Of a stretch of 64,000 nucleotides of DNA, positions 1-64,000 are shown piece by piece (positions within the stretch are counted from its first letter, which is position 1; each line of letters opens with the position of its first letter). The notes beneath the pieces were generated by a model. That model was not told the origin of the DNA and made no database searches. It worked only from the letters and a program-made list of their open reading frames with translations. The stretch covers positions 186,001 through 250,000 of IMG/VR virus record IMGVR_UViG_3300042868_005134; one strand, given 5' to 3'. The translations under genes were made by a program, and so were the position numbers.

Positions 1-84
1 GATATTCCTGTACCGGAGTATTGGAAAAAATATTCTACAATAACCGACACATTCTCCAAGGAAATGCCACCCGAGAACGAGGAG

Positions 85-90
85 TAAATA
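85..90 (+). promoter_or_regulatory. T4-late-like TAAATA box
   Basis: TAAATA 5 nt before the ATG at 96. Confidence 0.55.
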
Positions 91-95
91 CTACT

Positions 96-539
96 ATGAC
101 AGCCAATCAGAAATTATTTAACAAGGTAGTACTAAAAGGCCCTGCCGGCAGAGCAACTGTGCCTGGATCTAAAACCTACAAAGGTTTTAGCAGTGTCAGC
201 GGCGACAGCAAGAGCTATAGCCTGTATGATCTAGCCTTAATTAAACAAGATATTATCAATCACTTTCATATTCGTCAAGGCGAACGGTTAGAAAATCCTA
301 CGTTCGGCACTATCATATGGGATGTATTATTTGAACCGTTGACGGAAGATCTAAAACAACTTATTGTAAAAAACGTTGAACAGATTATCAATTACGATCC
401 TCGGGTCAATGCCAACAATGTAATTGTTACAACCTACGAAAGCGGCCTACAAATAGAATGTACGCTGACTTATCTTCCTTATAACATACAAGAATCTCTC
501 CAATTTAAATTTGACCAAGCAAATGGTCTAATCGGCTAA
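96..539 (+). CDS. Baseplate wedge protein, T4 gp25-like
   Basis: gp25 signature 'GERLENPTFGTIIWDVLFEP...INYDPRV', immediately upstream of a gp6-like gene. ATG at 96 preferred over the TTG at 21 because it follows a TAAATA box (85-90). Confidence 0.88.
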   Translation: MTANQKLFNKVVLKGPAGRATVPGSKTYKGFSSVSGDSKSYSLYDLALIKQDIINHFHIRQGERLENPTFGTIIWDVLFEPLTEDLKQLIVKNVEQIINYDPRVNANNVIVTTYESGLQIECTLTYLPYNIQESLQFKFDQANGLIG

Positions 540-563
540 TTAAAATAGCATATAATAAAACCG

Positions 564-570
564 ATAAATA
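564..570 (+). promoter_or_regulatory. T4-late-like ATAAATA box
   Basis: Intergenic, upstream of the gp6-like gene. Confidence 0.6.
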
Positions 571-590
571 TCTGTATATGGGAAGCAGAT

Positions 591-3500
591 ATGTCAGCAA
601 CAGATAGACAAAATAGATTACTAGTAGCAGAAGACTGGAAACGTATATACCAGAGCTTCCGTAATGCCGATTTCCAAAGCTACGACTTTGAAAATCTACG
701 CCGCGTGATGATTAGTTATATCCGCGAGAATTATCCAGAAGATTTCAACGACTATATTGAATCAAGCGAATACCTTGCCCTAATCGACATGATTGCGTTC
801 TTGGGCCAAAGCATAGCTTTCCGTGTTGATTTAAATGCCCGTGAAAACTTCCTAGAGCTAGCAGAACGACGCGAAAGTGTGTTGCGTCTAGCACGTTTAT
901 TAAGTTATAAAACAAAACGTAATATTGCTGCATCGGGCTTGTTGAAATTTAATACTGTAAGTACTACTCAGTCAGTGTATGACAGCAACGGCAGAAATCT
1001 AGCCAATCAGGTTGTTGCGTGGAATGATCCAGCTAACACCAATTGGTACGACCAGTTTATTAAAGTTATCAATGCGGCCTTGCCGGCAACTAGACAGTAT
1101 GGAAATCCAGACGCAAAACAAGAAATTTATGGTATTCCCACTGAACAATATAGATTTCAAACAGTGAGCACTTCTATACCGGTATACTCTTTTAACAAAC
1201 CAGTAGATGGCCGCAGTATGAATTTTGAAATTGTAAGTACAACGTTTGCTGGTAAAACTGAAATATATGAAGAACCTCCTAGCATAGGAAACAGTTTGTC
1301 ATTCTTGTACAGAGACAGCGGCCGCGGCAACGGCAGTAGCAATACAGGATTCTTTTTAAGATTTACTCAAGGTACATTGAATCAAGGCAGCTTTACACTG
1401 AGCCAGCCAGCCACAGACGAATCAGTTGACCTAGACGCAGTTAACATTAACAACAGTGATGTGTGGTTATATAGACTAGATAACAACGGAACGGAAAGTG
1501 AGTATTGGGCACAAGTCCCTAGTTTCGAAGGCAATAATGTTATCTATAATAGTCTTAACAAAAGCATCCGAAACATATATGGTGTAGTAACTAGAGCCAG
1601 TGACAGAGTTAGTTTAGTGTTCAGTGACGGTGTGTTTGGTAATTTACCACAAGGCACATTTAGAACATACTACAGAACCAGCAACGGACTAAACTATACT
1701 GTTAATCCTAAAGATATTAAGAATGTTAGCATAGATATTCCTTATATTAGTCAAGTTGGCCAAGTTGAAACATTGAGTGTGACATTAAGTTTACAATCAA
1801 GCGTGTCTAATAGTGGCCCAACCGAAACTAACGACAGTATTAAGACTAATGCTCCTGCCACGTACTATACACAAAATAGAATGATTACAGGAGAAGATTA
1901 CAATATTAGTCCTCTAAGTGTTAATCAGCAAGTTGTAAAAGTAAAAGCAGTTAACCGCAGTTCAAGCGGTATCAGTCGATATTTTGACCTAGTAGACCCA
2001 ACAGGCAAGTACAGCAAAACTAACTTGTTTGCGGATGACGGTTTAATATATAAACAAGAATTCTCTGACAGTTTTAGATTTAAGTACGCCACTAGAACAG
2101 ACATAGAGGCAATTCTTTATAATGAATTGTCAGACGTTTTAAAATCATCTAATCTTAAAAATTTTTACTACGATAATTTTGAAAAAATTCCTGTAAATTT
2201 ATTAGAAGTTAAATGGTACAACAGAACATTGGATGTTAATCAGAGTACTGGCTACATTGAAGATACTGTATCGGGTACAAAGCAAAAAGTTTCTTCTTAT
2301 ACTGGTACCCTGTTACGATTTTTTACAGTGGGTGCCTTGATAAAATTTACAGCGCCCGCCGGTTATTACTTTGATAAAACAAAAAACAATGAGTTGGTGC
2401 CTGGCTCTGCCACAGTATTGAATTCTGCTACATTCATTTGGACAAAAGCAGTATCAATAGCGGGAGATGGAACAGCCAATGGTACTGGACTGTTGTTTGA
2501 TAAATCAGGACCTATTGTGTTAAATGATATAGTTCCAAATACTGCAGTATTATCTGAAATCATTCCTGCTTGGAGAACCAGCATAGAATCCAGTACTATA
2601 ACTGCCATGGTAGATTTGGTGTTTGGAAATAAAAAATTCGGTCTTCGATATGATATTGAAACAAGATTATGGAAAATTATTACAGAGACAAATCTTAACA
2701 CTAGCGAAGTCTTTAGCCTTGGTAGGCAAGGCGACGCCACTAATTCTAAAACGGACAGTAGTTGGCTAGTGCTATTCACGACAGATACAGAATACTATAC
2801 AGTGACTAGTAGATTAACACGTTACATATTTGAAAGTGCCCAACAGGTAAGATTCTTCTTTGATTCTAGCGATAAAATTTATGATACTCGTAATAATACT
2901 GTTGTTAAAGATGTAATCAAAGTTTTAAATATTAATACCAACCCGTTGTCTCCAGGCGGCACAACTCCATTTACCTATGATAGAGATTGGGAAATTACTG
3001 AAGAGTTTCGAGGTCTAGATGGTTATGTTGATACTAAAAAAATTCAAGTCACATTCAATGACAGCGACGATGATGGCGTAGTTGATGATCCTACATTATT
3101 TGATCAATTAGTAATACCTAACACATATATTGTATTAGAAAAATATGTTGTAGCACAAGGTCAAGAAGATTATCGTTATATTTCTAATGATAGTGACATT
3201 GTTGTTGTTGTTAACACACAAAATGATATAGTAATTTCTCAATACCAAGATGGCCAATATTTTTATATTGTAGATATTGACACTGTTAAAATATATGATA
3301 AAATTGCTTCTAATTTTATTCCCACTCTTGACTATAAAGTGTTTGTGGGTAGAGACAAAATTAAATTTCAATATATACATAACGCTGATTACGAGTCACG
3401 AATTGATCCAGGATTAACTAATCTTATTGACGTATTTGTACTAACCAAGCAATATGACATTGCTTATCGACAATGGTTGTCTGGCGCAGGAACTACTGAA

Positions 3501-4031
3501 CCGTTACCTCCTAGCAGCGATTTCTTGTACAATTTATTAAGTCCTGAACTTAATAAAATTAAATCTATCAGCGATGAAATTGTATATCACCCTTCAAAGT
3601 ACAAGGTTCTTTTTGGATCTAAAGCTACCACAGATTTACAGGCAACATTTAAAGTTGTAAAAAATTCTGAAATAGTAATCAGTGATAATGATATTAAAAC
3701 TAGAGTGCTAGTGGCAATATTAGAATTCTTTGCTTTAGAAAATTGGGAATTTGGAGATAATTTCTATTTTAGTGAATTATCAACCTACGTCATGAATAAA
3801 GTGTCTCCTTATATTGTAAATTTTGTTATAGTGCCTAAACAAAGTACTTTAAGTTTTGGCGGGTTGTACGAAATCCGTAGCGAAAAAGATCAAATTTTTA
3901 TCAACGGCGCCGGCATAGATGACATAGAAATTATTTCTACAATAACCGCAAGCAACATCAAGAGTGCCGTAATTCAAGCGAATCAAACAGCAGTGAGTCA
4001 GCAAACAATAACAAGTTTAGGGAGTAACTGA
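591..4031 (+). CDS. Baseplate wedge subunit, T4 gp6-like (1146 aa)
   Basis: N-terminal 'DFENLR...DYIESSE...ARENFLELAERRESVLRLARLLSY', central 'FSDGVFGNLP' and 'APATYYTQNRMITGEDY' are gp6/baseplate-J-type motifs; follows the gp25-like gene. Confidence 0.85.
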   Translation: MSATDRQNRLLVAEDWKRIYQSFRNADFQSYDFENLRRVMISYIRENYPEDFNDYIESSEYLALIDMIAFLGQSIAFRVDLNARENFLELAERRESVLRLARLLSYKTKRNIAASGLLKFNTVSTTQSVYDSNGRNLANQVVAWNDPANTNWYDQFIKVINAALPATRQYGNPDAKQEIYGIPTEQYRFQTVSTSIPVYSFNKPVDGRSMNFEIVSTTFAGKTEIYEEPPSIGNSLSFLYRDSGRGNGSSNTGFFLRFTQGTLNQGSFTLSQPATDESVDLDAVNINNSDVWLYRLDNNGTESEYWAQVPSFEGNNVIYNSLNKSIRNIYGVVTRASDRVSLVFSDGVFGNLPQGTFRTYYRTSNGLNYTVNPKDIKNVSIDIPYISQVGQVETLSVTLSLQSSVSNSGPTETNDSIKTNAPATYYTQNRMITGEDYNISPLSVNQQVVKVKAVNRSSSGISRYFDLVDPTGKYSKTNLFADDGLIYKQEFSDSFRFKYATRTDIEAILYNELSDVLKSSNLKNFYYDNFEKIPVNLLEVKWYNRTLDVNQSTGYIEDTVSGTKQKVSSYTGTLLRFFTVGALIKFTAPAGYYFDKTKNNELVPGSATVLNSATFIWTKAVSIAGDGTANGTGLLFDKSGPIVLNDIVPNTAVLSEIIPAWRTSIESSTITAMVDLVFGNKKFGLRYDIETRLWKIITETNLNTSEVFSLGRQGDATNSKTDSSWLVLFTTDTEYYTVTSRLTRYIFESAQQVRFFFDSSDKIYDTRNNTVVKDVIKVLNINTNPLSPGGTTPFTYDRDWEITEEFRGLDGYVDTKKIQVTFNDSDDDGVVDDPTLFDQLVIPNTYIVLEKYVVAQGQEDYRYISNDSDIVVVVNTQNDIVISQYQDGQYFYIVDIDTVKIYDKIASNFIPTLDYKVFVGRDKIKFQYIHNADYESRIDPGLTNLIDVFVLTKQYDIAYRQWLSGAGTTEPLPPSSDFLYNLLSPELNKIKSISDEIVYHPSKYKVLFGSKATTDLQATFKVVKNSEIVISDNDIKTRVLVAILEFFALENWEFGDNFYFSELSTYVMNKVSPYIVNFVIVPKQSTLSFGGLYEIRSEKDQIFINGAGIDDIEIISTITASNIKSAVIQANQTAVSQQTITSLGSN

Positions 4032-7000
4032 TGGCCTATAGCAACGATCAAAACGAGCCAAAGGTACCTATTTCAAATGTAGAAAAGCGTTCGAGCGCTG
4101 ACTTATTACCGAGGTTTTATAGAACACCCGGTAACAAGAAGTTTTTACAAGCAACAGTAGATCAGCTAATTCAACCTGGAACAGTTAAAAAACTTAACGG
4201 TTACGTTGGAAGACAAACTGCCAAGGCTGTTGTTAGTTCAGATACATTTCTCGAAGCTGCTGATCAAACTAGACAAAATTATCAACTAGAACCTGCTGCA
4301 GTCATTCAAGACTATCTTGGAAATACTACATTTTTTAAAGATTACATTGATCATATTAACCATATCAGTGTGTTTGATGGTGTCGTTGACAATCATAGTA
4401 GATTGAATCGTGAAGAATTTTATAGCTGGAATCCAAATATCTGCTGGGACAAATTTGTAAATTACCAACAGTATTACTGGCTTCCTTTTGGTCCTCGTCC
4501 TATTGAAGTGTTGGGTAATGAATTAGAAATTATCAGTACGTACTCTGTTACCGGAGTTGACGAGACTGATAATGTTGCGTATTTGTTTAATCCCGAAGGC
4601 CCGTTAGAGGGGTTGATTAGAAATCCTAAGATACGACTATTTAGAGGTCAAACTTATATTTTTGATATTAACGTTGTTGGACATCCGTTTAGTATTAAAA
4701 CTCAGCGCACTGCAGGCGACCTTTATAGATATACAAAAGGAGTCGATGCCTATGCTGTTGAAAACGGTAAAATTACCTTTACCGTTCCAGTGGATGCACC
4801 TGATGTATTATTTTATGTAAGTGAAAACGCAGTTGATACCGGCGGCGTATTTCACGTATTGGACATTACTGAAAATACTGCAATTAATCTAACAACTGAT
4901 TTTGTTGGAAAAAAGGAATACGTTATTCCTAACGGTACCGCAGAAGGTTTGCGAATCAGTAACGGAATGAAATTAAGTTTTGGAGGACAAGTGACTCCAG
5001 AAGAATATGCCAACGATTTTTGGTATGTAGAAGGCGTTGGAACAGCCATACGATTAGTTAGGGATAAAGATCTAGAAGTTAGAACATCATTTAATGAAGA
5101 AACTAGTATCCTTTTTGATGACAATCCATTCGATCAGTTGCCATTTGGCGACGCTAGTACATTACCTAGCACTAAAGATTATATAACAATCAATAGATCG
5201 AGCTCTGACAAAAACCCCTGGAGTAGATATAATAGATGGTTCCATCAAGATGTTATTATTGCTAGTGCTGCTGCCAATAATGTTCAATCAGGTTTGGATC
5301 AAACACAAAGGGCAATTCGTCCTATTATTGAATTTAATGCAGGCATTAAATTACACAATCATGGTCTTAGCTCTAAACAAAATATTGATGTAATTGATAA
5401 TTTTACAAAGGATGTTTTTAGTACCATCGAAGGTAGTTTAGGTTATAATGTAGATGGAATTGATCTTGCTGACGCTATGCGAGTGATTTTCACAAAAGAT
5501 ACAGATATACTTGTTAGAAACAAAATATACCGAGTAAACTTTATCGATGTAGTTGTCCCTAGTCGACAATTATCTTTTAACGGAACTACATCGGTTAATA
5601 TTACTAATAATACTTTTACCTTTGCTAGCGAACACGGCTTGTCGTCTAGTAACCGTGTCACTTACTTAAACAATGGCTTTGATACATTACCAGGATTAAC
5701 AAACAGACAAGTTTATTATGTGAAAGTTATAGATTCATTCACCATTGAATTACACACAAATACTGCGTTAACAAAACAGGTAGACATATTTTCAGCAGTC
5801 GATGCTGTTTATAAATTTGAAGTCTTTTCAGGAAGTCGTAGGCAAATAACATTAACAGAAGAATCGGACGCTGTTGCCATACTATACGAATCTGTAACAA
5901 TAAATTATGGTACTCAAGAAACACTCACATCTAGTATCAATGGCAATCAAGGTCAGACCTATTGGTTTACAGGCACTACTTGGAAACTAGCTCAAATAAA
6001 AACAAAGGTAAACCAAGCTCCGTTGTTTGATTTATTTGATAAAAATCAAATTAGTTTCACTGACACCTCAGTTTATGACGGCTCTACTTTTGAAGGTAAC
6101 AAGATTTTTAGTTATAAAGTAGGAACAGGTACAGTTGATAGTGAGTTGAACTTTCCGTTAACATATCAGAATATTAATAATATCGGTGATATTGTTTTTG
6201 AATTTAATCTATTAACAGACAAATTTGCCTATAAAGAAATAACCAATGTACTATACAAAGATACTGCAACCGGCTATTTAAAAATATCAAAAGATATCAA
6301 CAGGGCAGCTTACGAAAACGGATGGACTACAAGTTTAATTGAAGATTCACAGCCTGTGGTCAGAGTGTTTAAGGATCATATATATAACGGAACAACTATC
6401 CCTTTTCCGATTGATGTTTTTGATAATAAAAACGATCTAACAGATTTAGAAGTTCGAGTTTATATTAATGGAAATCGATTAGCAAAAGATCAATACACTG
6501 TCACTACTAGTGTAGTTAGGAAACAAGTAGAGTTGACTACAGCAGTGACAACTACAGATGTTGTAACACTACGTTGCTTTGCTAAACAAGCAAAAAATTC
6601 TAATGGTTATTATGAACTTCCAATTAGTTTACAGAACAATCCGTTAAATCACAATGTAGAACAGTTTACTCTAGGTCAAGTAATAGATCATGTAGGATCT
6701 ATTGTTGACAATATTACAACATTTACTGGCACTTATCCAGGTTACGGTAATCTTAGAGATATCGGCAATTTGAGTCCTTACGGCGTCCGCTTTGTACAGC
6801 ATAGCGGACCGATGAATCTTAGTTTATATCATATTGGATCTAAAAGTTCTAACGTAGTAAAAGCCATAGACATGGCAAGGAATGACTACGGCAAATTTAA
6901 ACGAGCATTCATAGTTGCTGCAACCGAAAGCGGAATAGATACAGATCCACGCCGACATGTCGATTTTGTTTTACAGATGATAAACAAGGACAGACCAAAA

Positions 7001-10000
7001 ACAAGCCCATATTACCTGTCAGATATGTTTGGTTACACAGCTTCGAATAGAATAGAATATACTGTTTTAGATTCAAGAATAAAAACATATCCGTTAACTA
7101 GCAAGTTTGGATTATCAACACTATCTAATAAAAGTGTCAACATTTATCTAAACGGAGACCAACTTGTACACGGCCGAGATTACGTATTTGGCGATGACGT
7201 ATTTTTCGAACTGTTAATTGACATCGTACAAGACGACCTTATTGAAGCATACGAGTATGAAACTACTGACGGATGTTTTTGCCCTGCCACTCCTACTAAG
7301 CTAGGGTTATATCCTAAATTTGAACCTAAGATTTATCTAGACGATACTTACGCTGAACCTACTCGAGTAATACAAGGACACGATGGTAGCATCACTATTG
7401 CCTTTGACGATTACAGAGATGACTTAATTTTAGAATTAGAAACTAGAATTTTTAATAACATAAAATGCGAGTATAATTCAGACATTTTTAATATTCACGA
7501 TTATATTCCAGGCTACAGCAGAACAACTCTGTATTCATTTAAAGAATTTAATAGAATACTATCTAAGTATTTCTTCCAGTGGACAACTAACATTCAAGAA
7601 GATTATACAAAACATATTGGGTACGATCAAACTGATAGTTTTACCTATAACTATCGAGGCAACTTCACACCTGACAATCAGGATGTTCCCGCAGCATGGC
7701 GCGGAATTTATACCTGGTTACTAGATACAATTCGCCCGCATAGTCATCCATGGGAATGTTTAGGATTTAGTATTGAACCATCTTGGTGGCAAGATGTATA
7801 TGGTCCAGCGCCATATACAAGTGATAACTTAATTCTATGGGACGACATTAAGGAGGGTATTATTCGACAACCTGGCGTGCCTGTTAGACGGGATGTTAAA
7901 TTTGCTAAGTCCTCGCTAGCTTATGGATTACCAGTCAACGACCAGGGCGTATTAATAAGCCCTAAAGATTCGGGAATGGTATCTGGTACTATACGATCAG
8001 GCGACAGCGGCTATTTTGAATTTGGAGATCAAGCCACAGTTGAATCAGCATGGAGACGCAGTAGCTATTATGCGTTTGCTCTTATTGAAACATGTCTGCT
8101 AATGCAGCCTAACAGTGTGTTAGGTCGATGTTTAGATAGAAGTAGAATTGTAAAAAATTTAAATAACCAATTAGTATATTCTGAAACTGGTTTACGTCTA
8201 CGATTAGAAGATATTGTTATTCCATCAACTAGCAACAGAAATGTAGATACCAGAGCTTATACTTGCGGCCTAATCAATTATCTAGTAGATTACCTATCAG
8301 GCGATAATGTCTTACGACTAGACGAATACCAGTTAGATTTAACATCTCTAACAAATAAAATAACAACACGTATAGGATCGTTTACCAGCCAGCCCAAATA
8401 TAAAATTTTATTAGACAGTAAAACTCCTAGCAGTACAGGCGGTGTGTTTGTGCCAGAAGAAAATTATTATGTAGATTTAAATATTTCTAGTGCCATAACA
8501 AAAGTTGTTTATAGCGGAGTAATAATAACAAAATTTGCTGACGGATTTGAAGTAAAAGGTTATAATTTTGACAATCCGTATTTCACTTATTATCCATCTA
8601 GACAAGATGACAGGGTAATAAATGTTGGAGGCATTAGTGAAGGTTACATTACTTGGAATTCTGGCCAAATTTATGCTGCTGGTAAGATTGTTAAAAATAA
8701 CAATCAGTATTACAGAGTAAAAACTAATCATACAAGTGTTGAAACATTCGACAGTCAATACTATGCTAGACTAGCTGAGTTGCCGGTTGTAGGCGGCAGA
8801 GACGCTATTTTAAGAAAAACTTGGGATTACGATGAGCCGCAAACTGTGGCATACGGTACTAAGATAACAACTATACAAGCTATGGTTGATTTTTTACAAG
8901 GCTATGGAGCCTATCTAGAACAACAAGGTTTTGTTTTCGACGACTTCAACAACGAGCTTGCCGTTATTACCAATTGGGAAACTAGTGTAAAAGAATTTCT
9001 ATTCTGGTCAACTCAAAATTGGGCCGCAGGTGCAGTTATAAGTTTAAGCCCAGCCGCTAACCGATTAATTTTTAAATCTAATATTGCTGCCGTAGATGAC
9101 CTTACAGATCCATTTTACGGATATAGTATTTTTAGAGTTGATGGTCAAAAATTAGATCCTGAGTTTATAACAACTTATAGAAAAGACGGCGAATTTACGT
9201 TACAGCCGCAAGATACAAATCACGGAATATTTGGAGCTACTTTATTTCTTGTACAAAAAGAACATATTGTAGTATTAGATAATACAACGTTATTCAATGA
9301 CACAGTGTATGATCCTGAAGCAGGATACAGACAAGAAAGAGTTAAGGTACTAGGTTACGTTACTAGCAACTGGAATGGCAGTTTTGAAATTCCAGGTTTT
9401 ATCTACGACAGAGCTATTGTTAATGCGTGGACACCTTGGACTGATTTTGCGTTAGGCGACATTGCTAAACACAAAGAGTTTTATTATAGTGCTAAAAGTT
9501 TCTTAGTAGGAACAGAAACATTTAATGATGATAGCTGGGTATTATTAACAGAAAAACCCAAAGCAGAACTATTACCTAACTGGGATTATAAAGCTGAGAC
9601 TTTTGCTGACTTTTATGATTTAGATACTGACAATTTAGATAGCGGACAGCAAAAAATTGCTCAACACTTAATTGGATATCAGAAACGTCAGTACCTTGAA
9701 AACATTATTCAAAATGATGTAAGCCAGTACAAGTTTTATCAAGGCATGATTATTGAAAAAGGCACACAGAATGTTTTAAACAAACTGTTTGATGTGCTAA
9801 GTGCCGATGGCATGGAAAGTTTAACATTCGACGAAGAGTGGGCATTCCGTGTTGGAGAATATGGCGCAGTGGATACATTTGACGAAGTTGAATTTAAATT
9901 AGACGAAAGAGAATTTAAAACTAATCCTCAACCGATTGAGTTAGTAAATTCTATCGATCCGTTGCTAACAGATTTTGTCTATAGACAACGCCCTGTTGAT

Positions 10001-13000
10001 GTTTATGTTAAGCCATATAACTACACTAATGATATTTGGCCAGTTAAAACTACCGGCACATATTTAAGAACTCCGGGATATATACGCTCGGAAGATGTAA
10101 AACTTAGCATAGATAATTTACAAGATTTAATCACTGTTGACATTTCGTCTTTTAAAGAAGGTGATTATGTATGGTGTGCGTTTGAAAATCGAGACTGGAA
10201 TGTTTATAGATTTAGTAAAACACCTTTTAAGATTAACAATATTACATACTCGAACAAAGTAATAACTATTGTTTGTGATAAAGTAATAACGTTAACTGTT
10301 GGAGATGTAGTAGGGATAGAGAATAGTGTCTCTGTTCAAGGATTCCACATAGTTGCTTCAGTTTCTCTTAATACATTTACTGTATCTAAAGAAGTACAAG
10401 GTTGGCAAACTTGGACTGACCAAGATACAGTGTTAAGTTATCAATTTAATTTACATCGAGTTGAAAACATCGATAACGCGAATTCTATTATTCCACGTTA
10501 TATTAAACCTAACGAATTAATTTGGGCAGACAACAACGGACACAGTAAATGGTCAACGTATCAATACGCTCCTGTTTATAGTCAAGGTACAATTTTAAAT
10601 ATCGACGTTAGGACAAATTTAAACTTTGGTTTAGCAACAGCAATTACTGACGACGGAAACGTGGCTGCTGTAACAGATATCGACGGCGTTACAATTTATG
10701 AAAAAAGTTCTTCGGATAATGTATGGTTAAGTAAACAACGCATTTTGACTACCGCTGTATTGTCGCCTGGCGAGTTTGGTTCTCTAATCAAATTTAGTAA
10801 AGACGGTCGCTGGTTGGCAATTTCAGCACCATTGGCAGATATTGGATTTACAAATCAAGGGTGTGTATTCTTATACGAACAAGGCACCGACGGACAATTT
10901 GATTTATCAAATACTATTGTTAGTCCTGTACCTTCAGCTGGCGAAAAATTTGGTATAAATCTTGCTTTTGGAAGAAAACCTAACCCTACTGTTTTGTATA
11001 GCGCACTAACAGGCACATACACTGAAAACGGTAACGGAGCAGTATGGACAGTTACACGTATCGGATCTTCTTATGTATTACTAGTTTCCGACAGAGGCTT
11101 GCGATATAAAGCCGGCGAAACTATTGTCATTCCAGGATCTCAATTGGGCGGCACAAATGTTGACAACGATTTAACCATCATTATCAATACAGTAGATTCT
11201 GTCACTGGATCTATAGAAAACTTTACTTACACTGGTTCGGGCCTAGGCGATGTTTATATCTTGGCAATAACAGCAGAAGGTTATAACAGCAATCAGGGTA
11301 GAGTTTACACTTATAAATTTGACAGTATTACAGTATGGAATCAATTTGTAACATTGTCAACTAGTACGATTTCGGGTGACTACTTTGGATACGATTTAGC
11401 AATTGACACTAATTTAACAATCGTAGCGTCTGCTCCATCAGCAGATACCGAATCTGGTAAAGTATTTGTATATTCTTATACTGGATCTAACTATTCCTTG
11501 GTTAAGACATTAGTAGGTAACATAGTTGACAACGCTGAAAGATTTGGCGAAAGCGTATCGATAACAACAGACGGTGACTATATTGCGGTTGGTAGCACAT
11601 TAATGAATGTCAGCAACAAGAAAGATGTAGGGCAAATCTTAATCTATAAGCAATCAGATTCTACATATACTACGGGCACGCCTTATCAAGTTATTGATAG
11701 TCCCCGTAACGAAGTTAACGAACGTTATGGTACCGACATTGAATTTATGAATAATAAAACACTAGTAGTGTTTTCTAAAAATGGTAACATAGAAAATATC
11801 ACGGTGTTTGATGAATTATCTACTACATTCGATAACAGTAATTTACAACTAATCGATGTAGCAGTGGATGTAGGCCGTATTGATATTTTTGATATGTACA
11901 ACACTAAATTTGTCTACGGCGAGAGTCTAGATAATATCAGTGTTATTAATTCTGGTTACGGTGAAGAAATTGCTGTGGGCAATAATACTGTCTTGGTAAG
12001 TGCTATTAAAGAAACTAGTCAAGGTTTTACAAATTCAGGAAACGTTTATTCTTATATCAAGCCCGGAGAAAAATTTAGCTGGATGCCTATTCACACGCAA
12101 GTTGATAGCGTAGACATAGGAAAAATTAAAAAAGTTTATCTCTATAATACAGTAACTAACGAGCTAGTAAAATATTTAGACGTCATTGATCCTTTACAAG
12201 GTAAGATCCCAGGAGTAGCAGATCAAGAAATCAGATATAAAACTTTCTACGATCCTGCTATCTATTCTGTTGGAACATCGTCAGTTAATGTTGATGACGG
12301 TATGAATTGGACTACGGTACAAGTTGGTCAACTATGGTGGGATCTAACACGAGCTAAATTCTTAGATACTCAAAGCGGCGATGTAATTTACAGAACAAGT
12401 AGCTGGAATACACTGTACGAAACAGCAAGTATAGACGTTTACGAATGGGTAGAAACTTCGTTATTGCCTTCAGCTTGGATTAAGCAATCAAGCACTGATG
12501 CCGGAATAGCCAGAGGTATCAGCGGCACACCAAAATACAGCGACGAAGTTTATAGTGTTAAAAAACGTTACGACTCTGTTAGTAAAACTTTTAAAGAAAC
12601 TTATTTTTATTGGGTAAAAGGAAAAAAAGATGCTCCTAACGTTTCAGGCAGAACGTTGAATAGTTATGATGTAGCACAGTTAATTGCTGATCCTGCTGGA
12701 TATGGATATAGCTTTATTGCTTTCACAGGCACAAATAGTTTCGCATTAGTGAATTGCGAAAAATATTTACAATCTAATAATGTTGCGTTAAGTGTACAGT
12801 ATTGGTTAAGCGATAACAAAACTAGCAACTATCATAGTCAGTGGAAATTATTGAGTACTAATAGAAACACTATTATACCTACAGCTATTGAAGAAAAGTG
12901 GTTTGACAGTTTAATTGGCAAGGACTCCAATGACAGAGTTATACCTGATACTAGCTTGCCGTTAAAGAACCGACACGGTATTGAATTTAAACCTAGACAA

Positions 13001-16000
13001 AGTATGTTTATGAACAGAGTCGAGGCTCTTAAAGTTTTTGTTGAAAGTGTAAATGCTTCTATTAAAAATGAACTTATTGCCGATGATTATGACCTTGCCG
13101 AATTAGATACTTACGAACCTATACCAAGCGCAGTGTCGGGATTGTGGGATATTGCTATAGACACAGATTCAGAATTACGATTTATTCCTACTACACTACT
13201 TCAAACAGCAGTGTTAAAACCTATAATTATCAATGGTAGAATTACGGGTATCACAATCGTTTCATCAGGATACGGATATGGCACACTTAGAGAATACCCT
13301 AAGACTAATACACTAGATCCTGATAGATGGTATGGTCCTAATGTAAAAATTACAGGTAGCGGTATAAACGCTAAAATTAAATCTATAATAGATGCTCAAG
13401 GCAAAATTGTTGACTATGAAATAGAAAATAGCGGTGAGGGATATACAGCGAACACCGCCATTATTGTTCGAGATGTATCGGTACTCGTTAGAAGCGACAG
13501 CGAGTCGTTAGATTTATGGAGCATCTATTCATGGAGTGCTCGCATCGAACAATGGTCTAGAATAAAAAGTCAAAGCTATGATGTTAGAAAATATTGGCAG
13601 TATTTAGATTGGTACGCCGATGAATACAATCAATTTGTAAAGATAGACTATCTTGTAGAGAACACTTACGAATTAACAACTACCTATATGGATGTTGGCA
13701 GCATTGCCAAAGTTAGGAACGTGGGCCGCGGCGGCTGGCTGCTACTACTAAAAGTTGCTGATACACAAACAATAGATTACACACAAAATTTCACAGTTAT
13801 TGGCAGACAGAATGGTACAATAAAATTCTTAGAATCACTGTATCAATTCAAAGCTAGTACACTGGGATTCGATGGTCCGTTGTTTGATGCTGATATTTTT
13901 GATAACAGTCCTACGACAGAATTGCGAATAATTCTTGAAACAATACGAGACAAAATCCTAATCGATGAATATCGCACATCCTACTTAAAAGTATTTTTTG
14001 CCTGTGTTCGATATGCACTAAGCGAACAGACGTTTATCGACTGGGCGTTTAAAACTAGCTTTGTCAAGAGTCAACATAATGTAGGTGAGCTAAAACAAAA
14101 AGTCACTTACAACAGTGACAATTTAGAATTTTTTGAAGAATACATTAAAGAAGTTAAACCCTATAGAACTAAAGTACGTGAGTACGTTAGTAACTACACT
14201 TCACTAGATTATTCTCAAAGTTCAGTATCTGATTTTGATTTACTACCTGTGGTTAACGATAACAGAAGTGTTGCGCCTTTGTTGGTTCAAGTAAATGATA
14301 ACGCTGAAATTGTTACAGATTTTAGTGAAATATTAACATATCCATGGCGCCATTGGCACGATACCGTGGGCTTTGAAATTACTTCTATAGAAATAGTAGA
14401 TGGCGGCTCCGGATATATTACCAAGCCGATAGTAAAAATTTACGAAGAATATCAAGGTATAGTTTATAAATTATCCAATAGTGTGGCAGCAGAAGCAAAA
14501 GCCTACATATCAAACGGACGAGTGAATAGAATAGAATTAGTAAGCAGCGGCACACGCTGGATACGAGCTCCTAGAATTGAAATCATAGGAGGTCTAGCAA
14601 CTACCGGATCTGCTGCCACCGCAGTGGCAATTATAGGCCAGGGTGTGGTTAGAAGTAACTATGTTAAAATTAAATTTGATAGAACTAGCAAAGTTTATGA
14701 AATTACAGAACTTATATCAGTTGAAACGTTCTCTGGTACAGGTTCACGAACTCAATATTTGTTAAAATGGGCACCTGATATAAAGGTAGGTGAAAGTTAT
14801 GTAACTATTGATAATGCTGAAGTACTCAGGGATGATTATACATTAGAAGTTGTCAAATCTGTAACTAAAGGTTATACTAGTTACAGTGGACAAATTACTT
14901 TTAAAAACGCACCTCCTGCCAACAGCGCAACACCAGTTAACATTCGTATTGAGTACAAAAAAGATTTTGTACACTTAAATGCTCCTGATAGGATTAATTT
15001 TTACTATGATCCACAAACGGGACAGCTGGGTAAAGATCTAGCACAGCTAATGACTGGCATTGACTACGGTGGTGTAGAAATCACTGGCCTCGGGTTTGGC
15101 GTTAATGCCGGCTGGGATGCACTGCCGTGGTTTAGTGAACCGTGGGATACTATTGATCCTGAATTTGAAGATTATATTGTAACTGTTAGTTCGATAACAT
15201 ATTCTTATCGTATGCCATATGTTCCAGAGGAAAATCAACAGATCAATATCTATATTAGTCGATATACTGGCACAAGCTATGAACCTTCTATTAGAATAGA
15301 TGATCCTAACTATGCTACAATTTTACAAACAAACAATGACGCATTAATGCTATCCTTTACAGGAGATGGTGAAATTGATATTATCAATTTGCCAATTACA
15401 GTAGCGTTATCTGTAGATGATAGATTGATATTCCGTAAGGATACTAGCGATGGTAGTTACGGAGCACGTCCAGACGAATATGATACAAAATTAAGTGGCG
15501 GCAATTTAGCCTATACCAGTGCTACGGGATTGGCAGCAGACGACATAATTCTAGACGGGGACGACTTAGTAAGCGCAAATACTAGTTACGCTCCTGAAGA
15601 AGTTGTTCCTGGGCAAGTTATGGACACTGTGGCAATCAAAGTCTATCACAGACCAAGCGGCGGCTGTCCGAACATAATGTTTAATCATCATCGTGGCAAC
15701 GCATCTACTACAGATTTTAAAATAGGTCAATATTTTCCTAACGATAGTTCGGTAATAGTAAAAGTTGATAATCTAATTAAAACTTTAAGCGTGGATTACA
15801 CTATTGATTATCAAAACAACAATATTGTTTTTAACACTGCTCCGAGTCAGGGTGTTGCGATTGATATTTTAAGTATCAGTTTCAACTCTGCCAACATATT
15901 AGATTTAGATTATTTTATTTCTGATGGTGTTACCACTGAGTATTTGACAAAAGCCAATTGGTTGCCTACAATAGCATCAACAGTTCTTGTTAATGGCGCA

Positions 16001-17986
16001 GTCGTTGCCTATGAACTATTCAGCACAGACGATCAGTACACTGATGTAGTAGGTCAAACATGGAGGAGTCGAGCAGGGATTAGATTTGAAGCAGTACCTC
16101 CAGCAGGCGCACTAATTAATTACATTATTGATACATCAGTTGCAGACCAAACGTCTAGTGTTGTAAAATTAGAAAATTTAACTTACACAAGTGTTGATAC
16201 ATATCCTCTGGGAAATATCATAGGCTTAAATTCTCCACTGGATCAGAATGTGTTGGTTAAAACTAATCAAACAATATTAAAACCTGCAAGTGCTAATTAT
16301 TTTATTATTGAAAATTCTATGCTTGAATACTCTTTAAGAGATTACAAGTATCTAGGAGTAACTATAAATCCTGGTAACGTTAAAGTCTATAAAGATAATA
16401 CATTACTGGCATATGGCACAGAATATATATTGGATTTTGACTATACTGGAATTGTGTATGGCATTGACTCAACATCTTTAACAATCACCGGCGGCACAGG
16501 CTATGTTGTAGGTGATGTATTGGATGCTGTTGGCGGCACAGTTTCACCTACTGGCAGCTTGGCAAAATTCGAAGTGGTATTTGTAAATGGGTCGGGCAAG
16601 ATTCAACTATTAGAAATTGTTGACGCAGGATCATATGATGTGCCGCCTACTAACCCAATTAACCTATCGGGTGGCTCGGGCATTGGCGCAGCGTTATCTG
16701 CTAATTTTGAAATTATTCAAGACCAGCCAAACATAACTGTTAAATTAAAACCCGATGCTTACACTGACGGATCCGCATTAACAGTGTTGGTAGACTCTAA
16801 CGCAGACTATATTATAAATTCTGATAATTCTATAACATTTAATAATTCATATCCTTCTAATACACCTTTTGAAATCATAAGTTTTTATAACCACAATATT
16901 TTAAAAGTTGAAAGAACTATTGACGAGTTAATCCCTGCTGCTTCTTTAACAAACGGAACTACAGAATATTACGAACTTGTTAGCAAATTGGGCGGCAACT
17001 TTAAATTACGTAACACAGCAGTGTCCGGTGATTTTGTATGGGTAATTAAAAACGGAGAGCTGTTAATGCATGGCATTGATTATTATCTTCAAGATGATTT
17101 TATTACTGTTAAGTTAGCAGACTCATTGTTTAGTTCTGATGTGTTACAGGTAATGGCCTTTACAAATGTAGTAGTCCATGAAAGTTTTGCTTATATGCAA
17201 TTCAAAGATATCTTAAATCGTGTACACTATAAGCGTCTGAACAAATCAAAATCTACACTACTTGCTAGGGATTTGTTCCAGTTTGATAAAGAAATTCATG
17301 TGGATGATGCTAGTACATTAGACAATCCGATGCCTAGCAGAAACGTGCCTGGTATTATAGAAATTAACGGAGAACGCATCGAGTACTTTGTAAAAATTGG
17401 AAATGTGCTAAGTCAGTTACACAGGGGAACGTTGGGTACTGGTATGCCTAATTACCACAGCGCAGACAGTTTAGTTCAAGGCCTTGGCGCAAGCGAAACT
17501 ATTCCGTATAAAGATGAAAGCATCGTTGTAACTCATACTGTTTCTATAGGCGACCTTGGCATAGTAACATTACCTTATATTCCTAGCATAAATGATATGG
17601 AAGTGTTTATAGCAGGGTATAGATTGAAAAAACACCAATATAGTGTTTACTCTAATTTAAATTATCCATATAGCACAGAAGGTGATGTGGTGTTTAATGC
17701 TGAGTTCGAAATTAACGGCACTGTCCAATTACAATTAAATGTGACAGATCTTACAGTCAAAGGGCTATTTGTTCCGGGAGTTAAGATAACTGTGGTAAAA
17801 CGTCAGGGTAGATTATGGAATGATATAGGTCAACGATTGGCAAAATCTAACAATCCTATTGCTAACTTCCTTAAAGAAACTGGCACAAACTGGGTAGAAA
17901 CATACCTAGATAAATATGAAGATAGAGTCTTGGGCGGTGACGGAAACCCACTCTCAGCTGGTGACGGCGAACCTTTGGAATACTAA
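4031..17986 (+). CDS. Giant multidomain virion (baseplate/tail) protein, 4651 aa
   Basis: Uninterrupted 13.9 kb ORF coupled to the gp6-like gene. Contains FG-GAP-like beta-propeller repeats (about 10620-12060), two carbohydrate-binding-like W...Y..GD.V...Y motifs (about 8650 and 9425), several 'G.GY' beta modules and 'IKEVKPYRTKVR'. Confidence 0.75.
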   Translation: MAYSNDQNEPKVPISNVEKRSSADLLPRFYRTPGNKKFLQATVDQLIQPGTVKKLNGYVGRQTAKAVVSSDTFLEAADQTRQNYQLEPAAVIQDYLGNTTFFKDYIDHINHISVFDGVVDNHSRLNREEFYSWNPNICWDKFVNYQQYYWLPFGPRPIEVLGNELEIISTYSVTGVDETDNVAYLFNPEGPLEGLIRNPKIRLFRGQTYIFDINVVGHPFSIKTQRTAGDLYRYTKGVDAYAVENGKITFTVPVDAPDVLFYVSENAVDTGGVFHVLDITENTAINLTTDFVGKKEYVIPNGTAEGLRISNGMKLSFGGQVTPEEYANDFWYVEGVGTAIRLVRDKDLEVRTSFNEETSILFDDNPFDQLPFGDASTLPSTKDYITINRSSSDKNPWSRYNRWFHQDVIIASAAANNVQSGLDQTQRAIRPIIEFNAGIKLHNHGLSSKQNIDVIDNFTKDVFSTIEGSLGYNVDGIDLADAMRVIFTKDTDILVRNKIYRVNFIDVVVPSRQLSFNGTTSVNITNNTFTFASEHGLSSSNRVTYLNNGFDTLPGLTNRQVYYVKVIDSFTIELHTNTALTKQVDIFSAVDAVYKFEVFSGSRRQITLTEESDAVAILYESVTINYGTQETLTSSINGNQGQTYWFTGTTWKLAQIKTKVNQAPLFDLFDKNQISFTDTSVYDGSTFEGNKIFSYKVGTGTVDSELNFPLTYQNINNIGDIVFEFNLLTDKFAYKEITNVLYKDTATGYLKISKDINRAAYENGWTTSLIEDSQPVVRVFKDHIYNGTTIPFPIDVFDNKNDLTDLEVRVYINGNRLAKDQYTVTTSVVRKQVELTTAVTTTDVVTLRCFAKQAKNSNGYYELPISLQNNPLNHNVEQFTLGQVIDHVGSIVDNITTFTGTYPGYGNLRDIGNLSPYGVRFVQHSGPMNLSLYHIGSKSSNVVKAIDMARNDYGKFKRAFIVAATESGIDTDPRRHVDFVLQMINKDRPKTSPYYLSDMFGYTASNRIEYTVLDSRIKTYPLTSKFGLSTLSNKSVNIYLNGDQLVHGRDYVFGDDVFFELLIDIVQDDLIEAYEYETTDGCFCPATPTKLGLYPKFEPKIYLDDTYAEPTRVIQGHDGSITIAFDDYRDDLILELETRIFNNIKCEYNSDIFNIHDYIPGYSRTTLYSFKEFNRILSKYFFQWTTNIQEDYTKHIGYDQTDSFTYNYRGNFTPDNQDVPAAWRGIYTWLLDTIRPHSHPWECLGFSIEPSWWQDVYGPAPYTSDNLILWDDIKEGIIRQPGVPVRRDVKFAKSSLAYGLPVNDQGVLISPKDSGMVSGTIRSGDSGYFEFGDQATVESAWRRSSYYAFALIETCLLMQPNSVLGRCLDRSRIVKNLNNQLVYSETGLRLRLEDIVIPSTSNRNVDTRAYTCGLINYLVDYLSGDNVLRLDEYQLDLTSLTNKITTRIGSFTSQPKYKILLDSKTPSSTGGVFVPEENYYVDLNISSAITKVVYSGVIITKFADGFEVKGYNFDNPYFTYYPSRQDDRVINVGGISEGYITWNSGQIYAAGKIVKNNNQYYRVKTNHTSVETFDSQYYARLAELPVVGGRDAILRKTWDYDEPQTVAYGTKITTIQAMVDFLQGYGAYLEQQGFVFDDFNNELAVITNWETSVKEFLFWSTQNWAAGAVISLSPAANRLIFKSNIAAVDDLTDPFYGYSIFRVDGQKLDPEFITTYRKDGEFTLQPQDTNHGIFGATLFLVQKEHIVVLDNTTLFNDTVYDPEAGYRQERVKVLGYVTSNWNGSFEIPGFIYDRAIVNAWTPWTDFALGDIAKHKEFYYSAKSFLVGTETFNDDSWVLLTEKPKAELLPNWDYKAETFADFYDLDTDNLDSGQQKIAQHLIGYQKRQYLENIIQNDVSQYKFYQGMIIEKGTQNVLNKLFDVLSADGMESLTFDEEWAFRVGEYGAVDTFDEVEFKLDEREFKTNPQPIELVNSIDPLLTDFVYRQRPVDVYVKPYNYTNDIWPVKTTGTYLRTPGYIRSEDVKLSIDNLQDLITVDISSFKEGDYVWCAFENRDWNVYRFSKTPFKINNITYSNKVITIVCDKVITLTVGDVVGIENSVSVQGFHIVASVSLNTFTVSKEVQGWQTWTDQDTVLSYQFNLHRVENIDNANSIIPRYIKPNELIWADNNGHSKWSTYQYAPVYSQGTILNIDVRTNLNFGLATAITDDGNVAAVTDIDGVTIYEKSSSDNVWLSKQRILTTAVLSPGEFGSLIKFSKDGRWLAISAPLADIGFTNQGCVFLYEQGTDGQFDLSNTIVSPVPSAGEKFGINLAFGRKPNPTVLYSALTGTYTENGNGAVWTVTRIGSSYVLLVSDRGLRYKAGETIVIPGSQLGGTNVDNDLTIIINTVDSVTGSIENFTYTGSGLGDVYILAITAEGYNSNQGRVYTYKFDSITVWNQFVTLSTSTISGDYFGYDLAIDTNLTIVASAPSADTESGKVFVYSYTGSNYSLVKTLVGNIVDNAERFGESVSITTDGDYIAVGSTLMNVSNKKDVGQILIYKQSDSTYTTGTPYQVIDSPRNEVNERYGTDIEFMNNKTLVVFSKNGNIENITVFDELSTTFDNSNLQLIDVAVDVGRIDIFDMYNTKFVYGESLDNISVINSGYGEEIAVGNNTVLVSAIKETSQGFTNSGNVYSYIKPGEKFSWMPIHTQVDSVDIGKIKKVYLYNTVTNELVKYLDVIDPLQGKIPGVADQEIRYKTFYDPAIYSVGTSSVNVDDGMNWTTVQVGQLWWDLTRAKFLDTQSGDVIYRTSSWNTLYETASIDVYEWVETSLLPSAWIKQSSTDAGIARGISGTPKYSDEVYSVKKRYDSVSKTFKETYFYWVKGKKDAPNVSGRTLNSYDVAQLIADPAGYGYSFIAFTGTNSFALVNCEKYLQSNNVALSVQYWLSDNKTSNYHSQWKLLSTNRNTIIPTAIEEKWFDSLIGKDSNDRVIPDTSLPLKNRHGIEFKPRQSMFMNRVEALKVFVESVNASIKNELIADDYDLAELDTYEPIPSAVSGLWDIAIDTDSELRFIPTTLLQTAVLKPIIINGRITGITIVSSGYGYGTLREYPKTNTLDPDRWYGPNVKITGSGINAKIKSIIDAQGKIVDYEIENSGEGYTANTAIIVRDVSVLVRSDSESLDLWSIYSWSARIEQWSRIKSQSYDVRKYWQYLDWYADEYNQFVKIDYLVENTYELTTTYMDVGSIAKVRNVGRGGWLLLLKVADTQTIDYTQNFTVIGRQNGTIKFLESLYQFKASTLGFDGPLFDADIFDNSPTTELRIILETIRDKILIDEYRTSYLKVFFACVRYALSEQTFIDWAFKTSFVKSQHNVGELKQKVTYNSDNLEFFEEYIKEVKPYRTKVREYVSNYTSLDYSQSSVSDFDLLPVVNDNRSVAPLLVQVNDNAEIVTDFSEILTYPWRHWHDTVGFEITSIEIVDGGSGYITKPIVKIYEEYQGIVYKLSNSVAAEAKAYISNGRVNRIELVSSGTRWIRAPRIEIIGGLATTGSAATAVAIIGQGVVRSNYVKIKFDRTSKVYEITELISVETFSGTGSRTQYLLKWAPDIKVGESYVTIDNAEVLRDDYTLEVVKSVTKGYTSYSGQITFKNAPPANSATPVNIRIEYKKDFVHLNAPDRINFYYDPQTGQLGKDLAQLMTGIDYGGVEITGLGFGVNAGWDALPWFSEPWDTIDPEFEDYIVTVSSITYSYRMPYVPEENQQINIYISRYTGTSYEPSIRIDDPNYATILQTNNDALMLSFTGDGEIDIINLPITVALSVDDRLIFRKDTSDGSYGARPDEYDTKLSGGNLAYTSATGLAADDIILDGDDLVSANTSYAPEEVVPGQVMDTVAIKVYHRPSGGCPNIMFNHHRGNASTTDFKIGQYFPNDSSVIVKVDNLIKTLSVDYTIDYQNNNIVFNTAPSQGVAIDILSISFNSANILDLDYFISDGVTTEYLTKANWLPTIASTVLVNGAVVAYELFSTDDQYTDVVGQTWRSRAGIRFEAVPPAGALINYIIDTSVADQTSSVVKLENLTYTSVDTYPLGNIIGLNSPLDQNVLVKTNQTILKPASANYFIIENSMLEYSLRDYKYLGVTINPGNVKVYKDNTLLAYGTEYILDFDYTGIVYGIDSTSLTITGGTGYVVGDVLDAVGGTVSPTGSLAKFEVVFVNGSGKIQLLEIVDAGSYDVPPTNPINLSGGSGIGAALSANFEIIQDQPNITVKLKPDAYTDGSALTVLVDSNADYIINSDNSITFNNSYPSNTPFEIISFYNHNILKVERTIDELIPAASLTNGTTEYYELVSKLGGNFKLRNTAVSGDFVWVIKNGELLMHGIDYYLQDDFITVKLADSLFSSDVLQVMAFTNVVVHESFAYMQFKDILNRVHYKRLNKSKSTLLARDLFQFDKEIHVDDASTLDNPMPSRNVPGIIEINGERIEYFVKIGNVLSQLHRGTLGTGMPNYHSADSLVQGLGASETIPYKDESIVVTHTVSIGDLGIVTLPYIPSINDMEVFIAGYRLKKHQYSVYSNLNYPYSTEGDVVFNAEFEINGTVQLQLNVTDLTVKGLFVPGVKITVVKRQGRLWNDIGQRLAKSNNPIANFLKETGTNWVETYLDKYEDRVLGGDGNPLSAGDGEPLEY

Positions 17987-17989
17987 AAT

Positions 17990-18826
17990 ATGGCTACAAT
18001 TAACGACTTAAACCCTATATCAGTGCCAGCAGACGACTCTGTAATAGTTGTTACTGATGCTACTTCCAGTAAAAAAATAACGGTGTTAGATTTAAAATCT
18101 AATATTTTTAAACAGGCTAGCAGCACACAGGCAGGCAGTATAAAAGTTGGCTCTGGTCTAAGCATAAACACTGATGGTATACTATCTGTATCTAACTACA
18201 GCGATTATACGCTTCCAAAAGCAACTACATCTAATTTAGGCGGTGTAATTATAGGAGCAGGGTTGGCAATAGATACAGCAGGCGTTCTTACTGTTAGTGC
18301 TACTACTATTCCAAGTGCTAGTACGTTAGTTTCAGGTACAGTTAAAGTTGGCACTGGGCTAGTTATGAATTCAGGAGTATTGTCAATTGCGTTTTCTCAA
18401 TATGAGTTACCCAGCGCAACACAAGTAGTTTTAGGTGGAATTCGGGTAGGTTCAGGATTAATCATGGATAACTCTGTGTTGTCCACACAGGCTGACCCTT
18501 TTCTTACTGAAAGTGATCAAACAGTAACTAACAATTACACTACTGCTGACAATAAAGTAGTTTATAGTATAGGTACAATTACTCTAGATAGAACAGTTAC
18601 ATTTACAGTTGAAAGAAACGCAACTTGGACAATTTACACCCCAGGCGCTGTTTCAGCTACTATTCCTGTAATCCCTCCAGCATCTCCAATTCAAGAACAA
18701 GACACCACAATTATAGCTAATTATAGCATATCCAACAATAAAATTGCTTCAAGTATAGGGCCTGTTGTTGTTGATCGTAACGTTACCGTAGAAGTTGCAC
18801 CATTATCTACGTGGATTATATTTTAA
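17990..18826 (+). CDS. Tail fibre-like repeat protein
   Basis: Four 'P.A....LGGV.VG.GL.I...G.LS'-type repeats and a duplicated C-terminal 'Q..T...NY....NK...SIG....DR.VT..V....TW.I' module. Confidence 0.65.
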   Translation: MATINDLNPISVPADDSVIVVTDATSSKKITVLDLKSNIFKQASSTQAGSIKVGSGLSINTDGILSVSNYSDYTLPKATTSNLGGVIIGAGLAIDTAGVLTVSATTIPSASTLVSGTVKVGTGLVMNSGVLSIAFSQYELPSATQVVLGGIRVGSGLIMDNSVLSTQADPFLTESDQTVTNNYTTADNKVVYSIGTITLDRTVTFTVERNATWTIYTPGAVSATIPVIPPASPIQEQDTTIIANYSISNNKIASSIGPVVVDRNVTVEVAPLSTWIIF

Positions 18827-18833
18827 ATAAATA
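18827..18833 (+). promoter_or_regulatory. T4-late-like ATAAATA box
   Basis: Intergenic, upstream of the SD and ATG at 18858. Confidence 0.55.
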
Positions 18834-18857
18834 CATTATCATTAGGAGTATTTCAAC

Positions 18858-19772
18858 ATGGCAAATTTAAAACTTTTGGGGGCATCATCTGGATACACAG
18901 AGCTAGCCGCCGCATCAGTTGCCGTACCTACAACATTTACACTTCCGGCAGCTGACGGCACCGCAGGCCAAATATTGAGTACAAATGGCGGCGGGCAACT
19001 ACAATTTATAACAAACGAAGCAGCTTCTTACAGCTTGCCCACCGCTTCAACTACCGTGCTAGGTGGTGTACGAGTAGACGGAACCACTGTTACCATCAAC
19101 GGTAGCGGCGTTATCAGCTCTGCAAGTGCTTACACATTGACTACTGCTAGCTCAACTGTGTTGGGTGGAGTTAAAGTAGGAACCGGTTTAGCCATCAATG
19201 CTGGTGTACTCAGTGTTGCTAATACAGGCGCCGCAGCACAAGCTGACAGTTTAAAAGTAGGCGCCAATTACAGAACCGCAACGATAGACGAAGCAAGTCA
19301 AGGTACTAGTTTATCTATCGCTTGCCGAGACATTGACGGAAATCTAAATGCTGTGCTTTTCCAAGGAACTGCCACTAGTTCATTGTTTGCTGACTTGGCA
19401 GAAAAATACGTAGCTGATTCTCGCTATGAAGCAGGCACTGTTTTAGAATTTGGCGGCATACATGAAGTTACAATAGCTGAAGATGAAACACGCAGGGTTG
19501 CTGGAGTTGTTTCTACAGATCCAGGTTTTATAATGAACACAGGCCTTGAGTGTAGCGTAAGCAATGGAGAGCACACCGCAGTTTTAGCGTTAACTGGCCG
19601 AGTTCCTTGTAAAGTTCGTGGCAATATCAAGAAAGGTGACATGCTTATTAGTGCTGGCGGCGGCTTCGCCCGTCCTAGTAATAACCCTTCTATGGGAACT
19701 GTTATTGGTAAAGCGCTAGAAGATTTTGATGGAGATGAAGGTCTTATTGAAGTTGTTGTAGGCAGAATGTAA
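18858..19772 (+). CDS. Tail fibre-like protein with C-terminal ADLAE (peptidase G2/IMC-like chaperone) domain
   Basis: SD AGGAG. Two LGGV.V repeats shared with the upstream gene; C-terminal 'ADLAEKY...GVVSTDP...ALTGRVPCKVRG.IKKGD.L...IGKALE'. Confidence 0.65.
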   Translation: MANLKLLGASSGYTELAAASVAVPTTFTLPAADGTAGQILSTNGGGQLQFITNEAASYSLPTASTTVLGGVRVDGTTVTINGSGVISSASAYTLTTASSTVLGGVKVGTGLAINAGVLSVANTGAAAQADSLKVGANYRTATIDEASQGTSLSIACRDIDGNLNAVLFQGTATSSLFADLAEKYVADSRYEAGTVLEFGGIHEVTIAEDETRRVAGVVSTDPGFIMNTGLECSVSNGEHTAVLALTGRVPCKVRGNIKKGDMLISAGGGFARPSNNPSMGTVIGKALEDFDGDEGLIEVVVGRM

Positions 19773-19792
19773 TTCATAATAAAGAGAACAAT

Positions 19793-20404
19793 ATGCAAGG
19801 TAAAGATCTATCTGGAATTCTAGTTGAAGGCCATATCAAAATTTGGTATCCTGAAACAGGCGAAGTGGCAGTAAACAAACGTAATGCTATTCATTATGAA
19901 AATATGAGTGTTGCCCTTGCCGAGAGTTTAGCCAACGAAGGCCAAGGATTCATTAGTTCAATGGCATTTGGCAATGGCGGTACTAGCGTAGATCCTACAG
20001 GTATCATCACTTATCTTACTCCTAACTCGACTGGTACTAATGCTAGTCTGTACAATGAAACTTATACAAAAGTGGTAAACGATAGACTAAGTTCTAATCT
20101 TGATCCGACTCGTAATAGAATTGAAACACGTCATGTAACTGGTAAAAATTATACTGATGTATTTGTAACCTGTTTACTAGATTATGGTGAGCCTAGCGGT
20201 CAAGAAGCATTTGATAATACCAGTAATAACGATAGTGCTTATGTATTCGATGAACTAGGTTTAGTTTCGTATAGTACAACTAATAATCCACGATTGCTAA
20301 CCCATGTTATTTTTCATCCAGTACAAAAGTCATTAAACAGGCTTATTCAAATCGACTACACTGTTAGAATTCAAAGTCTAACTGGATTAAGTGAGGTTGC
20401 GTAA
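19793..20404 (+). CDS. Virion structural (baseplate/tail) protein
   Basis: Lies among tail genes; 'AFGNGGT', 'FDELGL' and 'THVIFHPVQKS...IDYTVRI' resemble baseplate/fibre-attachment proteins of large myoviruses. Confidence 0.55.
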   Translation: MQGKDLSGILVEGHIKIWYPETGEVAVNKRNAIHYENMSVALAESLANEGQGFISSMAFGNGGTSVDPTGIITYLTPNSTGTNASLYNETYTKVVNDRLSSNLDPTRNRIETRHVTGKNYTDVFVTCLLDYGEPSGQEAFDNTSNNDSAYVFDELGLVSYSTTNNPRLLTHVIFHPVQKSLNRLIQIDYTVRIQSLTGLSEVA

Positions 20405-20406
20405 AG

Positions 20407-23352
20407 ATGACTTACAACATTTATTATAGTGATTCTGGTAATCCTCAAAATCCAATATCAGTGCCAGACGGCATCGGCAGTGTTGACACTAGCACCAGTT
20501 TGACATTTCCTGGAAAGAATTCTACAAGTTATGCATCTGCCATCGGTACTAATTTTTTACGTTTACTAGAAAATTTTGCTAGGAACACTGCTCCTGGCTC
20601 AGTTTTTGGAGAAGGTTCTCCAATCACTGGACAATTATGGTACGACACGTCAGCTTTTCGTCCGCAGTTAAAACTCTACGATGGTACAAAATGGACCGAA
20701 GCTGGAAACATTAAAAAAGGTTCAACACAACCTTCTGCAGAAAATAGTATCATAGGCGATTTATGGGTTGACACTACAAATCAGCAATTATATTTGTTTG
20801 CTGGAACTACTTGGATTTTAGTAGGCCCTCAGTTTAGTGAAGGCAGTGAGTCTGGAATAAAAGCAGAAACATTAGTAGACAGAAATACTAATACTAATAA
20901 AACTGTCTTAATTTTATACGTTAGTGGATTTCCAGTTATTATTGTTAGTAAAGATGAATTTATTCCAAAATTAGCAATTGACGGTTTTGAAGTAATACGT
21001 CAAGGCGTTAATTTATCTACAGCCGACTTTGATCTCGACGGAAGAGTTTTAAATAAATTCTGGGGAACCAGCGAAAAAGCAAATTCGTTAGTTGTAGGTA
21101 CTAGTATAGTTCCGTCCACGAATTTCTTACGCAGCGATACTGTAAGTACAACCAATTATACATTAAACATTAGGAATGGTGGCGGCCTAGTTTTAGGCAG
21201 CTCATTAGAAACATCGCTGTCTATATCTCCAACCGGTGCCCTGTTATATCATAAAACTCCAGGACAGTCTTTAATTTTTAAAACAACTACTTCTGGCGGC
21301 GTTGCCAACGAAGTGTTAGTTGTAACTGGAAATCAACGTGTAGGGGTGAATAAGACACCCACTGAAGCATTGGACGTATCTGGTAATTTATTAGCCAGCG
21401 GCAGCATAAAAACTACAGCAACTACTAGTTCTACAAGTACAACCACTGGCTCTTTAGTGGTTGGCGGCGGCGCAGGCGTGGCTGGCGCCTTATATGTTGG
21501 CGGTGCAGCTAATGTAGTTGGACAAGTTACAGTTGGAAATTCTGCAGCCACAGGTGCGGCCATAGTAACTAGTAACACAACGCCGTTAGTTCCAAAACAC
21601 GACATTGGTACTTCTGGAAATAATTTTAGAAATGTTTATGCTCAGAATTTTTATGGAACTACATTTGTCGGAGATGTAACTGGTAATGTGTCGGGTAATG
21701 TGTCGGGATCAGCAGTATCTCTAGCAAAGACTTCGGCATTCTCTTTAAGAGGCGATATCACTAGCAATGTCATTGCTTTCAACGGAGCATCAGCAGTTCC
21801 TATTAGATATGTATCTACAGTTTCTAAAAATGTTCTTGGGGTAGTCACTGTTACTACCATTGTTCCGCACGAATATATTTCTAGTTATATTGTTAGCTTA
21901 GAATATAATACTGTAAGTCCCGGAGCAATTTTAACTTCTTTTATAACAGCCGGTTCGGTAATCACTGTCACGGGTCTTAACACATTTACATATACCAGTT
22001 CTAACACTGTGTTAATTAGTACAACAGGTACTGTGGGCAGTATTGCTGGAAGTGGACCTTGGACAGGCACTATCACTGGTATGAGTTCGACTACTGGCTT
22101 GGTAATAGGATCAACTGTAACAGCAACTAATGGTTCAGGTAGCCTCGGATCTAGCGGAGTATATACGGTTAGCGGTTCAATTACGGGCTCGTCTGTAGCT
22201 TTTACAGCTACTGGTGGCACAACTCCAGTAGCTGGAGCAATTACTAATATAATTGCTACTGGTTCTATTGCTACAACTTCTATGCCAGTTGGTATAGTTG
22301 GTTCACTAACAGTAAATCCTGGCGGCACATTTAATACAGTACTAGATGACGAAGTTATTTCTGGAAAAATAGAATTATCAAACATAGTAGATAGTGATTT
22401 CTTTTTAGTTTATAGATCTACAGCATCGCCTGCTTTAAGAAAAATTAGCAAAGCTGTATTGTTTTCCACAGCAGGCACAGTGCCTACTGGCAGTATAATG
22501 CCTTTTGCTGGCGATACTGCTCCGGCAGGATACTTATTATGTGACGGCAGTGAACAAAGTCAGGGTCAATATTCCGAACTGTTCACAGTATTAGGCACCA
22601 AGTACGGTTCTGGCACATATAATGCTATATCAAATCCAACTGGCTTGGAAGGTTATCAAACATTTAGAATTCCAGACTTACGTGGACGTTTTGCGCTAGG
22701 CAAAGATGACATGGATAACGGTAACACTATCAATATACAAGTATCGGCCACACTAGGTTCTATGACTGCTATAACAACATTAGGTGCCATCGATGCAACA
22801 TTTACAGTTTTAAATTCAGCTACTATAAACGGACCATGGACAAGGGCATTGGGTAGAACATTAAGCGGTACACCGCTTCAAAATAATTTGTCTCCGGTTA
22901 CGATTACAGCAGTTACAGTTGGAACTACTAACACAACTATAGTTGTAAGTTGTCAAAGTCAAACTGTTGGCTATCCTACTGGTGCCACAGGACTAACGCT
23001 GGAAGCAATTGGTTCAAAAGATGGCGGTGGTGGTGTAGCTGGCAGAGTATCGAGCGCAACAATATTAGGTGTTTCAGGCGGTAATAATCAGAAAACATTA
23101 TCAAGCTCAAACATTCCAGATCACTTACATGATATGAAGGATAGTTTGAATAATCAATATGGAGCTGTTAGCAGCGCCCCTTCTACCGCACCAGAAATTA
23201 TTGCACAAAGCATACACTTTACATCCCCAGCTGGTCAGTTGTTACCAAACAGTGGCGGCATTCAGGGATATACTTCACAAACAGCACTAGACGTTATGAA
23301 TCCGTATCAAACAATCAACTATATTATATTTACTGGCAGGATCTTACCATGA
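20407..23352 (+). CDS. Tail fibre protein with phage tail-collar domain
   Basis: Collar motif 'VPTGSIMPFAGDTAPAGYLLCDG...YSELFTVLGTKYG...FRIPDLRGRF' and terminal 'MNPYQTINYII'; Gly/Ser/Thr-rich shaft. Confidence 0.82.
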   Translation: MTYNIYYSDSGNPQNPISVPDGIGSVDTSTSLTFPGKNSTSYASAIGTNFLRLLENFARNTAPGSVFGEGSPITGQLWYDTSAFRPQLKLYDGTKWTEAGNIKKGSTQPSAENSIIGDLWVDTTNQQLYLFAGTTWILVGPQFSEGSESGIKAETLVDRNTNTNKTVLILYVSGFPVIIVSKDEFIPKLAIDGFEVIRQGVNLSTADFDLDGRVLNKFWGTSEKANSLVVGTSIVPSTNFLRSDTVSTTNYTLNIRNGGGLVLGSSLETSLSISPTGALLYHKTPGQSLIFKTTTSGGVANEVLVVTGNQRVGVNKTPTEALDVSGNLLASGSIKTTATTSSTSTTTGSLVVGGGAGVAGALYVGGAANVVGQVTVGNSAATGAAIVTSNTTPLVPKHDIGTSGNNFRNVYAQNFYGTTFVGDVTGNVSGNVSGSAVSLAKTSAFSLRGDITSNVIAFNGASAVPIRYVSTVSKNVLGVVTVTTIVPHEYISSYIVSLEYNTVSPGAILTSFITAGSVITVTGLNTFTYTSSNTVLISTTGTVGSIAGSGPWTGTITGMSSTTGLVIGSTVTATNGSGSLGSSGVYTVSGSITGSSVAFTATGGTTPVAGAITNIIATGSIATTSMPVGIVGSLTVNPGGTFNTVLDDEVISGKIELSNIVDSDFFLVYRSTASPALRKISKAVLFSTAGTVPTGSIMPFAGDTAPAGYLLCDGSEQSQGQYSELFTVLGTKYGSGTYNAISNPTGLEGYQTFRIPDLRGRFALGKDDMDNGNTINIQVSATLGSMTAITTLGAIDATFTVLNSATINGPWTRALGRTLSGTPLQNNLSPVTITAVTVGTTNTTIVVSCQSQTVGYPTGATGLTLEAIGSKDGGGGVAGRVSSATILGVSGGNNQKTLSSSNIPDHLHDMKDSLNNQYGAVSSAPSTAPEIIAQSIHFTSPAGQLLPNSGGIQGYTSQTALDVMNPYQTINYIIFTGRILP

Positions 23353-26066
23353 CCTATAAGATTAACAAAACAGATGGCAGCTTGCTAACAGAAATTATCG
23401 ATAGTGCTATCGATACCACTGCCACTGACTTGGCCTTAATAGGTAAAAATGTTACGGGCTACGGCGAATATCTTAATGAAAATTTTGTAAAGCTTCTGGA
23501 AAATTTTGCCAGTACAAGTGAACCTAATAATCCTATAACTGGACAAATATGGTTTGACGTTAGTGAAAACAGATTAAAAGTTTATGACGGTAATGGATTT
23601 AGAATTGGAAGTGGTCCGATTGTATCAGGTACAGCACCGCTAAATCCTATTCAAGGTGATTTTTGGATTGACAGCAATGAAAATCAATTGTACTTTTATG
23701 ATGGCACTGATAGACAACTAGCAGGCCCAATTTATAAAGATAGTCAAGGTATTTCTGGTTGGGAAGTTGCCACAATAGCAGACACTGACAGTAATTCGCG
23801 AGTGATTGTAAAGTTATGGGCTGCTCAGACGTTATTAGGAATTTTTAGTAAGTATACAGAATTTACACCTAGTAGTTTAATACCCGGATATGCAGGTTCT
23901 ATCAAACCTGGATTTAATGCTGGTACTGTATCGGGATTCAAACTCAACGCTACAGCATCTAGTGCAGATGCGCTAGTTGATAATCTTGGAAATTTAAAAC
24001 CAGTTAGCAGTTTTATGTTAACTGCTGACGATAACAGTACTACAGGCAGTCTTACAATTATCAATCCAGAACCTTTGATACTGGGCGCAAATCAAAAAAA
24101 TACTATATTGGTATCCGATGATGATATTCGAATTCGTAGTAATTTCGGCGGCAATATCGCACACCCTGACGGTCAAAACTTTATAATAACAACCAAACAA
24201 GGATCAACATTTAGTGATGCAATCACAGTAAAAGCTGCAACTAATAGAGTTGGCATTTTTAATAATGCCCCTACAGGCATGTTACACATTGGAACTACGC
24301 TAGCACCTGGCAATGTTGTCATCGAAGGTAACTTAACAGTTAACGGTACTAGCACAACTATTAATTCCACAGTCGTAGCCATAGATGACATCAATATAAT
24401 ATTAGGTGATACTGCGTCACCAACTGATGTAACAGCCAACGGCGGCGGCCTTACACTTAAAGGCGCCAGCGATAAAACTTTATCATGGATAGATGCTACC
24501 GATTCTTGGACCAGCAATCAGAATTTTGATATTACTTTTGGCAAAACATACAAGATCAACGGCGTTGATGTATTAACCTCTACAACATTAGGATCGAGTA
24601 TTGTTAATTCTAGCTTGACCAGTATTGGAACATTGACTAGTTTACAAGTTGATAACATCAATATTAACAATAATGTAATCTCAACTACTACTACAAATAC
24701 TAATTTAGTATTATCGCCTAATGGCACTGGCGTAGTTGATGTTGCCACTAGTAGAATTACAAGTTTGTCCAATCCAGTTGCTGGCACAGACGCAGTAAAT
24801 TTACAAACATTAACAGCTAGTTTGCCAGCACCTTGGATTAATGTCAATGCCAATTATCAATCTAGTAAAAATGATAGATTATTAGTAAGCACAATTTCAG
24901 GTACACTGACTGTGACATTGCCCAATGTTGTAAGTTCTAGTGACACTATTCGTTTCTTTGACTATGACAGCACATTCGATACTGATAATTTAATCATAAC
25001 TAGATATAGAAGAATAGATCCTGCTACAATTACTGGATTAAGTGCAGGTATAGCAAATACATTTATTGGGTTGGCAACTACTACAACCAGTGTAGCAGGT
25101 AACGGAATCATTGTCACGGTAACAACAACATCCGCAACACCAGCAGGATATAATAACGTAAACACCGCCATCACAGTGACCACTTCAGGTTATGGATATG
25201 TAACAGGAGATGTTATAACAGTGTCTGGTGCTGCCGTCGGCGGCGCAAGTCCTGCTAACGATTTAGTATTTGAGTTAGATGTTATGGATAACATCTTTGG
25301 ACTAGACGAAGATTTAATTGTAAATGACGCCGCAGCATCATTTGGTTTGATATATGCTAATTCTGCTCAAGGTTGGCGCTATATCGAAAGTTTAGAACTT
25401 CCAGCAATAATTTATGTCGATGTAACTGGTAATCTAACAGGCAATGTAACAGGCAATGTAACAGGCAATGTTACAGGCAATGTTACAGGCAATGTTACAG
25501 GGTCAATATTATCTGCATCTCAGCCTAATGTTACCAGTCTTGGAACTTTATCTAATTTATCTGTTAGTTCTGATATATTAGCTAATTTAAAAGGAAACGT
25601 AGTTTCTAGCAATACTAATGTAACTGTGCTTAATACCAGTGCTGCTACTGCAACTTTTTTGGGTAACGTCACTGGCAACATTACTGGTGACGTTACTGGT
25701 GACGTCACAAATACACAATTAGTCTTAGAATCCACTACAAATTCTGTATTAATAAAATCCGGAGCAAACGGAATTAGATTAAGTTCGCTGGACGATACAA
25801 CCGTACAAGAACAATACAATGTACAGATTACACCAGGCGCATCACCAACACAACGTTCGCGTACTTTGTTATACGGCGATGTAGAAGTTGTTAATATTTC
25901 TACAAGCAATATCAACGGAGCATCTTTCAAATTACCGTCTTACTCTAATTTAGAACTTGCATCGAGAACATTGAGCGCACTAAATTATGGTGAACTTATC
26001 TATAATAGCACTGCTAACCAGGTACAAGCCTACATTAGCCCAGGCTCTTGGGTTAGTTTGAATTAA
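23349..26066 (+). CDS. Tail fibre protein (paralogous N-terminal attachment domain)
   Basis: N-terminal 'LIGKN..GYGE..NENF..LLENFA...P..GQIWFD' shared with both neighbours; TGNV repeats; ATGA overlap with the previous gene. Confidence 0.75.
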   Translation: MTYKINKTDGSLLTEIIDSAIDTTATDLALIGKNVTGYGEYLNENFVKLLENFASTSEPNNPITGQIWFDVSENRLKVYDGNGFRIGSGPIVSGTAPLNPIQGDFWIDSNENQLYFYDGTDRQLAGPIYKDSQGISGWEVATIADTDSNSRVIVKLWAAQTLLGIFSKYTEFTPSSLIPGYAGSIKPGFNAGTVSGFKLNATASSADALVDNLGNLKPVSSFMLTADDNSTTGSLTIINPEPLILGANQKNTILVSDDDIRIRSNFGGNIAHPDGQNFIITTKQGSTFSDAITVKAATNRVGIFNNAPTGMLHIGTTLAPGNVVIEGNLTVNGTSTTINSTVVAIDDINIILGDTASPTDVTANGGGLTLKGASDKTLSWIDATDSWTSNQNFDITFGKTYKINGVDVLTSTTLGSSIVNSSLTSIGTLTSLQVDNININNNVISTTTTNTNLVLSPNGTGVVDVATSRITSLSNPVAGTDAVNLQTLTASLPAPWINVNANYQSSKNDRLLVSTISGTLTVTLPNVVSSSDTIRFFDYDSTFDTDNLIITRYRRIDPATITGLSAGIANTFIGLATTTTSVAGNGIIVTVTTTSATPAGYNNVNTAITVTTSGYGYVTGDVITVSGAAVGGASPANDLVFELDVMDNIFGLDEDLIVNDAAASFGLIYANSAQGWRYIESLELPAIIYVDVTGNLTGNVTGNVTGNVTGNVTGNVTGSILSASQPNVTSLGTLSNLSVSSDILANLKGNVVSSNTNVTVLNTSAATATFLGNVTGNITGDVTGDVTNTQLVLESTTNSVLIKSGANGIRLSSLDDTTVQEQYNVQITPGASPTQRSRTLLYGDVEVVNISTSNINGASFKLPSYSNLELASRTLSALNYGELIYNSTANQVQAYISPGSWVSLN
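25437..25501 (+). repeat. 12-bp tandem repeat (ACAGGCAATGTW, about 5.4 copies) encoding TGNV
   Basis: Two ACAGGCAATGTA units, three ACAGGCAATGTT units, then ACAGG. Confidence 0.9.
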
Positions 26067-26095
26067 AAATTGCATAATGAATATGTACATAGAGC

Positions 26096-26101
26096 TAAAT
26101 A
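26096..26101 (+). promoter_or_regulatory. T4-late-like TAAATA box
   Basis: Intergenic, upstream of the tail fibre gene at 26126. Confidence 0.55.
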
Positions 26102-26125
26102 TAATAGATCAGGGGGTTAACAGTT

Positions 26126-27832
26126 ATGCCTTATAGCATTGACAAGTATAATGGAACAACCATTGCGGTAGTCGAAGACGGTACTATAGATAGTACCCTA
26201 GATATTAAATTAATTGGTAAAAATTACGCCGGCTACGGTGAAGTACAAAACGAAAACTTTGTTCATTTGCTAGAGAATTTTGCTGGAGGATCTTCACCTC
26301 CCCGCCCAATTAGCGGACAAATTTGGTACGATACCACTACTAAGAAAATTAAATTTTATGATGCTGCCAGCGCCCGCTGGAGAACAGCAGGAGGCGCAGA
26401 AAGTGCTGCCGGCCCAACTGGCCCAATAGGTCTGGGACAGGGTGATTTCTGGTTTGAAACTATCAACAAGCAGTTATATGTTTACGACGGCACCGCATAC
26501 GTTCTAGTGGGTCCACAAGGTGTTGGCGGCCTTGGCACCACTCAAATGAAATCTGTTTCAGTAACAGACACCGTCGCCGGCACACACGGAATTATACAAG
26601 CATTTGTCGATGGCGACATTGTGTTTGTTGTTTCAACAGATTCGTTTGAGTTGAGTACAGCTAGTGAAGCAACAATGCCAGGGTTTGGCATAATAAAGTC
26701 TGGTATTACGCTGGCAAATACTGATAATACTGATGGTATAACTGACCCAGGTGTTAATGCTACTCCGTTAGATATTGTTTGGGGAACTGTCAGTAACAGT
26801 CTTAAATTAAACGGTTACACATCTGACGATTTTGTTTTAAATGAGGGCACTGTTAATTTCGATGTGCTAGTACATTTTTCAGATCTAGGTTATACTGTTG
26901 GCGATAGCGATGATCTCGAAGTAAAAATTGACACTGACGGCATAACACCAATATTTAAAACTTCAATTAACAATACAATCAAGTTCCAAACTTACAACGC
27001 TCTTACACCGACCATACCAAATACGCCACTTACCTTAGTGGGCGCAAATATTTTACCAGGCGTCGATAATGTAACGAATCTAGGATCTAGTTCTTTTAAA
27101 TTTAAAGATGTGTACGGTACTACTTTTTCTGGAACTGCCGCTCAATCAGACAAGTTAAAAGTTGGCGTAGTTTACGCAGATGCAGCAGTAGCCAGCACCG
27201 CGGACACAGTGGTAGTTAGAACTGCCGCAGGAGCCATAAACGCAACTTCTTTCTTGGGTAATGCGTCTACCGCAACTACCGCAACTACAGCAACGCAGGC
27301 AAATACACTACAAGTTGCCGCTGGCGTGTATAGAACAGCTAGTGTTTCAGCTCCAGATGATGGAGTTGCAGATACTATTGCAGTAAGAGATTCAGCCGGC
27401 GACTTGTGTGCTACAATTTTCCGTGGAACAGCCACAGCCGCATTGTTTGCTGACTTGGCTGAAAAATATTTGGCAGATGACGAATACGAAATTGGCACAG
27501 TGGTAACTGTGGGCGGTGCGCAAGAAGTTACAGCATGTCAAATGGGCACCCGTGCATTTGGTGCAGTAAGTGGAAGTCCAGCTTTTATGATGAATGAAGG
27601 TCTTGTTGGCGGCACATATATCGCACTAAAAGGTCGTGTACCAGTTAAAGTTATTGGAGCAGTGACTAAAGGTGACAAATTAATAGCAGCCAGTAACGGT
27701 TGCGCAGGTCCTGCCCACGTGTTGCTACAGAATTTACCCGTCCGTGCTGGAAATTTTCCAGATACTTTTGCTATTGCATTAGAAAGTAGCGATGACGCAG
27801 GCGTCAAACTAATAGAAGCAATAATTATTTAA
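26126..27832 (+). CDS. Tail fibre protein with C-terminal ADLAE domain
   Basis: Same N-terminal domain as the 20407 and 23349 genes; same C-terminal 'ADLAEKY...ALKGRVPVKV.G...KGD.L' domain as the 18858 gene. Confidence 0.72.
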   Translation: MPYSIDKYNGTTIAVVEDGTIDSTLDIKLIGKNYAGYGEVQNENFVHLLENFAGGSSPPRPISGQIWYDTTTKKIKFYDAASARWRTAGGAESAAGPTGPIGLGQGDFWFETINKQLYVYDGTAYVLVGPQGVGGLGTTQMKSVSVTDTVAGTHGIIQAFVDGDIVFVVSTDSFELSTASEATMPGFGIIKSGITLANTDNTDGITDPGVNATPLDIVWGTVSNSLKLNGYTSDDFVLNEGTVNFDVLVHFSDLGYTVGDSDDLEVKIDTDGITPIFKTSINNTIKFQTYNALTPTIPNTPLTLVGANILPGVDNVTNLGSSSFKFKDVYGTTFSGTAAQSDKLKVGVVYADAAVASTADTVVVRTAAGAINATSFLGNASTATTATTATQANTLQVAAGVYRTASVSAPDDGVADTIAVRDSAGDLCATIFRGTATAALFADLAEKYLADDEYEIGTVVTVGGAQEVTACQMGTRAFGAVSGSPAFMMNEGLVGGTYIALKGRVPVKVIGAVTKGDKLIAASNGCAGPAHVLLQNLPVRAGNFPDTFAIALESSDDAGVKLIEAIII

Positions 27833-27843
27833 GGAATACTACC

Positions 27844-28899
27844 ATGGCAGGAAGAGGAACACGAGCTACGGCGTCGGATTTTAACAACATTCAAGCAACA
27901 GTTAACAGCGTATTAGGCCTTGGTTCGTCTACACAAGGATACGGACAAACAGTTTCCAGTGCGCAAGTAGGTTCTGGAGCAATCATTACAGTTGCTCAAT
28001 GGACTACTCTACGTGCTGACTTGGTCAAATGTAGAACACACCAAACCAATCTAGCAGTTGTAAACGGTGCAGCAAACGTTAGTGCTAATCGCGGCGGCGC
28101 ATGCCAAACGTTGGAAACTATTACTAGTAGCACTGTTATTAGTGAAGACATTCGAGATCAATACAATTTGTTTACCAACGGAAGTCCTGGTACCATTGGT
28201 ATTAATGCTGAACGATCATTGGCAAACGCAGCCCAATTGAGTGCAGCAACAGCACCAAGCGGTGTTACCAACCCTAGTCAGTATGCTGGCGCATGGGGCG
28301 TAAACGCAAGTAGTACTCGTTACCTAAGACAAATTTACACAGTAACTTTTGCCGGCTACACACATGTTGGCGGATTATCAGTTTCAGCTGCCAATCATAT
28401 CAGATGTTTCTTTAACGCAGGCGGCAAAATTCAATTTACCAGCACTAGAAGCGGTACAGCAGACAACACAAAGGATACCGATTGGACCAATATGTTGAGT
28501 GGCATGGGAAATTTCATATTTGCTGCAGCAAATTCAAGCGTTAGCGGAACTACTAACCCAGGAAACGGTGGATCAACTCCTGGATCTAGTATAGGATATC
28601 ATCAAACAACTGGCACTTACCAAACATTAGTAAATGTAGCATCTACTGTGAGCCGGTACACTGAAAATAGATTTACAGTTGAAGTGCAGACATCAGGTAC
28701 TAACGCTTTGTTATTTAGATTGACATGGGCTGACAATGACGTAATTGAAGGCGCCGAAACAGTGGACGAACCGGTTAATGGTAATGGCGGTTCCAGAATG
28801 GAAAGCAGTTGTTTTATCGTTCGTCCAAACGTAGCAATCACAGTAGACGTTCCGGCGCCTACAGCAAGCGTAGGCGCTTTTGCAGCATCGGCTTCTTAA
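27844..28899 (+). CDS. Putative virion structural protein
   Basis: SD AAGGA; Gly/Ser/Thr/Ala-rich; 'GYGQ', 'W..LR.D' and 'FFNAGG.I' motifs; last gene of the tail block. Confidence 0.55.
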   Translation: MAGRGTRATASDFNNIQATVNSVLGLGSSTQGYGQTVSSAQVGSGAIITVAQWTTLRADLVKCRTHQTNLAVVNGAANVSANRGGACQTLETITSSTVISEDIRDQYNLFTNGSPGTIGINAERSLANAAQLSAATAPSGVTNPSQYAGAWGVNASSTRYLRQIYTVTFAGYTHVGGLSVSAANHIRCFFNAGGKIQFTSTRSGTADNTKDTDWTNMLSGMGNFIFAAANSSVSGTTNPGNGGSTPGSSIGYHQTTGTYQTLVNVASTVSRYTENRFTVEVQTSGTNALLFRLTWADNDVIEGAETVDEPVNGNGGSRMESSCFIVRPNVAITVDVPAPTASVGAFAASAS

Positions 28900-28917
28900 T
28901 CAATAAACTCTAAATCG

Positions 28918-28946
28918 TTGACACTCCTAGGCTAAGATAGTATACT
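28918..28946 (+). promoter_or_regulatory. Sigma70-type promoter for the glycosyltransferase operon
   Basis: TTGACA (28918-28923), 17 bp spacer, TATACT (28941-28946). Confidence 0.8.
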
Positions 28947-28970
28947 ATACTATAAACCTAGGAGTTTTTT
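28923..28970 (+). terminator. Possible terminator or SD-masking hairpin at the end of the tail operon
   Basis: ACTCCTAGG (28923-28931) / CCTAGGAGT (28957-28965) followed by a T-run. The loop is long (25 nt), so terminator function is uncertain. Confidence 0.4.
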
Positions 28971-29321
28971 GTGGACGAACGATTTCAAAAAGCCTTTGAA
29001 ACTGCCAATTATATGACAACATTGGCCAGTCAAAAGCAAATTCTTAAAGAAGAATTTTATCAAAATTTAATTCATTATCATAATGGCGGAATCTTTACCG
29101 CATCGCGTGAGCTAATCAATTTTACCAAAACGCTAGTTGATATTGGTAACAATGAATCTACAGTACTGGTAGATAATAACGAATTACCTGTTGACATTGT
29201 TGATCTCTCTAAATTTTTAGAGGAGTTGCTGTCAAAATATCATTTTGCCGTTAACGGGTATTATACAAGATACGATCAGATGAGAAAGAATAGAACTGTG
29301 GAAGGTATTCTCAGTGTATGA
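28971..29321 (+). CDS. Hypothetical protein, first gene of the glycosyltransferase operon
   Basis: GTG start with AGGAG SD; downstream of a sigma70 promoter; stop overlaps the next ATG. Confidence 0.7.
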   Translation: MDERFQKAFETANYMTTLASQKQILKEEFYQNLIHYHNGGIFTASRELINFTKTLVDIGNNESTVLVDNNELPVDIVDLSKFLEELLSKYHFAVNGYYTRYDQMRKNRTVEGILSV

Positions 29322-30142
29322 CACAGGGCGTTTTACTTTTCGCAAATAACAACAGCGAAATAGCATACACTGATTTAGCTATTTTTGCTGCACAGCAAAT
29401 AACAAAGTATCTAAATGTGCCAGTTAGTATTGTAACTGATAGCAAACCCAGCATTTCAAAAAACGTATTTGATAAAATTATAGAAATAACTGATAATTCT
29501 TCTTATACTAAAAGATTTCACGACGGCACTGACAGTAACAAAACGTTACATTGGAAAAATACATCCAGGTCTCGGTGCTACGAGCTTACTCCATACGATG
29601 AAACGCTGGTTATTGATGTTGATTATATAGTTAATTCGACAACTTTAAACTATTGTTGGAATCAGCCGCATGATTTTTTAATTTATTCCAAATATTGTGA
29701 TCTAGCACAATGGCGAAGTAGCGCAGAATTTGATCATGTAAGCGAATATTCAGTACCGTTCTATTGGGCCACTGTATTTTTCTTTAGAAAAACTGAACTT
29801 AATAAACAATTTTTTGATTTAATAACACATATTAAATTAAATTGGGTTTATTACAAGTTTGTATATCAAATTCAAAGTACAAATTTTAGAAATGATTATG
29901 CTTATAGCATAGCAATACACATGATGAATGGTTTCACAAATGGTGTATTTGCTAACCAACTACCTAGCAAGATGTTTTATACATTGGATACTGATTTTCT
30001 TATTGATATCGATGGCGACACCATGAAATTTCTTGTTGAAAAACAAAATACACCTGGTGAGTATACCGCTTTAAAAACTTCAGGATTAGACGTTCATGTT
30101 ATGAACAAGTATAGTTTGTTAAGGTGTGTTAACAATGAGTAA
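29318..30142 (+). CDS. Glycosyltransferase, GT-A fold (GT8-like)
   Basis: 'TPYDETLVIDVDYIV' DxD motif, 'WATVFFF', 'RNDYAYSIA', terminal 'HVMNK'. Confidence 0.7.
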   Translation: MTQGVLLFANNNSEIAYTDLAIFAAQQITKYLNVPVSIVTDSKPSISKNVFDKIIEITDNSSYTKRFHDGTDSNKTLHWKNTSRSRCYELTPYDETLVIDVDYIVNSTTLNYCWNQPHDFLIYSKYCDLAQWRSSAEFDHVSEYSVPFYWATVFFFRKTELNKQFFDLITHIKLNWVYYKFVYQIQSTNFRNDYAYSIAIHMMNGFTNGVFANQLPSKMFYTLDTDFLIDIDGDTMKFLVEKQNTPGEYTALKTSGLDVHVMNKYSLLRCVNNE

Positions 30143-30968
30143 AGGTCATGTATTTTTAGCACAAAATTCCACAGTCGACTATGTTAGACAAGCCTGTGCT
30201 TTAGCTTTAAGTATTAAAAAACATAATAAACAACACAATCAAACTTGTGTTATTACCAATGACGATATTCCTGAAGAATACAAACACGCATTTGATTATA
30301 TAGTTCCTATTCCATGGACTGATATAGCAAAAGATTCTGTATGGAAAATAGAAAATAGATGGAAAATTATTCATGCTACTCCATTCAAGGAGAATATTGT
30401 CTATGATACTGATATGATATTGCTAAACTCCAACGATCATTGGTGGCCACATTTATCCAAGCATGAACTATTGTTTACATCCACAGTTACTGATTATAGA
30501 AACAACATTGTAACAAGTGATTTTTATCGTAAAACTTTTACAGCAAATGCGTTACCTAACTTGTATGTTGGAGCATTTTATTTTAGAAAAACAAATAAAT
30601 CCTATGAGTTTTTTAAATGGCTCGACTTGCTAACTGCCAATTGGAAAACTTTTTATCAAAAATTTTTATCAACACAGCCACAAAAATTTTGTAGCATGGA
30701 TGTAAATGCTGCCCTTGCTGTAAAATTTATGGATTGCGAATCGCAAGTTTTAGTTAACAAAACTTTTATACCCGGCTTTACACACATGAAGCCCGCATTA
30801 CAAGGGTGGAATAATGTACCCGCAAAATGGACAAGTGTGTTACCTAGTTATTTCTCGGATGATTGCCAGTTAAAAGTTGGTAACGTACAACAACAAGGTT
30901 TATTCCATTATGTAGAGGATGAATTTTTAACCGAAGACATACTACATAAGTTGTCTAGACAAACATGA
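30135..30968 (+). CDS. Glycosyltransferase, GT-A fold (paralog of the previous gene)
   Basis: 'TPFKENIVYDTDMIL' DxD motif, 'FTHMKP', 'FHYVE'. ATG at 30135 preferred over the GTG at 30126. Confidence 0.7.
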   Translation: MSKGHVFLAQNSTVDYVRQACALALSIKKHNKQHNQTCVITNDDIPEEYKHAFDYIVPIPWTDIAKDSVWKIENRWKIIHATPFKENIVYDTDMILLNSNDHWWPHLSKHELLFTSTVTDYRNNIVTSDFYRKTFTANALPNLYVGAFYFRKTNKSYEFFKWLDLLTANWKTFYQKFLSTQPQKFCSMDVNAALAVKFMDCESQVLVNKTFIPGFTHMKPALQGWNNVPAKWTSVLPSYFSDDCQLKVGNVQQQGLFHYVEDEFLTEDILHKLSRQT

Positions 30969-31513
30969 CAGTAATTAACAAAATGTATGTACAATACGAT
31001 GATACAGGTCGAGTACACTACGTTAACAATTTTCAAGATCCTGTACTTAAGAATTTCGAAATTGATCTAGAATTAATTTTAGACTTTTTATCGGATGGCA
31101 ATAAAGACTGTAAGAAATATAAAATTAATTATTTTTTCAATCTAAGTAAGGGTGTTGTTGAACACGAATCCGAACAACAAGATATACAAACTCCGTTTCC
31201 TGTTGTAATGTCTAGGACAACTTCTTATCAAAACGAGATTACATTAGATCATAATCTACTAGAATCTAAATGGACAATTCATGTTAGACCAGACCTAACA
31301 GATCAGTTAGCAATAAGTTCTGATTTTGTATTTTTTATTTGTAAGAAAGATGACCCGCATTATCTGTATTCTACTCTAGTTGTTCAACCAGATAATCTTA
31401 AAACTGGCAAGTTTGATTTGTTTTTTATTCATGATCATGAAAAAGACATAAACAATATAAGTGTTGTGCCGATTCGATCGTTTAAATCGTACGGGCTAAA
31501 GGAAATTAAATGA
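30965..31513 (+). CDS. Hypothetical protein
   Basis: 182-aa ORF with ATGA overlaps on both sides. Confidence 0.7.
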   Translation: MTVINKMYVQYDDTGRVHYVNNFQDPVLKNFEIDLELILDFLSDGNKDCKKYKINYFFNLSKGVVEHESEQQDIQTPFPVVMSRTTSYQNEITLDHNLLESKWTIHVRPDLTDQLAISSDFVFFICKKDDPHYLYSTLVVQPDNLKTGKFDLFFIHDHEKDINNISVVPIRSFKSYGLKEIK

Positions 31514-32427
31514 GTCAAAAATTTAAAGTTATGGACTGCGATATTGTATATTTGAGCTATGACGAACCAAATGCCGAAGAAAATTACGCAGACTTACTGA
31601 CCAAAGTGCCATGGGCAAAACGTGTACATGGTGTAGAAGGTAGTGATGCCGCACATAAAGCCTGTGCTAGGCTAAGTGAAACAGATCGATTAATAGTTGT
31701 AGATGGCGACAACAAAATTCGTCCCGAGTTTCTTAAACAAGAAGTTGAATTTAAAGATGAAGTTGAACTTGATAAAAGTGTTATTAGTTGGGGAGCACAA
31801 AATGTCATCAATGGATTGATTTACGGTAACGGCGGCATCAAATGTTGGCCTACTCAGTTAGTACTTGACATGAAAACACACGAAGCAGCTGAAAGTGACA
31901 ATTCCAAGACACAAGTAGATTTTTGTTGGGATATCAATTACATACAGATGGAACAATGTATGAGCGATGTATATAACAACGCTAATGCCCAACAGGCCTG
32001 GCGAGCTGGATTCCGTGAAGGTGTTAAAATGGGTTTGCTCGAAGGGTCAAAAGCAGACAATATTGTAAAACAAGTACACTGGAAAAATTTTCAAAGACTG
32101 TTAGTATGGATGCATGTTGGAATGGATGTTAAGAATGGTGAATGGGCAATCTATGGCGCCAGACAAGGTTGCTATATGACCAATTGTACTGACTGGGATT
32201 TCGTCAATGTTAGAGACTTTAAATGGTTAAATTCCTATTGGACAGAACATGACAGTAAAACAACTGACAAGATGTTACCATTTGAAATTATGGGTATCGG
32301 CGAAACACTTAAACATGAACTAGATATGTCTATGGCTGATCCATTCACCAGTGAGCAAAGTACACTATTTAAATCGTTGTATACCAATCCACCACGTATG
32401 AAAAACACATTTATTGTGGGATCATAA
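31510..32427 (+). CDS. Glycosyltransferase, GT-A fold (GT2-like)
   Basis: 'DIVYLSYDEPNA', 'KRVHGVEG..AAH', 'VVDGDN' DxD motif, 'YGNGGIK', 'AWRAGFRE'. Confidence 0.65.
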   Translation: MSQKFKVMDCDIVYLSYDEPNAEENYADLLTKVPWAKRVHGVEGSDAAHKACARLSETDRLIVVDGDNKIRPEFLKQEVEFKDEVELDKSVISWGAQNVINGLIYGNGGIKCWPTQLVLDMKTHEAAESDNSKTQVDFCWDINYIQMEQCMSDVYNNANAQQAWRAGFREGVKMGLLEGSKADNIVKQVHWKNFQRLLVWMHVGMDVKNGEWAIYGARQGCYMTNCTDWDFVNVRDFKWLNSYWTEHDSKTTDKMLPFEIMGIGETLKHELDMSMADPFTSEQSTLFKSLYTNPPRMKNTFIVGS

Positions 32428-33101
32428 TGTACGATATTGTATTCATAAGTTATCAAGAACCCAATGCTGACAGCAATTGGAAGTTGCTAAACCGTAGATT
32501 TCCATTTGCTAGACGTGTACACGGAGTAAAAGGTATACATCAAGCGCACATCGCCGCCGCAAAAAAGTGTTTCACTGACATGCTGTGGGTAGTTGACGGC
32601 GACGCAGTGGTGCTTGACTCATTCAACTTTGATTATGTACCACAAGATCCTGAATATGTATTTGTTTGGCGAAGTAAAAATCCCGTAAATGACTTAGAGT
32701 ACGGCAACGGTGGAATAAAATTGTTGCCCAGGCTAATGACATTAAATATGGATACTAGCAAACCTGATATGACAACTAGTATTAGTACTAAATTTAAACC
32801 TGTAAAAATAGTCAGTAACATAACGACATTTAACACCGATCCATTTAACACTTGGAAAAGCGCATTTAGAGAATGCTCTAAATTGTCAAGTACTGTTATC
32901 GACAGGCAAAAGCAAGACGAAACAGCAGACAGATTACATATATGGTGTACGAAAGGTATCGGTAGACCTTACGGTGATTGCGCTATTGCTGGCGCCCTAG
33001 CAGGTAAAGCATATGGTGACGCTAACAAAAATAATTTAGAAGCACTGAAGAAGATTAATGACTTTGAGTGGTTGGATAGAAAATTTAAGGAAACTTTATG
33101 A
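32427..33101 (+). CDS. Glycosyltransferase, GT-A fold (paralog of the previous gene)
   Basis: 'DIVFISYQEPNA', 'RRVHGVKGIHQAH', 'VVDGDA', 'YGNGGIK', 'WKSAFRE'. Confidence 0.65.
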   Translation: MYDIVFISYQEPNADSNWKLLNRRFPFARRVHGVKGIHQAHIAAAKKCFTDMLWVVDGDAVVLDSFNFDYVPQDPEYVFVWRSKNPVNDLEYGNGGIKLLPRLMTLNMDTSKPDMTTSISTKFKPVKIVSNITTFNTDPFNTWKSAFRECSKLSSTVIDRQKQDETADRLHIWCTKGIGRPYGDCAIAGALAGKAYGDANKNNLEALKKINDFEWLDRKFKETL

Positions 33102-34033
33102 GTGAAAAGCAAAGCAGTACTATCGAGTGGTTGTATGGACTAGAAGATTATTTTAATTTTTCTAACAACACAGAAGCTGCGGATTATATTAGAAATATTA
33201 TTACTATATTTTATGCAGACAATCCAGCAGCAGCATTAAAGAAATTATGTGTTAGCGCATTTGAATCTATCGATGACACTGAACAGTTTGCTAAGGTTGT
33301 CAACTTATATTTTACGGCACTAGACAAGAATTTTTCATTGCTAGAGCTTGCAAGTAATGCTAGAATCTTATTTCCTAAAGAAAAAATATTTAATGCTATT
33401 CATATGTACAGTCGTAATAATTCTAATATAGAAACATTAAACGATGCGCTGAGCAAGAGTCAAATTAAAAGTAAAATTTGGTTAGTAGAAGAACTAGCTA
33501 AGATAAAAACTAACTACGATAATGTAGCAGTTATGGCTGGATGGTACGGACAAATAAAATCAATTTATGACAAAAGGTTAACTTATGCTAAAATGAGAAT
33601 TATTGAATTGGATAAATCTGCGTGTGAAACTAGCGATTATATTTTTAATTTAAGCAATTTAGAAAATTATAAAGTTAAGTCAGTTAATGCCGATATCAAC
33701 AATCTTACACTACACAAAAATGGTTATGAGTGGGACGTTGAAAATTTTAAAGAAGGTTCTAAATATACGGAGAAATTTTTACCTGATTTAATCATCAATA
33801 CCAGTGCCGAGCACATGACCGAAGAATGGTTTCATCAAATTAGATTTAAAGAATTGGAAAGCAATCCCGTTGTGGCAATACAAAGTAATAATATGTTTGA
33901 CGGAGAAGGACATGTTAATTGTGTTCATAGTATTGACCATATGAAGAAAAAGTTTCTCATGAAGGAAATTTTGTTTGAAGGTGAGCTACAGCTTAAGGGA
34001 TATAAGCGTGTTATGCTTATAGGACGTCCATGA
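33098..34033 (+). CDS. Class I SAM-dependent methyltransferase-like protein
   Basis: C-terminal Rossmann-like pattern: 'VAVMAGWYG' (motif I), 'IIELD' (acidic motif II), 'NADI', 'DLIINTSAEHM'. Confidence 0.6.
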   Translation: MSEKQSSTIEWLYGLEDYFNFSNNTEAADYIRNIITIFYADNPAAALKKLCVSAFESIDDTEQFAKVVNLYFTALDKNFSLLELASNARILFPKEKIFNAIHMYSRNNSNIETLNDALSKSQIKSKIWLVEELAKIKTNYDNVAVMAGWYGQIKSIYDKRLTYAKMRIIELDKSACETSDYIFNLSNLENYKVKSVNADINNLTLHKNGYEWDVENFKEGSKYTEKFLPDLIINTSAEHMTEEWFHQIRFKELESNPVVAIQSNNMFDGEGHVNCVHSIDHMKKKFLMKEILFEGELQLKGYKRVMLIGRP

Positions 34034-34257
34034 TAGATTTAGAAACATTCGAATTACGTAAACTACAAACAGAAGCTGCTCGCGCATTGTCTTCGATGGA
34101 AGCAACTAATGACAATATATACAAATTTAACCAAGTTGCTAGACATGACAGTCATTTATGGTATAAAGCTGTAATTAATTGGTATATAGAACAACATGGG
34201 GGCCTCCCAAGCGAGATAGGTCCAGGCTCAACAGTTAAAATGGTAACAACACAATGA
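34030..34257 (+). CDS. Small hypothetical protein (75 aa)
   Basis: SD AGGA; ATGA overlaps with both the methyltransferase and the first radical SAM gene. Confidence 0.7.
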   Translation: MIDLETFELRKLQTEAARALSSMEATNDNIYKFNQVARHDSHLWYKAVINWYIEQHGGLPSEIGPGSTVKMVTTQ

Positions 34258-35417
34258 TGTATAATTATGATGATATAAAAACAGTTCACTTAGAAATTAC
34301 TGATAAGTGTAATGCTGCTTGCCCTATGTGTGCAAGAAATATCAATGGTGGTGAAGATAATCCTCAGTTGCCAAATACTGAAATCACACTAGCAGATGCT
34401 GAAATAATTTTTCCAGTAGATTTTGTTAAACAACTTGATCGAATGTATATGTGCGGTAATTTTGGTGATCCTATGGCAGCATCTGACACACTTGAAGTTT
34501 TTCAATATTTTAGGAAACATAATCCTAAAATGTCGTTGTCGTTACACACTAACGGCAGTGCTAAAACAACTGAATGGTGGAAAACTTTAGCAGCAACACT
34601 AAGTCCTAACGGGTATGTGGTATTTGGTATTGACGGATTAGCGGATACTAATCACTTGTATAGGCAAAATACTAATTTTGACAAGATTATGCAAAATGCT
34701 CAGGCTTTCATCGATGCGGGTGGCAGAGCTCGTTGGGATTACATTGTATTTGCACATAATGAGCACCAAGTTGAAGAAGCAGAAAAATTAGCTAACAACA
34801 TGAAGTTTGAAAAATTTCAAATTAAAAAGTCGGCAAGATTTGTTAGTAATGACGGCACTACTAAAGACCAGCACATTGCTCGTAATCGGAAAGGTATGTC
34901 TACTTTATTACAGCCCCCTACTAACCCTAAGTATCGAAATAGTGCATTACAAGAAATAAGTAAGATTGAGAGTAAGTCCAGAGTTGTTAAATTTAATCCT
35001 AGCAAAGTTTCAGAATTAACAATTTTAAAAAAACAAGTATTCAATACTGATCCTGAAAAGAAATCTCCTATTGAAAAATACTGGGATACTACTGAAATTA
35101 CATGTAAAGTTGCAGAAGAAAAAAGCATTTATATCAGCGCAGAAGGCATAGTACAACCTTGTTGTTGGACAGCTGGTCAAATGTATGTGTGGTTTTTACA
35201 ACCTAAGAGTACGCAAATTTGGTCTCTTATAGACGAAATTGGAAAAGACAAATTAAACGCTAAACTCACTTCGCTAAAGAGTATAGTTGACGGATTATTC
35301 TTTCAAGACTTACTACCTGAAAGTTGGAAGAAAACAAGTTGTGCTACTGGAAAACTGGCAATATGTGCTAGGACATGCGGCGGTAAGTATAACGCCTTTG
35401 CTGAACAATTTAAATAA
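34254..35417 (+). CDS. Radical SAM enzyme with C-terminal twitch/SPASM-like domain (type C)
   Basis: CNAACPMC; 'CGNFGDP'; 'HTNG'; C-terminal 'TCK...IYISAEG.VQPCC...CARTC'. Confidence 0.9.
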   Translation: MMYNYDDIKTVHLEITDKCNAACPMCARNINGGEDNPQLPNTEITLADAEIIFPVDFVKQLDRMYMCGNFGDPMAASDTLEVFQYFRKHNPKMSLSLHTNGSAKTTEWWKTLAATLSPNGYVVFGIDGLADTNHLYRQNTNFDKIMQNAQAFIDAGGRARWDYIVFAHNEHQVEEAEKLANNMKFEKFQIKKSARFVSNDGTTKDQHIARNRKGMSTLLQPPTNPKYRNSALQEISKIESKSRVVKFNPSKVSELTILKKQVFNTDPEKKSPIEKYWDTTEITCKVAEEKSIYISAEGIVQPCCWTAGQMYVWFLQPKSTQIWSLIDEIGKDKLNAKLTSLKSIVDGLFFQDLLPESWKKTSCATGKLAICARTCGGKYNAFAEQFK

Positions 35418-35418
35418 T

Positions 35419-36369
35419 TTAAATTATTATTTTTTTAGATATATTAGTTTCTAAGGCACAGCTACACCACGCCTGTTTACAAACTACTGGTGTTTTCGAT
35501 AATCCTTTAAAATCTTTTAAAGTTCCTAAATTCTGCCCTTGACTACAACTAGCGCCAGTTATGTCTCCAAAAAAAGAAATATATAAACAATCTGCTCCAA
35601 TATTACAAGTCCAGTTAAAAAACTTGTTTAATCTATTGTTAAGCAAATACTGATCGTCAAGAGGTTCTTCTTGTCCATTATCGTATTTTATAAATGTTTG
35701 TCCAAATCCCCGACCTTGACTTAGATTGAATGGAAACGCTTTATTTACAGGTGTTTCTTTTTCGAACCATGCCAGCTGTTGTTCTGTGTACTCGTAGCTA
35801 GTATCTTGTTCTAATTGATCTTTCTTAAATACTCTAGTAAATCCAGTATGTGCCATACTGTCCATGATTTTAAATTTATTGTATACTTCGACGCACTTAT
35901 CCCATAACGGTGGCCACATTAATACAAATACTCCAGCATTGGTAACTTTGCCAATAGCATCCATTTTTTCAAATATATCTGTATTATCCCATTCTGGATG
36001 ATAGCTCAATGTAACTTTGTACAATTTTGGAGCATATTCTTGCCACCAGGCTAAACTCCGTGTACCGTTTGTGTTAACATGGCAGTGCCAATTATATTCG
36101 TTAAACTTGTCGCACAAGAATTCAAAGTGCGGAGAAATAGTAGGTTCTCCGCCGTTTAAAAATATATGTACTGGTCTATCTTTAACTTCTTCTTTTAGCT
36201 TAGATAAGAAATTTTCTAGTATCGCACGATCTTCTACCTTGTTGATTATAGTGTTAGTGCCTCGATGTAGTAAATCAGGACAATAGGTACAGTGATATGT
36301 ACAAATACTGTTCAAAGTCCAATTAATTACAAGTACATTATTCTTGTCATAGATTTCTATAGGTTTCAT
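35419..36369 (-). CDS. Radical SAM enzyme (type D)
   Basis: CTYHCTYC; 'GGEPT'; 'NTNG'; C-terminal Cys cluster 'WTC..G...I...G.I..ASC...C....CSC'. Confidence 0.9.
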   Translation of the reverse strand: MKPIEIYDKNNVLVINWTLNSICTYHCTYCPDLLHRGTNTIINKVEDRAILENFLSKLKEEVKDRPVHIFLNGGEPTISPHFEFLCDKFNEYNWHCHVNTNGTRSLAWWQEYAPKLYKVTLSYHPEWDNTDIFEKMDAIGKVTNAGVFVLMWPPLWDKCVEVYNKFKIMDSMAHTGFTRVFKKDQLEQDTSYEYTEQQLAWFEKETPVNKAFPFNLSQGRGFGQTFIKYDNGQEEPLDDQYLLNNRLNKFFNWTCNIGADCLYISFFGDITGASCSQGQNLGTLKDFKGLSKTPVVCKQAWCSCALETNISKKIII

Positions 36370-36377
36370 ATTACGTC

Positions 36378-36397
36378 TATTTATCTAGCCATAAATA
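36378..36397. promoter_or_regulatory. Divergent pair of late-like promoters
   Basis: TATTTAT (36378-36384) and ATAAATA (36391-36397) between divergent radical SAM genes. Confidence 0.65.
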
Positions 36398-36401
36398 TCT
36401 C

Positions 36402-37679
36402 ATGACACCAAATACTATATTTCCAATTAAGTCTGAAACTGCCTGTTTATTAAAATGGGCCTGGAGCAGTCTTTTCGTATATCAAGGAACTTCTAGCTCA
36501 TGCCATCGAACAATACATTCTTCGTTTGGTCCAGAGTTAATAGGCACTTTTCACAATACTCCTGAAAAAATCAAAGAACGTGAATTAATGCTTAACGGTA
36601 AATGGCCAGGTCGCGGGTGTGAATATTGCCGAGATATTGAAGCCGCCGGCGGCACAAGTGATCGTATGAGAGAATTGGAAGGGTTGTCGGATCCACTTTA
36701 CCGAGGATTTATCCCGCCAGAATTAAAAGATAATCCCTTTGCTACAGTTGTCACTCCTACTATGTTAGAAGTTTACTTTAGTAATTTGTGTAATATGACA
36801 TGCTTGTATTGCGGCCCAGATTTAAGTACACAATGGGTCGCTGAAAATAATATTCATGCAGGTGATCGTGGTAAACAGCAATTTAAAATACATCAAGAAC
36901 GACAAAATTTATATCCTGAGCGTTTAAAATATTTTTGGGAATGGTTATCAAACAACTATCAAAGTCTCAGGATGTTTAACGTATTAGGTGGCGAGCCATT
37001 TTACCAAGATGAAACAGAACAATGTATTGAATTTTGGAATAACAATCCCAATCCCAAAATGCATTTTAGCATATTTTCTAATTTAAAAGTTAAGCCTGAA
37101 AAATTTAAAAAAATATTAGATAAATTTGATTATCTTATTAAAAATAAAAAAGTAAGTTCTATAGGGATAACAGCTAGTCTTGATTGTTGGGGCGTCGAAC
37201 AAGAATATGTGCGATGGGGCGTAGATTTAAATGAGTGGGAAACTAATTTCAAAACTCTTGTTTACGATTACCCTAGCATAAAGATTTGCGTTAACAGTAC
37301 AATAAATTGCCTTTCTATAAAAACTATGCCCGAATTACTAACTAGAATTAATGATTGTAATTCTTATCGTAAAAGTATTACAGGTAATGATATTATTCAT
37401 AGTTTTAATATGTTAACGGAACCAAACTTCATGAATGCTAAGATTTTCCCGGCAGGGTTCTTCGATGAAGATTTTAAAAAGATTTTAACTGTTATGCCTT
37501 CAGCCACAGCAAGAGAGCAGAGTCTAAAAGAGCATATGGAAGGTATTTGGAAAGCATACAATTCTGCCAAACACGATCCTAGTCAAATTGCTTTGTTAAA
37601 AGAAGTACTCGACGAAGCAGACAAGCGTCACAAAACCAATTGGCAAACAATTTTTCCTTGGTTAACGGACATACATTAA
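36402..37679 (+). CDS. Radical SAM enzyme with N-terminal auxiliary Cys domain (type B)
   Basis: N-terminal 'ACLLKW...SSCHR...GCEYC'; core CNMTCLYC; 'GGEP'. Confidence 0.9.
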   Translation: MTPNTIFPIKSETACLLKWAWSSLFVYQGTSSSCHRTIHSSFGPELIGTFHNTPEKIKERELMLNGKWPGRGCEYCRDIEAAGGTSDRMRELEGLSDPLYRGFIPPELKDNPFATVVTPTMLEVYFSNLCNMTCLYCGPDLSTQWVAENNIHAGDRGKQQFKIHQERQNLYPERLKYFWEWLSNNYQSLRMFNVLGGEPFYQDETEQCIEFWNNNPNPKMHFSIFSNLKVKPEKFKKILDKFDYLIKNKKVSSIGITASLDCWGVEQEYVRWGVDLNEWETNFKTLVYDYPSIKICVNSTINCLSIKTMPELLTRINDCNSYRKSITGNDIIHSFNMLTEPNFMNAKIFPAGFFDEDFKKILTVMPSATAREQSLKEHMEGIWKAYNSAKHDPSQIALLKEVLDEADKRHKTNWQTIFPWLTDIH

Positions 37680-37682
37680 ATA
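37677..37682 (+). promoter_or_regulatory. T4-late-like TAAATA box
   Basis: Overlaps the upstream stop codon; 4 nt before the SDR ATG. Confidence 0.5.
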
Positions 37683-37686
37683 CTAG

Positions 37687-38232
37687 ATGAAAATACTTAT
37701 TACTGGAAATCCAAATTTTGGCTTAGCATCTGAATTGTTTAAGCTATACCCTGACGCAACATTCATATCGAGAGAAAGTGGATATGATTTAACCACCCGA
37801 GAAGGTTATCGTAAACTAGGTGAGATAGTCGCAGAATACGATATTTTTATCAATTCAAGTGCGTTATGGAAATTTAATCAAACGCTAGTACTTGATGCTG
37901 TATATAAAAAATGTGTAGAGATCAAACACAATATGCGAATCATTTGTATAGGTAGCACTACAGATAGAGTTAAGAAAGCAACATCGTGGATTTATAACGC
38001 TGAGAAAAAAGCACTACGTGATTATTCAAATAGTTTAAGTTTAACAGGTGTGTGGGATTCAGGCCCAACAGTCTCGCTAATCAGTTTTGGCAGTTTGTCT
38101 AATGTACAAGAAAAACACCCAGGCCGTGTTTGTTTAGAACTATCACGTGCCGCATCTTATATTAAATGGTTGATTGACCAGCCTTCGGATATATGTATTA
38201 ATGAAATCAGTATTGACCCTTTACAACATTAA
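37687..38232 (+). CDS. Short-chain dehydrogenase/reductase (SDR)
   Basis: 'KILITG...GL' Rossmann start, 'FINSSA', 'IGS', catalytic YxxxK ('YNAEK'). Confidence 0.75.
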   Translation: MKILITGNPNFGLASELFKLYPDATFISRESGYDLTTREGYRKLGEIVAEYDIFINSSALWKFNQTLVLDAVYKKCVEIKHNMRIICIGSTTDRVKKATSWIYNAEKKALRDYSNSLSLTGVWDSGPTVSLISFGSLSNVQEKHPGRVCLELSRAASYIKWLIDQPSDICINEISIDPLQH

Positions 38233-39545
38233 TGACTAAAACCTTTTGTCCTATTCCTTGGAATTTCCAAGCAGTCCGTAATAACGGAGATATTCGTGTA
38301 TGTTGTCAAGCCAACGTAACAGAAAATCAAGGTGTGGTTAGACATGCGGACGGTACTCCGTTCAACGCTGGTAAAGATGATATGGAAATTGCTCGAAATG
38401 CCACACTGATGAAAGAAGTTCGTATGAACATGTTGACAGGCGAGTGGAGTAAAGAATGCGGCCGGTGCCAACAAGAAGAAGCAAGTGGCTTAAACAGTCG
38501 TAGACAATACGAACTAGATAACTGGAAATTTAGTATAGATGATGCTCGCAACATTACAGACGTTGATGGCACCATTAAAAATAGACAGTTAGAATATTAT
38601 GATTTACGATTTGGTAACTTATGTAACTTAGCGTGTCGTATGTGTGGTCCAACCGATAGTCATACTTGGTATGAACAATGGACAGAATATCATGGTAGTA
38701 CAGATTACGCAGACACACACGGCATTGTAAAACTAATTAAAAACTCTAAAGGCAGATTAAGTACTGAGGATTATGATTGGCATAACAGTGAAACATTCTG
38801 GCAGCAAATAGAAGCTAATATTCCAAATATCAAACATGTCTATATGGCCGGCGGTGAACCAATGATGATTGAACGTCATTATGAGTTCTTACAAAAGTGT
38901 ATCGATATGGGTCAAAGTAACAAGATGATTATCGAGTACAATACTAACATGAGTAATTTGCCACAACGTGTATTGGATATGTGGACGCAGTTTAAGCAAG
39001 TTCGTGTTGGCGCCAGTATGGATGGTATGGGCGATGTAGTAGAATATCAGCGCTGGCCTCTAAAGTGGAGCCAGGCATATAAGAACTTACAAAAGCTAGA
39101 TGAATATGCACAAAATAATTCCAATATACTTGCTTGGTTAGCGTGTACAGTAACAGCATATAACATTTGGCACATACCTCGTTTTATGAAGTGGAAATTA
39201 CAAAGTAGTGGATTTAAAAAGATTAATAGTACAAAAAAACGTCCTATCATAACACATCATGTGGCACATGGTCCAAAACGTGTTAATGTACGGGTATTGC
39301 CAGCTGACATGAAACAAGAGATAGTTGAATACTATGCTCGTTGGATAGAAGAATTTAAAACAGAATATCCAGAAGATATTGCTAAGAACGCTGAAAATAT
39401 TTTAAACAGCATTACCAAGTATATGTTAGATGCAGATTACAGTGATAAACTTCCTGAGTTTATTAAGTTTACAAAGTATTTAGACAGTGCCAGAGATCAG
39501 CATATTGTTGATATAGCACCAGAATTTAAACGATTATTTGATTAA
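38232..39545 (+). CDS. Radical SAM enzyme with N-terminal twitch-like domain (type A)
   Basis: 'FCPIPW...G.IRVCC...ECGRC'; core CNLACRMC; 'GGEP'; 'YNTN'. Confidence 0.9.
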   Translation: MTKTFCPIPWNFQAVRNNGDIRVCCQANVTENQGVVRHADGTPFNAGKDDMEIARNATLMKEVRMNMLTGEWSKECGRCQQEEASGLNSRRQYELDNWKFSIDDARNITDVDGTIKNRQLEYYDLRFGNLCNLACRMCGPTDSHTWYEQWTEYHGSTDYADTHGIVKLIKNSKGRLSTEDYDWHNSETFWQQIEANIPNIKHVYMAGGEPMMIERHYEFLQKCIDMGQSNKMIIEYNTNMSNLPQRVLDMWTQFKQVRVGASMDGMGDVVEYQRWPLKWSQAYKNLQKLDEYAQNNSNILAWLACTVTAYNIWHIPRFMKWKLQSSGFKKINSTKKRPIITHHVAHGPKRVNVRVLPADMKQEIVEYYARWIEEFKTEYPEDIAKNAENILNSITKYMLDADYSDKLPEFIKFTKYLDSARDQHIVDIAPEFKRLFD

Positions 39546-40658
39546 GATTTCAGAAGGTCTGTCTTTAGTTCTTCGTTGTCTTATAAAATGGTTACCAGTA
39601 GCATCTACACACAAGTTACTTGGTTTGGCAGCATCTGGCGCACCTATACCTAATATAGCAACAGGGTAATTATCTTCGGTAATGCCATGCTTGCTAGATA
39701 ACCAGTTAGAAATATTGCTCGGATTATAACATCCGCAAAATCCTGTCTTGTATCCTAGTAATTGTGCGGCAAGTGCTACCGCGCCTGCACTAATACCCGT
39801 ATTCAAACTTTGATGTCTTGTTAGTTCTATATCGGTATCGTATTCGAGATCGAACAGTCTATTATAAGTTTCGTCTTTATTAGCAGTCCACATAAAAACA
39901 ACTGGTGCAAGTAACTGTGTGTTATAGTTGTGCTGATTTCTGGAAGTATATGCTGTACCAATCTTTAATACTGGCATCCTTGGCAATCCGTGATTAATAA
40001 CATCGATTATAATATTAGTAAGCTGACCAATGTCGGTAGCTTCTGCTGTAATGTTAGGAATTAAAACTTGAGGTTCAGCAAGCTGAATAGCTGGTATTTT
40101 AACATTAACTAAGATATATTCTGTAATCAATCTTTGAATAAATCTATGTGCTTCAAGTTCGGCAATTTTCCTAACTTGTAAGTTTCCGTAGATATCAAAA
40201 TACTTTGATACTATGTTACGTGTGTACTTATTAGAATCTAGTTTTAGATCTTTAATGTAAGCTTCTACAACAAATCCAATATCTCTGTAACATTTGTGCG
40301 CCTCGTATACAAATCCATCAAACGGCGCACTATTAGTATCTACTTTATGCTTGATCCAAGCAGCACCTTCTCTTTTAATAAATTCTTTATTTTCTTTTAG
40401 TAATCGAACAGCGTTAGGGGCTAAATTCGGCATATTATCCGGAATATAACCTTCACTATGACAAATTTCAAATAATTCTTCTTTTGCGTCTGCGTCAGTA
40501 AATGCGATACATTTAAAGAAGTTAACATTCTGCTTGGTAGGAGTTCCATTAGCTACTTGTAACAGTAAGTTTAAATTTTCTTCAGATACGCTGTCGCTAA
40601 TCCAGTTTCTTTGACAAGCATTAATTGATGTTAGGGCTGATAATAGTTCGGTATTCAT
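39534..40658 (-). CDS. Nitroreductase-like (FMN-binding) protein with a large internal insertion
   Basis: N-terminal 'CQRNW..DSV....L..LL..A..TPTKQN' and C-terminal 'TGISAG...LAA..LGYKTGF...LGIG' follow the nitroreductase pattern. Confidence 0.65.
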   Translation of the reverse strand: MNTELLSALTSINACQRNWISDSVSEENLNLLLQVANGTPTKQNVNFFKCIAFTDADAKEELFEICHSEGYIPDNMPNLAPNAVRLLKENKEFIKREGAAWIKHKVDTNSAPFDGFVYEAHKCYRDIGFVVEAYIKDLKLDSNKYTRNIVSKYFDIYGNLQVRKIAELEAHRFIQRLITEYILVNVKIPAIQLAEPQVLIPNITAEATDIGQLTNIIIDVINHGLPRMPVLKIGTAYTSRNQHNYNTQLLAPVVFMWTANKDETYNRLFDLEYDTDIELTRHQSLNTGISAGAVALAAQLLGYKTGFCGCYNPSNISNWLSSKHGITEDNYPVAILGIGAPDAAKPSNLCVDATGNHFIRQRRTKDRPSEILIK

Positions 40659-40659
40659 G

Positions 40660-41916
40660 TTAGATTCCTTCTTTAATATTTATCATCCACGGAAATACCT
40701 GCCGCCAATTTGTATTTCTGCGTTGGTCCATTTTATCTAAGAATATTTTTAATTCTTTGACTTTTTCATAATTTGTAGGAGTTTCGATAATTTCTTTAAA
40801 AATAGCATTTACATAATTGCTGTATTCTGCGTCATTAAACATCTGCCCATTTAATTCTTGTATTTCTCTTATTTTGTCAATATATATCTCACCTGGAATA
40901 TTATGTGGATCTAAAATTTCAGGAGAAATACATTTATTGTAATTTACACTGATTTTTTTACCCTTACATGTGTTGTTCCAATGAATGACTTTTTTAATTA
41001 ATTCTGGAGTACTATGTATCGATAATGCTGACACTGTCCAGTTCATTGTGGGAATAATTTCAGGACATTCGTATATTAAGTATTCCATATTTTCTGTGAA
41101 TGTCGCAAGATCCAATCCTGTTCTAATATATTCTGATTCTATCCCCCAGCAGTCAATACTAGCAGTTAGCTCAACAGTATTACAAGTTTTTACTAATTGT
41201 TTAATTTTTTCCATCTGTTTTTTAAAAAGAGATGGTTTAATTTGCATGTTAGAAAAGATCTCAACATCGAGATCTGGATTTGGATGTGCAATCATCCAAT
41301 CTATACAATCGAAAGTTTCTTGTTGAATTAATGGTTCGCCACCTAGTATATGAAATTCTCGTAAATCACAATAATGTTTTTCCATCCACACATAAAACTC
41401 AGCTAACCTTGTTTTATAAGTCACATCATCCATTGCGATAGAATTTAAAAAAGAGTTATTACTAGGCCCGTATTGTTCCTCTTCCAACACCCACGAACTA
41501 CTTAAAAATGGCCCACAATATAAGCATTTTAAATTACATTTATTATTGAAATAAATTTCTAACATTGTAGGATTTACTGAAGTTTGTGTTGGGTTAGTGT
41601 ACAATTCTTTAGGTACATATTTCTCGTTATACGGTCTGGACAACCAATTTTTTCTATCACTAAAATTACTATATGTTTCTTGATCCTTACAGCTTTCGCA
41701 CCCGCGTCCTGGCCACTCGTTTTTTAACATTTTTTCTCTATCTATAATTACTTCGGGCGTATTGTGAAAATTTTCAATATTATCTACTTTAACATTTTCT
41801 ACCCTGTGACAAGAACTAGACGTACTAGTCCATAAGTATAAACTACTCCATGCCCATTTTAATAAACAAGCCTGTTCAGATTGGATTGGGAACCATTTTT
41901 TAGCATTTTCAGTCAT
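40660..41916 (-). CDS. Radical SAM enzyme (type B), close paralog of 36402-37679
   Basis: 'ACLLKWAWSSL...SSSCHR...WPGRGCESC'; core CNLKCLYC; 'GGEP'. Confidence 0.9.
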   Translation of the reverse strand: MTENAKKWFPIQSEQACLLKWAWSSLYLWTSTSSSCHRVENVKVDNIENFHNTPEVIIDREKMLKNEWPGRGCESCKDQETYSNFSDRKNWLSRPYNEKYVPKELYTNPTQTSVNPTMLEIYFNNKCNLKCLYCGPFLSSSWVLEEEQYGPSNNSFLNSIAMDDVTYKTRLAEFYVWMEKHYCDLREFHILGGEPLIQQETFDCIDWMIAHPNPDLDVEIFSNMQIKPSLFKKQMEKIKQLVKTCNTVELTASIDCWGIESEYIRTGLDLATFTENMEYLIYECPEIIPTMNWTVSALSIHSTPELIKKVIHWNNTCKGKKISVNYNKCISPEILDPHNIPGEIYIDKIREIQELNGQMFNDAEYSNYVNAIFKEIIETPTNYEKVKELKIFLDKMDQRRNTNWRQVFPWMINIKEGI

Positions 41917-41920
41917 GAAA

Positions 41921-41950
41921 TATTTATCGATAAAATACAGCGGTTAAATA
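41921..41950. promoter_or_regulatory. Divergent pair of late-like promoters
   Basis: TATTTAT (41921-41927) and TAAATA (41945-41950), each 4 nt from its ATG. Confidence 0.65.
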
Positions 41951-41954
41951 TAGT

Positions 41955-43358
41955 ATGAATAAAATATCCAAAACATTTTGTATTTTACCCTGGGTACATT
42001 TAAGTACCCGACCTGATGGTAGTATGAGAGTTTGCTGTACAGCCAATGCTAGTAGCGTTGGCCAGACAAACGATAGAGAACACGGCGGCATGGTAGGTGT
42101 TCTTAAGACAGACGCCGGCAAACCTAACAACTTAAATGTTAGCGATTTCAAAAGTGCATGGAACAGTTCCTATATGCGAAATGTTCGCAAACAAATGCTT
42201 AACGGTGAACAGCCTCCTAGTTGTTTAAAATGTTATAAAGAAGAGGCAGCTGGACATAATAGTAAACGTATGTGGGAAACTAAGTATTGGAGTCAACGTG
42301 TAAGTGTTAATAAGTTAATTGAAGATACTGCAGAAGATGGTAGTGTTCCACCGCAACTTGCCTATATCGATTTACGCTTTGGAACTAAATGCCAGCTAGC
42401 GTGTGTAATGTGTAGTCCTCATGATAGTTCTGGCTGGATTAAAGATTATAAAGCCATCTTTTCTGAAGTAGAAAATGCCAGTTTAAAACAAACCATGTTA
42501 TGGACTGACAAAGGCTCTACCAACGGTAGTAGTTATAATTGGCACAAACAAAACCCTGTGTTCTGGCAACAGTTTTATGAACAAATTCCTAATATGCAGC
42601 AAATTTATTTCGCTGGCGGAGAAAGTTTAATTATTGAAGAACACTACGAAATTCTTGAAGAATGTATTCGTCAAGGTCACGCCAAGAACTTAGAGTTACG
42701 TTACAACTCAAACGGCGTTGAATGGCGCGATGATCTATTTGACTTATGGAAACATTTTAAACTAGTGAGATTCCATTACAGTGTAGACAGCATTGGAGAA
42801 ATGAATGCCTATATTCGTTACCCTAGTATATGGGAACGTACTAAGGAAGTATTTCACATTCTTGATAAGCAAACAGGCAATAATGTTGAAGTTACAGTAG
42901 CTTGTGCTGTACAAGCTCTTAATATCTATTACTTGCCTGACTTTTTAAAGTGGAAATTAGAAGAGGGGTTTACAAAAATTAATATGTGGCCGTTTGGTGC
43001 AGGCGGCGTTAATTATCACTTTGTTTATCACCCGCCGCACCTTAATGTTAAAGTACTTCCTAAAGAATTCAAAGAAGCTTGTCGTAAAAAATACGAAGAG
43101 TTTTATTCATGGTGGGAAGCAAATTGGGAAAAAGGCATTCCTAGTTGGCATAAAGGTAAAGTAACATATGAAGATTGGCGTAAAGCAGAATATGGTATTA
43201 GCCGTTTGGAAGGTATGTTAAAATTTATGGAAAGTGAAGATTGGAGTAATCGATTGCCTGAAACTAAAGAATTTTTAGATTTATGCGACAAACAACGAAA
43301 TCTTAACTTTAGTGAAATTTTTCCAGAAATGAAGGATATTTTTAATGGAACAACATAA
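41955..43358 (+). CDS. Radical SAM enzyme with N-terminal twitch-like domain (type A)
   Basis: 'FCILPW.H...DG.MRVCC...SCLKC'; core CQLACVMC; 'GGES'. Confidence 0.9.
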   Translation: MNKISKTFCILPWVHLSTRPDGSMRVCCTANASSVGQTNDREHGGMVGVLKTDAGKPNNLNVSDFKSAWNSSYMRNVRKQMLNGEQPPSCLKCYKEEAAGHNSKRMWETKYWSQRVSVNKLIEDTAEDGSVPPQLAYIDLRFGTKCQLACVMCSPHDSSGWIKDYKAIFSEVENASLKQTMLWTDKGSTNGSSYNWHKQNPVFWQQFYEQIPNMQQIYFAGGESLIIEEHYEILEECIRQGHAKNLELRYNSNGVEWRDDLFDLWKHFKLVRFHYSVDSIGEMNAYIRYPSIWERTKEVFHILDKQTGNNVEVTVACAVQALNIYYLPDFLKWKLEEGFTKINMWPFGAGGVNYHFVYHPPHLNVKVLPKEFKEACRKKYEEFYSWWEANWEKGIPSWHKGKVTYEDWRKAEYGISRLEGMLKFMESEDWSNRLPETKEFLDLCDKQRNLNFSEIFPEMKDIFNGTT

Positions 43359-44172
43359 AAATTTAGAATGGGTCCCTGGCGATCCTATCACAAAAGAAAT
43401 GCTAGAGGTTAAGTCAGAAGATTACGCATTGTGGAAAAAAACGTGGGGCGATAGCTACTGTGTTGAAAATGTATTTGACGATGATGAGTTGACCTGGTTA
43501 GAAGATTTAATGTATAGAAATCATAAAAGTCGACGTGTTAAGAAAAATGGAACGCTTCACTTTAATGTAGATAACAGACTGATACAAGATAAATTTTTTG
43601 ATAAATTAAAATCAGTTATTCCTGAATTGGAAAATACTGAATTATGGGAAGGCAATTTTTTAATAACTGCTACTCCATATAATATACATATCGACACCGG
43701 TAATCACCAAGTGATGAGTAATGCTACCTATGTTCCGGGGAAGCAATTTATTATTCCTCTTTGGTTCTGTCACGGACACAAAGAGACAGATTATCCTGAA
43801 CACGGCACCGCTATTTTTAAAAATCGATTTATCATGTACGGAACAAATTTTGCCAAAGGAGACGCAAAATATGACACAAATGTTTTTTATACAGTACGTG
43901 ACTATAAGGATTTAGTATGCTATAATAAAGATGGCTCCGTGTGGAACGTTGATTGGTCTAAGCGTAGTGTAAGCGATAACGACTATATTAGATACTTTGA
44001 TCACTTTAAAAGAGAATGGCTAGACGGTTTTGAATTAGAAGCAGTCTACCAATGGAAACGTGGAAGTATTATTGTATTTGATAGATCACAAGCGCACACT
44101 GGCATCAATTTTATGAAAAACAAGGTAACACTGAAATGTGGGTTATCTATGATGACAACAGTTAAAAGATAA
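43345..44172 (+). CDS. Putative 2OG-Fe(II) oxygenase-fold protein
   Basis: HxD ('IHIDTG') and distal His ('WKRGSIIVFDRSQAH'), matching the HxD...H facial triad in a double-stranded beta-helix pattern. Confidence 0.6.
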   Translation: MEQHKNLEWVPGDPITKEMLEVKSEDYALWKKTWGDSYCVENVFDDDELTWLEDLMYRNHKSRRVKKNGTLHFNVDNRLIQDKFFDKLKSVIPELENTELWEGNFLITATPYNIHIDTGNHQVMSNATYVPGKQFIIPLWFCHGHKETDYPEHGTAIFKNRFIMYGTNFAKGDAKYDTNVFYTVRDYKDLVCYNKDGSVWNVDWSKRSVSDNDYIRYFDHFKREWLDGFELEAVYQWKRGSIIVFDRSQAHTGINFMKNKVTLKCGLSMMTTVKR

Positions 44173-45236
44173 TGAAATATTTGCCGAACCCAAAAAGACT
44201 TCAATTTGAACTTAGCAATGTATGTAATCTACATTGTTTAGGTTGTGTGCGAACTGAAACTACACTTAATTCAGTTAAAGCTGCTATCGGCGATCCTACT
44301 TATCTTTCAGTGGATACTTTTTATAAAATAATAACAGATAGCGCACTTGATAGTATTGTGGATTTAGATTTTTGTGGCAGAATAGATGACCCATTAGCAC
44401 ATCCGGATTTTCTAAAAATATTAGAAATGGCAATCGAACATAAATCTTTTAAAATTTTCATTCACACAAATGGCGGATTGCGTAATCCTGAATATTGGAA
44501 AAAACTCGGAAATTTGTTAAAAGGTACAGACCATGTTGTTATGTTTAATGTAGATGGTCTCGAAGATACTAATCACATTTATAGACAAGGGAGTGTCTGG
44601 AGCAATATTGTAGCTAATGCCAAATCTTATATTTCTACAGGTGCTAATGCTACGTGGCAATATATAGAATTTCCTTGGAACAAACATCAGATTCCGGAAG
44701 CATTGTTATTAAGTAAAGAATTGGGCTTTCAAAGTTTTAACGTTCGTCAGGACCGTAGTCGTATACAACATAAATCACTAGAACAAATAGTAGTTATGAA
44801 ACAACGAACACAAATACCAGAACAAAATAGAGACACTTTTTTATTACATCCAAGATACGATACTAGTTATGAAATCACATGTATGAATAAAGTAGACAAC
44901 ATGTATTTTATAGATCATACTGGTAAGCTATGGCCCTGCTGCTTTATTCCAAACGGTTTTATAGAAGATAATAATAAGTTAGCTCAGAAAGAATATTTAC
45001 AAGACAGAATATATGGCAGCTACTCGGATACTACATGGAATGACTGTAACTTACACGATGTATCTTCTATTATAAATCATAAATTTTATACAGAAGATTT
45101 AGTAGATAGTTGGAATTCAGAACAACACGGCATTGAAACTAAAGACAGAATTTTTAGATGTACTGAAACCTGCTCTTCTCGCGCATCCGCCATTAAGCCA
45201 TCTGCAAATTCTACAACTAAAAAATTTAATCAATGA
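44172..45236 (+). CDS. Radical SAM enzyme (type C)
   Basis: CNLHCLGC; 'CGRIDDP'; 'HTNGG'; C-terminal 'TC...FID..G..WPCC...CTETC'. Confidence 0.9.
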   Translation: MKYLPNPKRLQFELSNVCNLHCLGCVRTETTLNSVKAAIGDPTYLSVDTFYKIITDSALDSIVDLDFCGRIDDPLAHPDFLKILEMAIEHKSFKIFIHTNGGLRNPEYWKKLGNLLKGTDHVVMFNVDGLEDTNHIYRQGSVWSNIVANAKSYISTGANATWQYIEFPWNKHQIPEALLLSKELGFQSFNVRQDRSRIQHKSLEQIVVMKQRTQIPEQNRDTFLLHPRYDTSYEITCMNKVDNMYFIDHTGKLWPCCFIPNGFIEDNNKLAQKEYLQDRIYGSYSDTTWNDCNLHDVSSIINHKFYTEDLVDSWNSEQHGIETKDRIFRCTETCSSRASAIKPSANSTTKKFNQ

Positions 45237-46300
45237 TAGCAAAAGATCAAATCAAAATAGTTCATGTTGAAGCTAGTAGTAGATGTAACAGCAGATGCCC
45301 TATGTGTAGTAGATTCACTGCTGATGGATTCGTACAGCCTGAATTAAACGAATTGGATCTAACCGGCGAAGTTTTTTATAAGCTATTTACTAAGGATTTT
45401 ACTAGTCAGCTAGAGCATGTCTATTTTAGCGGAGTATACGGCGATCCTTGCTTGAATAAATTGTTGCCTGAATTTGTTAACTACTTAATGGATAACGGCT
45501 GTAAAAGTGTTAGCATAGATACTAACGGCGGATATCGTAGTGAAGAATGGTGGGCTAAACTTGCTAGAAAAGACGTTCTAATCAATTTTGCGTTGGACGG
45601 CACAGATAATGAAACGTTGGATAAGTATCGTATTGGAGTAGTGTACGACAAAGTATATGCTAATATGAAAGCATATATAGAAGCTGGCGGCAATGCTCAG
45701 TGGAACTTTATTGTATTTAAACATAACGAACATCAAGTAGACATAGCAAAGCAATTGGCATTGGATATGGGCGCAAAGTTTAGACTTAAGGTAACACAAA
45801 AGTTCCGTGGTCGAAAAAATCATAAAGTTATGATAGATGGTGAACTACAACATACATTAGAGCCACCAGATCAAGAATCATTCAGACATCCGAATATAGG
45901 AACTATTGATCATATTCCTATTAGTATTTTTAAGTTTAAAGATTATTCAAGATTATCTCATCTTAACGGAAACAAAGTCACATGTAAAATTCAACAACGA
46001 CAGGAAGTTTACTTAACAAGTATTGGCTTGCTATTACCCTGTTGCTATCTTGCTACTTATACACATGATAGTCCAGGATCCGCACAGTTTACTAGTTTGT
46101 ATAATTTAGAAAAGTTCGATTTAAAATTACTCTCCGTTGTTGAAATTTTAGAAAATTTTAAACCAATAAGTAACAAATGGAATGATACCATAGATGATGG
46201 CAATTTAATTATTTGTTTAGGCACTTGTGGCAATAAAGAAAACACTACTCTTTATCATGATAACAATTTGAAAAAAGAAAACATTTTAAAACAGCAATGA
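45233..46300 (+). CDS. Radical SAM enzyme (type C)
   Basis: CNSRCPMC; 'SGVYGDP'; 'DTNGG'; C-terminal 'TCK...LPCC...CLGTC'. Confidence 0.9.
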   Translation: MIAKDQIKIVHVEASSRCNSRCPMCSRFTADGFVQPELNELDLTGEVFYKLFTKDFTSQLEHVYFSGVYGDPCLNKLLPEFVNYLMDNGCKSVSIDTNGGYRSEEWWAKLARKDVLINFALDGTDNETLDKYRIGVVYDKVYANMKAYIEAGGNAQWNFIVFKHNEHQVDIAKQLALDMGAKFRLKVTQKFRGRKNHKVMIDGELQHTLEPPDQESFRHPNIGTIDHIPISIFKFKDYSRLSHLNGNKVTCKIQQRQEVYLTSIGLLLPCCYLATYTHDSPGSAQFTSLYNLEKFDLKLLSVVEILENFKPISNKWNDTIDDGNLIICLGTCGNKENTTLYHDNNLKKENILKQQ

Positions 46301-47658
46301 CAGCAAAATCTAAGACATTTTGTATATTACCTTTTATACATATTCAAGTTAAACCTAACGGTCAAATAAAGCCGTGTTGCCGATTCGATTTTGTACACGA
46401 CGACTACATTGACAAAGACTGGACTGCTAAAAATGGATCAGCGTATCATGTTTTTAACAAGTATAATATCTCTAACGGTTCTACTCTAACCGAAGCCATG
46501 ACTAGCAATTTATGGAACGATGTTAGAAACAATATGCTAAATGGAAAACCAGTTAGTGGATGTAGGAAGTGTTATACCGCAGAAACTTTTAACGGCAGAT
46601 CTATGCGTGTGCATGAAAATTACGCTAGGAATGATCAAATACAGGACAGTTTATCTAGCAGTATTGAACCATTAAAAATAAAATATCTTGAAATGACTTT
46701 CGGTAATTACTGTAATTTAAAGTGTAGGACATGTGCTGGGGATTTATCGAGTACATGGCACGAAGAAGAAGCATTGTTAGCAAAGGTTTACCCTGGACGA
46801 TATAGCTCACCTAAAGTTTTAAACATCCCGTTTAATTGGAAACCCGAAGATTTTGTTAATATAGAAGAAATTAAATTCACAGGCGGCGAGCCTATGATAC
46901 ATCCTGATTTTTTAAAATTAATGGATATGCTAATTGAAATTGATGTTGCTAAAAATATTGCTCTAGATGTTTTTACAAACTGTAGCTGGATTCCCGGCGG
47001 GAAATTTTTTAAGCGGTTAACTAAATTTAAACAAGTAAAAATTAGTCTAAGTATAGATGGCGTTGGAAAAACTAACGATTATATCAGAACGCCTAGTGAC
47101 TGGCGTGTTGTCGATAGTGTAGTTGATAGTTGGCTTGCTCAGGAAGCAGCTGATACTAATAAGATTCAAATAACTTGGAACCCAACTATCAACATTTACA
47201 ATATTTTAGAAATAGATAACATGATAGATTGGTGGGATAACAAACAAAACGGACATTTTCCCAATCGCTCATGGCCTAATCTAACGGAAAAAGATTATAA
47301 AGAAGATCATAACATATCAAGTTTTAGATTGATTTTTAATATACTACAAGATCCTAAGTATTTGTCAATCTCCAATTTGCCACAATCTGCTAAAGAATTA
47401 GCTAATCGTACAATAAAATCTATATATGACAAATACGATTCTTGGGATATGGCAGAAAATCCTCGTAAAGAAATTTTTAATAAAAAAATGGAAGCAATTA
47501 GAGGAGCATTAAATTCCACAGCAAACATAGAAATGTTAAAATTATTTGCTAGTTATACTGAAGATTTAGATAAATTACGTACACAGTCTTTAAAAGATTC
47601 CTTACCATTATTGTATAAAGAATTAGAAGGGCACGTGGACTATACAGGAAAATTGTAA
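46297..47658 (+). CDS. Radical SAM enzyme (type A)
   Basis: 'FCILPF.H...NG.IKPCC...GCRKC'; core CNLKCRTC; 'GGEP'. Confidence 0.9.
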   Translation: MTAKSKTFCILPFIHIQVKPNGQIKPCCRFDFVHDDYIDKDWTAKNGSAYHVFNKYNISNGSTLTEAMTSNLWNDVRNNMLNGKPVSGCRKCYTAETFNGRSMRVHENYARNDQIQDSLSSSIEPLKIKYLEMTFGNYCNLKCRTCAGDLSSTWHEEEALLAKVYPGRYSSPKVLNIPFNWKPEDFVNIEEIKFTGGEPMIHPDFLKLMDMLIEIDVAKNIALDVFTNCSWIPGGKFFKRLTKFKQVKISLSIDGVGKTNDYIRTPSDWRVVDSVVDSWLAQEAADTNKIQITWNPTINIYNILEIDNMIDWWDNKQNGHFPNRSWPNLTEKDYKEDHNISSFRLIFNILQDPKYLSISNLPQSAKELANRTIKSIYDKYDSWDMAENPRKEIFNKKMEAIRGALNSTANIEMLKLFASYTEDLDKLRTQSLKDSLPLLYKELEGHVDYTGKL

Positions 47659-48902
47659 TGAGCAAGACTTTTTGTGTTATGCCATTCTGCCATGTCAATA
47701 TTAAACAGGAAGGTAAGGTAAGTGCTTGTTGGAGATATCCTGATAAAATTGGAGATTATACCACACAGAGTATACATGAAGTTTGGAATGGTTCTGAGAT
47801 AAAAGAATTACGTAGACAACTACTCAACGACGAGCGTCCTGTAGGATGCCGTAGTTGTTGGGATATGGAAGATAGCGGAGTTCGTAGTACACGATCACAA
47901 ACAGCAGTCGATTATAAAGACATAATGAATATTGAAAAAGCAAAAGCAGTAATTACTGAAGATTTTGCTATGCCCGACGAAAATTTAAAAAGTATCGAAC
48001 TTAGATTTGATAATATTTGTAATTTAATGTGTAGGCACTGTAGTCCTGACTATAGCAGTAAGTGGGAAGCGGCAGTTAAACGAGATGAAAAACTACAAAG
48101 TAAAATGATTCAGTTTGGCACTTTTAGAAAAAGTGATGAGCATATAAATCTTAACCAGAAAATTATTGATGAAATTGGTGGTACTATTTCTTCAAATTTA
48201 ACAGAGATTATGCTAGCAGGCGGCGAACCTTTATATCACGAACGCCATTATGATTTTATTAAATCGATGTTACCGAATGCTAAAAATATAAAACTTAGTT
48301 ATAATAGTAATTTAACCACATTAGATTACAAGGGTAATTCCATTTTAGATTTATGGAAGCACTTTAAAAAGGTTAATTTGCGTGTTAGTATTGATGGCGA
48401 TCCTAGTTGTTATCAATATGTTAGAGCACATGACGGCTTGACTTTAATTGAAAAAAACATTACACTAGTACATAACGTGCCTAATACTAGAGTTAGTGCA
48501 ACATGTACTACTAGTTTATTGAATATAACAAGATTGATATCGATTATAGAATATTTTTTGTCGTTAGGCGCATATTTTCATGCCAGTATAGTTCAATACC
48601 CACGGGCGTTGAATCCTAAGTTGTTACCACTAGAATTAAAAGAAAAAATAACAACTGATTGGACTAACTGGATTGCCGACATTGACACAAACATTGTAAA
48701 CTGTGTAAAGTTATTGCCAACTACAGACGTTGAATCTCATAAGAAAAACATATTGAAGTTTGGAAATATGATAGTTGATTATATGAATTCGGAAAACTGG
48801 CACGAACACTGGCATGAATTTGTGGATTATTCTGCGGTGCTAGATGACCATTTTAAAACAGACTTGTATAGTGTGTATCCTGAATTTAAATTTGTAAAGT
48901 GA
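47658..48902 (+). CDS. Radical SAM enzyme (type A)
   Basis: 'FCVMPFCH...G.VSACW...GCRSC'; core CNLMCRHC; 'GGEP'. Confidence 0.9.
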   Translation: MSKTFCVMPFCHVNIKQEGKVSACWRYPDKIGDYTTQSIHEVWNGSEIKELRRQLLNDERPVGCRSCWDMEDSGVRSTRSQTAVDYKDIMNIEKAKAVITEDFAMPDENLKSIELRFDNICNLMCRHCSPDYSSKWEAAVKRDEKLQSKMIQFGTFRKSDEHINLNQKIIDEIGGTISSNLTEIMLAGGEPLYHERHYDFIKSMLPNAKNIKLSYNSNLTTLDYKGNSILDLWKHFKKVNLRVSIDGDPSCYQYVRAHDGLTLIEKNITLVHNVPNTRVSATCTTSLLNITRLISIIEYFLSLGAYFHASIVQYPRALNPKLLPLELKEKITTDWTNWIADIDTNIVNCVKLLPTTDVESHKKNILKFGNMIVDYMNSENWHEHWHEFVDYSAVLDDHFKTDLYSVYPEFKFVK

Positions 48903-48906
48903 AAAT

Positions 48907-50226
48907 ATGGAAGATTGGAAAAATACGTATTGTTCTAAATCCTGGACTGATGTTAATGTAGACTTTTCAAGCGAGTTTGTTAAAAATTGCTGTAAATCGA
49001 AGCCTATTAAATTTGTACCTAATTTAGATAAAACTTTCTTTGAGTTCTCTCCAGAGTTACTTAAACGCAAGACTGATAGCTTACAAGGAGTACAAAATGA
49101 AGATTGTCATTTTTGTTGGAAAGAAGAAGGTAAGCGTGTAACTTATAGAGATGTACATAATAAATGGACACCTGAATTTATAGAATTAAATCGTGATAAC
49201 TTATTATCTACTGATAAATCATTTGCGAATTATATTGAAGTTAAGTTCTCCAATACTTGCGATATGGCTTGTTTATATTGCGGCCCTAATTTTAGTAGTA
49301 AAATAGCCATAGAAGAAAAAGTTCGAATTAAAAGTGTGCCGTTAGCATCTGAATTTGAAGCTTTTAAAGAATTTTCAGATCCGCTAATTAAAAATGCAGT
49401 TGAAATTAATAGAGAATCTATTGATAATAGTGTGTGGGATAATACACAATTACGATTTGTATTCTTAGGAGGCGAACCCACGTTGATAGATCAATTTTAT
49501 GATTTTATTGAACATATTGTATCTAGAGTTGAACATCATGCTCAACTAGCAAACTGGAAGCACAAAATGAAAAATATCCGTCTTGAAATTGTCACTAATG
49601 GTAATACTACCCCGGCATTAATGGACAAGTTTTTTAAATTATTATACAGTACAAATTTTGAATGGACAATTGGGATAAGTAACGAATCTTTTGGGCATGA
49701 TGCTGAATTGATCAGACATGGGTTAAATTGGGAACGATTTCAAACTAATTTTAAAAAATATATTTCTGTTCCTAAAAAAATTGACAGCATTAATTTAGCA
49801 CCAACTCTTAATATTTTTAGTTTAAAAACATTTCATCTCTACATGGCATGGGTACATGAGCAATTCGATAATCAGTTAAAATTAACAGGTGTTTGTCCAG
49901 CTTTTACATGGCACGGCAATTTTGTAACAGATCCGGTATTAGACATTAAAGTATTGCCAGTTGAATATAGAAAGTACATTGATCTTGCCATTGAAGTTGC
50001 TGAACGTGAAAATAATCCTAAATTTAAGAATAAAAAAAGTACAATTAAATTTTTAAATCAGATGAAAGATAGGATTGGCACAACTGATCCTGAATCAGAT
50101 GATGCTGTATGGTATAGAGAACGAGCGAGAGATTGGCTTGTGATGAAAGAAAAAAAGAAAGGAGTTAGTAATCTAACACCTTTACTATTGAATATCGAAT
50201 ATCATGATTATAAAAGGTATCTGTAA
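48907..50226 (+). CDS. Radical SAM enzyme (type B-like)
   Basis: 'YCSKSW...NCCK...DCHFC'; core CDMACLYC; 'GGEPT'; 'VTNG'. Confidence 0.88.
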   Translation: MEDWKNTYCSKSWTDVNVDFSSEFVKNCCKSKPIKFVPNLDKTFFEFSPELLKRKTDSLQGVQNEDCHFCWKEEGKRVTYRDVHNKWTPEFIELNRDNLLSTDKSFANYIEVKFSNTCDMACLYCGPNFSSKIAIEEKVRIKSVPLASEFEAFKEFSDPLIKNAVEINRESIDNSVWDNTQLRFVFLGGEPTLIDQFYDFIEHIVSRVEHHAQLANWKHKMKNIRLEIVTNGNTTPALMDKFFKLLYSTNFEWTIGISNESFGHDAELIRHGLNWERFQTNFKKYISVPKKIDSINLAPTLNIFSLKTFHLYMAWVHEQFDNQLKLTGVCPAFTWHGNFVTDPVLDIKVLPVEYRKYIDLAIEVAERENNPKFKNKKSTIKFLNQMKDRIGTTDPESDDAVWYRERARDWLVMKEKKKGVSNLTPLLLNIEYHDYKRYL

Positions 50227-51398
50227 TGAGCGATGATTTATCTTGGTCAGCCTACGACTTTACAAAAATTCCATACAATGATATTCAACGTGTGGGTCAA
50301 CGCACAATGTTATATCGTGACTTGTTTACAGTAAGTTGGCTGTTAGGCCGGTTCTGTAATTATCGATGTAGCTACTGCTGGCCCTATGCTCGCAGTGATA
50401 AAAAAGATCATAGACCTACAGAGTTATGTCTGCTTACGGTAGATGAGATTAAACGTCAAGCTAGAGAGCGAGGATTTAATAGTTTTCACTTTAGTCTAAG
50501 TGGCGGCGAACCAACATTTCATCCAGGCTATATTGATATCCTAAATCATCTTAATAACGACGCAGGGAATACAAACTATACCAGTGTACACATGACAACA
50601 AATATGAGTCGCAGTTTACGTTGGTTTGAAGATGAGTATTGTCCTGCTGTAAGTAAGTTTCACAGAGCTAGTATCACTGCCAGTCTACATACCGAACATG
50701 TAGACACACCAGAGAAAATGCAAGACTTTGCTGACAAATTAATATTGTGTCAAAAACACGATGTTCAAATAACTATCAATATGGTTATGGTTCCTGAATG
50801 GTTCGAACGTGACTTTGAAAATGCATTGTTCTTTCACAATCAGGGAATTAATGTAACACTAAAACCTCAGAGTGATCCTACTGCTAGCCGTGTAGTAGAT
50901 GGGTATACTCCTGAAATGTTAAAACGATTACACAATGGAATGCCACAACGTGCCTTCACAGAGAATAAAGCAGATGAAGCTAAATTAGTCAAACGCCCAA
51001 CTCCTACATTTAGAAAAGTTCCTGATCCATTGTACAAAGAAGAAAACGCAAAAATTCCACAACATTTCCAAGTAGAATTTGTTGATAGCAATAAAAAAAT
51101 CTGGTATATGGATCAAGCTGAACGATTCAATGCGTTCAACTTTAATAAGTTTAAAGGCTGGGAATGTTCCAGTGGATATCGTAGTATTATTATACGTGAA
51201 CCAGATGGCAGCATAAAACGCAGTTATAGCTGTAGTGATGTTCCGTTAGGTAATGTAGAAACTGGCTTTAAATTGTTTGACGGTCCAACGCCGTGTATAA
51301 GTGATAGCTGTGTTAGCAGTGCTGACAGTAAGATTCCAAAAAGATCGCCTGGAACTCATTTACCATTGTGGCCAGGCGATACTACTTATCTTGCTTGA
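50226..51398 (+). CDS. Radical SAM enzyme (type D)
   Basis: CNYRCSYC; 'SGGEPT'; C-terminal 'FKGWECSSG...DG...SYSC...PC...SC'. Confidence 0.9.
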   Translation: MSDDLSWSAYDFTKIPYNDIQRVGQRTMLYRDLFTVSWLLGRFCNYRCSYCWPYARSDKKDHRPTELCLLTVDEIKRQARERGFNSFHFSLSGGEPTFHPGYIDILNHLNNDAGNTNYTSVHMTTNMSRSLRWFEDEYCPAVSKFHRASITASLHTEHVDTPEKMQDFADKLILCQKHDVQITINMVMVPEWFERDFENALFFHNQGINVTLKPQSDPTASRVVDGYTPEMLKRLHNGMPQRAFTENKADEAKLVKRPTPTFRKVPDPLYKEENAKIPQHFQVEFVDSNKKIWYMDQAERFNAFNFNKFKGWECSSGYRSIIIREPDGSIKRSYSCSDVPLGNVETGFKLFDGPTPCISDSCVSSADSKIPKRSPGTHLPLWPGDTTYLA

Positions 51399-52726
51399 TG
51401 TAGACATTCTAAATATAATTTTTTTGTGTCTAGCATAAGATATCTGTTGTAATTATACATTATAATTTCTTTCCAAGAATCATATAACTTTTGCTTTTCC
51501 TCCAATGGAAGATTAGCGATTGCCTTTACTTTGTCAATTACGTATTCTAATTCGTCAAAATAATGCCTTTCATTATTGCTCGGTAATTCGAGACCAGGAT
51601 ATTCTTTAAATCCTAGTGATTTTAAAATATTTTTAATTTTATGACCGCCCAAGGTAATGAAAGGTACTCCTGACAAGATTGCCATTGAAGTTTTTTCTGT
51701 CAACATTGACGGAGTGCAATCAAAATCTTCACCGCTAATAATGGAACAAGTTTCTAGCACTATATGAAACATTGAATTTATTTCAAATGGTATCCCTGCT
51801 ATATCTTTTCTTAAATGATCTTTAGAACCGTGATCTATAAATTTTAAGGTATTTAAATTTTCTAGCTTGGTGTGTATAAAACTTAATTGTTTTTGATACT
51901 TGTGAATAATTCCTGTATTTTTACAGTCTTCTACAAACGAATCTTTTGCAGGCAATAATCTACTGTATTGACCAAAATCAGTTATCTTTTCTTTGTCTGC
52001 CCACAATTGGAATAATGTCCTAGTTAGTCTCGGTGTCCTGCAAAACGATTGCCATACTAATGTATCTTGTGTTAGTACTCTATTTCTAATTTCTTCAAAT
52101 AATGCTTCTTTTTTAGATTTCGCATTCGAATATAAATCAGAATCAATATATGCTTTATGAAAAAACGCTCCTGGAAACATGCAGTGATCTACCTGTATGT
52201 TTCTTGACCTATTAGACATATAGTTATTAACAAGTTCGCCACCTACAACATAAAATTTAAGATTTTTAATTCCTCTAAAGAAATGATTTTTAGCAGTTAA
52301 GTAATTAACATACTCGGTTTCAAATAATTTGTAAGATCTAATATAGACATTATCCATTTCGGCAGAGCCGTCGATTATTATAGGAATTTTATTTTCAACT
52401 AAGAAATCTGTCACATCTGGATCTACAGCAAAAAAATCTGTTAAATGAAAAGTCTTAACATGTAACCAAGCTGAAATAAAATAAAATACATCGACATTTT
52501 TATCAATTGTACCGTTATTCTTTACCTCAGCAATAAATTCACCAGCTTTTCTAAAAGTAATAAAATCTGAAGAGCAATTATACAATGTCCTAGGAGTTTC
52601 TGAAATCCAGCCAAATTGGTAGCCTTCTGTAACTAACTTGGCAATCAATTTTTCGTATACTCTTTCTAGTAAAGTTACAACTTTTCCATCTACGATATCG
52701 TCAACTAAAAATATTGCTTTTTTCAT
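51386..52726 (-). CDS. Putative glycosyltransferase, GT10 (fucosyltransferase)-like C-terminus
   Basis: 'FHIVLET...LTEKT..AI..G.PFI..G' resembles the GT10 donor-binding motif (F.L.FEN...Y.TEK...A...G.VPI); coupled by an ATGA overlap to gmd. Confidence 0.45.
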   Translation of the reverse strand: MKKAIFLVDDIVDGKVVTLLERVYEKLIAKLVTEGYQFGWISETPRTLYNCSSDFITFRKAGEFIAEVKNNGTIDKNVDVFYFISAWLHVKTFHLTDFFAVDPDVTDFLVENKIPIIIDGSAEMDNVYIRSYKLFETEYVNYLTAKNHFFRGIKNLKFYVVGGELVNNYMSNRSRNIQVDHCMFPGAFFHKAYIDSDLYSNAKSKKEALFEEIRNRVLTQDTLVWQSFCRTPRLTRTLFQLWADKEKITDFGQYSRLLPAKDSFVEDCKNTGIIHKYQKQLSFIHTKLENLNTLKFIDHGSKDHLRKDIAGIPFEINSMFHIVLETCSIISGEDFDCTPSMLTEKTSMAILSGVPFITLGGHKIKNILKSLGFKEYPGLELPSNNERHYFDELEYVIDKVKAIANLPLEEKQKLYDSWKEIIMYNYNRYLMLDTKKLYLECLHQAR

Positions 52727-53721
52727 CTTGCGTTAGGATTTGTCTTATAAAAATCCATCCAGTAATCTACCATCTCATCTAACATAGATTCAAAGGTATA
52801 TGTTGGTACCCACCCAAGTGTTGTTCTAGCTTTGGATGAATCACCTTTTAAATAATGTAACTCTTCGGGTCGTTTAAATTTTTCATCGGAAAATACGTAT
52901 TTTGTTCGATCCAGTTCTAATTTTTCAAATACATAGTTAACTAAGTCATTAACTGTTTTTGTCACACCAGTCGCAATTACATAATCATCACTTTTTTCTT
53001 GTTGTAGCATTAACCACATAGATTCTACAAAATCTTTAGAATGACCCCAATCCCTTGCTGCTTCAAAATTACCTAAAATTAATTTTTTAGATTTACCTAA
53101 TTTAATTTTGACAGCCTCTAATACAACTTTGTTGGTTACAAAATTAATACCACGTCTTGGGCTTTCGTGATTAAACAAAATTCCAGAACATATAAACATG
53201 TTGTACGCATTTCTATAATTATGACATAGACTATGTGCGTATAGCTTGCTACAACCATATGGCGATACAGGTATTAATGGAGTGGTTTCTCGTTGAAACC
53301 CGTCAGAGTCACACGAGTTTCCAAACATTTCCGATGTTGCTGCATGGTAAACTTTTGAATGATTGGAAAATTTTCTAACAGCTTCAAGTACTGACAATGT
53401 TCCGCCAGCATTCACATCGAGTGTATACTTTGGTAATTCAAAGCTAATCTGTACATGACTTTGTGCGCCAATGTGATAAATTTCATCTGCCTGTACATTG
53501 CTTATTACACTTTCTACACTTAGCGGATCGGTAAGATCCATGTATTTCAACTGAATACGGTTGTCCTTGAACAAATGCTCTATGCGAGTAGTTTGAGATT
53601 CAGGCACAGAGTTACGTCTTACTGTGCCTGCCACTTTGTAATTTTTAGAGACTAATAGTTCGGCAAGGTAAGAGGCATCTTGTCCATTTGCTCCAATAAT
53701 TAATGCTGTTTTTTGAGTCAT
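52723..53721 (-). CDS. gmd: GDP-mannose 4,6-dehydratase
   Basis: 'GANGQDASYLAE', 'AQSHVQISF', 'TSEMFG', 'SPYGCSK', 'NHESPRRG.NFVT.K', 'RDWGH'. Confidence 0.95.
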   Translation of the reverse strand: MTQKTALIIGANGQDASYLAELLVSKNYKVAGTVRRNSVPESQTTRIEHLFKDNRIQLKYMDLTDPLSVESVISNVQADEIYHIGAQSHVQISFELPKYTLDVNAGGTLSVLEAVRKFSNHSKVYHAATSEMFGNSCDSDGFQRETTPLIPVSPYGCSKLYAHSLCHNYRNAYNMFICSGILFNHESPRRGINFVTNKVVLEAVKIKLGKSKKLILGNFEAARDWGHSKDFVESMWLMLQQEKSDDYVIATGVTKTVNDLVNYVFEKLELDRTKYVFSDEKFKRPEELHYLKGDSSKARTTLGWVPTYTFESMLDEMVDYWMDFYKTNPNAR

Positions 53722-53722
53722 A

Positions 53723-54877
53723 TTATTCCTGATTTATAATCGAAGCAATAACTTCGATGTCTTCCTTAACTAGTCCTTGATGATTAGGAACATAAAAACC
53801 TTGTTTATCAATAATATCGGCATTTGGTAAATCTGTCAAACGTCCGTATCGTTTGATCCAGAAAGGTTTGTTTGCCATATTGCCAGCAATTAAGGGACGA
53901 GTTTCAATATTGTTTTGTTTAAGTTTTTCTATAATTTTATTTCTATTGGGCAATACAACAGGGTATGCGAAATTTGAAACAAAGTCGTTATCTCGTTGCG
54001 CAAGTAATAATTTGTTATTGTTAATTAGTTCTTTATAAATTAAAAAGTTTTTGTTACGTATCCGACTGTACTTATCCAACTTGTCAACTGCTCCAAGTCC
54101 AATGAACGCCTGTAAATCTGTTGATCTAACATTGAGTCCCGGTACGTAAAATGTATATAATGCTTCAAAGTCAGTTACATTGGCTTGCTTTCTTAATTCT
54201 TGTTGTTTACTTGTTGGCAAATCTCTATCCCATCCATGACTACGCATCATTAGTAATCCGTGATAAAATTCTTCATTATCAGTATTAATAAACCCGCCTT
54301 CGATGGTGCTTAAATGATGACCAAAGTAAGTGGAGAACAGCGACGCAATACCAAATGATCCTAAATACTTTCCTTGATATTTAGAACCCATTGATTCGCA
54401 ATTATCTTCTACTAATAGAACTCCGTATTCTTCGCACAAGTGTACTATTCTTTGTATATCTGGTACTAATCCTAATGGAGTTACCAAAATGAATACAGAT
54501 GGTTCAAACTCTTTAAAAATAGTTTCTAAGTGGGCAAGGTCGCACGATAGGTCAACTAAATTACAGTCACATAGACGTGTTTCAAAATTTAACAGCATAG
54601 GGGAACTTACATCGGTAGACCAACTCAGTGCCGGAGCAACTAATCGATTATTCTTTAAGAAACCAAACTCTTTTAATACTGCTAACGAAAGTAAAATAGC
54701 TGACGAGCCTGAGTTGACAAATACAGAATATTTTGTTCCTATCTTCTTTGCCCATTTGCGTTCTAACTCAATTGTTAATTCGCCTTTGGTTAATCGAGGA
54801 ATCGTATCCTGCGATAGCCATTCTACAAGTTTAGCAATGTCAGATTTATCAATAGTATCACTGACCAAATTTATCAT
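53723..54877 (-). CDS. colD: GDP-4-keto-6-deoxy-D-mannose 3-dehydratase (ColD-like; DegT/DnrJ PLP family)
   Basis: 'VNSGSSA.LL', 'EDNCESMG', 'STYFGHHLSTIEGG' with His at the position of the usual PLP-binding Lys, 'RSHGWDR', 'PG.NVR'; lies between gmd and an fcl-like gene. Confidence 0.75.
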   Translation of the reverse strand: MINLVSDTIDKSDIAKLVEWLSQDTIPRLTKGELTIELERKWAKKIGTKYSVFVNSGSSAILLSLAVLKEFGFLKNNRLVAPALSWSTDVSSPMLLNFETRLCDCNLVDLSCDLAHLETIFKEFEPSVFILVTPLGLVPDIQRIVHLCEEYGVLLVEDNCESMGSKYQGKYLGSFGIASLFSTYFGHHLSTIEGGFINTDNEEFYHGLLMMRSHGWDRDLPTSKQQELRKQANVTDFEALYTFYVPGLNVRSTDLQAFIGLGAVDKLDKYSRIRNKNFLIYKELINNNKLLLAQRDNDFVSNFAYPVVLPNRNKIIEKLKQNNIETRPLIAGNMANKPFWIKRYGRLTDLPNADIIDKQGFYVPNHQGLVKEDIEVIASIINQE

Positions 54878-55754
54878 ACGTTTTCCTTATGCCATCTCGT
54901 AAGGTAGTTAAACCAAACTCTGGAAATATTTTTGTTAACTTACTTATACTAACATCTTTTCGAAGTTGTCCATTAGGCATAGTTGTATCCCAGTTTATTG
55001 ATAGATGAGTAGCATCACATACATCTAACGCAATTTCAGCAATTTCTTTTATAGTTAATGTTTCGTTTGTGGCAACATTAAAACTTTCAGTAATATTATT
55101 ATCTATTACAAATTTAATAACATTACAAAAATCATCAACATGCATAAATTGTCTTAACGGTGTACCATCTCCGAATAAAGTAATAGAGTTATCATTATTT
55201 TGTTTAGCTTGCCATATCTTTTTAATTAAGGCTGTTACAAAATGACTGTTATTGCCATGCTTGTCTCCTTCTCCAAAAAGATTACACGGAATAAGATAGC
55301 TATATTGTGTGTTGTATTGTGTATTGTACGCATCAATTTGTACTCCTAAACATCGCTTTGCATAACCGTATGAAAAATTAGTAGGAGTAGGCGGCCCTAA
55401 ATGTAGCATGTTTTCGTCGAGTGGGTATGTCTCAACTACATCCGGATAAATGCAAGTGCTTAATACTCCAATGAATTTCTTTACATTATACGCATGGGCG
55501 TATTTTACTAATAATGTATTCATCAGTATATTTTCAGTAAAGTACGGTGCTGGATTATTAATGTTATCAATGATTCCGCCAACTTTAGCGGCAAGGTGAA
55601 TAATACAATCTGGTTCTAATTCTTTATACATGTTGATTACATGTTGTTCGCAAGTTAAGTCATAATCTGCCGATGACAAATATATTGCGTCTGAAATATA
55701 TTTTTTTAAATTGGCACCGACTAATCCACTTCCGCCAGTTACAACTATTTTCAT
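54858..55754 (-). CDS. GDP-4-keto-6-deoxysugar epimerase/reductase (Fcl/ColC family)
   Basis: 'TGGSGLVG', 'HLAAKVGGI', 'STCIYP', YxxxK 'YGYAKR', 'P.NL.G', 'GDGTPLRQF.H'. True start probably the ATG at 55754, which overlaps the upstream stop. Confidence 0.9.
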   Translation of the reverse strand: MKIVVTGGSGLVGANLKKYISDAIYLSSADYDLTCEQHVINMYKELEPDCIIHLAAKVGGIIDNINNPAPYFTENILMNTLLVKYAHAYNVKKFIGVLSTCIYPDVVETYPLDENMLHLGPPTPTNFSYGYAKRCLGVQIDAYNTQYNTQYSYLIPCNLFGEGDKHGNNSHFVTALIKKIWQAKQNNDNSITLFGDGTPLRQFMHVDDFCNVIKFVIDNNITESFNVATNETLTIKEIAEIALDVCDATHLSINWDTTMPNGQLRKDVSISKLTKIFPEFGLTTLRDGIRKTYDKFGQ

Positions 55755-56515
55755 TGTTTTCTCTCTATATCTTCTTCTATACATTCTGTACCGTATTGTA
55801 TTTCCACAATACGACAAACCGCTTCGAACGGATTATGTATTTTATGCCAATTGCCCAAAGGTATTACTACCTGAGAATGTTGTGTTAATGTTAGCATAGG
55901 CAATGCGTAGCCGCTCGTCAACTGCTGTTCTAATACGCATTGTCCTTCAGCAACGTGCCAAAATTCGTGACGTTTTAAATGCCGTTGCATGCTTAATGAT
56001 TGTCCCGGTTCTATAGTAAGCTCTTTTACTTTACAACCGTTTACATCATATAGTACTTGATAGTAACCCCATGTACGTGATGTTTTAATAGATTTCCATT
56101 CTTCCAATATCCAACTACTTGAATTTTTCTTTGTGTTTCCGCCAACTCCAAATACAAACTCTAGTTTATCGTCTACTAAGTCCATTTCATGTATATTTTC
56201 TTTTGTACGGTCTCCACCGTTGGCAAAAATAATAGTAGCATCGGGGTACATAGCTCTAACACCTGTGATAGTGTTTTTACTACTACCGTCGGCATCAGGG
56301 TAACAAACCACTTTATCTACAACTTTAAGAGATTCAATGATGCGGCAACGTTCGTATTCTTCCATAAAGGCCTGACCCTTTTTACGAACTAACCAATCAT
56401 CTGTATTAATACCAACAATCAGCATGTCACCTAGTTTACTAGCTGCTTCAAAGTACTCAATATGCCCAGAATGAAGGGGGTCGAAACCCCCTGTTACAAG
56501 TACGATTCTTTTCAT
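55751..56515 (-). CDS. Nucleotidyltransferase (HxGH) fused to a mannose-6-phosphate isomerase type II-like cupin
   Basis: N-terminal 'TGGFDPLHSGH...RKKG...ANGGDR'; C-terminal 'RTWGYY...KVKEL.I.PG.SLSMQRH..R.E.W.V...EIQYG..C.EEDIER'. Confidence 0.85.
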   Translation of the reverse strand: MKRIVLVTGGFDPLHSGHIEYFEAASKLGDMLIVGINTDDWLVRKKGQAFMEEYERCRIIESLKVVDKVVCYPDADGSSKNTITGVRAMYPDATIIFANGGDRTKENIHEMDLVDDKLEFVFGVGGNTKKNSSSWILEEWKSIKTSRTWGYYQVLYDVNGCKVKELTIEPGQSLSMQRHLKRHEFWHVAEGQCVLEQQLTSGYALPMLTLTQHSQVVIPLGNWHKIHNPFEAVCRIVEIQYGTECIEEDIERKQ

Positions 56516-56519
56516 ACAC

Positions 56520-56527
56520 TATTTATA
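56520..56527 (-). promoter_or_regulatory. Exact T4 late promoter TATAAATA heading the nucleotide-sugar operon
   Basis: TATAAATA on the minus strand overlapping the thyX stop, 4 nt before the ATG at 56515. Confidence 0.65.
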
Positions 56528-57203
56528 GTGTATTTGCCATAGGAAAAATTTCAGCAATTACTTTAGCACAAGCAAGAGCGATATGTTGATGTTCTTTTTG
56601 AGTACCGTTTTCTTTGCGGAGATCAATGTAGTGAATCCAACTACGCAATGTACCATTCATATACATACGGCTGATAGTAAGCCCTTCAGGCAGCACTGCT
56701 CTAGCTTGTTCTTTAGCAATGCCGTTCTTGATAGCCCACGCATACTCTTGTTTGACCGAAAAAAGCACTCGTTTTTGGGCCCGCTCCCATTCAATGGCAA
56801 TTAATTTTTGTGCTTCGTCACTCATATCTGCTTCTACACTATTCTGACGATTTTTTGTATCTTGGAATCTAGCTTCACGCAATACAAACGCTTCGTCTAG
56901 TTCTGCTGTTGGATCAGCATAACGCTGACTAAATTCTTGAAAGCTAAAACTGCGATGACGTAGAATTTGTCTAGCAATATCACGTGTGGTTTCAATTTCA
57001 ATACAGGCACTTACCATTTCAAGAGGACTCCAGTGTTGATGCTTAATCAAATATTTGATTAATTTCTCACTTGTCTCTGTGTTAAATTGGTTGGCAGGAT
57101 TACTGACTCTCGCACAATACGCAACAAGATCTAATGCGTCTTTGATATTTTGTTGACGAAATTCTTCTGTTGGCTGACTATTCGATACTAATTTAACTTT
57201 CAT
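56523..57203 (-). CDS. thyX: Flavin-dependent thymidylate synthase
   Basis: ThyX motif 'RHRSFSFQEFSQRY', plus 'H.SPLE', 'KEQARAVLP' and 'LRSW.HY..LR'. Confidence 0.95.
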   Translation of the reverse strand: MKVKLVSNSQPTEEFRQQNIKDALDLVAYCARVSNPANQFNTETSEKLIKYLIKHQHWSPLEMVSACIEIETTRDIARQILRHRSFSFQEFSQRYADPTAELDEAFVLREARFQDTKNRQNSVEADMSDEAQKLIAIEWERAQKRVLFSVKQEYAWAIKNGIAKEQARAVLPEGLTISRMYMNGTLRSWIHYIDLRKENGTQKEHQHIALACAKVIAEIFPMANTL

Positions 57204-57520
57204 TTTAATTTCTTGTTATTTAAAAATTTGTTGGTGTGTTTGGTTATATCTTTTTTAATTCGATTAGTATCTAATTTAAAATCGACATTTTCGATAGTAT
57301 CTTCATATTCTAATACAATCTCTTTCATCTGCCGTTCAAAGTTACCCCAACTTCCTTCATTAAGTTCTTTTTCTAATTCTATTTCCCAAATCTTTTTATT
57401 TTTGAATGTAATTGTAACCGAATGAAGATATCGGAGAGGAACTACATTAAGTGTTATCTCTCCGAATACTTCGGGCCAGCGATCTATTACGTCTTTGGGA
57501 AGTGTTTTCCCACGTGTCAC
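57200..57520 (-). CDS. Hypothetical protein
   Basis: 106-aa ORF overlapping both neighbours by 4 nt. Confidence 0.7.
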   Translation of the reverse strand: MTRGKTLPKDVIDRWPEVFGEITLNVVPLRYLHSVTITFKNKKIWEIELEKELNEGSWGNFERQMKEIVLEYEDTIENVDFKLDTNRIKKDITKHTNKFLNNKKLK

Positions 57521-58137
57521 TTTACTTTCTTCGTAGGCACAAGTTCTTCAGCTTTACGTCTAAAATCAGCAGCCTGTTTTGCTAACTTGTCTGCGTCACT
57601 TCTAAACTTTTTAGCCTGAGCTTCAGGGCTAAGATTTTCTACCATGGGTTGAATATCTTCGTTTACACTTTGTGATGTGGTTTTTGCCGAAGGGCTAATG
57701 TCTTTGACAGTGGCCACATCGACAACTTCAACGTTAGTAGGAATTTTTACTACGTCTTTAACAGCTAAATCATCCACTGCAATTCCACGTTGCTCTGCAA
57801 TTAACTGATTAAGTTCATCTAGGCTAATGCGTGTTGTAAAATTTGGAATCATTTCAACTTCACTAGTAGATACTTTTGTTAACATACCCTTAGTGTGTAA
57901 ACTAGGCAGCATTGTACTACCATCTGGAAACTTTGCTCTGGCTAGTACTTCAGAAAATTCAAATGCTTCCTGTGCTGAATTATTTTCTACAAGCTGTATT
58001 AGAGCATCGTGGTAACTATCGGACAAATTTTCTGTTGGGATGATTAGACAACTGTAAGAATCGCCGGGCAATGTCCTGTACGCTACTAATACTTTACGGC
58101 CAGTTTTTTTCATTCGGCCTACGTGTTTAATATCCAT
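57517..58137 (-). CDS. Hypothetical protein
   Basis: 206-aa ORF, SD AGGAG, coiled-coil-like C-terminus. Confidence 0.75.
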   Translation of the reverse strand: MDIKHVGRMKKTGRKVLVAYRTLPGDSYSCLIIPTENLSDSYHDALIQLVENNSAQEAFEFSEVLARAKFPDGSTMLPSLHTKGMLTKVSTSEVEMIPNFTTRISLDELNQLIAEQRGIAVDDLAVKDVVKIPTNVEVVDVATVKDISPSAKTTSQSVNEDIQPMVENLSPEAQAKKFRSDADKLAKQAADFRRKAEELVPTKKVK

Positions 58138-58138
58138 A

Positions 58139-58384
58139 TTATTCTCCTTGAGCAGGCGCTGCAGGTTGTGCTTTCTGCGCCGCTTCTAAGAAGCTATTTA
58201 ATTTATCAAACAATACACCAACGCTTGATAATTCGATAGCTTTGAATGCGCCGCGTGTAGTTACTACGTCGATTAGATTACGCATAGCAATTAAATCATT
58301 AATGTTAAGTTCTGGCGCTGCAGCGGGTGCGGCCTCTACCGGCGTTTCGACGCCATTTTGTTCTGTTACAACTTGTTCAATCAT
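58139..58384 (-). CDS. Small hypothetical protein (paralog A)
   Basis: SD AGGAG; 'DL.AM...ID....RG.FK..E...VG....KL' shared with the adjacent gene. Confidence 0.75.
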   Translation of the reverse strand: MIEQVVTEQNGVETPVEAAPAAAPELNINDLIAMRNLIDVVTTRGAFKAIELSSVGVLFDKLNSFLEAAQKAQPAAPAQGE

Positions 58385-58590
58385 TTTGTTTCTCCTTGGT
58401 TTTGTTTAACACCTTCTAAAAAGGTTGTTAGTTTGTTATAAGTTTGCCCGACAATCATCATTTCGTTCGGTTTAAACGTACCTCTAGCACTTGCGATATC
58501 GATAATGCTTTTCATTGCCGCTAAATCGGTAAGTGTTAATTGAGCAGGATCCTGTTGAGGAACCTCTTGGTTATTAGTTTCTTCAGTCAT
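58381..58590 (-). CDS. Small hypothetical protein (paralog B)
   Basis: SD GAGGAG; same motif as the adjacent gene. Confidence 0.75.
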   Translation of the reverse strand: MTEETNNQEVPQQDPAQLTLTDLAAMKSIIDIASARGTFKPNEMMIVGQTYNKLTTFLEGVKQNQGETK

Positions 58591-58630
58591 ATAAACTCCT
58601 CGTAAATTATATATGCTTATAATTTATCTA

Positions 58631-58909
58631 TTAGGCTAAATGTGGACAAGCAAGTCTGAAAAAACTAAGTTCTTTTTCAGATTCGAATCCTATACGTGTA
58701 GTATAAATTATGGTATTGTCGATAATGCCTATGTATTGCCCTACATAATATCGACTATTAAGATTGGCATAGATCCAGCGATCTATATGATTAGACAATA
58801 CAGGATTGTACTTGGGTACATCTGTATAGTGAAAATGATGCGCTGGAAACGAGACTTTTCTCAGATCCAGCGCATTAAGCGGATTTATTTTACCGTTTTT
58901 TAACGCCAT
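58631..58909 (-). CDS. Hypothetical protein
   Basis: 92-aa ORF coupled by a TAATG overlap to the vWA gene. Confidence 0.65.
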   Translation of the reverse strand: MALKNGKINPLNALDLRKVSFPAHHFHYTDVPKYNPVLSNHIDRWIYANLNSRYYVGQYIGIIDNTIIYTTRIGFESEKELSFFRLACPHLA

Positions 58910-60120
58910 TAACTACTTGCTTCTTCTTCGTAATAAGCATGGGCGCCCCAAGGTGGCACAATGCTGGTAGTACCGTGAATAATAAACACTGTATCGCAGT
59001 AGTTTTCATCACCCCATGAATCCCACGGATAACCGTCTGTGAACATGATAAACTTCTTAGGGTTAATGTCATGTTGCTTCATGTATTCCCAGTTAGCCAT
59101 AAAGTCAGTACCACCACCGCCCATTGGTTCGTACTCGGTAATATCGTTGCCGCCGTAACCGTCGAAGTCTTGTTCGTTATAGACTTTAGTATCGAAACAC
59201 CAAACTTTAATACTGTAGTCCTTGTACTCGTCCATAATGCCTTTAATTTCAGTTAAGAAATCTTTAGCTTGCTCATCGCTAATAGAACCTGACATGTCAA
59301 TACTAATACAAATGTCGATAGTTTCATCAAAATTCATACCTGGCAAAATAGCACCAGTGTGCCATGCCTTACGACTAGGACGACTAAAGGTATAGTCATG
59401 CTTGATAGTGCTTTGAATTTGCTGACGCAAAATTTGACGCCAGTTCATTTTAGGTTCTGTCAACTCACGGATTATACGCTGAATTTCAGCAGGAGTGTTA
59501 CCTGCTCCAGCAGTCTGCGCCGCGGTGATAGTAGCTTCGCGAATTTCGTCACGAATCTTTTTCAATTCTTCTTTACTATATTGTGGCCGACCTTTACCGG
59601 ATCCGGGTTGATTACCACTACCATCGCCATCACCTTTTTGCCAATCGATATGTTCGTCGAGCAATTGACCAAGAGCAGACAAACTTTGTTCGTCCATGTC
59701 TTCGTAAATTTCGTCGTACACTTGTTCAGCACTTTTGCCGTAATGCTTAGGATCGTGGAAAATTTTAATACCTTTTGGCTGATCTCCAATACGGTCTCGA
59801 ACCAATTGCCCATTTACACAATAGTCGATTGCGGCATTCCAAATGCCTCGATCTCTGCCTTCTGTGCGGGCAATGTGGTCAAATACATTGTGTAGGATTT
59901 CGTGTGCCACCACAAACTCAACTTCTTTAGCACTGAGTTTTTCAAAGAACGGTCGGCTGTAGTACAGGCTGCGCCCATCTGTAGCCGCAGTATTACACCA
60001 TTCGCTGGCATCGACAATTTTCAATCGCGTTGCCATGTTGCCAAAGAAAGGATGGCGGAGTAGCAAACCAATCCGTGCTACAATAATTTTATCAACAATT
60101 GGGTCTAAATCATGCGACAT
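58909..60120 (-). CDS. vWA-domain protein with N-terminal HExxH putative metallopeptidase (DUF2201-like)
   Basis: 'TAATDG', 'VVAHEILH', MIDAS 'IDMSGSI', 'GGGGTDF', 'FTDGY'; adjacent to a MoxR ATPase. Confidence 0.85.
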   Translation of the reverse strand: MSHDLDPIVDKIIVARIGLLLRHPFFGNMATRLKIVDASEWCNTAATDGRSLYYSRPFFEKLSAKEVEFVVAHEILHNVFDHIARTEGRDRGIWNAAIDYCVNGQLVRDRIGDQPKGIKIFHDPKHYGKSAEQVYDEIYEDMDEQSLSALGQLLDEHIDWQKGDGDGSGNQPGSGKGRPQYSKEELKKIRDEIREATITAAQTAGAGNTPAEIQRIIRELTEPKMNWRQILRQQIQSTIKHDYTFSRPSRKAWHTGAILPGMNFDETIDICISIDMSGSISDEQAKDFLTEIKGIMDEYKDYSIKVWCFDTKVYNEQDFDGYGGNDITEYEPMGGGGTDFMANWEYMKQHDINPKKFIMFTDGYPWDSWGDENYCDTVFIIHGTTSIVPPWGAHAYYEEEASS

Positions 60121-60149
60121 ACTTGCTCCTGTTATTTGCTATAGTATAT

Positions 60150-60178
60150 ATTATAACACCGCCCGCAGGCGGTGTCAA
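60150..60178 (-). promoter_or_regulatory. Consensus sigma70 promoter for the vWA gene
   Basis: TTGACA, 17 bp, TATAAT on the minus strand; SD AGGAG downstream. Confidence 0.88.
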
Positions 60179-60195
60179 TTGGATTTGGCTACTAA

Positions 60196-61287
60196 TCAAC
60201 GCTTTTCTGTGGCCGCCGCAATGTACTTACCGAACTTAGCATGGAATGCGTCAAAACACTCAATCTCATCTGGATCCAAAGGCAGTTGATATTGTGTCAA
60301 CGCAAGTTTAGTACCCATAACAACCAATTCAGTTTCGAAATTGTCCATCATGAATTGGAAGAAACAGTTAACTTTATCGTTAAAGCCTTTGTCGTTTTTA
60401 TCAGACGCATCTTTCAATTCATAGCACAGGGACACAGTCAAAGAGTACATGGCACTAATTTCTTTAGTATCCATTTTCTTAACCTTGCCCTTGAGAATCT
60501 CTGTAGGGTTAGGCAGTTTAGAGGCAATCTTACGATGAGCCATAAACTTAATGGCAAGACCTTCACCAACCGCACCCGACACTAAATCTGTCAAAGTGTT
60601 TTCGTCTTCGTCGTCATCAAACAACAGTTCACTAACAAATGCCCAGCTACGTGGAGTGGCAAATGCCTTTGAGCTAGAACGAGGATCAAAATCGTACAAG
60701 TCTTTCTTGCTAAAAGTCAAAAAGCCCACAACGTCTTTGTGTTGGCGATTTTCAGTAGCCCAGCTAAAGTAGTCGTCCCAATCAACACGCATCTCCATGT
60801 GAACAAAACGGTTAGCCAACGGAGCAGGCATACGATAAGTAACGCCCTTGTCAGCTTCACGGTTACCTGCTGCCACAATGAACACATTGTCAGGCAGTTT
60901 ATAAGTACCTACGCGGCGATTCAAAACCAACTGATAAGCCGCTGCCTGTACAGCAGGAGCCGCACTGTTCATTTCGTCCATGAACAGGATAATGTTTTTA
61001 TGCTTGGACGCTTCGACTTCGTTAGGCAACTCAATTGGAGGAGCCCATGCCATGCGGCTAGTGTTAGCATCAAAGTAAGGGATACCTTTAATGTCAGTAG
61101 GTTCCCACAAGCTCAAACGAATATCAATAACATGAGCTTCTAATTCTTCGCCCAATTGCTTGACAATATCTGACTTACCAATTCCGGGAGGACCCCAAAG
61201 GAACACAGGACGTTGTGCCTTAAAAGCACGACGAAGGGACTTTTTAGCGGCTTTAGGGCCAACGGTGCGTGAAACAATCTCGCTCAT
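60196..61287 (-). CDS. MoxR-like AAA+ ATPase
   Basis: Walker A 'GPPGIGKS', Walker B 'ILFMDE', 'AAGNR', 'PLANRF', 'TPRSW'. Confidence 0.9.
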   Translation of the reverse strand: MSEIVSRTVGPKAAKKSLRRAFKAQRPVFLWGPPGIGKSDIVKQLGEELEAHVIDIRLSLWEPTDIKGIPYFDANTSRMAWAPPIELPNEVEASKHKNIILFMDEMNSAAPAVQAAAYQLVLNRRVGTYKLPDNVFIVAAGNREADKGVTYRMPAPLANRFVHMEMRVDWDDYFSWATENRQHKDVVGFLTFSKKDLYDFDPRSSSKAFATPRSWAFVSELLFDDDEDENTLTDLVSGAVGEGLAIKFMAHRKIASKLPNPTEILKGKVKKMDTKEISAMYSLTVSLCYELKDASDKNDKGFNDKVNCFFQFMMDNFETELVVMGTKLALTQYQLPLDPDEIECFDAFHAKFGKYIAAATEKR

Positions 61288-61336
61288 ATATACTCCAGGG
61301 TTAAAAAAACGTTGTAAACTAAGTGTCTATGTATGT

Positions 61337-61365
61337 ATTATAAACGATATCTGTGCCCACGTCAA
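61337..61365 (-). promoter_or_regulatory. Sigma70-type promoter for the MoxR ATPase
   Basis: TTGACG, 17 bp, TATAAT on the minus strand. Confidence 0.82.
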
Positions 61366-61372
61366 CTGTTTT

Positions 61373-61780
61373 TTAACTTTTTTCTTCGTTTTGAGCATCC
61401 TTTTTTCGAGCATTCATAGCTTTGACTAGTCCATATTTTCGAATATCATCCGAAAACATGTATAGCTCAAAAGCCTTTTTTTCCGAAAAAACGGTTAAAC
61501 TTTGTCCTGTTAAGAAATAAGGGCAGTCCAAATAGTTGTCAAAAAATATGATTGTTTGGGGACTAAGTTCAATTTTATCTGTGAAAGGAACTTCAAATTC
61601 TTCCAATTTAAGTTCGCCAATTAAAAATTCATATCCTTCTAGACTCAGTCGCAGTGCTCCGGATTCTTTGGTACGTTTACTTTGCCACCATTTGTGTAAG
61701 TGTAGTTTGACATTGGCTTCATCCGTACTACGTTCCATTGATTTAAGGAAAATTCTAGTGTAAAGTTCTCGACTAATCAT
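61373..61780 (-). CDS. Hypothetical protein
   Basis: 135-aa ORF with an ATGA overlap to the upstream gene. Confidence 0.7.
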   Translation of the reverse strand: MISRELYTRIFLKSMERSTDEANVKLHLHKWWQSKRTKESGALRLSLEGYEFLIGELKLEEFEVPFTDKIELSPQTIIFFDNYLDCPYFLTGQSLTVFSEKKAFELYMFSDDIRKYGLVKAMNARKKDAQNEEKS

Positions 61781-62637
61781 AATTGATCTTTTATTTTTTT
61801 AAACACATTTTCAGCAAATCTTCTATGTGACATTTTACCAAGGTGCATGCCATCTCTTGCCACGTCTTGATGATTAAAAGTTATATCTAAATTATTAAAA
61901 TTTGATAATCTATCACATATTGTTTGTATTATATTACAATCTGGATTATTGGACCATGTGTTTTCTTGATTTTCTATTCCGATATGGTAGTGTATTTTAG
62001 ATTCTTTAAATCTAGCAAGAGTGTTGATTAACATCAAATTTTTATAACTTTCAAAAGCGGCATAGCCCTCGTCCATAAATGTTGGATCTGCTTTAGTTAA
62101 CTTTCTCTGTAGACTGTCAGAATATTCCGCATACTCCTGCCAATTTGGAACATAGTCTACTACTGCATCTTCTAATATAATCTCACGTCTGTACATACCA
62201 GGAACTGAAAAAAATATTAATTTTGGATTAAGTTTGTGTATATGTTTTTCTAATAGCATTGCCTGTCTATCTATACTCGATCCAGCTGTTGCCAAGTTCC
62301 AAAACGGAATTTTTTTACCTGTATAGTCTTTAATTTTGTTTAACAGTACGTTTGACCATACATCTTGAATTTCTAAACCAACTCCTGATGTATGACTACA
62401 CCCTAAAAATACTATAGGTAGTTCACTGGTAGTTGTAAATTCGTCGCATCTAAATCTTTGACTATTGTACTTATAACTGTATGTTTTTGATCGTTCCAAT
62501 GCCAAGTTGGGGTGTTCTTTTAAATCATGATTTGACCAAAATCGTGGTTCGTCAGTCGCACAAAAAATATGTTCTGAACCACCTTCGTAAAAGCAAACAG
62601 TACTGGCGTGATCTAGAAGATGATTTATGCGACTCAT
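61777..62637 (-). CDS. SGNH/GDSL hydrolase-like protein
   Basis: Block I 'FLGCSHTSG', block II 'NLATAGSS', block V 'RDGMHLG' (DxxH). Confidence 0.6.
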   Translation of the reverse strand: MSRINHLLDHASTVCFYEGGSEHIFCATDEPRFWSNHDLKEHPNLALERSKTYSYKYNSQRFRCDEFTTTSELPIVFLGCSHTSGVGLEIQDVWSNVLLNKIKDYTGKKIPFWNLATAGSSIDRQAMLLEKHIHKLNPKLIFFSVPGMYRREIILEDAVVDYVPNWQEYAEYSDSLQRKLTKADPTFMDEGYAAFESYKNLMLINTLARFKESKIHYHIGIENQENTWSNNPDCNIIQTICDRLSNFNNLDITFNHQDVARDGMHLGKMSHRRFAENVFKKIKDQL

Positions 62638-62918
62638 TTAACGATTTCTCCAGCAGTTAATCTAACCACCTGAAAATCACCACAATCGAACATCTGATTT
62701 AATTTTTTTGCTAGATTGATAGCATGTCCAGGGTTGCTAAATGATACTTTCTTATATTTAGGACCTGGGTAGGATGTAAGGCTGTTAAAGCTCTTTAAAT
62801 TGAAAGGTTCGTTTTTGTAAAATACTGCCCAAATAGCATCGGACTCTAAAACTTGTTCGGTTTTATAGTTCTTTTTATTGGTGTATTCTAAAAGTACCTT
62901 AGGCTTGGGTCTACTCAT
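62634..62918 (-). CDS. Hypothetical protein (basic, 94 aa)
   Basis: SD AAGGA, upstream TAAATA box, overlap with the next gene. Confidence 0.75.
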   Translation of the reverse strand: MSRPKPKVLLEYTNKKNYKTEQVLESDAIWAVFYKNEPFNLKSFNSLTSYPGPKYKKVSFSNPGHAINLAKKLNQMFDCGDFQVVRLTAGEIVK

Positions 62919-62949
62919 ATATGCGTCCTTAATATACGCATATATTTAT
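62917..62949 (-). promoter_or_regulatory. Late-like ATAAATA box overlapped by a 10-bp hairpin masking the start site
   Basis: ATATATGCGT (62917-62926) / ACGCATATAT (62936-62945) perfect inverted repeat; ATAAATA on the minus strand at 62943-62949. Confidence 0.6.
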
Positions 62950-62952
62950 CAT

Positions 62953-63195
62953 CTAGGTAGTGGAAAATCCCCCACCATCCATTTTGATAGTAACTTCGCT
63001 GCCTTGCGCCTGTGCCAATTTGCTTAACAATTCGTCTTGATCTTCTAGCAATTTGGCAGTTATTTCACCTAGACTATAAGCCAGCATCTTTGCTGACTTA
63101 ATGTCTATTTTTACTTCTTTTTGCTGTGCCAATTCAGCACTTTTTACCTGCTGAATAAACTGCTGAATAGGCAGTGTGTTAATTGGATTTGACAT
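62953..63195 (-). CDS. Hypothetical protein
   Basis: 80-aa ORF within the minus-strand gene run. Confidence 0.65.
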   Translation of the reverse strand: MSNPINTLPIQQFIQQVKSAELAQQKEVKIDIKSAKMLAYSLGEITAKLLEDQDELLSKLAQAQGSEVTIKMDGGGFSTT

Positions 63196-63658
63196 TACTT
63201 AGTACCTGTTTCATTTCAAATTCTGTTTTAAAAGGTCCACGGTTCTCGTAGCGTTCAATTGTAATTAGTTTAGGGCAGAAACTTTTAACCCAACCTTTGT
63301 CAAATCGAATAATATAATAACCTGCGCAATACAAACTTTTGCTAGCTTCACTTTTTGTAAACAGGGGCAATTTCTTTTGTACATTATACATGGGATTACA
63401 TGGAGTACAGCTTGTTGGATACCCGTGTACATCTTTGCTTTCATCTTGACTAATAGTAGTTGTAATTTTACCACTAAAAAAATCCTTCCCGAATGCTTTA
63501 ATAAGCTCTTCTTTTTTGCCAAAGAAACTACTGCCGTCTTTGCCACTTAACATATATTTGTTATTTTCTTTCTTGTGTAATGTACCAATCTTTTCTCCGT
63601 CTTGTTCTACAATCCAAAACTTGCCATCTACGATGGGCTTGGCGTGAATTTCTGTCAT
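63179..63658 (-). CDS. Hypothetical protein
   Basis: ATG at 63658 has a GAGGA SD; the ORF track start at 63721 is an in-frame alternative. Confidence 0.7.
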   Translation of the reverse strand: MTEIHAKPIVDGKFWIVEQDGEKIGTLHKKENNKYMLSGKDGSSFFGKKEELIKAFGKDFFSGKITTTISQDESKDVHGYPTSCTPCNPMYNVQKKLPLFTKSEASKSLYCAGYYIIRFDKGWVKSFCPKLITIERYENRGPFKTEFEMKQVLSNVKSN

Positions 63659-63717
63659 AATATTTTCCTCACAATCTTGTGTTTCATTTGGACATGTATT
63701 TTTATATAAACATATTG

Positions 63718-64000
63718 TCATTTGTATTTTGCCTGAAATGGTTCAGCATACTGCTGAATGCTGTCAATCATACGTTTCATATCGTATAGTTGACAAAATT
63801 TTAATAGTCTAATGCCCACTTGATCAACAGTCTTGGGTACAGCATTAGTTGTAATTGTTTCTTTAATAAAAGACTTAATGTCTTCAGGCTGTGCTTTAAG
63901 GTCGATCAGCTGACGATTACGGTGGTAGTCATCTAGCACCCTGTGTTCACCGCCATTGTGATCAACCCACCTCTGCAACATGAGATTGTTCCACGCGAAG
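63718..64000 (-). CDS. 3' end of an RNase H / 5'-3' exonuclease (T4 rnh-like), truncated by the window edge
   Basis: 'WNNLMLQRW...YHRNRQLIDL...P.DI' matches the C-terminal RNxxLIDL motif of T4 RNase H-like nucleases; the frame is open to the window edge. Confidence 0.7.
   Translation of the reverse strand, partial: FAWNNLMLQRWVDHNGGEHRVLDDYHRNRQLIDLKAQPEDIKSFIKETITTNAVPKTVDQVGIRLLKFCQLYDMKRMIDSIQQYAEPFQAKYK

What the first reader, a model, noticed from the sequence alone, without database searches (positions are those of the whole stretch)
36402..50226. Permuted radical-SAM architecture: auxiliary twitch/SPASM-like Cys domain placed N-terminal to the core
Seen: in seven of the enzymes the C...G...CC(or CH/CW)...CxxC pattern lies in roughly the first 60-110 residues, before the CxxxCxxC motif. 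Known: SPASM and twitch domains in characterised enzymes (anSME, BtrN, MoaA) are C-terminal. Inference: this is a permuted subfamily. The CC, CH and CW variants may alter ligation of the auxiliary cluster and leave an open iron site for substrate.
Basis: partly seen in the sequence, partly recalled or inferred. Interest (0 to 1): 0.65.

Follow-up and report, generated by a model that had tools for sequence, protein, structure and literature searches.

The report
Radical-SAM enzymes with N-terminal twitch domain
Seven neighbouring genes of a 383-kb marine T4-like phage encode radical-SAM enzymes whose extra iron-sulfur ("twitch") domain sits in front of the catalytic core instead of behind it; the layout is real, but it is already a curated protein family (NCBIfam N_Twi_rSAM), and no studied member turned up in the paper searches.

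Summary
Seven ORFs between 36402 and 50226 carry Cys-x17/18-Cys ... CxxC in their first 64-93 residues, ahead of CxxxCxxC. All seven match NCBIfam NF033640 "N_Twi_rSAM" end to end. Six score above the 170-bit cut-off and one scores 158.

The N-terminal roughly 90 residues are a true twitch domain:
- Pfam SPASM hits lie at the N-terminus.
- A profile alignment puts all four Cys on the four Cys of BtrN residues 166-237.
- In an exhaustive fold search of 48,161 chains, BtrN 163-247 is the clear top hit (Z 4.3; next 2.4).

The four Cys are essentially invariant in 553 homologues. The "open iron site" idea is therefore not supported. A fully ligated, BtrN-like electron-transfer cluster is more likely.

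On a tree built from the core alone, the N-twitch proteins form one group (SH-aLRT 97).

The genes belong to a 12-gene radical-SAM cassette beside tail-fibre and GDP-sugar genes. Similar cassettes are common in large aquatic phages and in Bdellovibrionota, which carry 3-20 copies per genome. The substrate is unknown; sugar or glycan tailoring is my best guess.

Verdict: new members of a known, uncharacterised family.

The parts
36402..37679 (+). N_Twi_rSAM paralogue 1 (425 aa). The twitch domain is residues 10-114 (nt 36429-36743), with C15, C34(H35), C73, C76. The radical-SAM motif starts at C130 and GGE at 196.
   Evidence: NF033640 232 bits, profile positions 1-396 of 398. N-domain HMM E 1.7e-24. 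Cys positions.
38232..39545 (+). N_Twi_rSAM paralogue 2 (437 aa). The twitch domain is residues 1-115 (nt 38232-38576), with C6, C24(C25), C76, C79. The radical-SAM motif starts at C131.
   Evidence: NF033640 382 bits. Pfam Radical_SAM at 127-296. N-domain HMM E 6.7e-28.
40660..41916 (-). N_Twi_rSAM paralogue 3 (418 aa). It is the only one on the minus strand. The twitch domain is residues 12-112 (nt 41581-41883), with C17, C36(H37), C73, C76. The radical-SAM motif starts at C127.
   Evidence: NF033640 238 bits. N-domain HMM E 1.5e-23. The gene upstream of its 5' end runs the other way, so the twitch cannot be the tail of a preceding gene.
41955..43358 (+). N_Twi_rSAM paralogue 4 (467 aa). The twitch domain is residues 3-132 (nt 41961-42350) and has a roughly 20-residue insert. 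Cys are C9, C27(C28), C90, C93. The radical-SAM motif starts at C146.
   Evidence: NF033640 424 bits, the best of the seven. Pfam SPASM at residues 9-94, 25.0 bits against a cut-off of 21.5.
46297..47658 (+). N_Twi_rSAM paralogue 5 (453 aa). The twitch domain is residues 3-123 (nt 46303-46665), with C9, C27(C28), C89, C92. The radical-SAM motif starts at C139.
   Evidence: NF033640 311 bits. Pfam SPASM at residues 9-93, 20.3 bits, just under the cut-off.
47658..48902 (+). N_Twi_rSAM paralogue 6 (414 aa), the protein that was modelled. The twitch domain is residues 1-106 (nt 47658-47975), with C6, C24(W25), C64, C67. The radical-SAM motif is C121/C125/C128 and GGE is at 188-190. The core runs from about 108 to 320, followed by a C-terminal helical region at 325-414.
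   Evidence: NF033640 314 bits. Pfam SPASM at residues 6-68, 38.4 bits, covering profile positions 1-67 of 67. AF2 model pLDDT 93.6, pTM 0.90. The core matches BlsE and SkfB at Z 13.3 and anSME at Z 12.7. The N-domain matches BtrN 163-247.
48907..50226 (+). Divergent N_Twi_rSAM paralogue 7 (439 aa). The twitch domain is residues 3-108 (nt 48913-49230), with C9, C28(C29), C67, C70. It lacks the G before Cys2. The radical-SAM motif starts at C118.
   Evidence: NF033640 158.1 bits, below the 170 cut-off, covering profile positions 2-360. N-domain HMM E 1.6e-22. The four Cys align with those of the other six.
44172..46300 (+). Two canonical-order radical-SAM paralogues (44172-45236 and 45233-46300). 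CxxxCxxC is at residue 18. A twitch-like C-x18-CC ... CxxxC lies C-terminal to the core: C237/C256/C257/C330/C334 in the first and C251/C270/C271/C328/C332 in the second.
   Evidence: Pfam Radical_SAM at the N-terminus. The best or second-best NCBIfam hit is the core part of NF033640, profile positions 107-310. Cys positions. Profile-profile match to the N-twitch is weak: probability 38.7%, 33 columns around the hairpin and Cys2.
34254..36369 (.). Two further radical-SAM genes just upstream of the stated range. 34254-35417(+) is canonical order, with C284-x18-C303C304 ... C371xxxC375. 35419-36369(-) belongs to another radical-SAM family.
   Evidence: Pfam Radical_SAM, Cys positions, PHROG radical-SAM families.
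50226..51398 (+). Twelfth radical-SAM gene of the cassette (390 aa). CxxxCxxC is at residue 44 and the C-terminus is Cys-rich. It belongs to a different family from N_Twi.
   Evidence: Pfam Radical_SAM 57.9 bits. It falls in family 1 of the clustering, with 96 members in 58 sources (57 viral loci plus the window).
29318..34033 (+). Six accessory ORFs with no Pfam or NCBIfam match. Their homologues recur next to radical-SAM cassettes in other viral contigs.
   Evidence: No hits. Homologues of 31510-33101 occur in 26 sources, of 33098-34033 in 24, and of 29318-30968 in 10 (85 sources: 84 viral loci plus the window). 33098-34033 has a weak methyltransferase-like lead.
37687..38232 (+). Small Rossmann/SDR-like accessory protein (181 aa) conserved beside the radical-SAM genes.
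   Evidence: Weak SDR hit, E 0.0014. Homologues occur in 32 of the 85 sources and in 11 bacterial loci.
39534..40658 (-). Nitroreductase-like accessory protein (374 aa).
   Evidence: Pfam Nitroreductase 27.6 bits. Homologues occur in 23 of the 85 sources.
43345..44172 (+). Accessory protein (275 aa), probably a 2OG-Fe(II)-oxygenase-like cupin. It has an HxD ... H pattern that I read directly from the sequence.
   Evidence: No Pfam hit. Atlas neighbours include DUF6445 clusters, nearly all viral. Homologues occur in 21 of the 85 sources.
52723..56515 (-). Adjacent nucleotide-sugar genes: GDP-mannose 4,6-dehydratase, a DegT-type aminotransferase, an NAD epimerase/dehydratase, and a nucleotidyltransferase fused to a mannose-6-P-isomerase-type cupin.
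   Evidence: Pfam: GDP_Man_Dehyd 362.9 bits, DegT 178.7, Epimerase 159.6, CTP_transf_like plus MannoseP_isomer.

Best explanation
The seven genes encode members of the curated but biochemically uncharacterised family NF033640 (N_Twi_rSAM). These are radical-SAM enzymes in which the single-cluster 'twitch' module is placed N-terminal to the CxxxCxxC/GGE core and is followed by a family-specific helical C-terminal region. The module has one Cys before a beta-hairpin, one Cys after it, a helix, and then CxxC.

Shown here: the homology and fold of the N-domain to the BtrN twitch; the invariance of four Cys; intact SAM-cluster and GGE motifs in all seven proteins; and a single grouping of N-twitch proteins on a tree built from the core alone.

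Inferred: the four Cys fully ligate one auxiliary [4Fe-4S] cluster. As proposed for BtrN and anSME, that cluster would take an electron from a substrate radical (oxidative chemistry) rather than bind substrate through a free iron. The extra Cys, His or Trp after Cys2 is not a cluster ligand.

Inferred with lower confidence (about 0.35-0.45): the seven paralogues act with five other radical-SAM enzymes, oxygenase-like, SDR-like and nitroreductase-like proteins as a tailoring cassette for a sugar, nucleotide-sugar or surface glycan. The cassette lies in the hypervariable 'host recognition' region of a 383-kb T4-like marine phage.
For: Family membership
- There are full-length NF033640 matches of 232, 382, 238, 424, 311, 314 and 158 bits against a cut-off of 170. 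A six-frame search of the whole virus record finds the same seven.

Twitch identity
- Pfam SPASM hits lie at residues 6-94.
- C-terminal segments of SPASM families align to residues 6-91: TIGR04340 positions 253-310, TIGR04303 244-301, NirJ2 239-317, SbtM 432-480.
- BtrN 166-237 aligns to residues 5-71 with all four Cys matched.
- The isolated N-domain model has pLDDT 95.6. The six best-ranked Foldseek matches are all twitch/SPASM radical-SAM structures: BtrN twice, anSME twice, SkfB and PqqE.
- VIA aligns residues 1-88 to BtrN 163-247 with 78 residues aligned, rmsd 3.4 A and Z 4.3.
- In an exhaustive comparison with 48,161 chains, only three reach Z 2 or more. BtrN is first and the next is 2.4.
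- The secondary-structure order is Cys, hairpin (12-15 and 20-22), Cys, helices, then CxxC at the start of helix 62-72. This matches the canonical twitch description in PMC6231123.

Ligation
- Four Cys are conserved in 523-548 of 553 homologues, whereas the position after Cys2 is C 411, H 43, W 35, Y 16.
- The BtrN twitch uses four Cys for a fully ligated [4Fe-4S] cluster (PMC6231123).

Core
- The full-length model has pLDDT 93.6 and pTM 0.90.
- The best structural matches are BlsE Z 13.3, SkfB Z 13.3, anSME Z 12.7, then viperin and MoaA at about 12.

Single origin
- On a tree built from the core only, the 45 N-twitch rows lie on one side of a branch with SH-aLRT 97.

Context
- There are 12 radical-SAM genes in 34254-51398.
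- They lie downstream of baseplate, giant virion-protein and tail-fibre genes and next to GDP-sugar genes.
- In 84 viral loci plus the window, 506 + 96 radical-SAM proteins co-occur with the same accessory families.
- Annotated neighbours include GT7 with a ConA-like domain, GT2, carbamoyltransferase, DegT, UDP-glucose dehydrogenase, APS kinase and many 2OG/Asp-hydroxylase-like proteins.
- In a Bdellovibrio isolate the gene sits next to UDP-glucose dehydrogenase-type, epimerase and DegT genes.
- PMC7029224 reports radical-SAM gene cassettes together with glycosyltransferase/LPS genes in the host-recognition cluster of T4-like pelagimyophages.
Against: - No Fe-S content has been measured. A conserved Cys need not ligate, as SkfB Cys333 shows, and SkfB's twitch held a [2Fe-2S] cluster (PMC6231123).
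- Fold-match scores for the small N-domain are modest in absolute terms (Foldseek E 0.019, Z 4.3).
- The position of the N-domain relative to the active site could not be measured.
- The sugar hypothesis is only contextual. Most neighbours have no annotation. Sugar genes are not regular neighbours in the bacterial loci: tblastn with the window's sugar enzymes found them in 1 of 77 loci.
- Asp/Arg-hydroxylase-like neighbours would fit protein substrates equally well.
- The seventh paralogue is below the family cut-off.
Confidence: 0.8

Rival explanations
1. One reading: variation at the CC/CH/CW position changes ligation of the auxiliary cluster. Some paralogues would then have a site-differentiated iron that binds substrate, as in MoaA or CteB.
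For: The residue after Cys2 does vary (C 74%, H 8%, W 6%). His can ligate Fe-S clusters. MoaA and CteB show that open sites exist in this superfamily, and SkfB shows that a conserved Cys can fail to ligate (PMC6231123).
Against: Four other Cys are invariant across 20-28%-identical paralogues and about 550 homologues. They align one-to-one with the four Cys of the BtrN twitch. The variable position can be W, Y, G, P or F, none of which is a ligand, so it is dispensable for cluster binding.
Confidence: 0.12
2. The N-terminal Cys4 module does not bind a [4Fe-4S] cluster in vivo. It would instead be a Zn-binding or [2Fe-2S] structural remnant of a twitch domain.
For: Cys4 sites with CxxC are also typical of zinc ribbons. 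SkfB's twitch held a [2Fe-2S] cluster (PMC6231123). No metal data exist for this family, and the literature searches found nothing.
Against: The sequence and fold similarity is specifically to Fe-S-binding twitch/SPASM modules, and in an exhaustive search to nothing else. The Cys spacing copies BtrN (C-x17-C ... CxxC).
Confidence: 0.08
3. The cassette tailors proteins or peptides rather than sugars. Candidates are the adjacent tail fibres or giant virion protein, or an unrecognised RiPP-like precursor.
For: The cassette sits directly after tail-fibre genes. The commonest annotated neighbours are Asp/Arg beta-hydroxylase-like and 2OG oxygenases, at 14 of 148. The best structural matches of the core include the peptide enzymes SkfB, CteB and anSME. 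SPASM/twitch enzymes are mainstays of RiPP pathways (PMC10114670).
Against: No RRE/PqqD-like domain was detected in any of the seven. In the model the N-terminus is the twitch itself. I saw no Cys-rich or repeated small precursor ORF; the only tightly packed small ORF (34030-34257, 75 aa) has no Cys. Sugar enzymes recur as neighbours.
Confidence: 0.25
4. The enzymes act on nucleotides or DNA. They would make viperin-like modified nucleotides, deazapurines or hypermodified bases for phage DNA protection or counter-defence.
For: There are weak secondary NCBIfam hits to prokaryotic viperin and MoaA for all seven (E from 8e-7 to 6e-3, viperin in every one), and viperin and MoaA are structural matches at Z about 12. 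QueC-like neighbours occur in some loci. ThyX lies nearby at 56523-57203.
Against: These hits cover only the generic core and lie far below the family cut-offs. QueC-like genes are rare neighbours, at 2 of 148. The cassette sits in the structural/host-recognition region, not the nucleotide-metabolism region.
Confidence: 0.1

Closest known systems
NCBIfam NF033640 'N_Twi_rSAM' (twitch domain-containing radical SAM protein)
   Same: Six of the seven proteins match end to end above the curated cut-off. The Cys pattern and the domain order (twitch, core, helical tail) are the same.
   Different: The seventh paralogue (48907-50226) scores 158 against a cut-off of 170 and lacks the conserved Gly before Cys2. 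The paper searches found no characterised member of the family. The setting is unusual: seven copies in one phage cassette.
BtrN (butirosin 2-deoxy-scyllo-inosamine dehydrogenase; PDB 4M7S/4M7T), the archetypal twitch enzyme
   Same: The twitch module matches: Cys, hairpin, Cys, helix, CxxC, with almost the same spacing (C-x17-C ... CxxC). All four Cys align. It is the best structural match of the N-domain. Its auxiliary cluster is fully ligated by four Cys (PMC6231123). It acts on a small sugar-like substrate.
   Different: In BtrN the twitch is the C-terminal 85-90 residues, after the core; here it is the first roughly 90 residues. Sequence identity is only about 19%. The phage proteins have an extra helical region of about 90 residues at the C-terminus. 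Their substrate is unknown.
Canonical SPASM/twitch radical-SAM enzymes (anSME, SkfB, CteB, PqqE, MoaA, BlsE)
   Same: The partial TIM-barrel core, CxxxCxxC and GGE are shared. The core matches BlsE and SkfB at Z 13.3 and anSME at Z 12.7. The auxiliary-cluster module is homologous (Pfam SPASM hit).
   Different: The domain order is reversed. There are only 4-5 Cys, so this is not the seven-Cys SPASM motif. There is no N-terminal RRE peptide-binding domain. A MoaA-type open iron is not expected.
Radical-SAM gene cassettes in the 'host recognition cluster' of T4-like pelagimyophages and cyanomyophages (PMC7029224)
   Same: The genomic setting matches: a hypervariable island after the giant baseplate protein and tail fibres, mixed with sugar/LPS-type genes.
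   Different: That paper only notes the cassettes and does not describe the domain architecture. This phage is far larger (383 kb against 132-164 kb), and its cassette has 12 radical-SAM genes.

Membership tests
Radical SAM superfamily | CxxxCxxC motif for the SAM-binding [4Fe-4S] cluster | tested here: met
   Present and invariant in all seven, starting at residues 118-146.
Radical SAM superfamily | GGE SAM-binding motif and partial TIM-barrel core fold | tested here: met
   GGE is invariant. The model core at 108-385 superposes on BlsE, SkfB, anSME, viperin and MoaA at Z 12-13.3. Pfam Radical_SAM scores above its cut-off in five of the seven, below it in one (19.8 against 29.5), and gives no hit in 40660-41916.
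NCBIfam NF033640 N_Twi_rSAM | Whole-protein HMM score at or above the curated cut-off of 170 bits | tested here: met
   Six of seven score 232-424 bits over profile positions 1-398. The seventh (48907-50226) scores 158.1, which is not met for that one protein.
Twitch domain (as described in PMC6231123) | Beta-hairpin followed by a helix, with one Cys before the hairpin, one after it and further Cys after the helix | tested here: met
   In the model: C6, strands 12-15 and 20-22, C24, helices 39-56, then C64xxC67. It superposes on BtrN 163-247.
Twitch domain | Binds only one auxiliary cluster (a truncated SPASM) | tested here: inconclusive
   The sequence offers only 4-5 Cys ahead of the core, of which four are invariant. 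That is enough for one cluster. Actual metal content was not measurable.
Twitch domain | Located C-terminal to the radical-SAM core, as in all characterised members | tested here: not met
   The domain occupies residues 1 to about 110, before CxxxCxxC, in all seven proteins and in 545 of 549 homologues with both features. This is the family's distinguishing variation.
SPASM domain | Seven-Cys motif CX9-15GX4C-gap-CX2CX5CX3C-gap-C binding two auxiliary clusters | tested here: not met
   Only the first half is present (C-x17/18-C with G-x4-C, then CxxC). There is no CX2CX5CX3C motif. TIGR04085 scores 20.1 against a cut-off of 27.
Circular permutation in the strict sense | The N-terminal twitch occupies the same three-dimensional site on the barrel as a C-terminal twitch, with its cluster near the active site | not testable with these tools
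   The model is confident (pTM 0.90), but coordinates are not exposed and the aligners used are sequence-order dependent.
RiPP-type rSAM-SPASM maturases | N-terminal RRE/PqqD-like peptide-recognition domain and a nearby precursor peptide | tested here: not met
   No such domain appears in the Pfam or NCBIfam scans. The N-terminus is the twitch. No convincing precursor ORF was found.

The most novel reading that the evidence does not exclude
The N-twitch paralogues, the canonical-order paralogues beside them and the conserved accessory proteins form a multi-step radical pathway that has not been described. It would build or remodel an unusual sugar or glycan on the virion or host surface, in the host-recognition island of large aquatic phages. 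The same toolkit is expanded in predatory Bdellovibrionota. The reversed domain order would have arisen once, by fusion and re-cutting of tandem canonical genes. The frequent extra Cys after Cys2 could be a catalytic H-atom donor, as I recall for radical-SAM epimerases, rather than a cluster ligand.
Probability: 0.25. Interest if true: 0.65.

Novelty: new member of a known kind. Interest (0 to 1): 0.4.

Why it matters
All textbook SPASM/twitch enzymes carry the auxiliary-cluster module after the core. A large natural family with the module in front tests how far the position in the chain matters for cluster placement, electron transfer and substrate access. No paper found in the searched library describes such a member.

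It is also expanded in Bdellovibrionota, at 3-20 copies per genome.

These cassettes are therefore a sizeable, unexplored block of radical chemistry. They sit in the genome region that governs host recognition. Identifying one substrate would annotate hundreds of phage genes.

Tried and rejected
- **Nucleotide search for close relatives.** A megablast of the cassette against isolated phage genomes gave no match. A protein search found only four distant hits: two Vibrio jumbo phages, Ralstonia phage RsoM2USA and one marine SAG virus.
- **Literature.** Searches for an N-terminal twitch/SPASM, the family name or accession, and Bdellovibrio with SPASM found nothing relevant. The Grell/Drennan review (PMC4326806) is not held, so the BtrN ligand residue numbers 169/187/232/235 rest on my own knowledge plus the alignment.
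- **Are the C-terminal twitches of the neighbouring canonical paralogues the closest relatives of the N-twitch?** hhalign gave only 38.7% probability over 33 columns. The N-domain HMM found just 4 downstream hits. This is inconclusive, so the fusion/re-cutting origin stays a hypothesis.
- **Are sugar-nucleotide genes general neighbours in bacteria?** tblastn with the window's enzymes hit 1 of 77 loci. I therefore rejected this as a general rule and kept it only as recurring context.
- **Alignment A1 as a query for viral contigs.** It was too divergent to use.
- **Accessory ORFs.** Pfam, NCBIfam and PHROGs gave almost nothing.

Full report
**What is in the sequence**

Window 34254-51398 holds twelve radical-SAM ORFs packed end to end, many with overlapping stop and start codons.

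Seven of them carry Cys-x17/18-Cys ... CxxC within their first 64-93 residues, ahead of CxxxCxxC at residues 118-146 and GGE at 188-221. These are 36402-37679, 38232-39545, 40660-41916 (minus strand), 41955-43358, 46297-47658, 47658-48902 and 48907-50226.

The paralogues share only 20-28% identity. Even so, the four N-terminal Cys, the three core Cys and GGE are invariant columns.

It is not an ORF-calling artefact:
- Stop codons and frame changes separate each ORF from the one before it.
- 36402-37679 and 40660-41916 each have a gene on the opposite strand upstream of their 5' end.
- Single-copy homologues in bacteria have the same layout.

**What the N-terminal segment is**

All seven proteins match NCBIfam NF033640, named N_Twi_rSAM ("twitch domain-containing radical SAM protein"), over essentially the whole 398-position profile. 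The scores are 232, 382, 238, 424, 311, 314 and 158 bits against a curated cut-off of 170. A six-frame search of the whole genome record finds the same seven.

Independent lines of evidence show that the first roughly 90 residues are a twitch module:
- Pfam SPASM (PF13186) hits residues 6-68 of 47658-48902 at 38.4 bits over the full profile. It also hits residues 9-94 of 41955-43358 at 25.0 bits.
- In the NCBIfam scan the same N-terminal residues align to the C-terminal parts of several SPASM families: profile positions 253-310 of 341, 244-301 of 325, 239-317 of 326 and 432-480 of 516.
- A profile of the family, or of the N-domain alone, finds BtrN in the PDB. Residues 5-71 align to BtrN 166-237, and all four Cys fall on BtrN Cys.
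- By my own knowledge those are BtrN's auxiliary-cluster ligands, Cys169, 187, 232 and 235. PMC6231123 confirms that the BtrN twitch supplies four Cys that fully ligate a [4Fe-4S] cluster.

**Structure models**

An AlphaFold2 model of 47658-48902 built on 31 sequences is confident, with pLDDT 93.6 and pTM 0.90.

Its N-terminal part runs Cys6, beta-hairpin (12-15 and 20-22), Cys24, helices, then Cys64-x-x-Cys67 at the start of a helix. PMC6231123 describes this order as the canonical SPASM/twitch fold: a Cys before the hairpin, a Cys after it, and Cys after helix alpha2'.

The core (about 108-385) superposes on BlsE and SkfB at Z 13.3, on anSME at Z 12.7, and on viperins and MoaA at about Z 12.

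The N-domain modelled alone has pLDDT 95.6.
- The six best-ranked Foldseek matches are all twitch/SPASM radical-SAM structures: BtrN twice, anSME twice, SkfB and PqqE. The best E-value is 0.019.
- VIA-align puts residues 1-88 on BtrN 163-247, with 78 residues aligned, rmsd 3.4 A and Z 4.3.
- In an exhaustive comparison with 48,161 representative chains, only three reach Z 2. BtrN is first and the next is 2.4.

The absolute scores are modest, as expected for a small domain, but the specificity is clear.

**Twitch, not SPASM, and probably no open iron**

Only 4-5 Cys precede the core and there is no CX2CX5CX3C block. The module can therefore hold one cluster.

I built an HMM of the N-domain and ran it over all ORFs of 161 fetched loci plus the window. 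It found 553 domains, of which 545 lie upstream of CxxxCxxC and 4 downstream.

In those 553 domains the four Cys are present in 523, 544, 548 and 548 rows. Most exceptions are gaps from truncated ORFs.

The position after Cys2 is C in 411 rows, H in 43, W in 35, Y in 16, and G, P or F in a further 28. It can be a residue that cannot ligate iron.

The default expectation is a fully ligated, BtrN/anSME-type cluster. For such clusters an electron-accepting role has been proposed (PMC6231123). A MoaA-type open site is less likely.

Sequence cannot settle this. In SkfB a conserved, predicted ligand lies 12 A from the cluster (PMC6231123).

The 74% conservation of the extra Cys may mean something else, for example an H-atom donor. 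That is speculation.

**Is it a "permuted subfamily"?**

The domain order is reversed relative to every characterised SPASM/twitch enzyme (PMC6231123, PMC10114670). My paper searches found no described exception.

On a maximum-likelihood tree built only from the core region, the 45 N-twitch rows lie on one side of a branch with SH-aLRT 97. The tree had 90 rows and used the quick LG+G4 method. The label needs a single change on the tree. This is consistent with one origin; the root was not determined.

Three neighbours in the window have the canonical order: 34254-35417, 44172-45236 and 45233-46300. They carry a very similar C-x18-CC ... CxxxC after the core. Their cores hit the core part of the N_Twi profile as best or second-best NCBIfam match. 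In the fetched bacterial loci, 56 of 57 members of that co-occurring family have the pattern downstream.

Tandem arrays of such genes offer an obvious route to permutation by fusion and re-cutting. Direct profile comparison of the two twitch types was weak, however, at 38.7% probability, so this origin is unproven.

**Context**

The window is bases 186001-250000 of a 383,411-bp IMG/VR virus record that CheckV estimates as complete.

Upstream lie a T4-type baseplate wedge gene, a 4651-aa virion structural protein and several tail-fibre-like genes.

Downstream, on the other strand, lie GDP-mannose 4,6-dehydratase, a DegT aminotransferase, an epimerase, a nucleotidyltransferase-cupin fusion and ThyX.

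This matches the hypervariable "host recognition cluster" described for T4-like pelagimyophages and cyanomyophages. [quoted passage not shown]

The family is abundant in viral contigs. They include contigs of 232-457 kb.

In 84 fetched viral loci plus the window (85 sources) I counted 506 + 96 radical-SAM proteins. Recurrent accessory families are homologous to the window's 37687-38232 (SDR-like, 32 sources), 31510-33101 (26), 33098-34033 (24), 39534-40658 (nitroreductase-like, 23) and 43345-44172 (DUF6445/2OG-like, 21).

Among 148 randomly sampled non-radical-SAM neighbours, the annotated ones are:
- Asp/Arg-hydroxylase-like: 10
- 2OG oxygenases: 4
- GT7 with a ConA-like domain: 3
- APS kinase: 3
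- nitroreductase: 3
- carbamoyltransferase: 2
- DegT: 2
- UDP-glucose dehydrogenase: 2
- GT2: 2
- QueC-like: 2

Most of the 148 have no annotation.

In cellular genomes the relatives found are overwhelmingly from Bdellovibrionota, although the search pattern biases that sample. Five such genomes hold 3, 7, 10, 12 and 20 copies at E 1e-20 or better; all but one copy in each of two genomes exceed the family cut-off. One genome has a roughly 30-kb array. None of 14 control genomes has any. In a Bdellovibrio isolate the gene lies next to UDP-glucose dehydrogenase-type, epimerase and DegT genes.

**Function**

No member of the family turned up as characterised in the paper searches. Several points favour small sugar or nucleotide-sugar substrates or glycans:
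- There is no RRE domain.
- The closest twitch is that of BtrN, a sugar dehydrogenase.
- Sugar-acting enzymes (BlsE, DesII) are among the core matches.
- Sugar-tailoring genes recur nearby.

I put this at about 0.35-0.45. Protein or peptide tailoring is at about 0.25, supported by the tail-fibre neighbours, the hydroxylase-like genes, and the SkfB and anSME matches. Nucleotide or DNA chemistry is at about 0.1. Both remain open.

**Verdict**

The proteins are new members of a curated but uncharacterised family, so the architecture itself is not new.

The interesting residue is the scale and setting of these cassettes.

Noticed in passing
window 34254-51398: Twelve radical-SAM genes lie in 17 kb of a phage genome: seven N-twitch, three canonical-order twitch-like and two of another family. 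Together with 29318-34033 they form a module whose parts recur in dozens of viral contigs.
   Followed up: partly
window 4031-17986: A single 4651-aa ORF matches the giant virion structural protein family phrog_10938 (1052 bits). It is probably the VrlC-like baseplate protein that marks the start of the host-recognition cluster in T4-like marine phages.
   Followed up: partly
window 52723-57203 (minus strand): There is a GDP-sugar pathway (GDP-mannose 4,6-dehydratase, DegT aminotransferase, epimerase/reductase, nucleotidyltransferase-cupin) followed by ThyX. This looks like a perosamine-type amino-deoxy-sugar route.
   Followed up: partly
G002:C1:745000-775000; also L008 and L009: A Bdellovibrionia MAG chromosome carries about 14 N_Twi_rSAM genes in a roughly 30-kb array and 20 in the genome. 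Other Bdellovibrionota genomes have 3-12. The expansion in bacterial predators is unexplained.
   Followed up: partly
L001 and L037 (contig JAYUQP010000091.1, 178,731 bp, labelled Bdellovibrionales MAG): This contig holds a 52%-identical orthologue of 47658-48902 in a cassette laid out like the phage one. It may be a misbinned phage contig or a prophage.
   Followed up: no
window 34030-34257: A 75-aa ORF fits exactly between two genes with overlapping stop and start codons. It has no Cys and no family match, and its role is unknown.
   Followed up: partly
window 34254-35417 and 45233-46300: Both match only positions 409-664 of the 735-position profile phrog_21308. Phages therefore seem to have proteins of twice this length, possibly fused tandem radical-SAM genes. 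This bears on how the permutation could arise.
   Followed up: no
window 43345-44172: This 275-aa protein has no Pfam hit but has an HxD ... H pattern and DUF6445-related neighbours in the ESM Atlas, nearly all viral. It is probably a 2OG-Fe(II) oxygenase-like enzyme.
   Followed up: partly
window 58909-61287 (minus strand): An HNH endonuclease (phrog_1314) lies next to a CobS-like AAA ATPase (phrog_1297). The ATPase gene is, to my knowledge, typical of T4-like cyanophages.
   Followed up: no

What the first reader, a model, noticed from the sequence alone, without database searches (positions are those of the whole stretch)
51386..52726. Orphan ORF at the end of the sugar operon may be the colitose or fucose transferase
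Seen: it is translationally coupled to gmd, and its C-terminal 'FHIVLET...LTEKT..AILSGVPFITLG' resembles the GDP-fucose-binding motif of GT10 fucosyltransferases; the N-terminal part is not recognisable. Inference: a divergent GT-B enzyme that consumes the GDP-sugar made by the upstream genes.
Basis: inference. Interest (0 to 1): 0.6.

Follow-up and report, generated by a model that had tools for sequence, protein, structure and literature searches.

The report
Unclassified phage glycosyltransferase after colitose genes
The orphan gene is a real, conserved two-domain (GT-B) sugar transferase of a large, phage-only family that no database names, and in this lake-water jumbo phage it most likely attaches the rare sugar colitose, made by the three genes in front of it, to a target that is still unknown.

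Summary
The ORF (51386-52726, minus strand, 446 aa) is real. Its ATG overlaps the gmd stop codon (ATGA), and the quoted motif is there and is the best-conserved part of the protein. Pfam, PHROGs, NCBIfam and PDB sequences give no match. An AlphaFold model (pLDDT 92) is a clear GT-B glycosyltransferase. For its C-terminal domain, three GT10 fucosyltransferases tie for best match with GT47 and GT90 enzymes. A profile-profile comparison with 11 bacterial GT10 proteins aligns the E...TEK motifs at P 0.003-0.008; GT11, GT4 and reversed controls give P 0.2-0.85. That is weak but specific, and not enough for GT10 membership. The upstream genes are Gmd, a ColD-type 3-dehydratase (active-site His kept) and an Fcl/ColC-like reductase, so the sugar is GDP-colitose rather than fucose. 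In sister phages the orthologue follows other cassettes: a sugar dehydrogenase, with or without a methyltransferase; an oxygenase plus aminotransferase; or none. Its constant neighbour is a convergent radical SAM gene, and it evolves far faster than its flanks. It is therefore a variable transferase, not a dedicated colitose enzyme family. Donor and acceptor are untested.

The parts
51386..52726 (-). Target gene: 446-aa soluble GT-B glycosyltransferase of an unclassified phage family (P0001)
   Evidence: ORF and translation. AF2 model pLDDT 92.3, pTM 0.91. GT-B matches by Foldseek and VIA-align. No Pfam, PHROG, NCBIfam or PDB-sequence hit.
51641..51775 (-). Donor-site motif, residues 318-362: strand ...VLET (E325), loop, LTEKT (T343-E344-K345), helix, PFI..GG (G360-G361)
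   Evidence: Invariant columns in alignment A1. Most conserved block of the protein. It is the region through which about 2000 distant relatives match. It aligns to the GT10 'EN...YxTEK...PIYWG' motif by hhalign. Codons checked by eye: 51692-51700 = ACA GAA AAA (TEK); 51752-51754 = GAA (E325).
52028..52030 (-). Codon of invariant R233 (with near-invariant R236), just after the first strand of the C-domain; candidate diphosphate-binding arginine
   Evidence: Invariant in A1. Position relative to strand E223-227 and helix H234-245 in the model. The analogy to Arg226 of AtFUT11 (PMC12929593) is inferred, not superposed.
52723..53721 (-). GDP-mannose 4,6-dehydratase (Gmd); its stop overlaps the target's start (ATGA)
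   Evidence: PF16363 E 2.5e-108. TIGR01472 362 bits, below the cut-off of 415. About 50% identical to bacterial Gmd.
53723..54877 (-). ColD-type GDP-4-keto-6-deoxymannose 3-dehydratase (DegT family)
   Evidence: Best PDB matches are E. coli ColD/WbdK 2gms, 3gr9 (E 4e-56), against perosamine synthase at 2e-23. The His-His at the ColD active-site position is retained.
54858..55754 (-). Fcl/ColC-like SDR (GDP-L-colitose synthase candidate); true start is ATG 55754, overlapping the upstream stop as ATGA
   Evidence: NF047922 GDP-fucose synthase 202 bits, cut-off 500. PF01370. Start codon read.
55751..56515 (-). Fusion of a HIGH-type nucleotidyltransferase (cytidylyltransferase-like) with a PMI-type cupin; first gene of the variable sugar island; candidate sugar-1-P activating enzyme
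   Evidence: PF01467 + PF01050 + PF07883. RfaE domain II / ManC C-terminal matches. PDB cytidylyltransferases. Present upstream of the cassette in most relatives.
50226..51398 (+). Convergent 390-aa radical SAM gene whose 3' end overlaps the target's 3' end by 13 nt; the one neighbour kept in every relative examined
   Evidence: PF04055. 74-98% identical and adjacent in 11 of the 12 related loci; in L006 it lies about 6.6 kb away.

Best explanation
The ORF encodes a cytosolic, metal-independent GT-B glycosyltransferase. It belongs to a large family that is almost only found in phages and that no database classifies. The nucleotide-sugar site in its C-terminal domain is built like that of GT10 fucosyltransferases. 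It has an arginine after the first C-domain strand (R233/R236), a strand ending in E325-T326, and a T343-E344-K345 turn at the start of a helix. In GT10 the matching Glu binds the guanosine and the matching Lys the diphosphate. In this phage the gene is the last of five translationally coupled genes: NTase-cupin, ColC-like, ColD, Gmd, GT-B. These should turn a mannose phosphate into GDP-L-colitose. The transferase most likely moves colitose from GDP-colitose, with inversion, onto an acceptor held by its N-terminal domain; invariant S121/E123 are candidates for the catalytic base. The acceptor is unknown. It could be a phage or host glycan or protein, possibly the product of the adjacent radical SAM array. 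Shown here: ORF, coupling, conservation, predicted fold, identity of the neighbours. Inferred: donor, residue roles, inversion, acceptor.
Confidence: 0.55

Rival explanations
1. It is a glycosyltransferase, but its donor is not the cassette product. It uses some common or NTase-cupin-derived nucleotide sugar, or acts within the radical SAM pathway. GDP-colitose is then used by another transferase, for example the 1137-aa GT2+GT4 protein or a host enzyme.
For: The constant neighbour in relatives is the convergent radical SAM gene, not any sugar gene. L010 has no sugar gene upstream, and L133 has an oxygenase plus a short DegT. Other GTs exist in the genome.
Against: The ATGA coupling to gmd and the tight five-gene block. 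In 11 of 13 related loci examined, a nucleotide-sugar-modifying gene lies directly upstream; L010 has none and L009 is cut off there. A phage fusion of a GDP_Man_Dehyd-type domain with this fold exists.
Confidence: 0.22
2. It is a true, very divergent GT10 alpha-1,3/4-fucosyltransferase using GDP-L-fucose made by Gmd plus the Fcl-like enzyme.
For: GT10-like motif and fold matches. The Fcl-like gene's best NCBIfam match is GDP-fucose synthase. The known colitosyltransferase WbgN also accepts GDP-fucose (PMC12723683).
Against: PF00852 does not match the protein, its 41 relatives or the genome. The E-N of GT10 is E-T here, and the spacer to TEK is 19 residues instead of about 10. A ColD with an intact active site sits between Gmd and Fcl-like and diverts the intermediate to colitose. 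The Fcl-like score is far below the equivalog cut-off (202 against 500).
Confidence: 0.1
3. It is a DNA glycosyltransferase like T4 beta- or alpha-glucosyltransferase, decorating modified bases in the phage genome.
Confidence: 0.05
4. It has a GT-B fold but is not a Leloir glycosyltransferase. It could be, for example, a phosphotransferase, an epimerase-like or a hydrolase-like enzyme, or a catalytically dead scaffold.
For: No sequence family assignment. Hypervariability relative to the flanks.
Against: Invariant charged residues sit exactly at the canonical donor-site positions. All structural neighbours are transferases. Full-length ORFs are kept in all relatives.
Confidence: 0.08

Closest known systems
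GT10 alpha-1,3/4-fucosyltransferases (Pfam PF00852; H. pylori FucT 5zoi, human FUT9 8d0o, A. thaliana FUT11 9s6a)
   Different: No HMM-level match. E-T replaces E-N. The loop between the two motifs is about 9 residues longer. The protein is about 120-130 residues longer than the bacterial GT10 proteins used here. The N-terminal domain shows no sequence similarity. The predicted sugar is colitose rather than fucose. The family is phage-restricted.
WbgN, alpha-1,2-colitosyltransferase of E. coli O55 (cited in PMC12723683)
   Same: It is the characterised enzyme with the predicted activity: transfer from GDP-colitose, with GDP-fucose tolerated.
   Different: From my own knowledge it is a GT11-type enzyme. 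The phage family shows no profile similarity to a GT11 alignment (P 0.38-0.76).
GT47 exostosins (EXT1/EXT2 7zay, EXTL3 8og1) and GT90 protein O-glucosyltransferases (POGLUT1/2)
   Different: 7-10% identity. They use UDP-sugars. No TEK-type motif was tested or seen. They are eukaryotic secretory-pathway enzymes.
T4 beta-glucosyltransferase (1c3j)
   Same: Phage-encoded GT-B; highest whole-model Z (12.0).
   Different: High rmsd (6.8 A) and 7% identity. Weaker at domain level. Its substrate is DNA and its donor is UDP-glucose.

Membership tests
GT-B glycosyltransferase superfamily | Two Rossmann-like alpha/beta domains with a cleft, and C-terminal helices packing back on the N-domain | tested here: met
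GT-B glycosyltransferase superfamily | Conserved basic and acidic residues in the C-domain that bind the nucleotide diphosphate without a metal | tested here: inconclusive
   R233, E325, E344 and K345 are invariant at the expected secondary-structure positions. No coordinates could be superposed on a ligand complex with these tools.
GT10 (Pfam PF00852 Glyco_transf_10) | Match to the family HMM above its gathering score | tested here: not met
   No hit for P0001. No hit for any of 42 members at E<=10. No hit in the whole phage genome at E<=1. 84 distant superfamily members have no Pfam hit.
GT10 (Pfam PF00852 Glyco_transf_10) | Alpha-1,3-FucT motif: F-x-L-x-F-E-N ... Y-x-T-E-K ... P-I/V-Y/V-x-G | tested here: inconclusive
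   The family has V-L-E-T ... L-T-E-K-T ... P-F-I-x-x-G-G. Bacterial GT10 proteins fetched here have the canonical form. hhalign aligns both blocks. However, N is replaced by T, Y by L/F, and the spacer is 19 residues rather than about 10.
GT10 (Pfam PF00852 Glyco_transf_10) | Significant profile-profile similarity | tested here: inconclusive
   hhalign P 0.0026 (A1), 0.0035 (A3) and 0.0079 (broad C-domain profile), probability 5-11%. Controls (GT11, GT4, reversed) give P 0.2-0.85.
GT10 (Pfam PF00852 Glyco_transf_10) | Closest structural neighbours are GT10 enzymes | tested here: inconclusive
GT10 (Pfam PF00852 Glyco_transf_10) | Inverting transfer of L-fucose from GDP-beta-L-fucose | not testable with these tools
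   Needs an enzyme assay.
GDP-L-colitose pathway (Gmd, ColD, ColC) in the upstream genes | PLP-dependent 3-dehydratase with His instead of the aminotransferase Lys (ColD) | tested here: met
   Best PDB hits are ColD (E 4e-56). The His aligned to the residue changed in the 3b8x variant is kept.
GDP-L-colitose pathway (Gmd, ColD, ColC) in the upstream genes | Gmd and an Fcl-like epimerase/reductase (ColC) | tested here: inconclusive
   Gmd: PF16363 over its full length, but TIGR01472 gives 362 bits against a cut-off of 415. Fcl-like: 202 bits against a cut-off of 500. ColC cannot be told from Fcl by these models.
T4-type DNA glucosyltransferases | Sequence family match and DNA-binding features | tested here: not met
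   Pfam, which includes the T4 BGT family, gives no match to the protein. The structural match is long but loose (rmsd 6.8 A) and is not the best at domain level.

The most novel reading that the evidence does not exclude
The gene stands for a new glycosyltransferase family, deserving its own CAZy number, that split from the GT10-like lineage and has radiated only in phages (at least 2000 sequence clusters). In lake jumbo phages it is the fast-evolving transferase of a swappable sugar island: NTase-cupin, then an interchangeable nucleotide-sugar cassette, then the GT-B. This island feeds the neighbouring array of about a dozen radical SAM enzymes. Together they would build a hypervariable glycoconjugate, such as a glycosylated and radical-SAM-tailored peptide, virion protein or glycan, that matters in phage-host recognition. 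This would also be the first phage-encoded colitose pathway with its own transferase.
Probability: 0.2. Interest if true: 0.75.

Novelty: new variant of a known kind. Interest (0 to 1): 0.5.

Why it matters
If the assignment holds, four things follow. First, a family of at least about 2000 protein clusters, now blank in Pfam, PHROGs and NCBIfam, becomes readable as nucleotide-sugar transferases in phage genomes. Second, it adds a second, unrelated type of colitosyltransferase to the single characterised one (WbgN), which is useful for enzymatic synthesis of rare 3,6-dideoxyhexose glycans. Third, it shows that freshwater jumbo phages carry a complete pathway, from sugar activation to transfer, for a sugar otherwise known from bacterial O-antigens. 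Fourth, the contrast between near-identical flanks and a 40-80% identical transferase marks a diversifying locus. Such loci are usually tied to host recognition or immune evasion. The link to a large radical SAM array points to chemistry that has not been described.

Tried and rejected
1. Sequence family scans of P0001 in Pfam, PHROGs and NCBIfam found nothing. Pfam at E<=10 on all 42 relatives gave only scattered chance hits.
2. PDB sequence searches with the single protein, the family profile A1 and the superfamily profile A2 gave only chance hits with E>0.2.
3. tblastn against 50,697 GenBank phage records found no match.
4. Pfam and PHROGs scans of 84 distant superfamily members were run to find a bridge to a named family; none was found.
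5. Foldseek on the isolated C-domain gave no match at E<=1e-3; several listed rows are receptor entries that presumably carry a fused glycogen-synthase domain. VIA-align was used instead.
6. I tested whether GT-B divergence tracks the type of upstream cassette, which would tie it to the donor. It does not: phages with the same DH+methyltransferase cassette have GT-B genes only 45-50% identical while their radical SAM neighbours are 89-98% identical.
7. I tested whether the donor or the acceptor domain varies more. Both diverge about equally.
8. I tried to fix the nucleotide of the sister-phage dehydrogenase. It is equidistant from UDP-glucose and GDP-mannose dehydrogenases, so this stays undecided.
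9. The search for RNA evidence found no RNA run holding the locus.
10. Complex prediction was not used, because no protein-protein binding is claimed.
11. Promoter and terminator scans were not above shuffled expectation in any useful way.
12. Residue-level superposition on GDP-bound GT10 structures could not be done, because model and PDB coordinates are not exposed by the tools.

Full report
**Setting.** The window is bases 186001-250000 of a 383,411-base IMG/VR virus record that CheckV rates complete. It carries a tail-collar protein, a head-fibre-like protein and a 4651-aa ORF. By ESM Atlas taxa, relatives of the target protein are almost all Uroviricota. It is therefore a jumbo tailed phage. 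The locus occurs near-identically in at least 24 lake-water metagenome runs and in two further IMG/VR contigs.

**Observation.**
- The ORF 51386-52726 (minus strand, 446 aa) starts with an ATG that overlaps the stop codon of the upstream gene as ATGA.
- That upstream gene is a full-length GDP-mannose 4,6-dehydratase.
- The quoted motif lies at residues 320-361.
- The protein has 46 relatives by word search. A profile of 42 full-length ones finds 2097 cluster representatives at E<=1e-3 among 1.84 billion.
- Most of those match through the last third of the protein. Their consensus there reads V.ET...F.TEKT.KPI....PFI..G.
- E325, T343, E344, K345, G360 and G361 are invariant in the close family. 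Residues 341-360 are the most conserved block.

**What the protein is.**
- No sequence model recognises it: Pfam, PHROGs and NCBIfam, Pfam at E<=10 for all 42 members, PDB sequences with the single sequence or profiles, and GenBank phages all fail.
- The 84 distant relatives also have no Pfam or PHROG family.
- An AlphaFold2 model built on the 42-sequence alignment is confident (pLDDT 92.3, pTM 0.91). It has two beta/alpha domains plus C-terminal helices.
- Foldseek finds GT-B glycosyltransferases (BshA, E 5.5e-6; 47 matches at E<=1e-3).

**Test of the GT10 idea.**
- I fetched 11 bacterial GT10 proteins by searching genomes with PF00852 and aligned them. Their invariant columns give the canonical E-N ... 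Y-x-T-E-K ... P motif.
The TEK blocks align in all three runs. With the broad profile the VLET and FEN strands align as well.
- The same queries against GT11 and GT4 alignments, and against all three target alignments reversed, give P 0.2-0.85.
- The signal is therefore specific, but HH probability is only 5-11%.
- The PF00852 model itself finds nothing in the protein, its relatives or the genome.
- The ESM Atlas feature search names GT10 clusters as the nearest annotated ones, at a score the tool treats only as a lead (0.81).
- In AtFUT11, the Glu-Lys pair of the TEK motif (Glu280, Lys281), Asn271 and Arg226 bind the guanosine and pyrophosphate, and a Glu in the N-terminal part is the catalytic base (PMC12929593).
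- The phage family keeps E344-K345. It has T326 where GT10 has Asn, and an invariant R233 after the first C-domain strand. It also has invariant S121/E123 after the fourth N-domain strand.
- I could not superpose coordinates, so these equivalences are inferred.
- Verdict on this point: it works like a GT10-type donor site, but membership of GT10 is not established.

**The sugar.**
- The gene before gmd is a DegT-family protein. Its best solved relatives are E. coli ColD (E 4e-56), well ahead of perosamine synthase (2e-23). It keeps the His that replaces the usual Lys in ColD.
- The next gene upstream is an Fcl-like SDR, far below the GDP-fucose synthase cut-off (202 against 500 bits), as expected for ColC.
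- Its real start is ATG 55754, which overlaps the stop of the preceding gene as ATGA.
- That preceding gene fuses a HIGH-type nucleotidyltransferase to a PMI-type cupin.
- Five coupled genes thus run from sugar activation through Gmd, ColD and ColC to the transferase. The predicted product is GDP-L-colitose, not GDP-fucose.
- The only characterised colitosyltransferase I found cited, WbgN, accepts both donors (PMC12723683).

**Context in relatives changes the picture.** I examined 13 related loci.
- The colitose cassette is present only in copies of this same phage (L129, L130).
- L002, L004 and L006 have a divergent nucleotide-sugar 6-dehydrogenase instead.
- L005, L007, L008, L131 and L132 have that dehydrogenase plus a SAM methyltransferase.
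- L133 has a P4H-like 2OG oxygenase plus a short DegT protein.
- L010 has no sugar gene upstream. L009 is cut off.
- A convergent 390-aa radical SAM gene overlapping the 3' end, followed by more radical SAM/SPASM/twitch genes, is present in all of them. Only in L006 is it displaced, by about 6.6 kb.
- Pairwise identities show the transferase is hypervariable. The radical SAM neighbour is 89-98% identical between phages whose transferases are 39-81% identical. This holds within one cassette type too: L005 against L007 gives 95% for the neighbour and 50% for the transferase.
- ThyX upstream is 95-97% identical in the closest relatives.
- The family is therefore not a colitose-specific one. It is the variable transferase of a swappable sugar island set in a conserved backbone.
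- More distant superfamily members also sit beside a GT4 gene, a sugar dehydrogenase plus methyltransferase, or a P4H-like oxygenase.
- One Atlas phage cluster fuses a GDP_Man_Dehyd/Epimerase domain to this fold.
- Together these support a nucleotide-sugar role for the whole superfamily.

**Other transferases in the genome.** The phage has one copy of this family. It also has a 244-aa GT2 and a 1137-aa GT2+GT4 protein about 170-195 kb away. The target is the only transferase near the cassette, but not the only one in the genome.

**Mechanism proposed.** The enzyme is a cytosolic, metal-independent, probably inverting GT-B. GDP-colitose binds in the C-domain through R233/R236, E325-T326 and T343-E344-K345, and the acceptor binds the N-domain. 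The acceptor is unknown. Candidates are a glycan or protein connected with the radical SAM array, a virion protein (the island lies about 20 kb from the fibre genes), or a host envelope glycan. A DNA-glycosylating role like that of T4 BGT is unlikely.

**Novelty and score.** The fold and chemistry are of a known kind. The family is unclassified, large and phage-restricted, and it has a GT10-like but distinct donor motif. A phage-borne colitose pathway with its own transferase was not found in the literature searches made here. I rate it a new variant of a known kind, interest 0.5.

**Limits.**
- Everything about donor, acceptor and residue roles is inference from gene order, conservation and predicted structure.
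- No expression data exist for the locus.

Noticed in passing
window 34254-51398 (+ strand mostly; also 35419-36369 and 40660-41916 on -): An array of about 13 radical SAM genes. Several belong to the N-terminal twitch/SPASM type NF033640 (314, 311, 238 and 158 bits). The array is conserved next to the transferase gene in every relative examined. Its substrate is unknown. A T4-like marine viral genome with 12 radical SAM genes is mentioned in PMC5332604.
   Followed up: partly
window 55751-56515 (-): An unusual fusion of a cytidylyltransferase-like HIGH nucleotidyltransferase (RfaE domain II / TagD-like) with the cupin of type II phosphomannose isomerase. It is always the first gene of the variable sugar island and is itself variable (58-86% identity). 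It may be a non-canonical sugar-1-phosphate nucleotidyltransferase that replaces ManC.
   Followed up: partly
window 54858-55817 (-): the ORF listing starts the Fcl/ColC-like gene at TTG 55817, overlapping the upstream gene by 67 nt. The sequence shows ATG at 55754 in an ATGA overlap, followed by MKIVVTGGSGLVG, so the gene is 54858-55754.
   Followed up: yes
L002, L004-L010, L129-L133 compared with window 50226-57203: There is a swappable cassette between the NTase-cupin gene and the transferase: colitose genes, a sugar dehydrogenase, a dehydrogenase plus methyltransferase, a 2OG oxygenase plus short DegT, or nothing. The transferase diverges roughly ten times faster than the flanking thyX and radical SAM genes.
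   Followed up: yes
window 39534-40658 (-): A 374-aa protein with a weak nitroreductase-family match sits inside the radical SAM array and is conserved in L002. Enzymes of this family act as dehydrogenases in some peptide-modification pathways (own knowledge). This was not pursued.
   Followed up: no
L006 9392-10090 and L133 5636-6379; unnamed contig of P0064: Protein-hydroxylase-type genes lie directly beside members of the transferase family in three unrelated contexts: Asp/Arg hydroxylase PF05118 and P4H-like 2OG oxygenase PF13640. This hints that the acceptor could be a hydroxylated protein.
   Followed up: no
window 4031-17986 (+) and 20407-23352 (+): A 4651-aa ORF whose only match is an FG-GAP repeat, followed by a 981-aa protein with a phage tail collar domain. 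These are probably giant fibre or adhesin genes about 20 kb from the sugar island.
   Followed up: no
window 58909-61287 (-): A MoxR-type AAA ATPase (363 aa) and a DUF2201/VWA-like protein (403 aa) form a pair that is conserved upstream of thyX in all relatives with enough flank. Their Pfam families were seen in the relatives' gene tables.
   Followed up: no
ESM Atlas cluster (row 4): A phage protein cluster of about 705 aa (90 members) carries Epimerase/GDP_Man_Dehyd domains and also aligns structurally to this transferase (TM 0.56 over 335 residues). It is a likely natural fusion of a sugar-nucleotide enzyme with this fold.
   Followed up: no
L005 3908-5268: Two tandem thyX genes (220 and 233 aa) in one relative, where the window has one.
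   Followed up: no

What the first reader, a model, noticed from the sequence alone, without database searches (positions are those of the whole stretch)
52723..55754. Complete phage-encoded GDP-L-colitose pathway (Gmd, ColD-like, ColC-like)
Seen: the DegT-family gene between gmd and the fcl-like gene has 'STYFGHHLSTIEGG', with His where sugar aminotransferases such as perosamine synthase have the PLP-binding Lys. Known: this His is diagnostic of 3-dehydratases (ColD and E1), and Gmd, ColD and ColC together make GDP-L-colitose, a rare 3,6-dideoxyhexose of O-antigens. Inference: the phage makes colitose, or fucose if the ColD step is bypassed. Automatic annotation would probably mislabel this gene as an aminotransferase.
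Basis: partly seen in the sequence, partly recalled or inferred. Interest (0 to 1): 0.75.

Follow-up and report, generated by a model that had tools for sequence, protein, structure and literature searches.

The report
Phage GDP-colitose sugar pathway cassette
A 383-kb freshwater T4-like phage carries three intact, overlapping genes that should turn GDP-mannose into the rare 3,6-dideoxy sugar GDP-L-colitose, followed by a phage-specific glycosyltransferase; no enzyme has been assayed, and I found no paper reporting this pathway in a virus.

Summary
Window 52723-55754 (minus strand) holds three genes:
- fcl-like, 298 aa.
- A DegT-family gene, 384 aa.
- gmd, 332 aa.

The motif STYFGHHLSTIEGG is at 54334-54293. 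His187 aligns with the catalytic His188 of E. coli ColD, where aminotransferases have the Schiff-base Lys.

The DegT protein is ColD-like:
- ColD is its best solved relative (E 4e-56, against 1.6e-29 for E1 and 2e-23 for perosamine synthase).
- Its model superposes on ColD at TM 0.87-0.89.
- It lacks the [2Fe-2S] cysteines of E1.
- It keeps the residues that separate ColD from E1.

It is not inside the canonical ColD clade. It belongs to a large aquatic, mostly viral "G-H-H" clade. The fcl-like partner also forms its own clade, separate from enterobacterial ColC.

The gmd/fcl-like/colD-like trio recurs in 27 of 29 bacterial and archaeal loci, in several viral contigs, and in the isolated cyanophage ACG-2014f, where the ColD homolog is annotated "aminotransferase".

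Downstream lies an uncharacterised GT-B glycosyltransferase with a fucosyltransferase-like T-E-K motif. Sister phages carry a different sugar module plus a diverged copy of this transferase at the same position, so this is a swappable glyco-cassette.

The product and the acceptor are inferred, not shown.

The parts
54858..55754 (-). fcl-like gene (298 aa from MKIVVTGG): GDP-4-keto-(3,)6-deoxy-D-mannose epimerase/reductase, proposed to act as GDP-L-colitose synthase (ColC function) and possibly as GDP-L-fucose synthase
   Evidence: Pfam Epimerase 9.3e-47. NCBIfam GDP-L-fucose synthase NF047922 scores 201 bits, below the 500 cut-off. The best solved relative is human GDP-fucose synthase 4b8w at 6e-55; E. 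coli GFS scores 9e-35. It is 36% identical to E. coli O111 ColC and 28% to E. coli Fcl. Ser107, Cys109, Tyr136, Lys140 and His179 are all kept. Its ATG overlaps the stop of the upstream gene (ATGA), and its 3' end overlaps the colD-like start by 20 nt.
53723..54877 (-). colD-like gene (384 aa): PLP/PMP-dependent GDP-4-keto-6-deoxy-D-mannose 3-dehydratase of a viral 'G-H-H' clade
   Evidence: PF01041 at 2.6e-52. PDB matches: ColD 2gms 4.3e-56, E1 3bcx 1.6e-29, perosamine synthase 2.2e-23. The AF2 model has pLDDT 94.3, and the top 12 Foldseek hits are all ColD at TM 0.87-0.89. The E1 Fe-S Cys motif is absent. The residues that distinguish ColD from E1 are kept.
54293..54334 (-). Active-site motif STYFGHHLSTIEGG. 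His187 (codon CAT, 54319-54317) replaces the Schiff-base Lys. Gly186 sits where canonical ColD has Ser187.
52723..53721 (-). gmd (332 aa): GDP-mannose 4,6-dehydratase
   Evidence: PF16363 matches full length at 2.5e-108. TIGR01472 scores 362 bits, below the 415 cut-off. The best solved relatives are all GMDs: A. thaliana 2.6e-89, human 5e-88. Catalytic Thr/Glu/Tyr/Lys are kept. It starts 1 nt after the colD-like stop.
51386..52726 (-). 446-aa GT-B fold glycosyltransferase of a phage-specific family with no Pfam model; candidate colitosyl/fucosyl transferase
   Evidence: Its start overlaps the gmd stop by 4 nt. No Pfam hit. The AF2 model has pLDDT 88.9 and pTM 0.89. All significant fold matches are GT-B glycosyltransferases. 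The top VIA Z scores are 11.2-11.7: T4 beta-glucosyltransferase, exostosin, and H. pylori alpha1,3-fucosyltransferase with GDP-fucose. E344 and K345 are invariant and E325 and T343 nearly so, forming an L-E-T ... L-T-E-K motif. hhalign puts this in register with the E-N ... T-E-K of two phage GT10 proteins, though only weakly (E 0.001-0.03). In sister phages a different sugar module replaces the one upstream.
55751..56515 (-). 254-aa fusion of a HIGH-type nucleotidyltransferase (CTP_transf_like) with a type II mannose-6-phosphate isomerase cupin domain. It is a conserved backbone gene immediately upstream and may supply GDP-mannose (speculative).
   Evidence: PF01467 at 2.1e-12 (residues 7-79) and PF01050 at 8.9e-17 (residues 144-252). 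rfaE domain II scores 73 bits, below the cut-off. The family is abundant, and in related phages it lies after the DNA polymerase gene, not beside gmd. It is kept in sister phages that lack fcl/colD/gmd. The genome has no PF00483 or PF02878 gene.

Best explanation
The block is a phage-borne nucleotide-sugar cassette that converts GDP-D-mannose into GDP-L-colitose (3,6-dideoxy-L-xylo-hexose, that is 3-deoxy-L-fucose).

Proposed steps:
1. Gmd oxidises and dehydrates GDP-mannose to GDP-4-keto-6-deoxy-D-mannose.
2. The ColD-like enzyme forms a PMP-sugar Schiff base, uses His187 as general base to expel the C3 hydroxyl, and releases GDP-4-keto-3,6-dideoxy-D-mannose. PMP is regenerated from PLP with glutamate. 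No iron-sulfur cluster or reductase partner is needed.
3. The fcl-like enzyme epimerises C5 (Cys/His pair) and reduces C4 with NAD(P)H, giving GDP-L-colitose. Colitose is 3-deoxy-fucose, so the same enzyme acting on the step-1 product would give GDP-L-fucose. A mixed output is therefore possible.
4. The translationally coupled GT-B glycosyltransferase downstream probably transfers the sugar to an unknown acceptor: a host envelope glycan or a phage-made product.

What is shown: gene integrity, catalytic residues, family relationships, gene linkage and the cassette structure. What is inferred: every enzymatic step, the product, the donor of the transferase and the acceptor.
For: - **ColD type.** ColD is the nearest characterised relative by sequence and by predicted structure. 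His187 aligns with His188. Three of the four E1 Fe-S cysteines are absent. ColD-specific residues E162, S163, H215, G216, R250, P332 and N371 are kept, where E1 differs.
- **Intact partner enzymes.** Gmd and the fcl-like enzyme keep all catalytic residues.
- **Operon structure.** Five genes are packed with overlaps or 1-nt gaps. The fcl-like gene directly precedes and overlaps colD-like, as colC does with colD in E. coli O111.
- **Recurrent linkage.** gmd, an fcl homolog and a His-type DegT gene co-occur in 27 of 29 bacterial and archaeal loci. The His-type DegT gene also lies beside one or both of the others in all ten distinct viral or viral-looking contigs and in cyanophage ACG-2014f gp223-225.
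- **No alternative fate.** The genome holds only one DegT gene, so no Lys-type aminotransferase competes for the intermediate.
- **Coupling of the transferase.** The GT-B gene co-varies with the sugar module across syntenic sister phages.
- **Mechanism.** The roles of His, PMP and glutamate are taken from the review PMC8987622.
Against: - The ColD-like protein is only 31% identical to E. coli ColD. In the tree it forms a separate long-stemmed clade, unresolved relative to canonical ColD and E1.
- It has Gly where all 28 canonical ColD sequences have Ser187.
- Its nearest cellular relative (45% identity, a Pelagibacteraceae single-cell genome) lies in a different NDP-sugar context, without gmd or fcl. 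GDP specificity therefore rests on linkage.
- The fcl-like protein is not in the enterobacterial ColC group. It scores higher against human GDP-fucose synthase.
- All three enzymes score below the NCBIfam equivalog cut-offs.
- No RNA run was listed, and nothing has been assayed.
Confidence: 0.7

Rival explanations
1. The cassette makes a different 3-deoxy sugar. The G-H-H clade enzyme is a 3-dehydratase, but the final nucleotide sugar is not L-colitose. It could be a 3,6-dideoxyhexose of another configuration, or the enzyme could act on a non-GDP substrate.
For: The G-H-H clade is as distinct from canonical ColD as E1 is. Its closest cellular member works beside a Lys-type aminotransferase and a generic NDP-sugar 4,6-dehydratase. 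The fcl-like partner forms its own long-branched clade.
Against: In the viral clade the gene is coupled to a bona fide Gmd and an Fcl-type enzyme that keeps the Cys/His epimerisation pair. With those enzymes, the chemistry leads to colitose. The Arg/Asn residues conserved across canonical ColD (R219, N248, R250, R331) are kept.
Confidence: 0.12
2. The physiological product is GDP-L-fucose. Gmd and the fcl-like enzyme form the known phage fucose pathway, and the DegT gene is inactive, regulatory or minor.
For: Gmd plus GDP-fucose synthase plus fucosyltransferases are already known in T4-like cyanophages (S-SCSM1; PMC9602691). The fcl-like protein is most similar to characterised fucose synthases. 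Relatives carry GT10/GT11 fucosyltransferase-family genes nearby.
Against: The DegT gene is intact, and 45 columns are invariant across a 30-sequence alignment that includes canonical ColD, among them the whole active-site motif. It sits between and overlaps the other two genes, and it is conserved in at least 119 clusters at 65-75% identity. This argues for a selected catalytic role. The GT11 family also contains a known colitosyltransferase (from my own knowledge, not tested here).
Confidence: 0.1
3. The DegT protein is an aminotransferase after all, and the product is a GDP-4-amino sugar such as perosamine.
For: It has the same fold and the same substrate class as GDP-perosamine synthase. 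According to the review, SpnQ, another His-type enzyme, can transaminate when it lacks its reductase.
Against: There is no Lys at the Schiff-base position. Perosamine synthase scores only 86 bits, against 194 for ColD. The review states that ColD and E1 show no transaminase activity under such conditions. An fcl-type 4-reductase would have no role in a perosamine route.
Confidence: 0.04
4. The block is bacterial DNA or an assembly artefact, not a phage feature.
For: The record is an uncultivated metagenome assembly with no terminal repeats.
Against: The window also carries a baseplate wedge gene, tail-fibre-like genes, and CobS-like, DUF2201 and ThyX genes typical of T4-like aquatic phages. 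The same block occurs at 100% identity in two other IMG/VR contigs and in at least 24 lake metagenome runs. Sister phages are syntenic on both sides. GC content matches the rest of the window.
Confidence: 0.02

Closest known systems
E. coli O55/O111 colitose genes (Gmd, ColD = WbdK, ColC) of the O-antigen cluster
   Same: Same three enzyme families, and the same catalytic His (His188/His187). There is no Fe-S motif. The fcl-type gene directly precedes and overlaps the colD-type gene. The predicted fold superposes at TM 0.87-0.89.
   Different: Identity is 31% for ColD, 36% for ColC and 43% for Gmd. The phage ColD-like protein lies in a separate clade and has Gly for Ser187. Here gmd lies downstream instead of upstream. 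There is no manB, manC, wzx, wzy or GDP-sugar hydrolase. The element is carried by a phage and is followed by a phage-specific GT-B transferase.
Synechococcus phage ACG-2014f gp223-gp225 (NC_026927; annotated nucleotide-sugar epimerase x2 and aminotransferase)
   Same: A T4-like phage with gmd, fcl-type and G-H-H DegT genes in a row, followed by glycosyltransferases.
   Different: The order is the canonical gmd-fcl-colD. Its DegT protein is about 32% identical both to the window's protein and to E. coli ColD, so it is a third lineage. Its partner is E. coli-Fcl-like (49%). Its host is a cyanobacterium, whereas the window's phage lacks psbA.
Phage- and virus-encoded GDP-L-fucose pathway (Gmd + GDP-fucose synthase, e.g. 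cyanophage S-SCSM1 ORF121/122)
   Same: Phage-borne Gmd and an Fcl-type enzyme beside glycosyltransferases. These are interpreted as cell-envelope modification genes (PMC9602691).
   Different: A ColD-type 3-dehydratase is inserted between the two genes, diverting the intermediate to a 3,6-dideoxy sugar.
E1 (RfbH/DdhC, CDP-6-deoxy-L-threo-D-glycero-4-hexulose 3-dehydrase) of Yersinia and Salmonella
   Same: DegT fold with His replacing Lys, and C3 deoxygenation of a 4-keto-6-deoxy NDP-hexose.
   Different: E1 needs a [2Fe-2S] cluster and the E3 reductase. The phage protein lacks three of the four cluster cysteines and the E1-specific insert, and it scores 106 bits against E1 versus 194 against ColD.
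GT10 alpha1,3-fucosyltransferases (for the 446-aa downstream protein)
   Same: GT-B fold with VIA Z 11.2-11.6 to H. pylori FucT. It has an invariant T-E-K motif, preceded by an acidic E-T/E-N motif in the same register.
   Different: No Pfam PF00852 hit in any of 19 family members. hhalign gives only E 0.001-0.03. T4 beta-glucosyltransferase and exostosin score equally well. It has an extra N-terminal part and is 446 aa.

Membership tests
ColD (GDP-4-keto-6-deoxy-D-mannose 3-dehydratase) | DegT / aspartate-aminotransferase type fold | tested here: met
   PF01041 at 2.6e-52. The AF2 model has pLDDT 94.3 and TM 0.87-0.89 to 2gms, 2r0t and 3b8x.
ColD (GDP-4-keto-6-deoxy-D-mannose 3-dehydratase) | Catalytic His in place of the PLP Schiff-base Lys | tested here: met
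   His187 aligns with His188 of 2gms and with the mutated residue of 3b8x and 2r0t. It is invariant in the clade.
ColD (GDP-4-keto-6-deoxy-D-mannose 3-dehydratase) | No [2Fe-2S] binding motif (C-X57-C-X-C-X7-C), which separates ColD from E1 and SpnQ | tested here: met
   Only the first Cys column is kept, and ColD also has that one. The other three columns are Leu, a gap and Glu.
ColD (GDP-4-keto-6-deoxy-D-mannose 3-dehydratase) | Falls inside the clade of characterised and canonical ColD | tested here: inconclusive
   The quick ML tree gives three His-type clades (E1-like, viral G-H-H, canonical S-H-H) in an unresolved fork. The viral clade has a stem of 2.2 changes per site.
ColD (GDP-4-keto-6-deoxy-D-mannose 3-dehydratase) | Ser187 before the catalytic His. 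This is a signature of all 28 canonical sequences but is not known to be essential, since E1 has Ala. | tested here: not met
   The phage and its whole clade have Gly186. I therefore file the protein as ColD-like (it should work like ColD), not as a canonical ColD ortholog.
ColD (GDP-4-keto-6-deoxy-D-mannose 3-dehydratase) | Genomic coupling to gmd and an fcl/colC-type gene | tested here: met
ColD (GDP-4-keto-6-deoxy-D-mannose 3-dehydratase) | Converts GDP-4-keto-6-deoxymannose to the 3,6-dideoxy-4-keto product, using PLP and glutamate | not testable with these tools
   Needs an enzyme assay.
E1 / RfbH (CDP-sugar 3-dehydrase) | Fe-S cysteine motif and NCBIfam NF011936 above its cut-off | tested here: not met
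   168 bits against a cut-off of 423. The Cys motif is absent.
Sugar 4-aminotransferase (e.g. GDP-perosamine synthase) | Schiff-base Lys in the S-x-x-x-x-K motif | tested here: not met
   His is at that column.
GDP-mannose 4,6-dehydratase (Gmd) | Full-length family match and catalytic Thr/Glu/Tyr/Lys | tested here: met
   PF16363 covers positions 1-332 of 332 at 2.5e-108. The 11 best PDB hits are all GMD or GMD-like entries. T-S-E and Y-x-x-x-K are kept. TIGR01472 scores 362 bits, below its 415 cut-off, so this is a divergent member.
GDP-L-fucose synthase / GDP-L-colitose synthase (Fcl/ColC group of SDRs) | Ser107, Cys109, Tyr136, Lys140 and His179 (E. coli Fcl numbering) | tested here: met
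   All five are kept. The best PDB hits are GDP-fucose synthases.
GDP-L-fucose synthase / GDP-L-colitose synthase (Fcl/ColC group of SDRs) | Orthology to characterised ColC rather than Fcl | tested here: inconclusive
   It forms its own viral clade on a long stem, weakly sister (SH-aLRT 83) to an Fcl-type clade. Partners of ColD are found in both ColC-type and Fcl-type groups. NF047922 scores 201 bits, below its 500 cut-off.
GT10 fucosyltransferase (446-aa protein) | Match to PF00852 | tested here: not met
   None of the 19 family members matches, even at E 10. Only the GT-B fold and a T-E-K motif are shared.

The most novel reading that the evidence does not exclude
This lineage of jumbo aquatic phages may carry a swappable glyco-cassette. 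At one fixed genomic slot, between a conserved nucleotidyltransferase-isomerase gene and a conserved array of radical SAM genes, different phages carry different activated-sugar modules. Here it is GDP-colitose; in sister phages it is a nucleotide-sugar 6-dehydrogenase plus a methyltransferase. Each module is paired with a co-diverged member of a phage-specific GT-B transferase family.

The sugar would decorate a phage-made product, either a virion protein or the product of the radical SAM array, rather than host LPS. That would give phages serotype-like glycan variation, including a 3,6-dideoxyhexose, a sugar class otherwise associated with bacterial O-antigens.
Probability: 0.25. Interest if true: 0.75.

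Novelty: new member of a known kind. Interest (0 to 1): 0.5.

Why it matters
Colitose and other 3,6-dideoxyhexoses are known as O-antigen determinants of a few Gram-negative bacteria. Full-text searches for colitose together with phage or viruses found no paper describing a virus that makes one.

The viral G-H-H ColD-like gene has at least 119 distinct close clusters in aquatic metagenomes. Databases label it as an aminotransferase or as the CDP-specific E1 enzyme. Phage potential to make dideoxy sugars is therefore systematically overlooked.

If confirmed, three things follow:
- A new class of sugar is added to virus-encoded glycosylation.
- It provides a divergent, Fe-S-independent 3-dehydratase and a partner reductase for chemoenzymatic synthesis of GDP-colitose.
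- The cassette swap offers a way to ask what aquatic phages glycosylate, and why they vary it.

Tried and rejected
- **E1-type dehydrase.** Rejected: the Fe-S cysteines are absent and the score is lower.
- **Aminotransferase.** Rejected: there is no Lys.
- **DNA glycosylation.** I considered this because T4 beta-glucosyltransferase is a top structural match of the 446-aa protein. It is disfavoured: the genome has no ThyA-family hydroxymethylase, and the match is generic to the GT-B fold, since exostosin and FucT score the same.
- **Cyanophage origin.** Not supported: there is no psbA, although the isolated cyanophage ACG-2014f has an analogous trio.
- **The nucleotidyltransferase-cupin gene as part of the island.** Rejected as a cassette member. 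It is a conserved backbone gene, found after the DNA polymerase gene in other phages and kept in sister phages without the trio. A role in GDP-mannose supply remains speculative.
- **Substrate of the sister phages' dehydrogenase (UDP-glucose or GDP-mannose).** Unresolved: 65 versus 54 bits.
- **Promoter and terminator scan.** No more sites than in shuffled sequence.
- **GT10 membership of the 446-aa protein.** No Pfam hit and only weak hhalign scores.
- **Expression evidence.** No RNA run was listed, so I did not use read laying.
- **Primary ColD structure paper (PubMed 18045869).** Not held. Residue roles beyond His188 rest on conservation analysis and on PDB entry titles.
- **A megablast search of the phage collection with the block.** No match.

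Full report
**Observation**

One search shows a tight minus-strand gene row:
- 56515-55751: 254 aa.
- 55754-54858: 298 aa, counted from MKIVVTGG.
- 54877-53723: 384 aa.
- 53721-52723: 332 aa.
- 52726-51386: 446 aa.

Neighbouring genes overlap (ATGA, 20 nt, 4 nt) or are 1 nt apart, so this is one operon. The finding's coordinates cover genes 2 to 4.

Pfam names them Epimerase, DegT_DnrJ_EryC1 and GDP_Man_Dehyd. The quoted motif is residues 182-195 of the DegT protein (window 54334-54293), and His187 is the CAT codon at 54319-54317.

**It is a phage**

- The window is bases 186001-250000 of a 383,411-bp IMG/VR virus record that CheckV rates complete.
- The window also holds a T4-type baseplate wedge gene, tail-fibre-like genes, a 4651-aa ORF, a CobS-like ATPase, a DUF2201 protein and ThyX.
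- Two other IMG/VR contigs carry the block at 100% identity.
- At least 24 lake-water metagenome runs hold it.
- There is no psbA, so the host is probably not a cyanobacterium. The host remains unknown.

**The DegT protein**

- *Sequence.* Against all PDB sequences the best hits are the four E. coli ColD entries (4.3e-56 to 8.3e-55). They are followed by E1 (1.6e-29) and GDP-perosamine synthase (2.2e-23). The alignment puts His187 on His188, the residue changed in the H188N and H188K crystal forms.
- *Structure.* An AlphaFold model (pLDDT 94.3) has ColD chains as its 12 best Foldseek matches, at TM 0.87-0.89.
- *Fe-S motif.* E1 and SpnQ need a [2Fe-2S] cluster, and ColD does not (review PMC8987622). 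Of the four cluster cysteines in an E1-like sequence (C204-X57-C262-X-C264-X7-C272), the phage protein keeps only the first. ColD also has that one.
- *Conserved columns.* Of 110 columns conserved in 28 canonical ColD sequences, the phage keeps 57%, E1-like proteins 49% and Lys-type aminotransferases 35%. At the positions where ColD and E1 differ (E162, S163, H215, G216, R250, P332, N371), the phage sides with ColD.
- *Phylogeny.* It is not a canonical ColD. A maximum-likelihood tree gives three His-type clades in an unresolved fork: E1-like, canonical S-H-H ColD (including E. coli O111), and a long-stemmed G-H-H clade. The G-H-H clade contains the window's protein, seven viral or viral-looking contigs and one Pelagibacteraceae single-cell genome.
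- *Abundance.* The G-H-H clade is large. The 119 best metagenome clusters, at 65-75% identity, all carry G-H-H.

**Gmd and the fcl-like enzyme**

Gmd matches its Pfam model end to end. It has only GMDs as close solved relatives and keeps Thr/Glu/Tyr/Lys.

The fcl-like protein keeps Ser107, Cys109, Tyr136, Lys140 and His179. These are the reductase triad plus the acid/base pair used for epimerisation in GDP-fucose synthase; the roles are from my own knowledge of that enzyme.

Its best solved relative is human GDP-fucose synthase (6e-55). It is 36% identical to E. coli O111 ColC and 28% to E. coli Fcl.

In a tree it forms its own viral clade. Proteins that sit beside ColD genes fall both in a ColC-type grade and in an Fcl-type clade; Aquimarina, Methylobacillus and cyanophage ACG-2014f gp224 are in the Fcl-type clade. 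Phylogeny therefore cannot separate "ColC" from "Fcl".

Chemically this matters little. Colitose is 3-deoxy-L-fucose, so an Fcl-type enzyme that accepts the 3-deoxy keto sugar yields colitose.

**Linkage**

- In 27 of 29 bacterial or archaeal loci retrieved with the DegT protein, gmd, an fcl homolog and a His-type DegT gene lie together, mostly in the order gmd-fcl-colD. The exceptions are a contig end and the Pelagibacteraceae locus.
- E. coli O111 has colC directly before colD, overlapping it.
- Viral contigs L034, L039, L040 and L041 have all three genes. L035-L038 have the fcl-colD pair. L033 has gmd, a GT11 gene and colD.
- Cyanophage ACG-2014f has gp223 (gmd), gp224 (fcl-type) and gp225 (G-H-H DegT, annotated aminotransferase). 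These are followed by glycosyltransferases, a methyltransferase and a sulfotransferase.
- The window's genome has no second DegT gene.

**The downstream 446-aa protein**

- It has no Pfam family, and neither do its relatives.
- An exhaustive search finds only about 19 full-length 50% clusters. Atlas neighbours are viral.
- The model (pLDDT 88.9) matches only GT-B glycosyltransferases.
- With VIA-align the top scores (Z 11.2-11.7) are T4 beta-glucosyltransferase, exostosin and H. pylori alpha1,3-fucosyltransferase bound to GDP-fucose.
- The family has invariant Glu344-Lys345 in an L-T-E-K motif, preceded by L-E-T. hhalign aligns this in register with the E-N ... T-E-K of two phage GT10 proteins, but weakly.

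I read it as a divergent GT-B transferase, possibly fucosyltransferase-like.

**Cassette structure**

Sister phages L070 and L071 are syntenic with the window across the CobS-like, DUF2201, ThyX and nucleotidyltransferase-cupin genes on one side and radical SAM genes on the other. Identity there is 59-90%.

Between the cupin gene and the GT-B gene they carry a nucleotide-sugar 6-dehydrogenase and a SAM methyltransferase instead of fcl-colD-gmd. Their GT-B gene is only 40-42% identical. L067 and L072 show the dehydrogenase-GT-B pair as well.

The sugar module and its transferase therefore vary together in a fixed slot. This is the best evidence that the transferase uses the product of the module.

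**Upstream supply**

The 254-aa protein fuses a HIGH-type nucleotidyltransferase with a type II phosphomannose isomerase cupin domain. It belongs to a very abundant phage family that usually lies after the DNA polymerase gene.

The genome has no ManC-type (PF00483) or ManB-type (PF02878) gene. The pathway is therefore complete only from GDP-mannose, which must come from the host or, speculatively, through this fusion.

**Acceptor**

The acceptor is unknown. Host envelope modification is the usual reading for such phage genes. DNA glycosylation is disfavoured because no hydroxymethylase is present. Glycosylation of a phage product is open.

**Literature**

Full-text searches combining colitose with phage, virus-encoded or viruses, and 3-dehydrase with phage genome, found no report of a virus-encoded colitose or ColD gene. 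Phage Gmd plus fucose synthase is known. The library does not cover most subscription journals.

**Verdict**

Confidence that GDP-L-colitose is a product is 0.70. It is a known pathway in a new carrier, with divergent enzymes and an interesting cassette context: a new member of a known kind, interest 0.5.

Noticed in passing
window 34254-51398: There is an array of 12 radical SAM genes in 17 kb. Four exceed the NCBIfam cut-off for 'N-terminal twitch domain radical SAM' (NF033640, 232-424 bits) and a fifth scores just below it (158 bits). A nitroreductase-like gene (39534-40658, minus strand) and several ORFs without any family are interspersed. Homologs at 70-92% identity are kept in sister phages, next to the GT-B gene. 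The last radical SAM gene and the GT-B gene converge and overlap by 13 nt (51386-51398).
   Followed up: partly
L070:5108-8431, L071:6030-9308 versus window 51386-55754: Syntenic sister phages carry a nucleotide-sugar 6-dehydrogenase plus a methyltransferase in place of fcl-colD-gmd, together with a 40-42% identical GT-B gene. This is a swapped glyco-cassette in a conserved backbone.
   Followed up: yes
window 55751-56515; L060-L064: The 254-aa fusion of a CTP_transf_like nucleotidyltransferase with a type II mannose-6-phosphate isomerase cupin is a very abundant family: all 8000 scored candidates matched at E <= 1e-10. In other phages it lies after the DNA polymerase gene, near GTP cyclohydrolase I, PTPS and APS-kinase genes. 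In cyanophages S-SSM7 and P-TIM68 a gene matching only the nucleotidyltransferase half is annotated on its own.
   Followed up: partly
window 4031-17986: A single 4651-aa ORF directly follows the baseplate wedge gene (591-4031). It was not analysed.
   Followed up: no
L002 (Pelagibacteraceae single-cell genome) 2553-8597: The closest cellular G-H-H dehydratase (45% identity) lies beside a Lys-type DegT aminotransferase, a generic NDP-sugar 4,6-dehydratase, a kinase-NTP_transferase fusion, a GT2 and a 3,5-epimerase-like cupin. This looks like a different 3-deoxy (amino) sugar route, without gmd or fcl.
   Followed up: partly
L048 (E. coli O111 NC_013364) 9318-11404; L057 (NC_026927) 5044-8161: Reference annotation gives generic or misleading names. 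E. coli O111 ColD is named 'DegT/DnrJ/EryC1/StrS family aminotransferase' and ColC is named 'NAD-dependent epimerase/dehydratase family protein'. Cyanophage ACG-2014f gp225 is named 'aminotransferase'. In strain 11128 the colanic-acid gmd is truncated by IS elements and fcl is missing.
   Followed up: yes
G000:C1 42493-42900, 66948-67412, 71661-72275 (outside the window): The same phage has further glycan-related genes elsewhere: a GT2 domain inside a 1137-aa ORF, a 244-aa GT2 and another SDR epimerase-family gene.
   Followed up: no
L040 (451-kb TARA scaffold), L041 (220-kb contig): Close relatives of the fcl-colD pair sit beside GT10 and GT11 fucosyltransferase-family genes, a sulfotransferase, and a second Lys-type DegT gene with an acetyltransferase, in contigs that look viral (PhoH, HSP70). 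Large marine phages appear to assemble complex glycan loci.
   Followed up: partly
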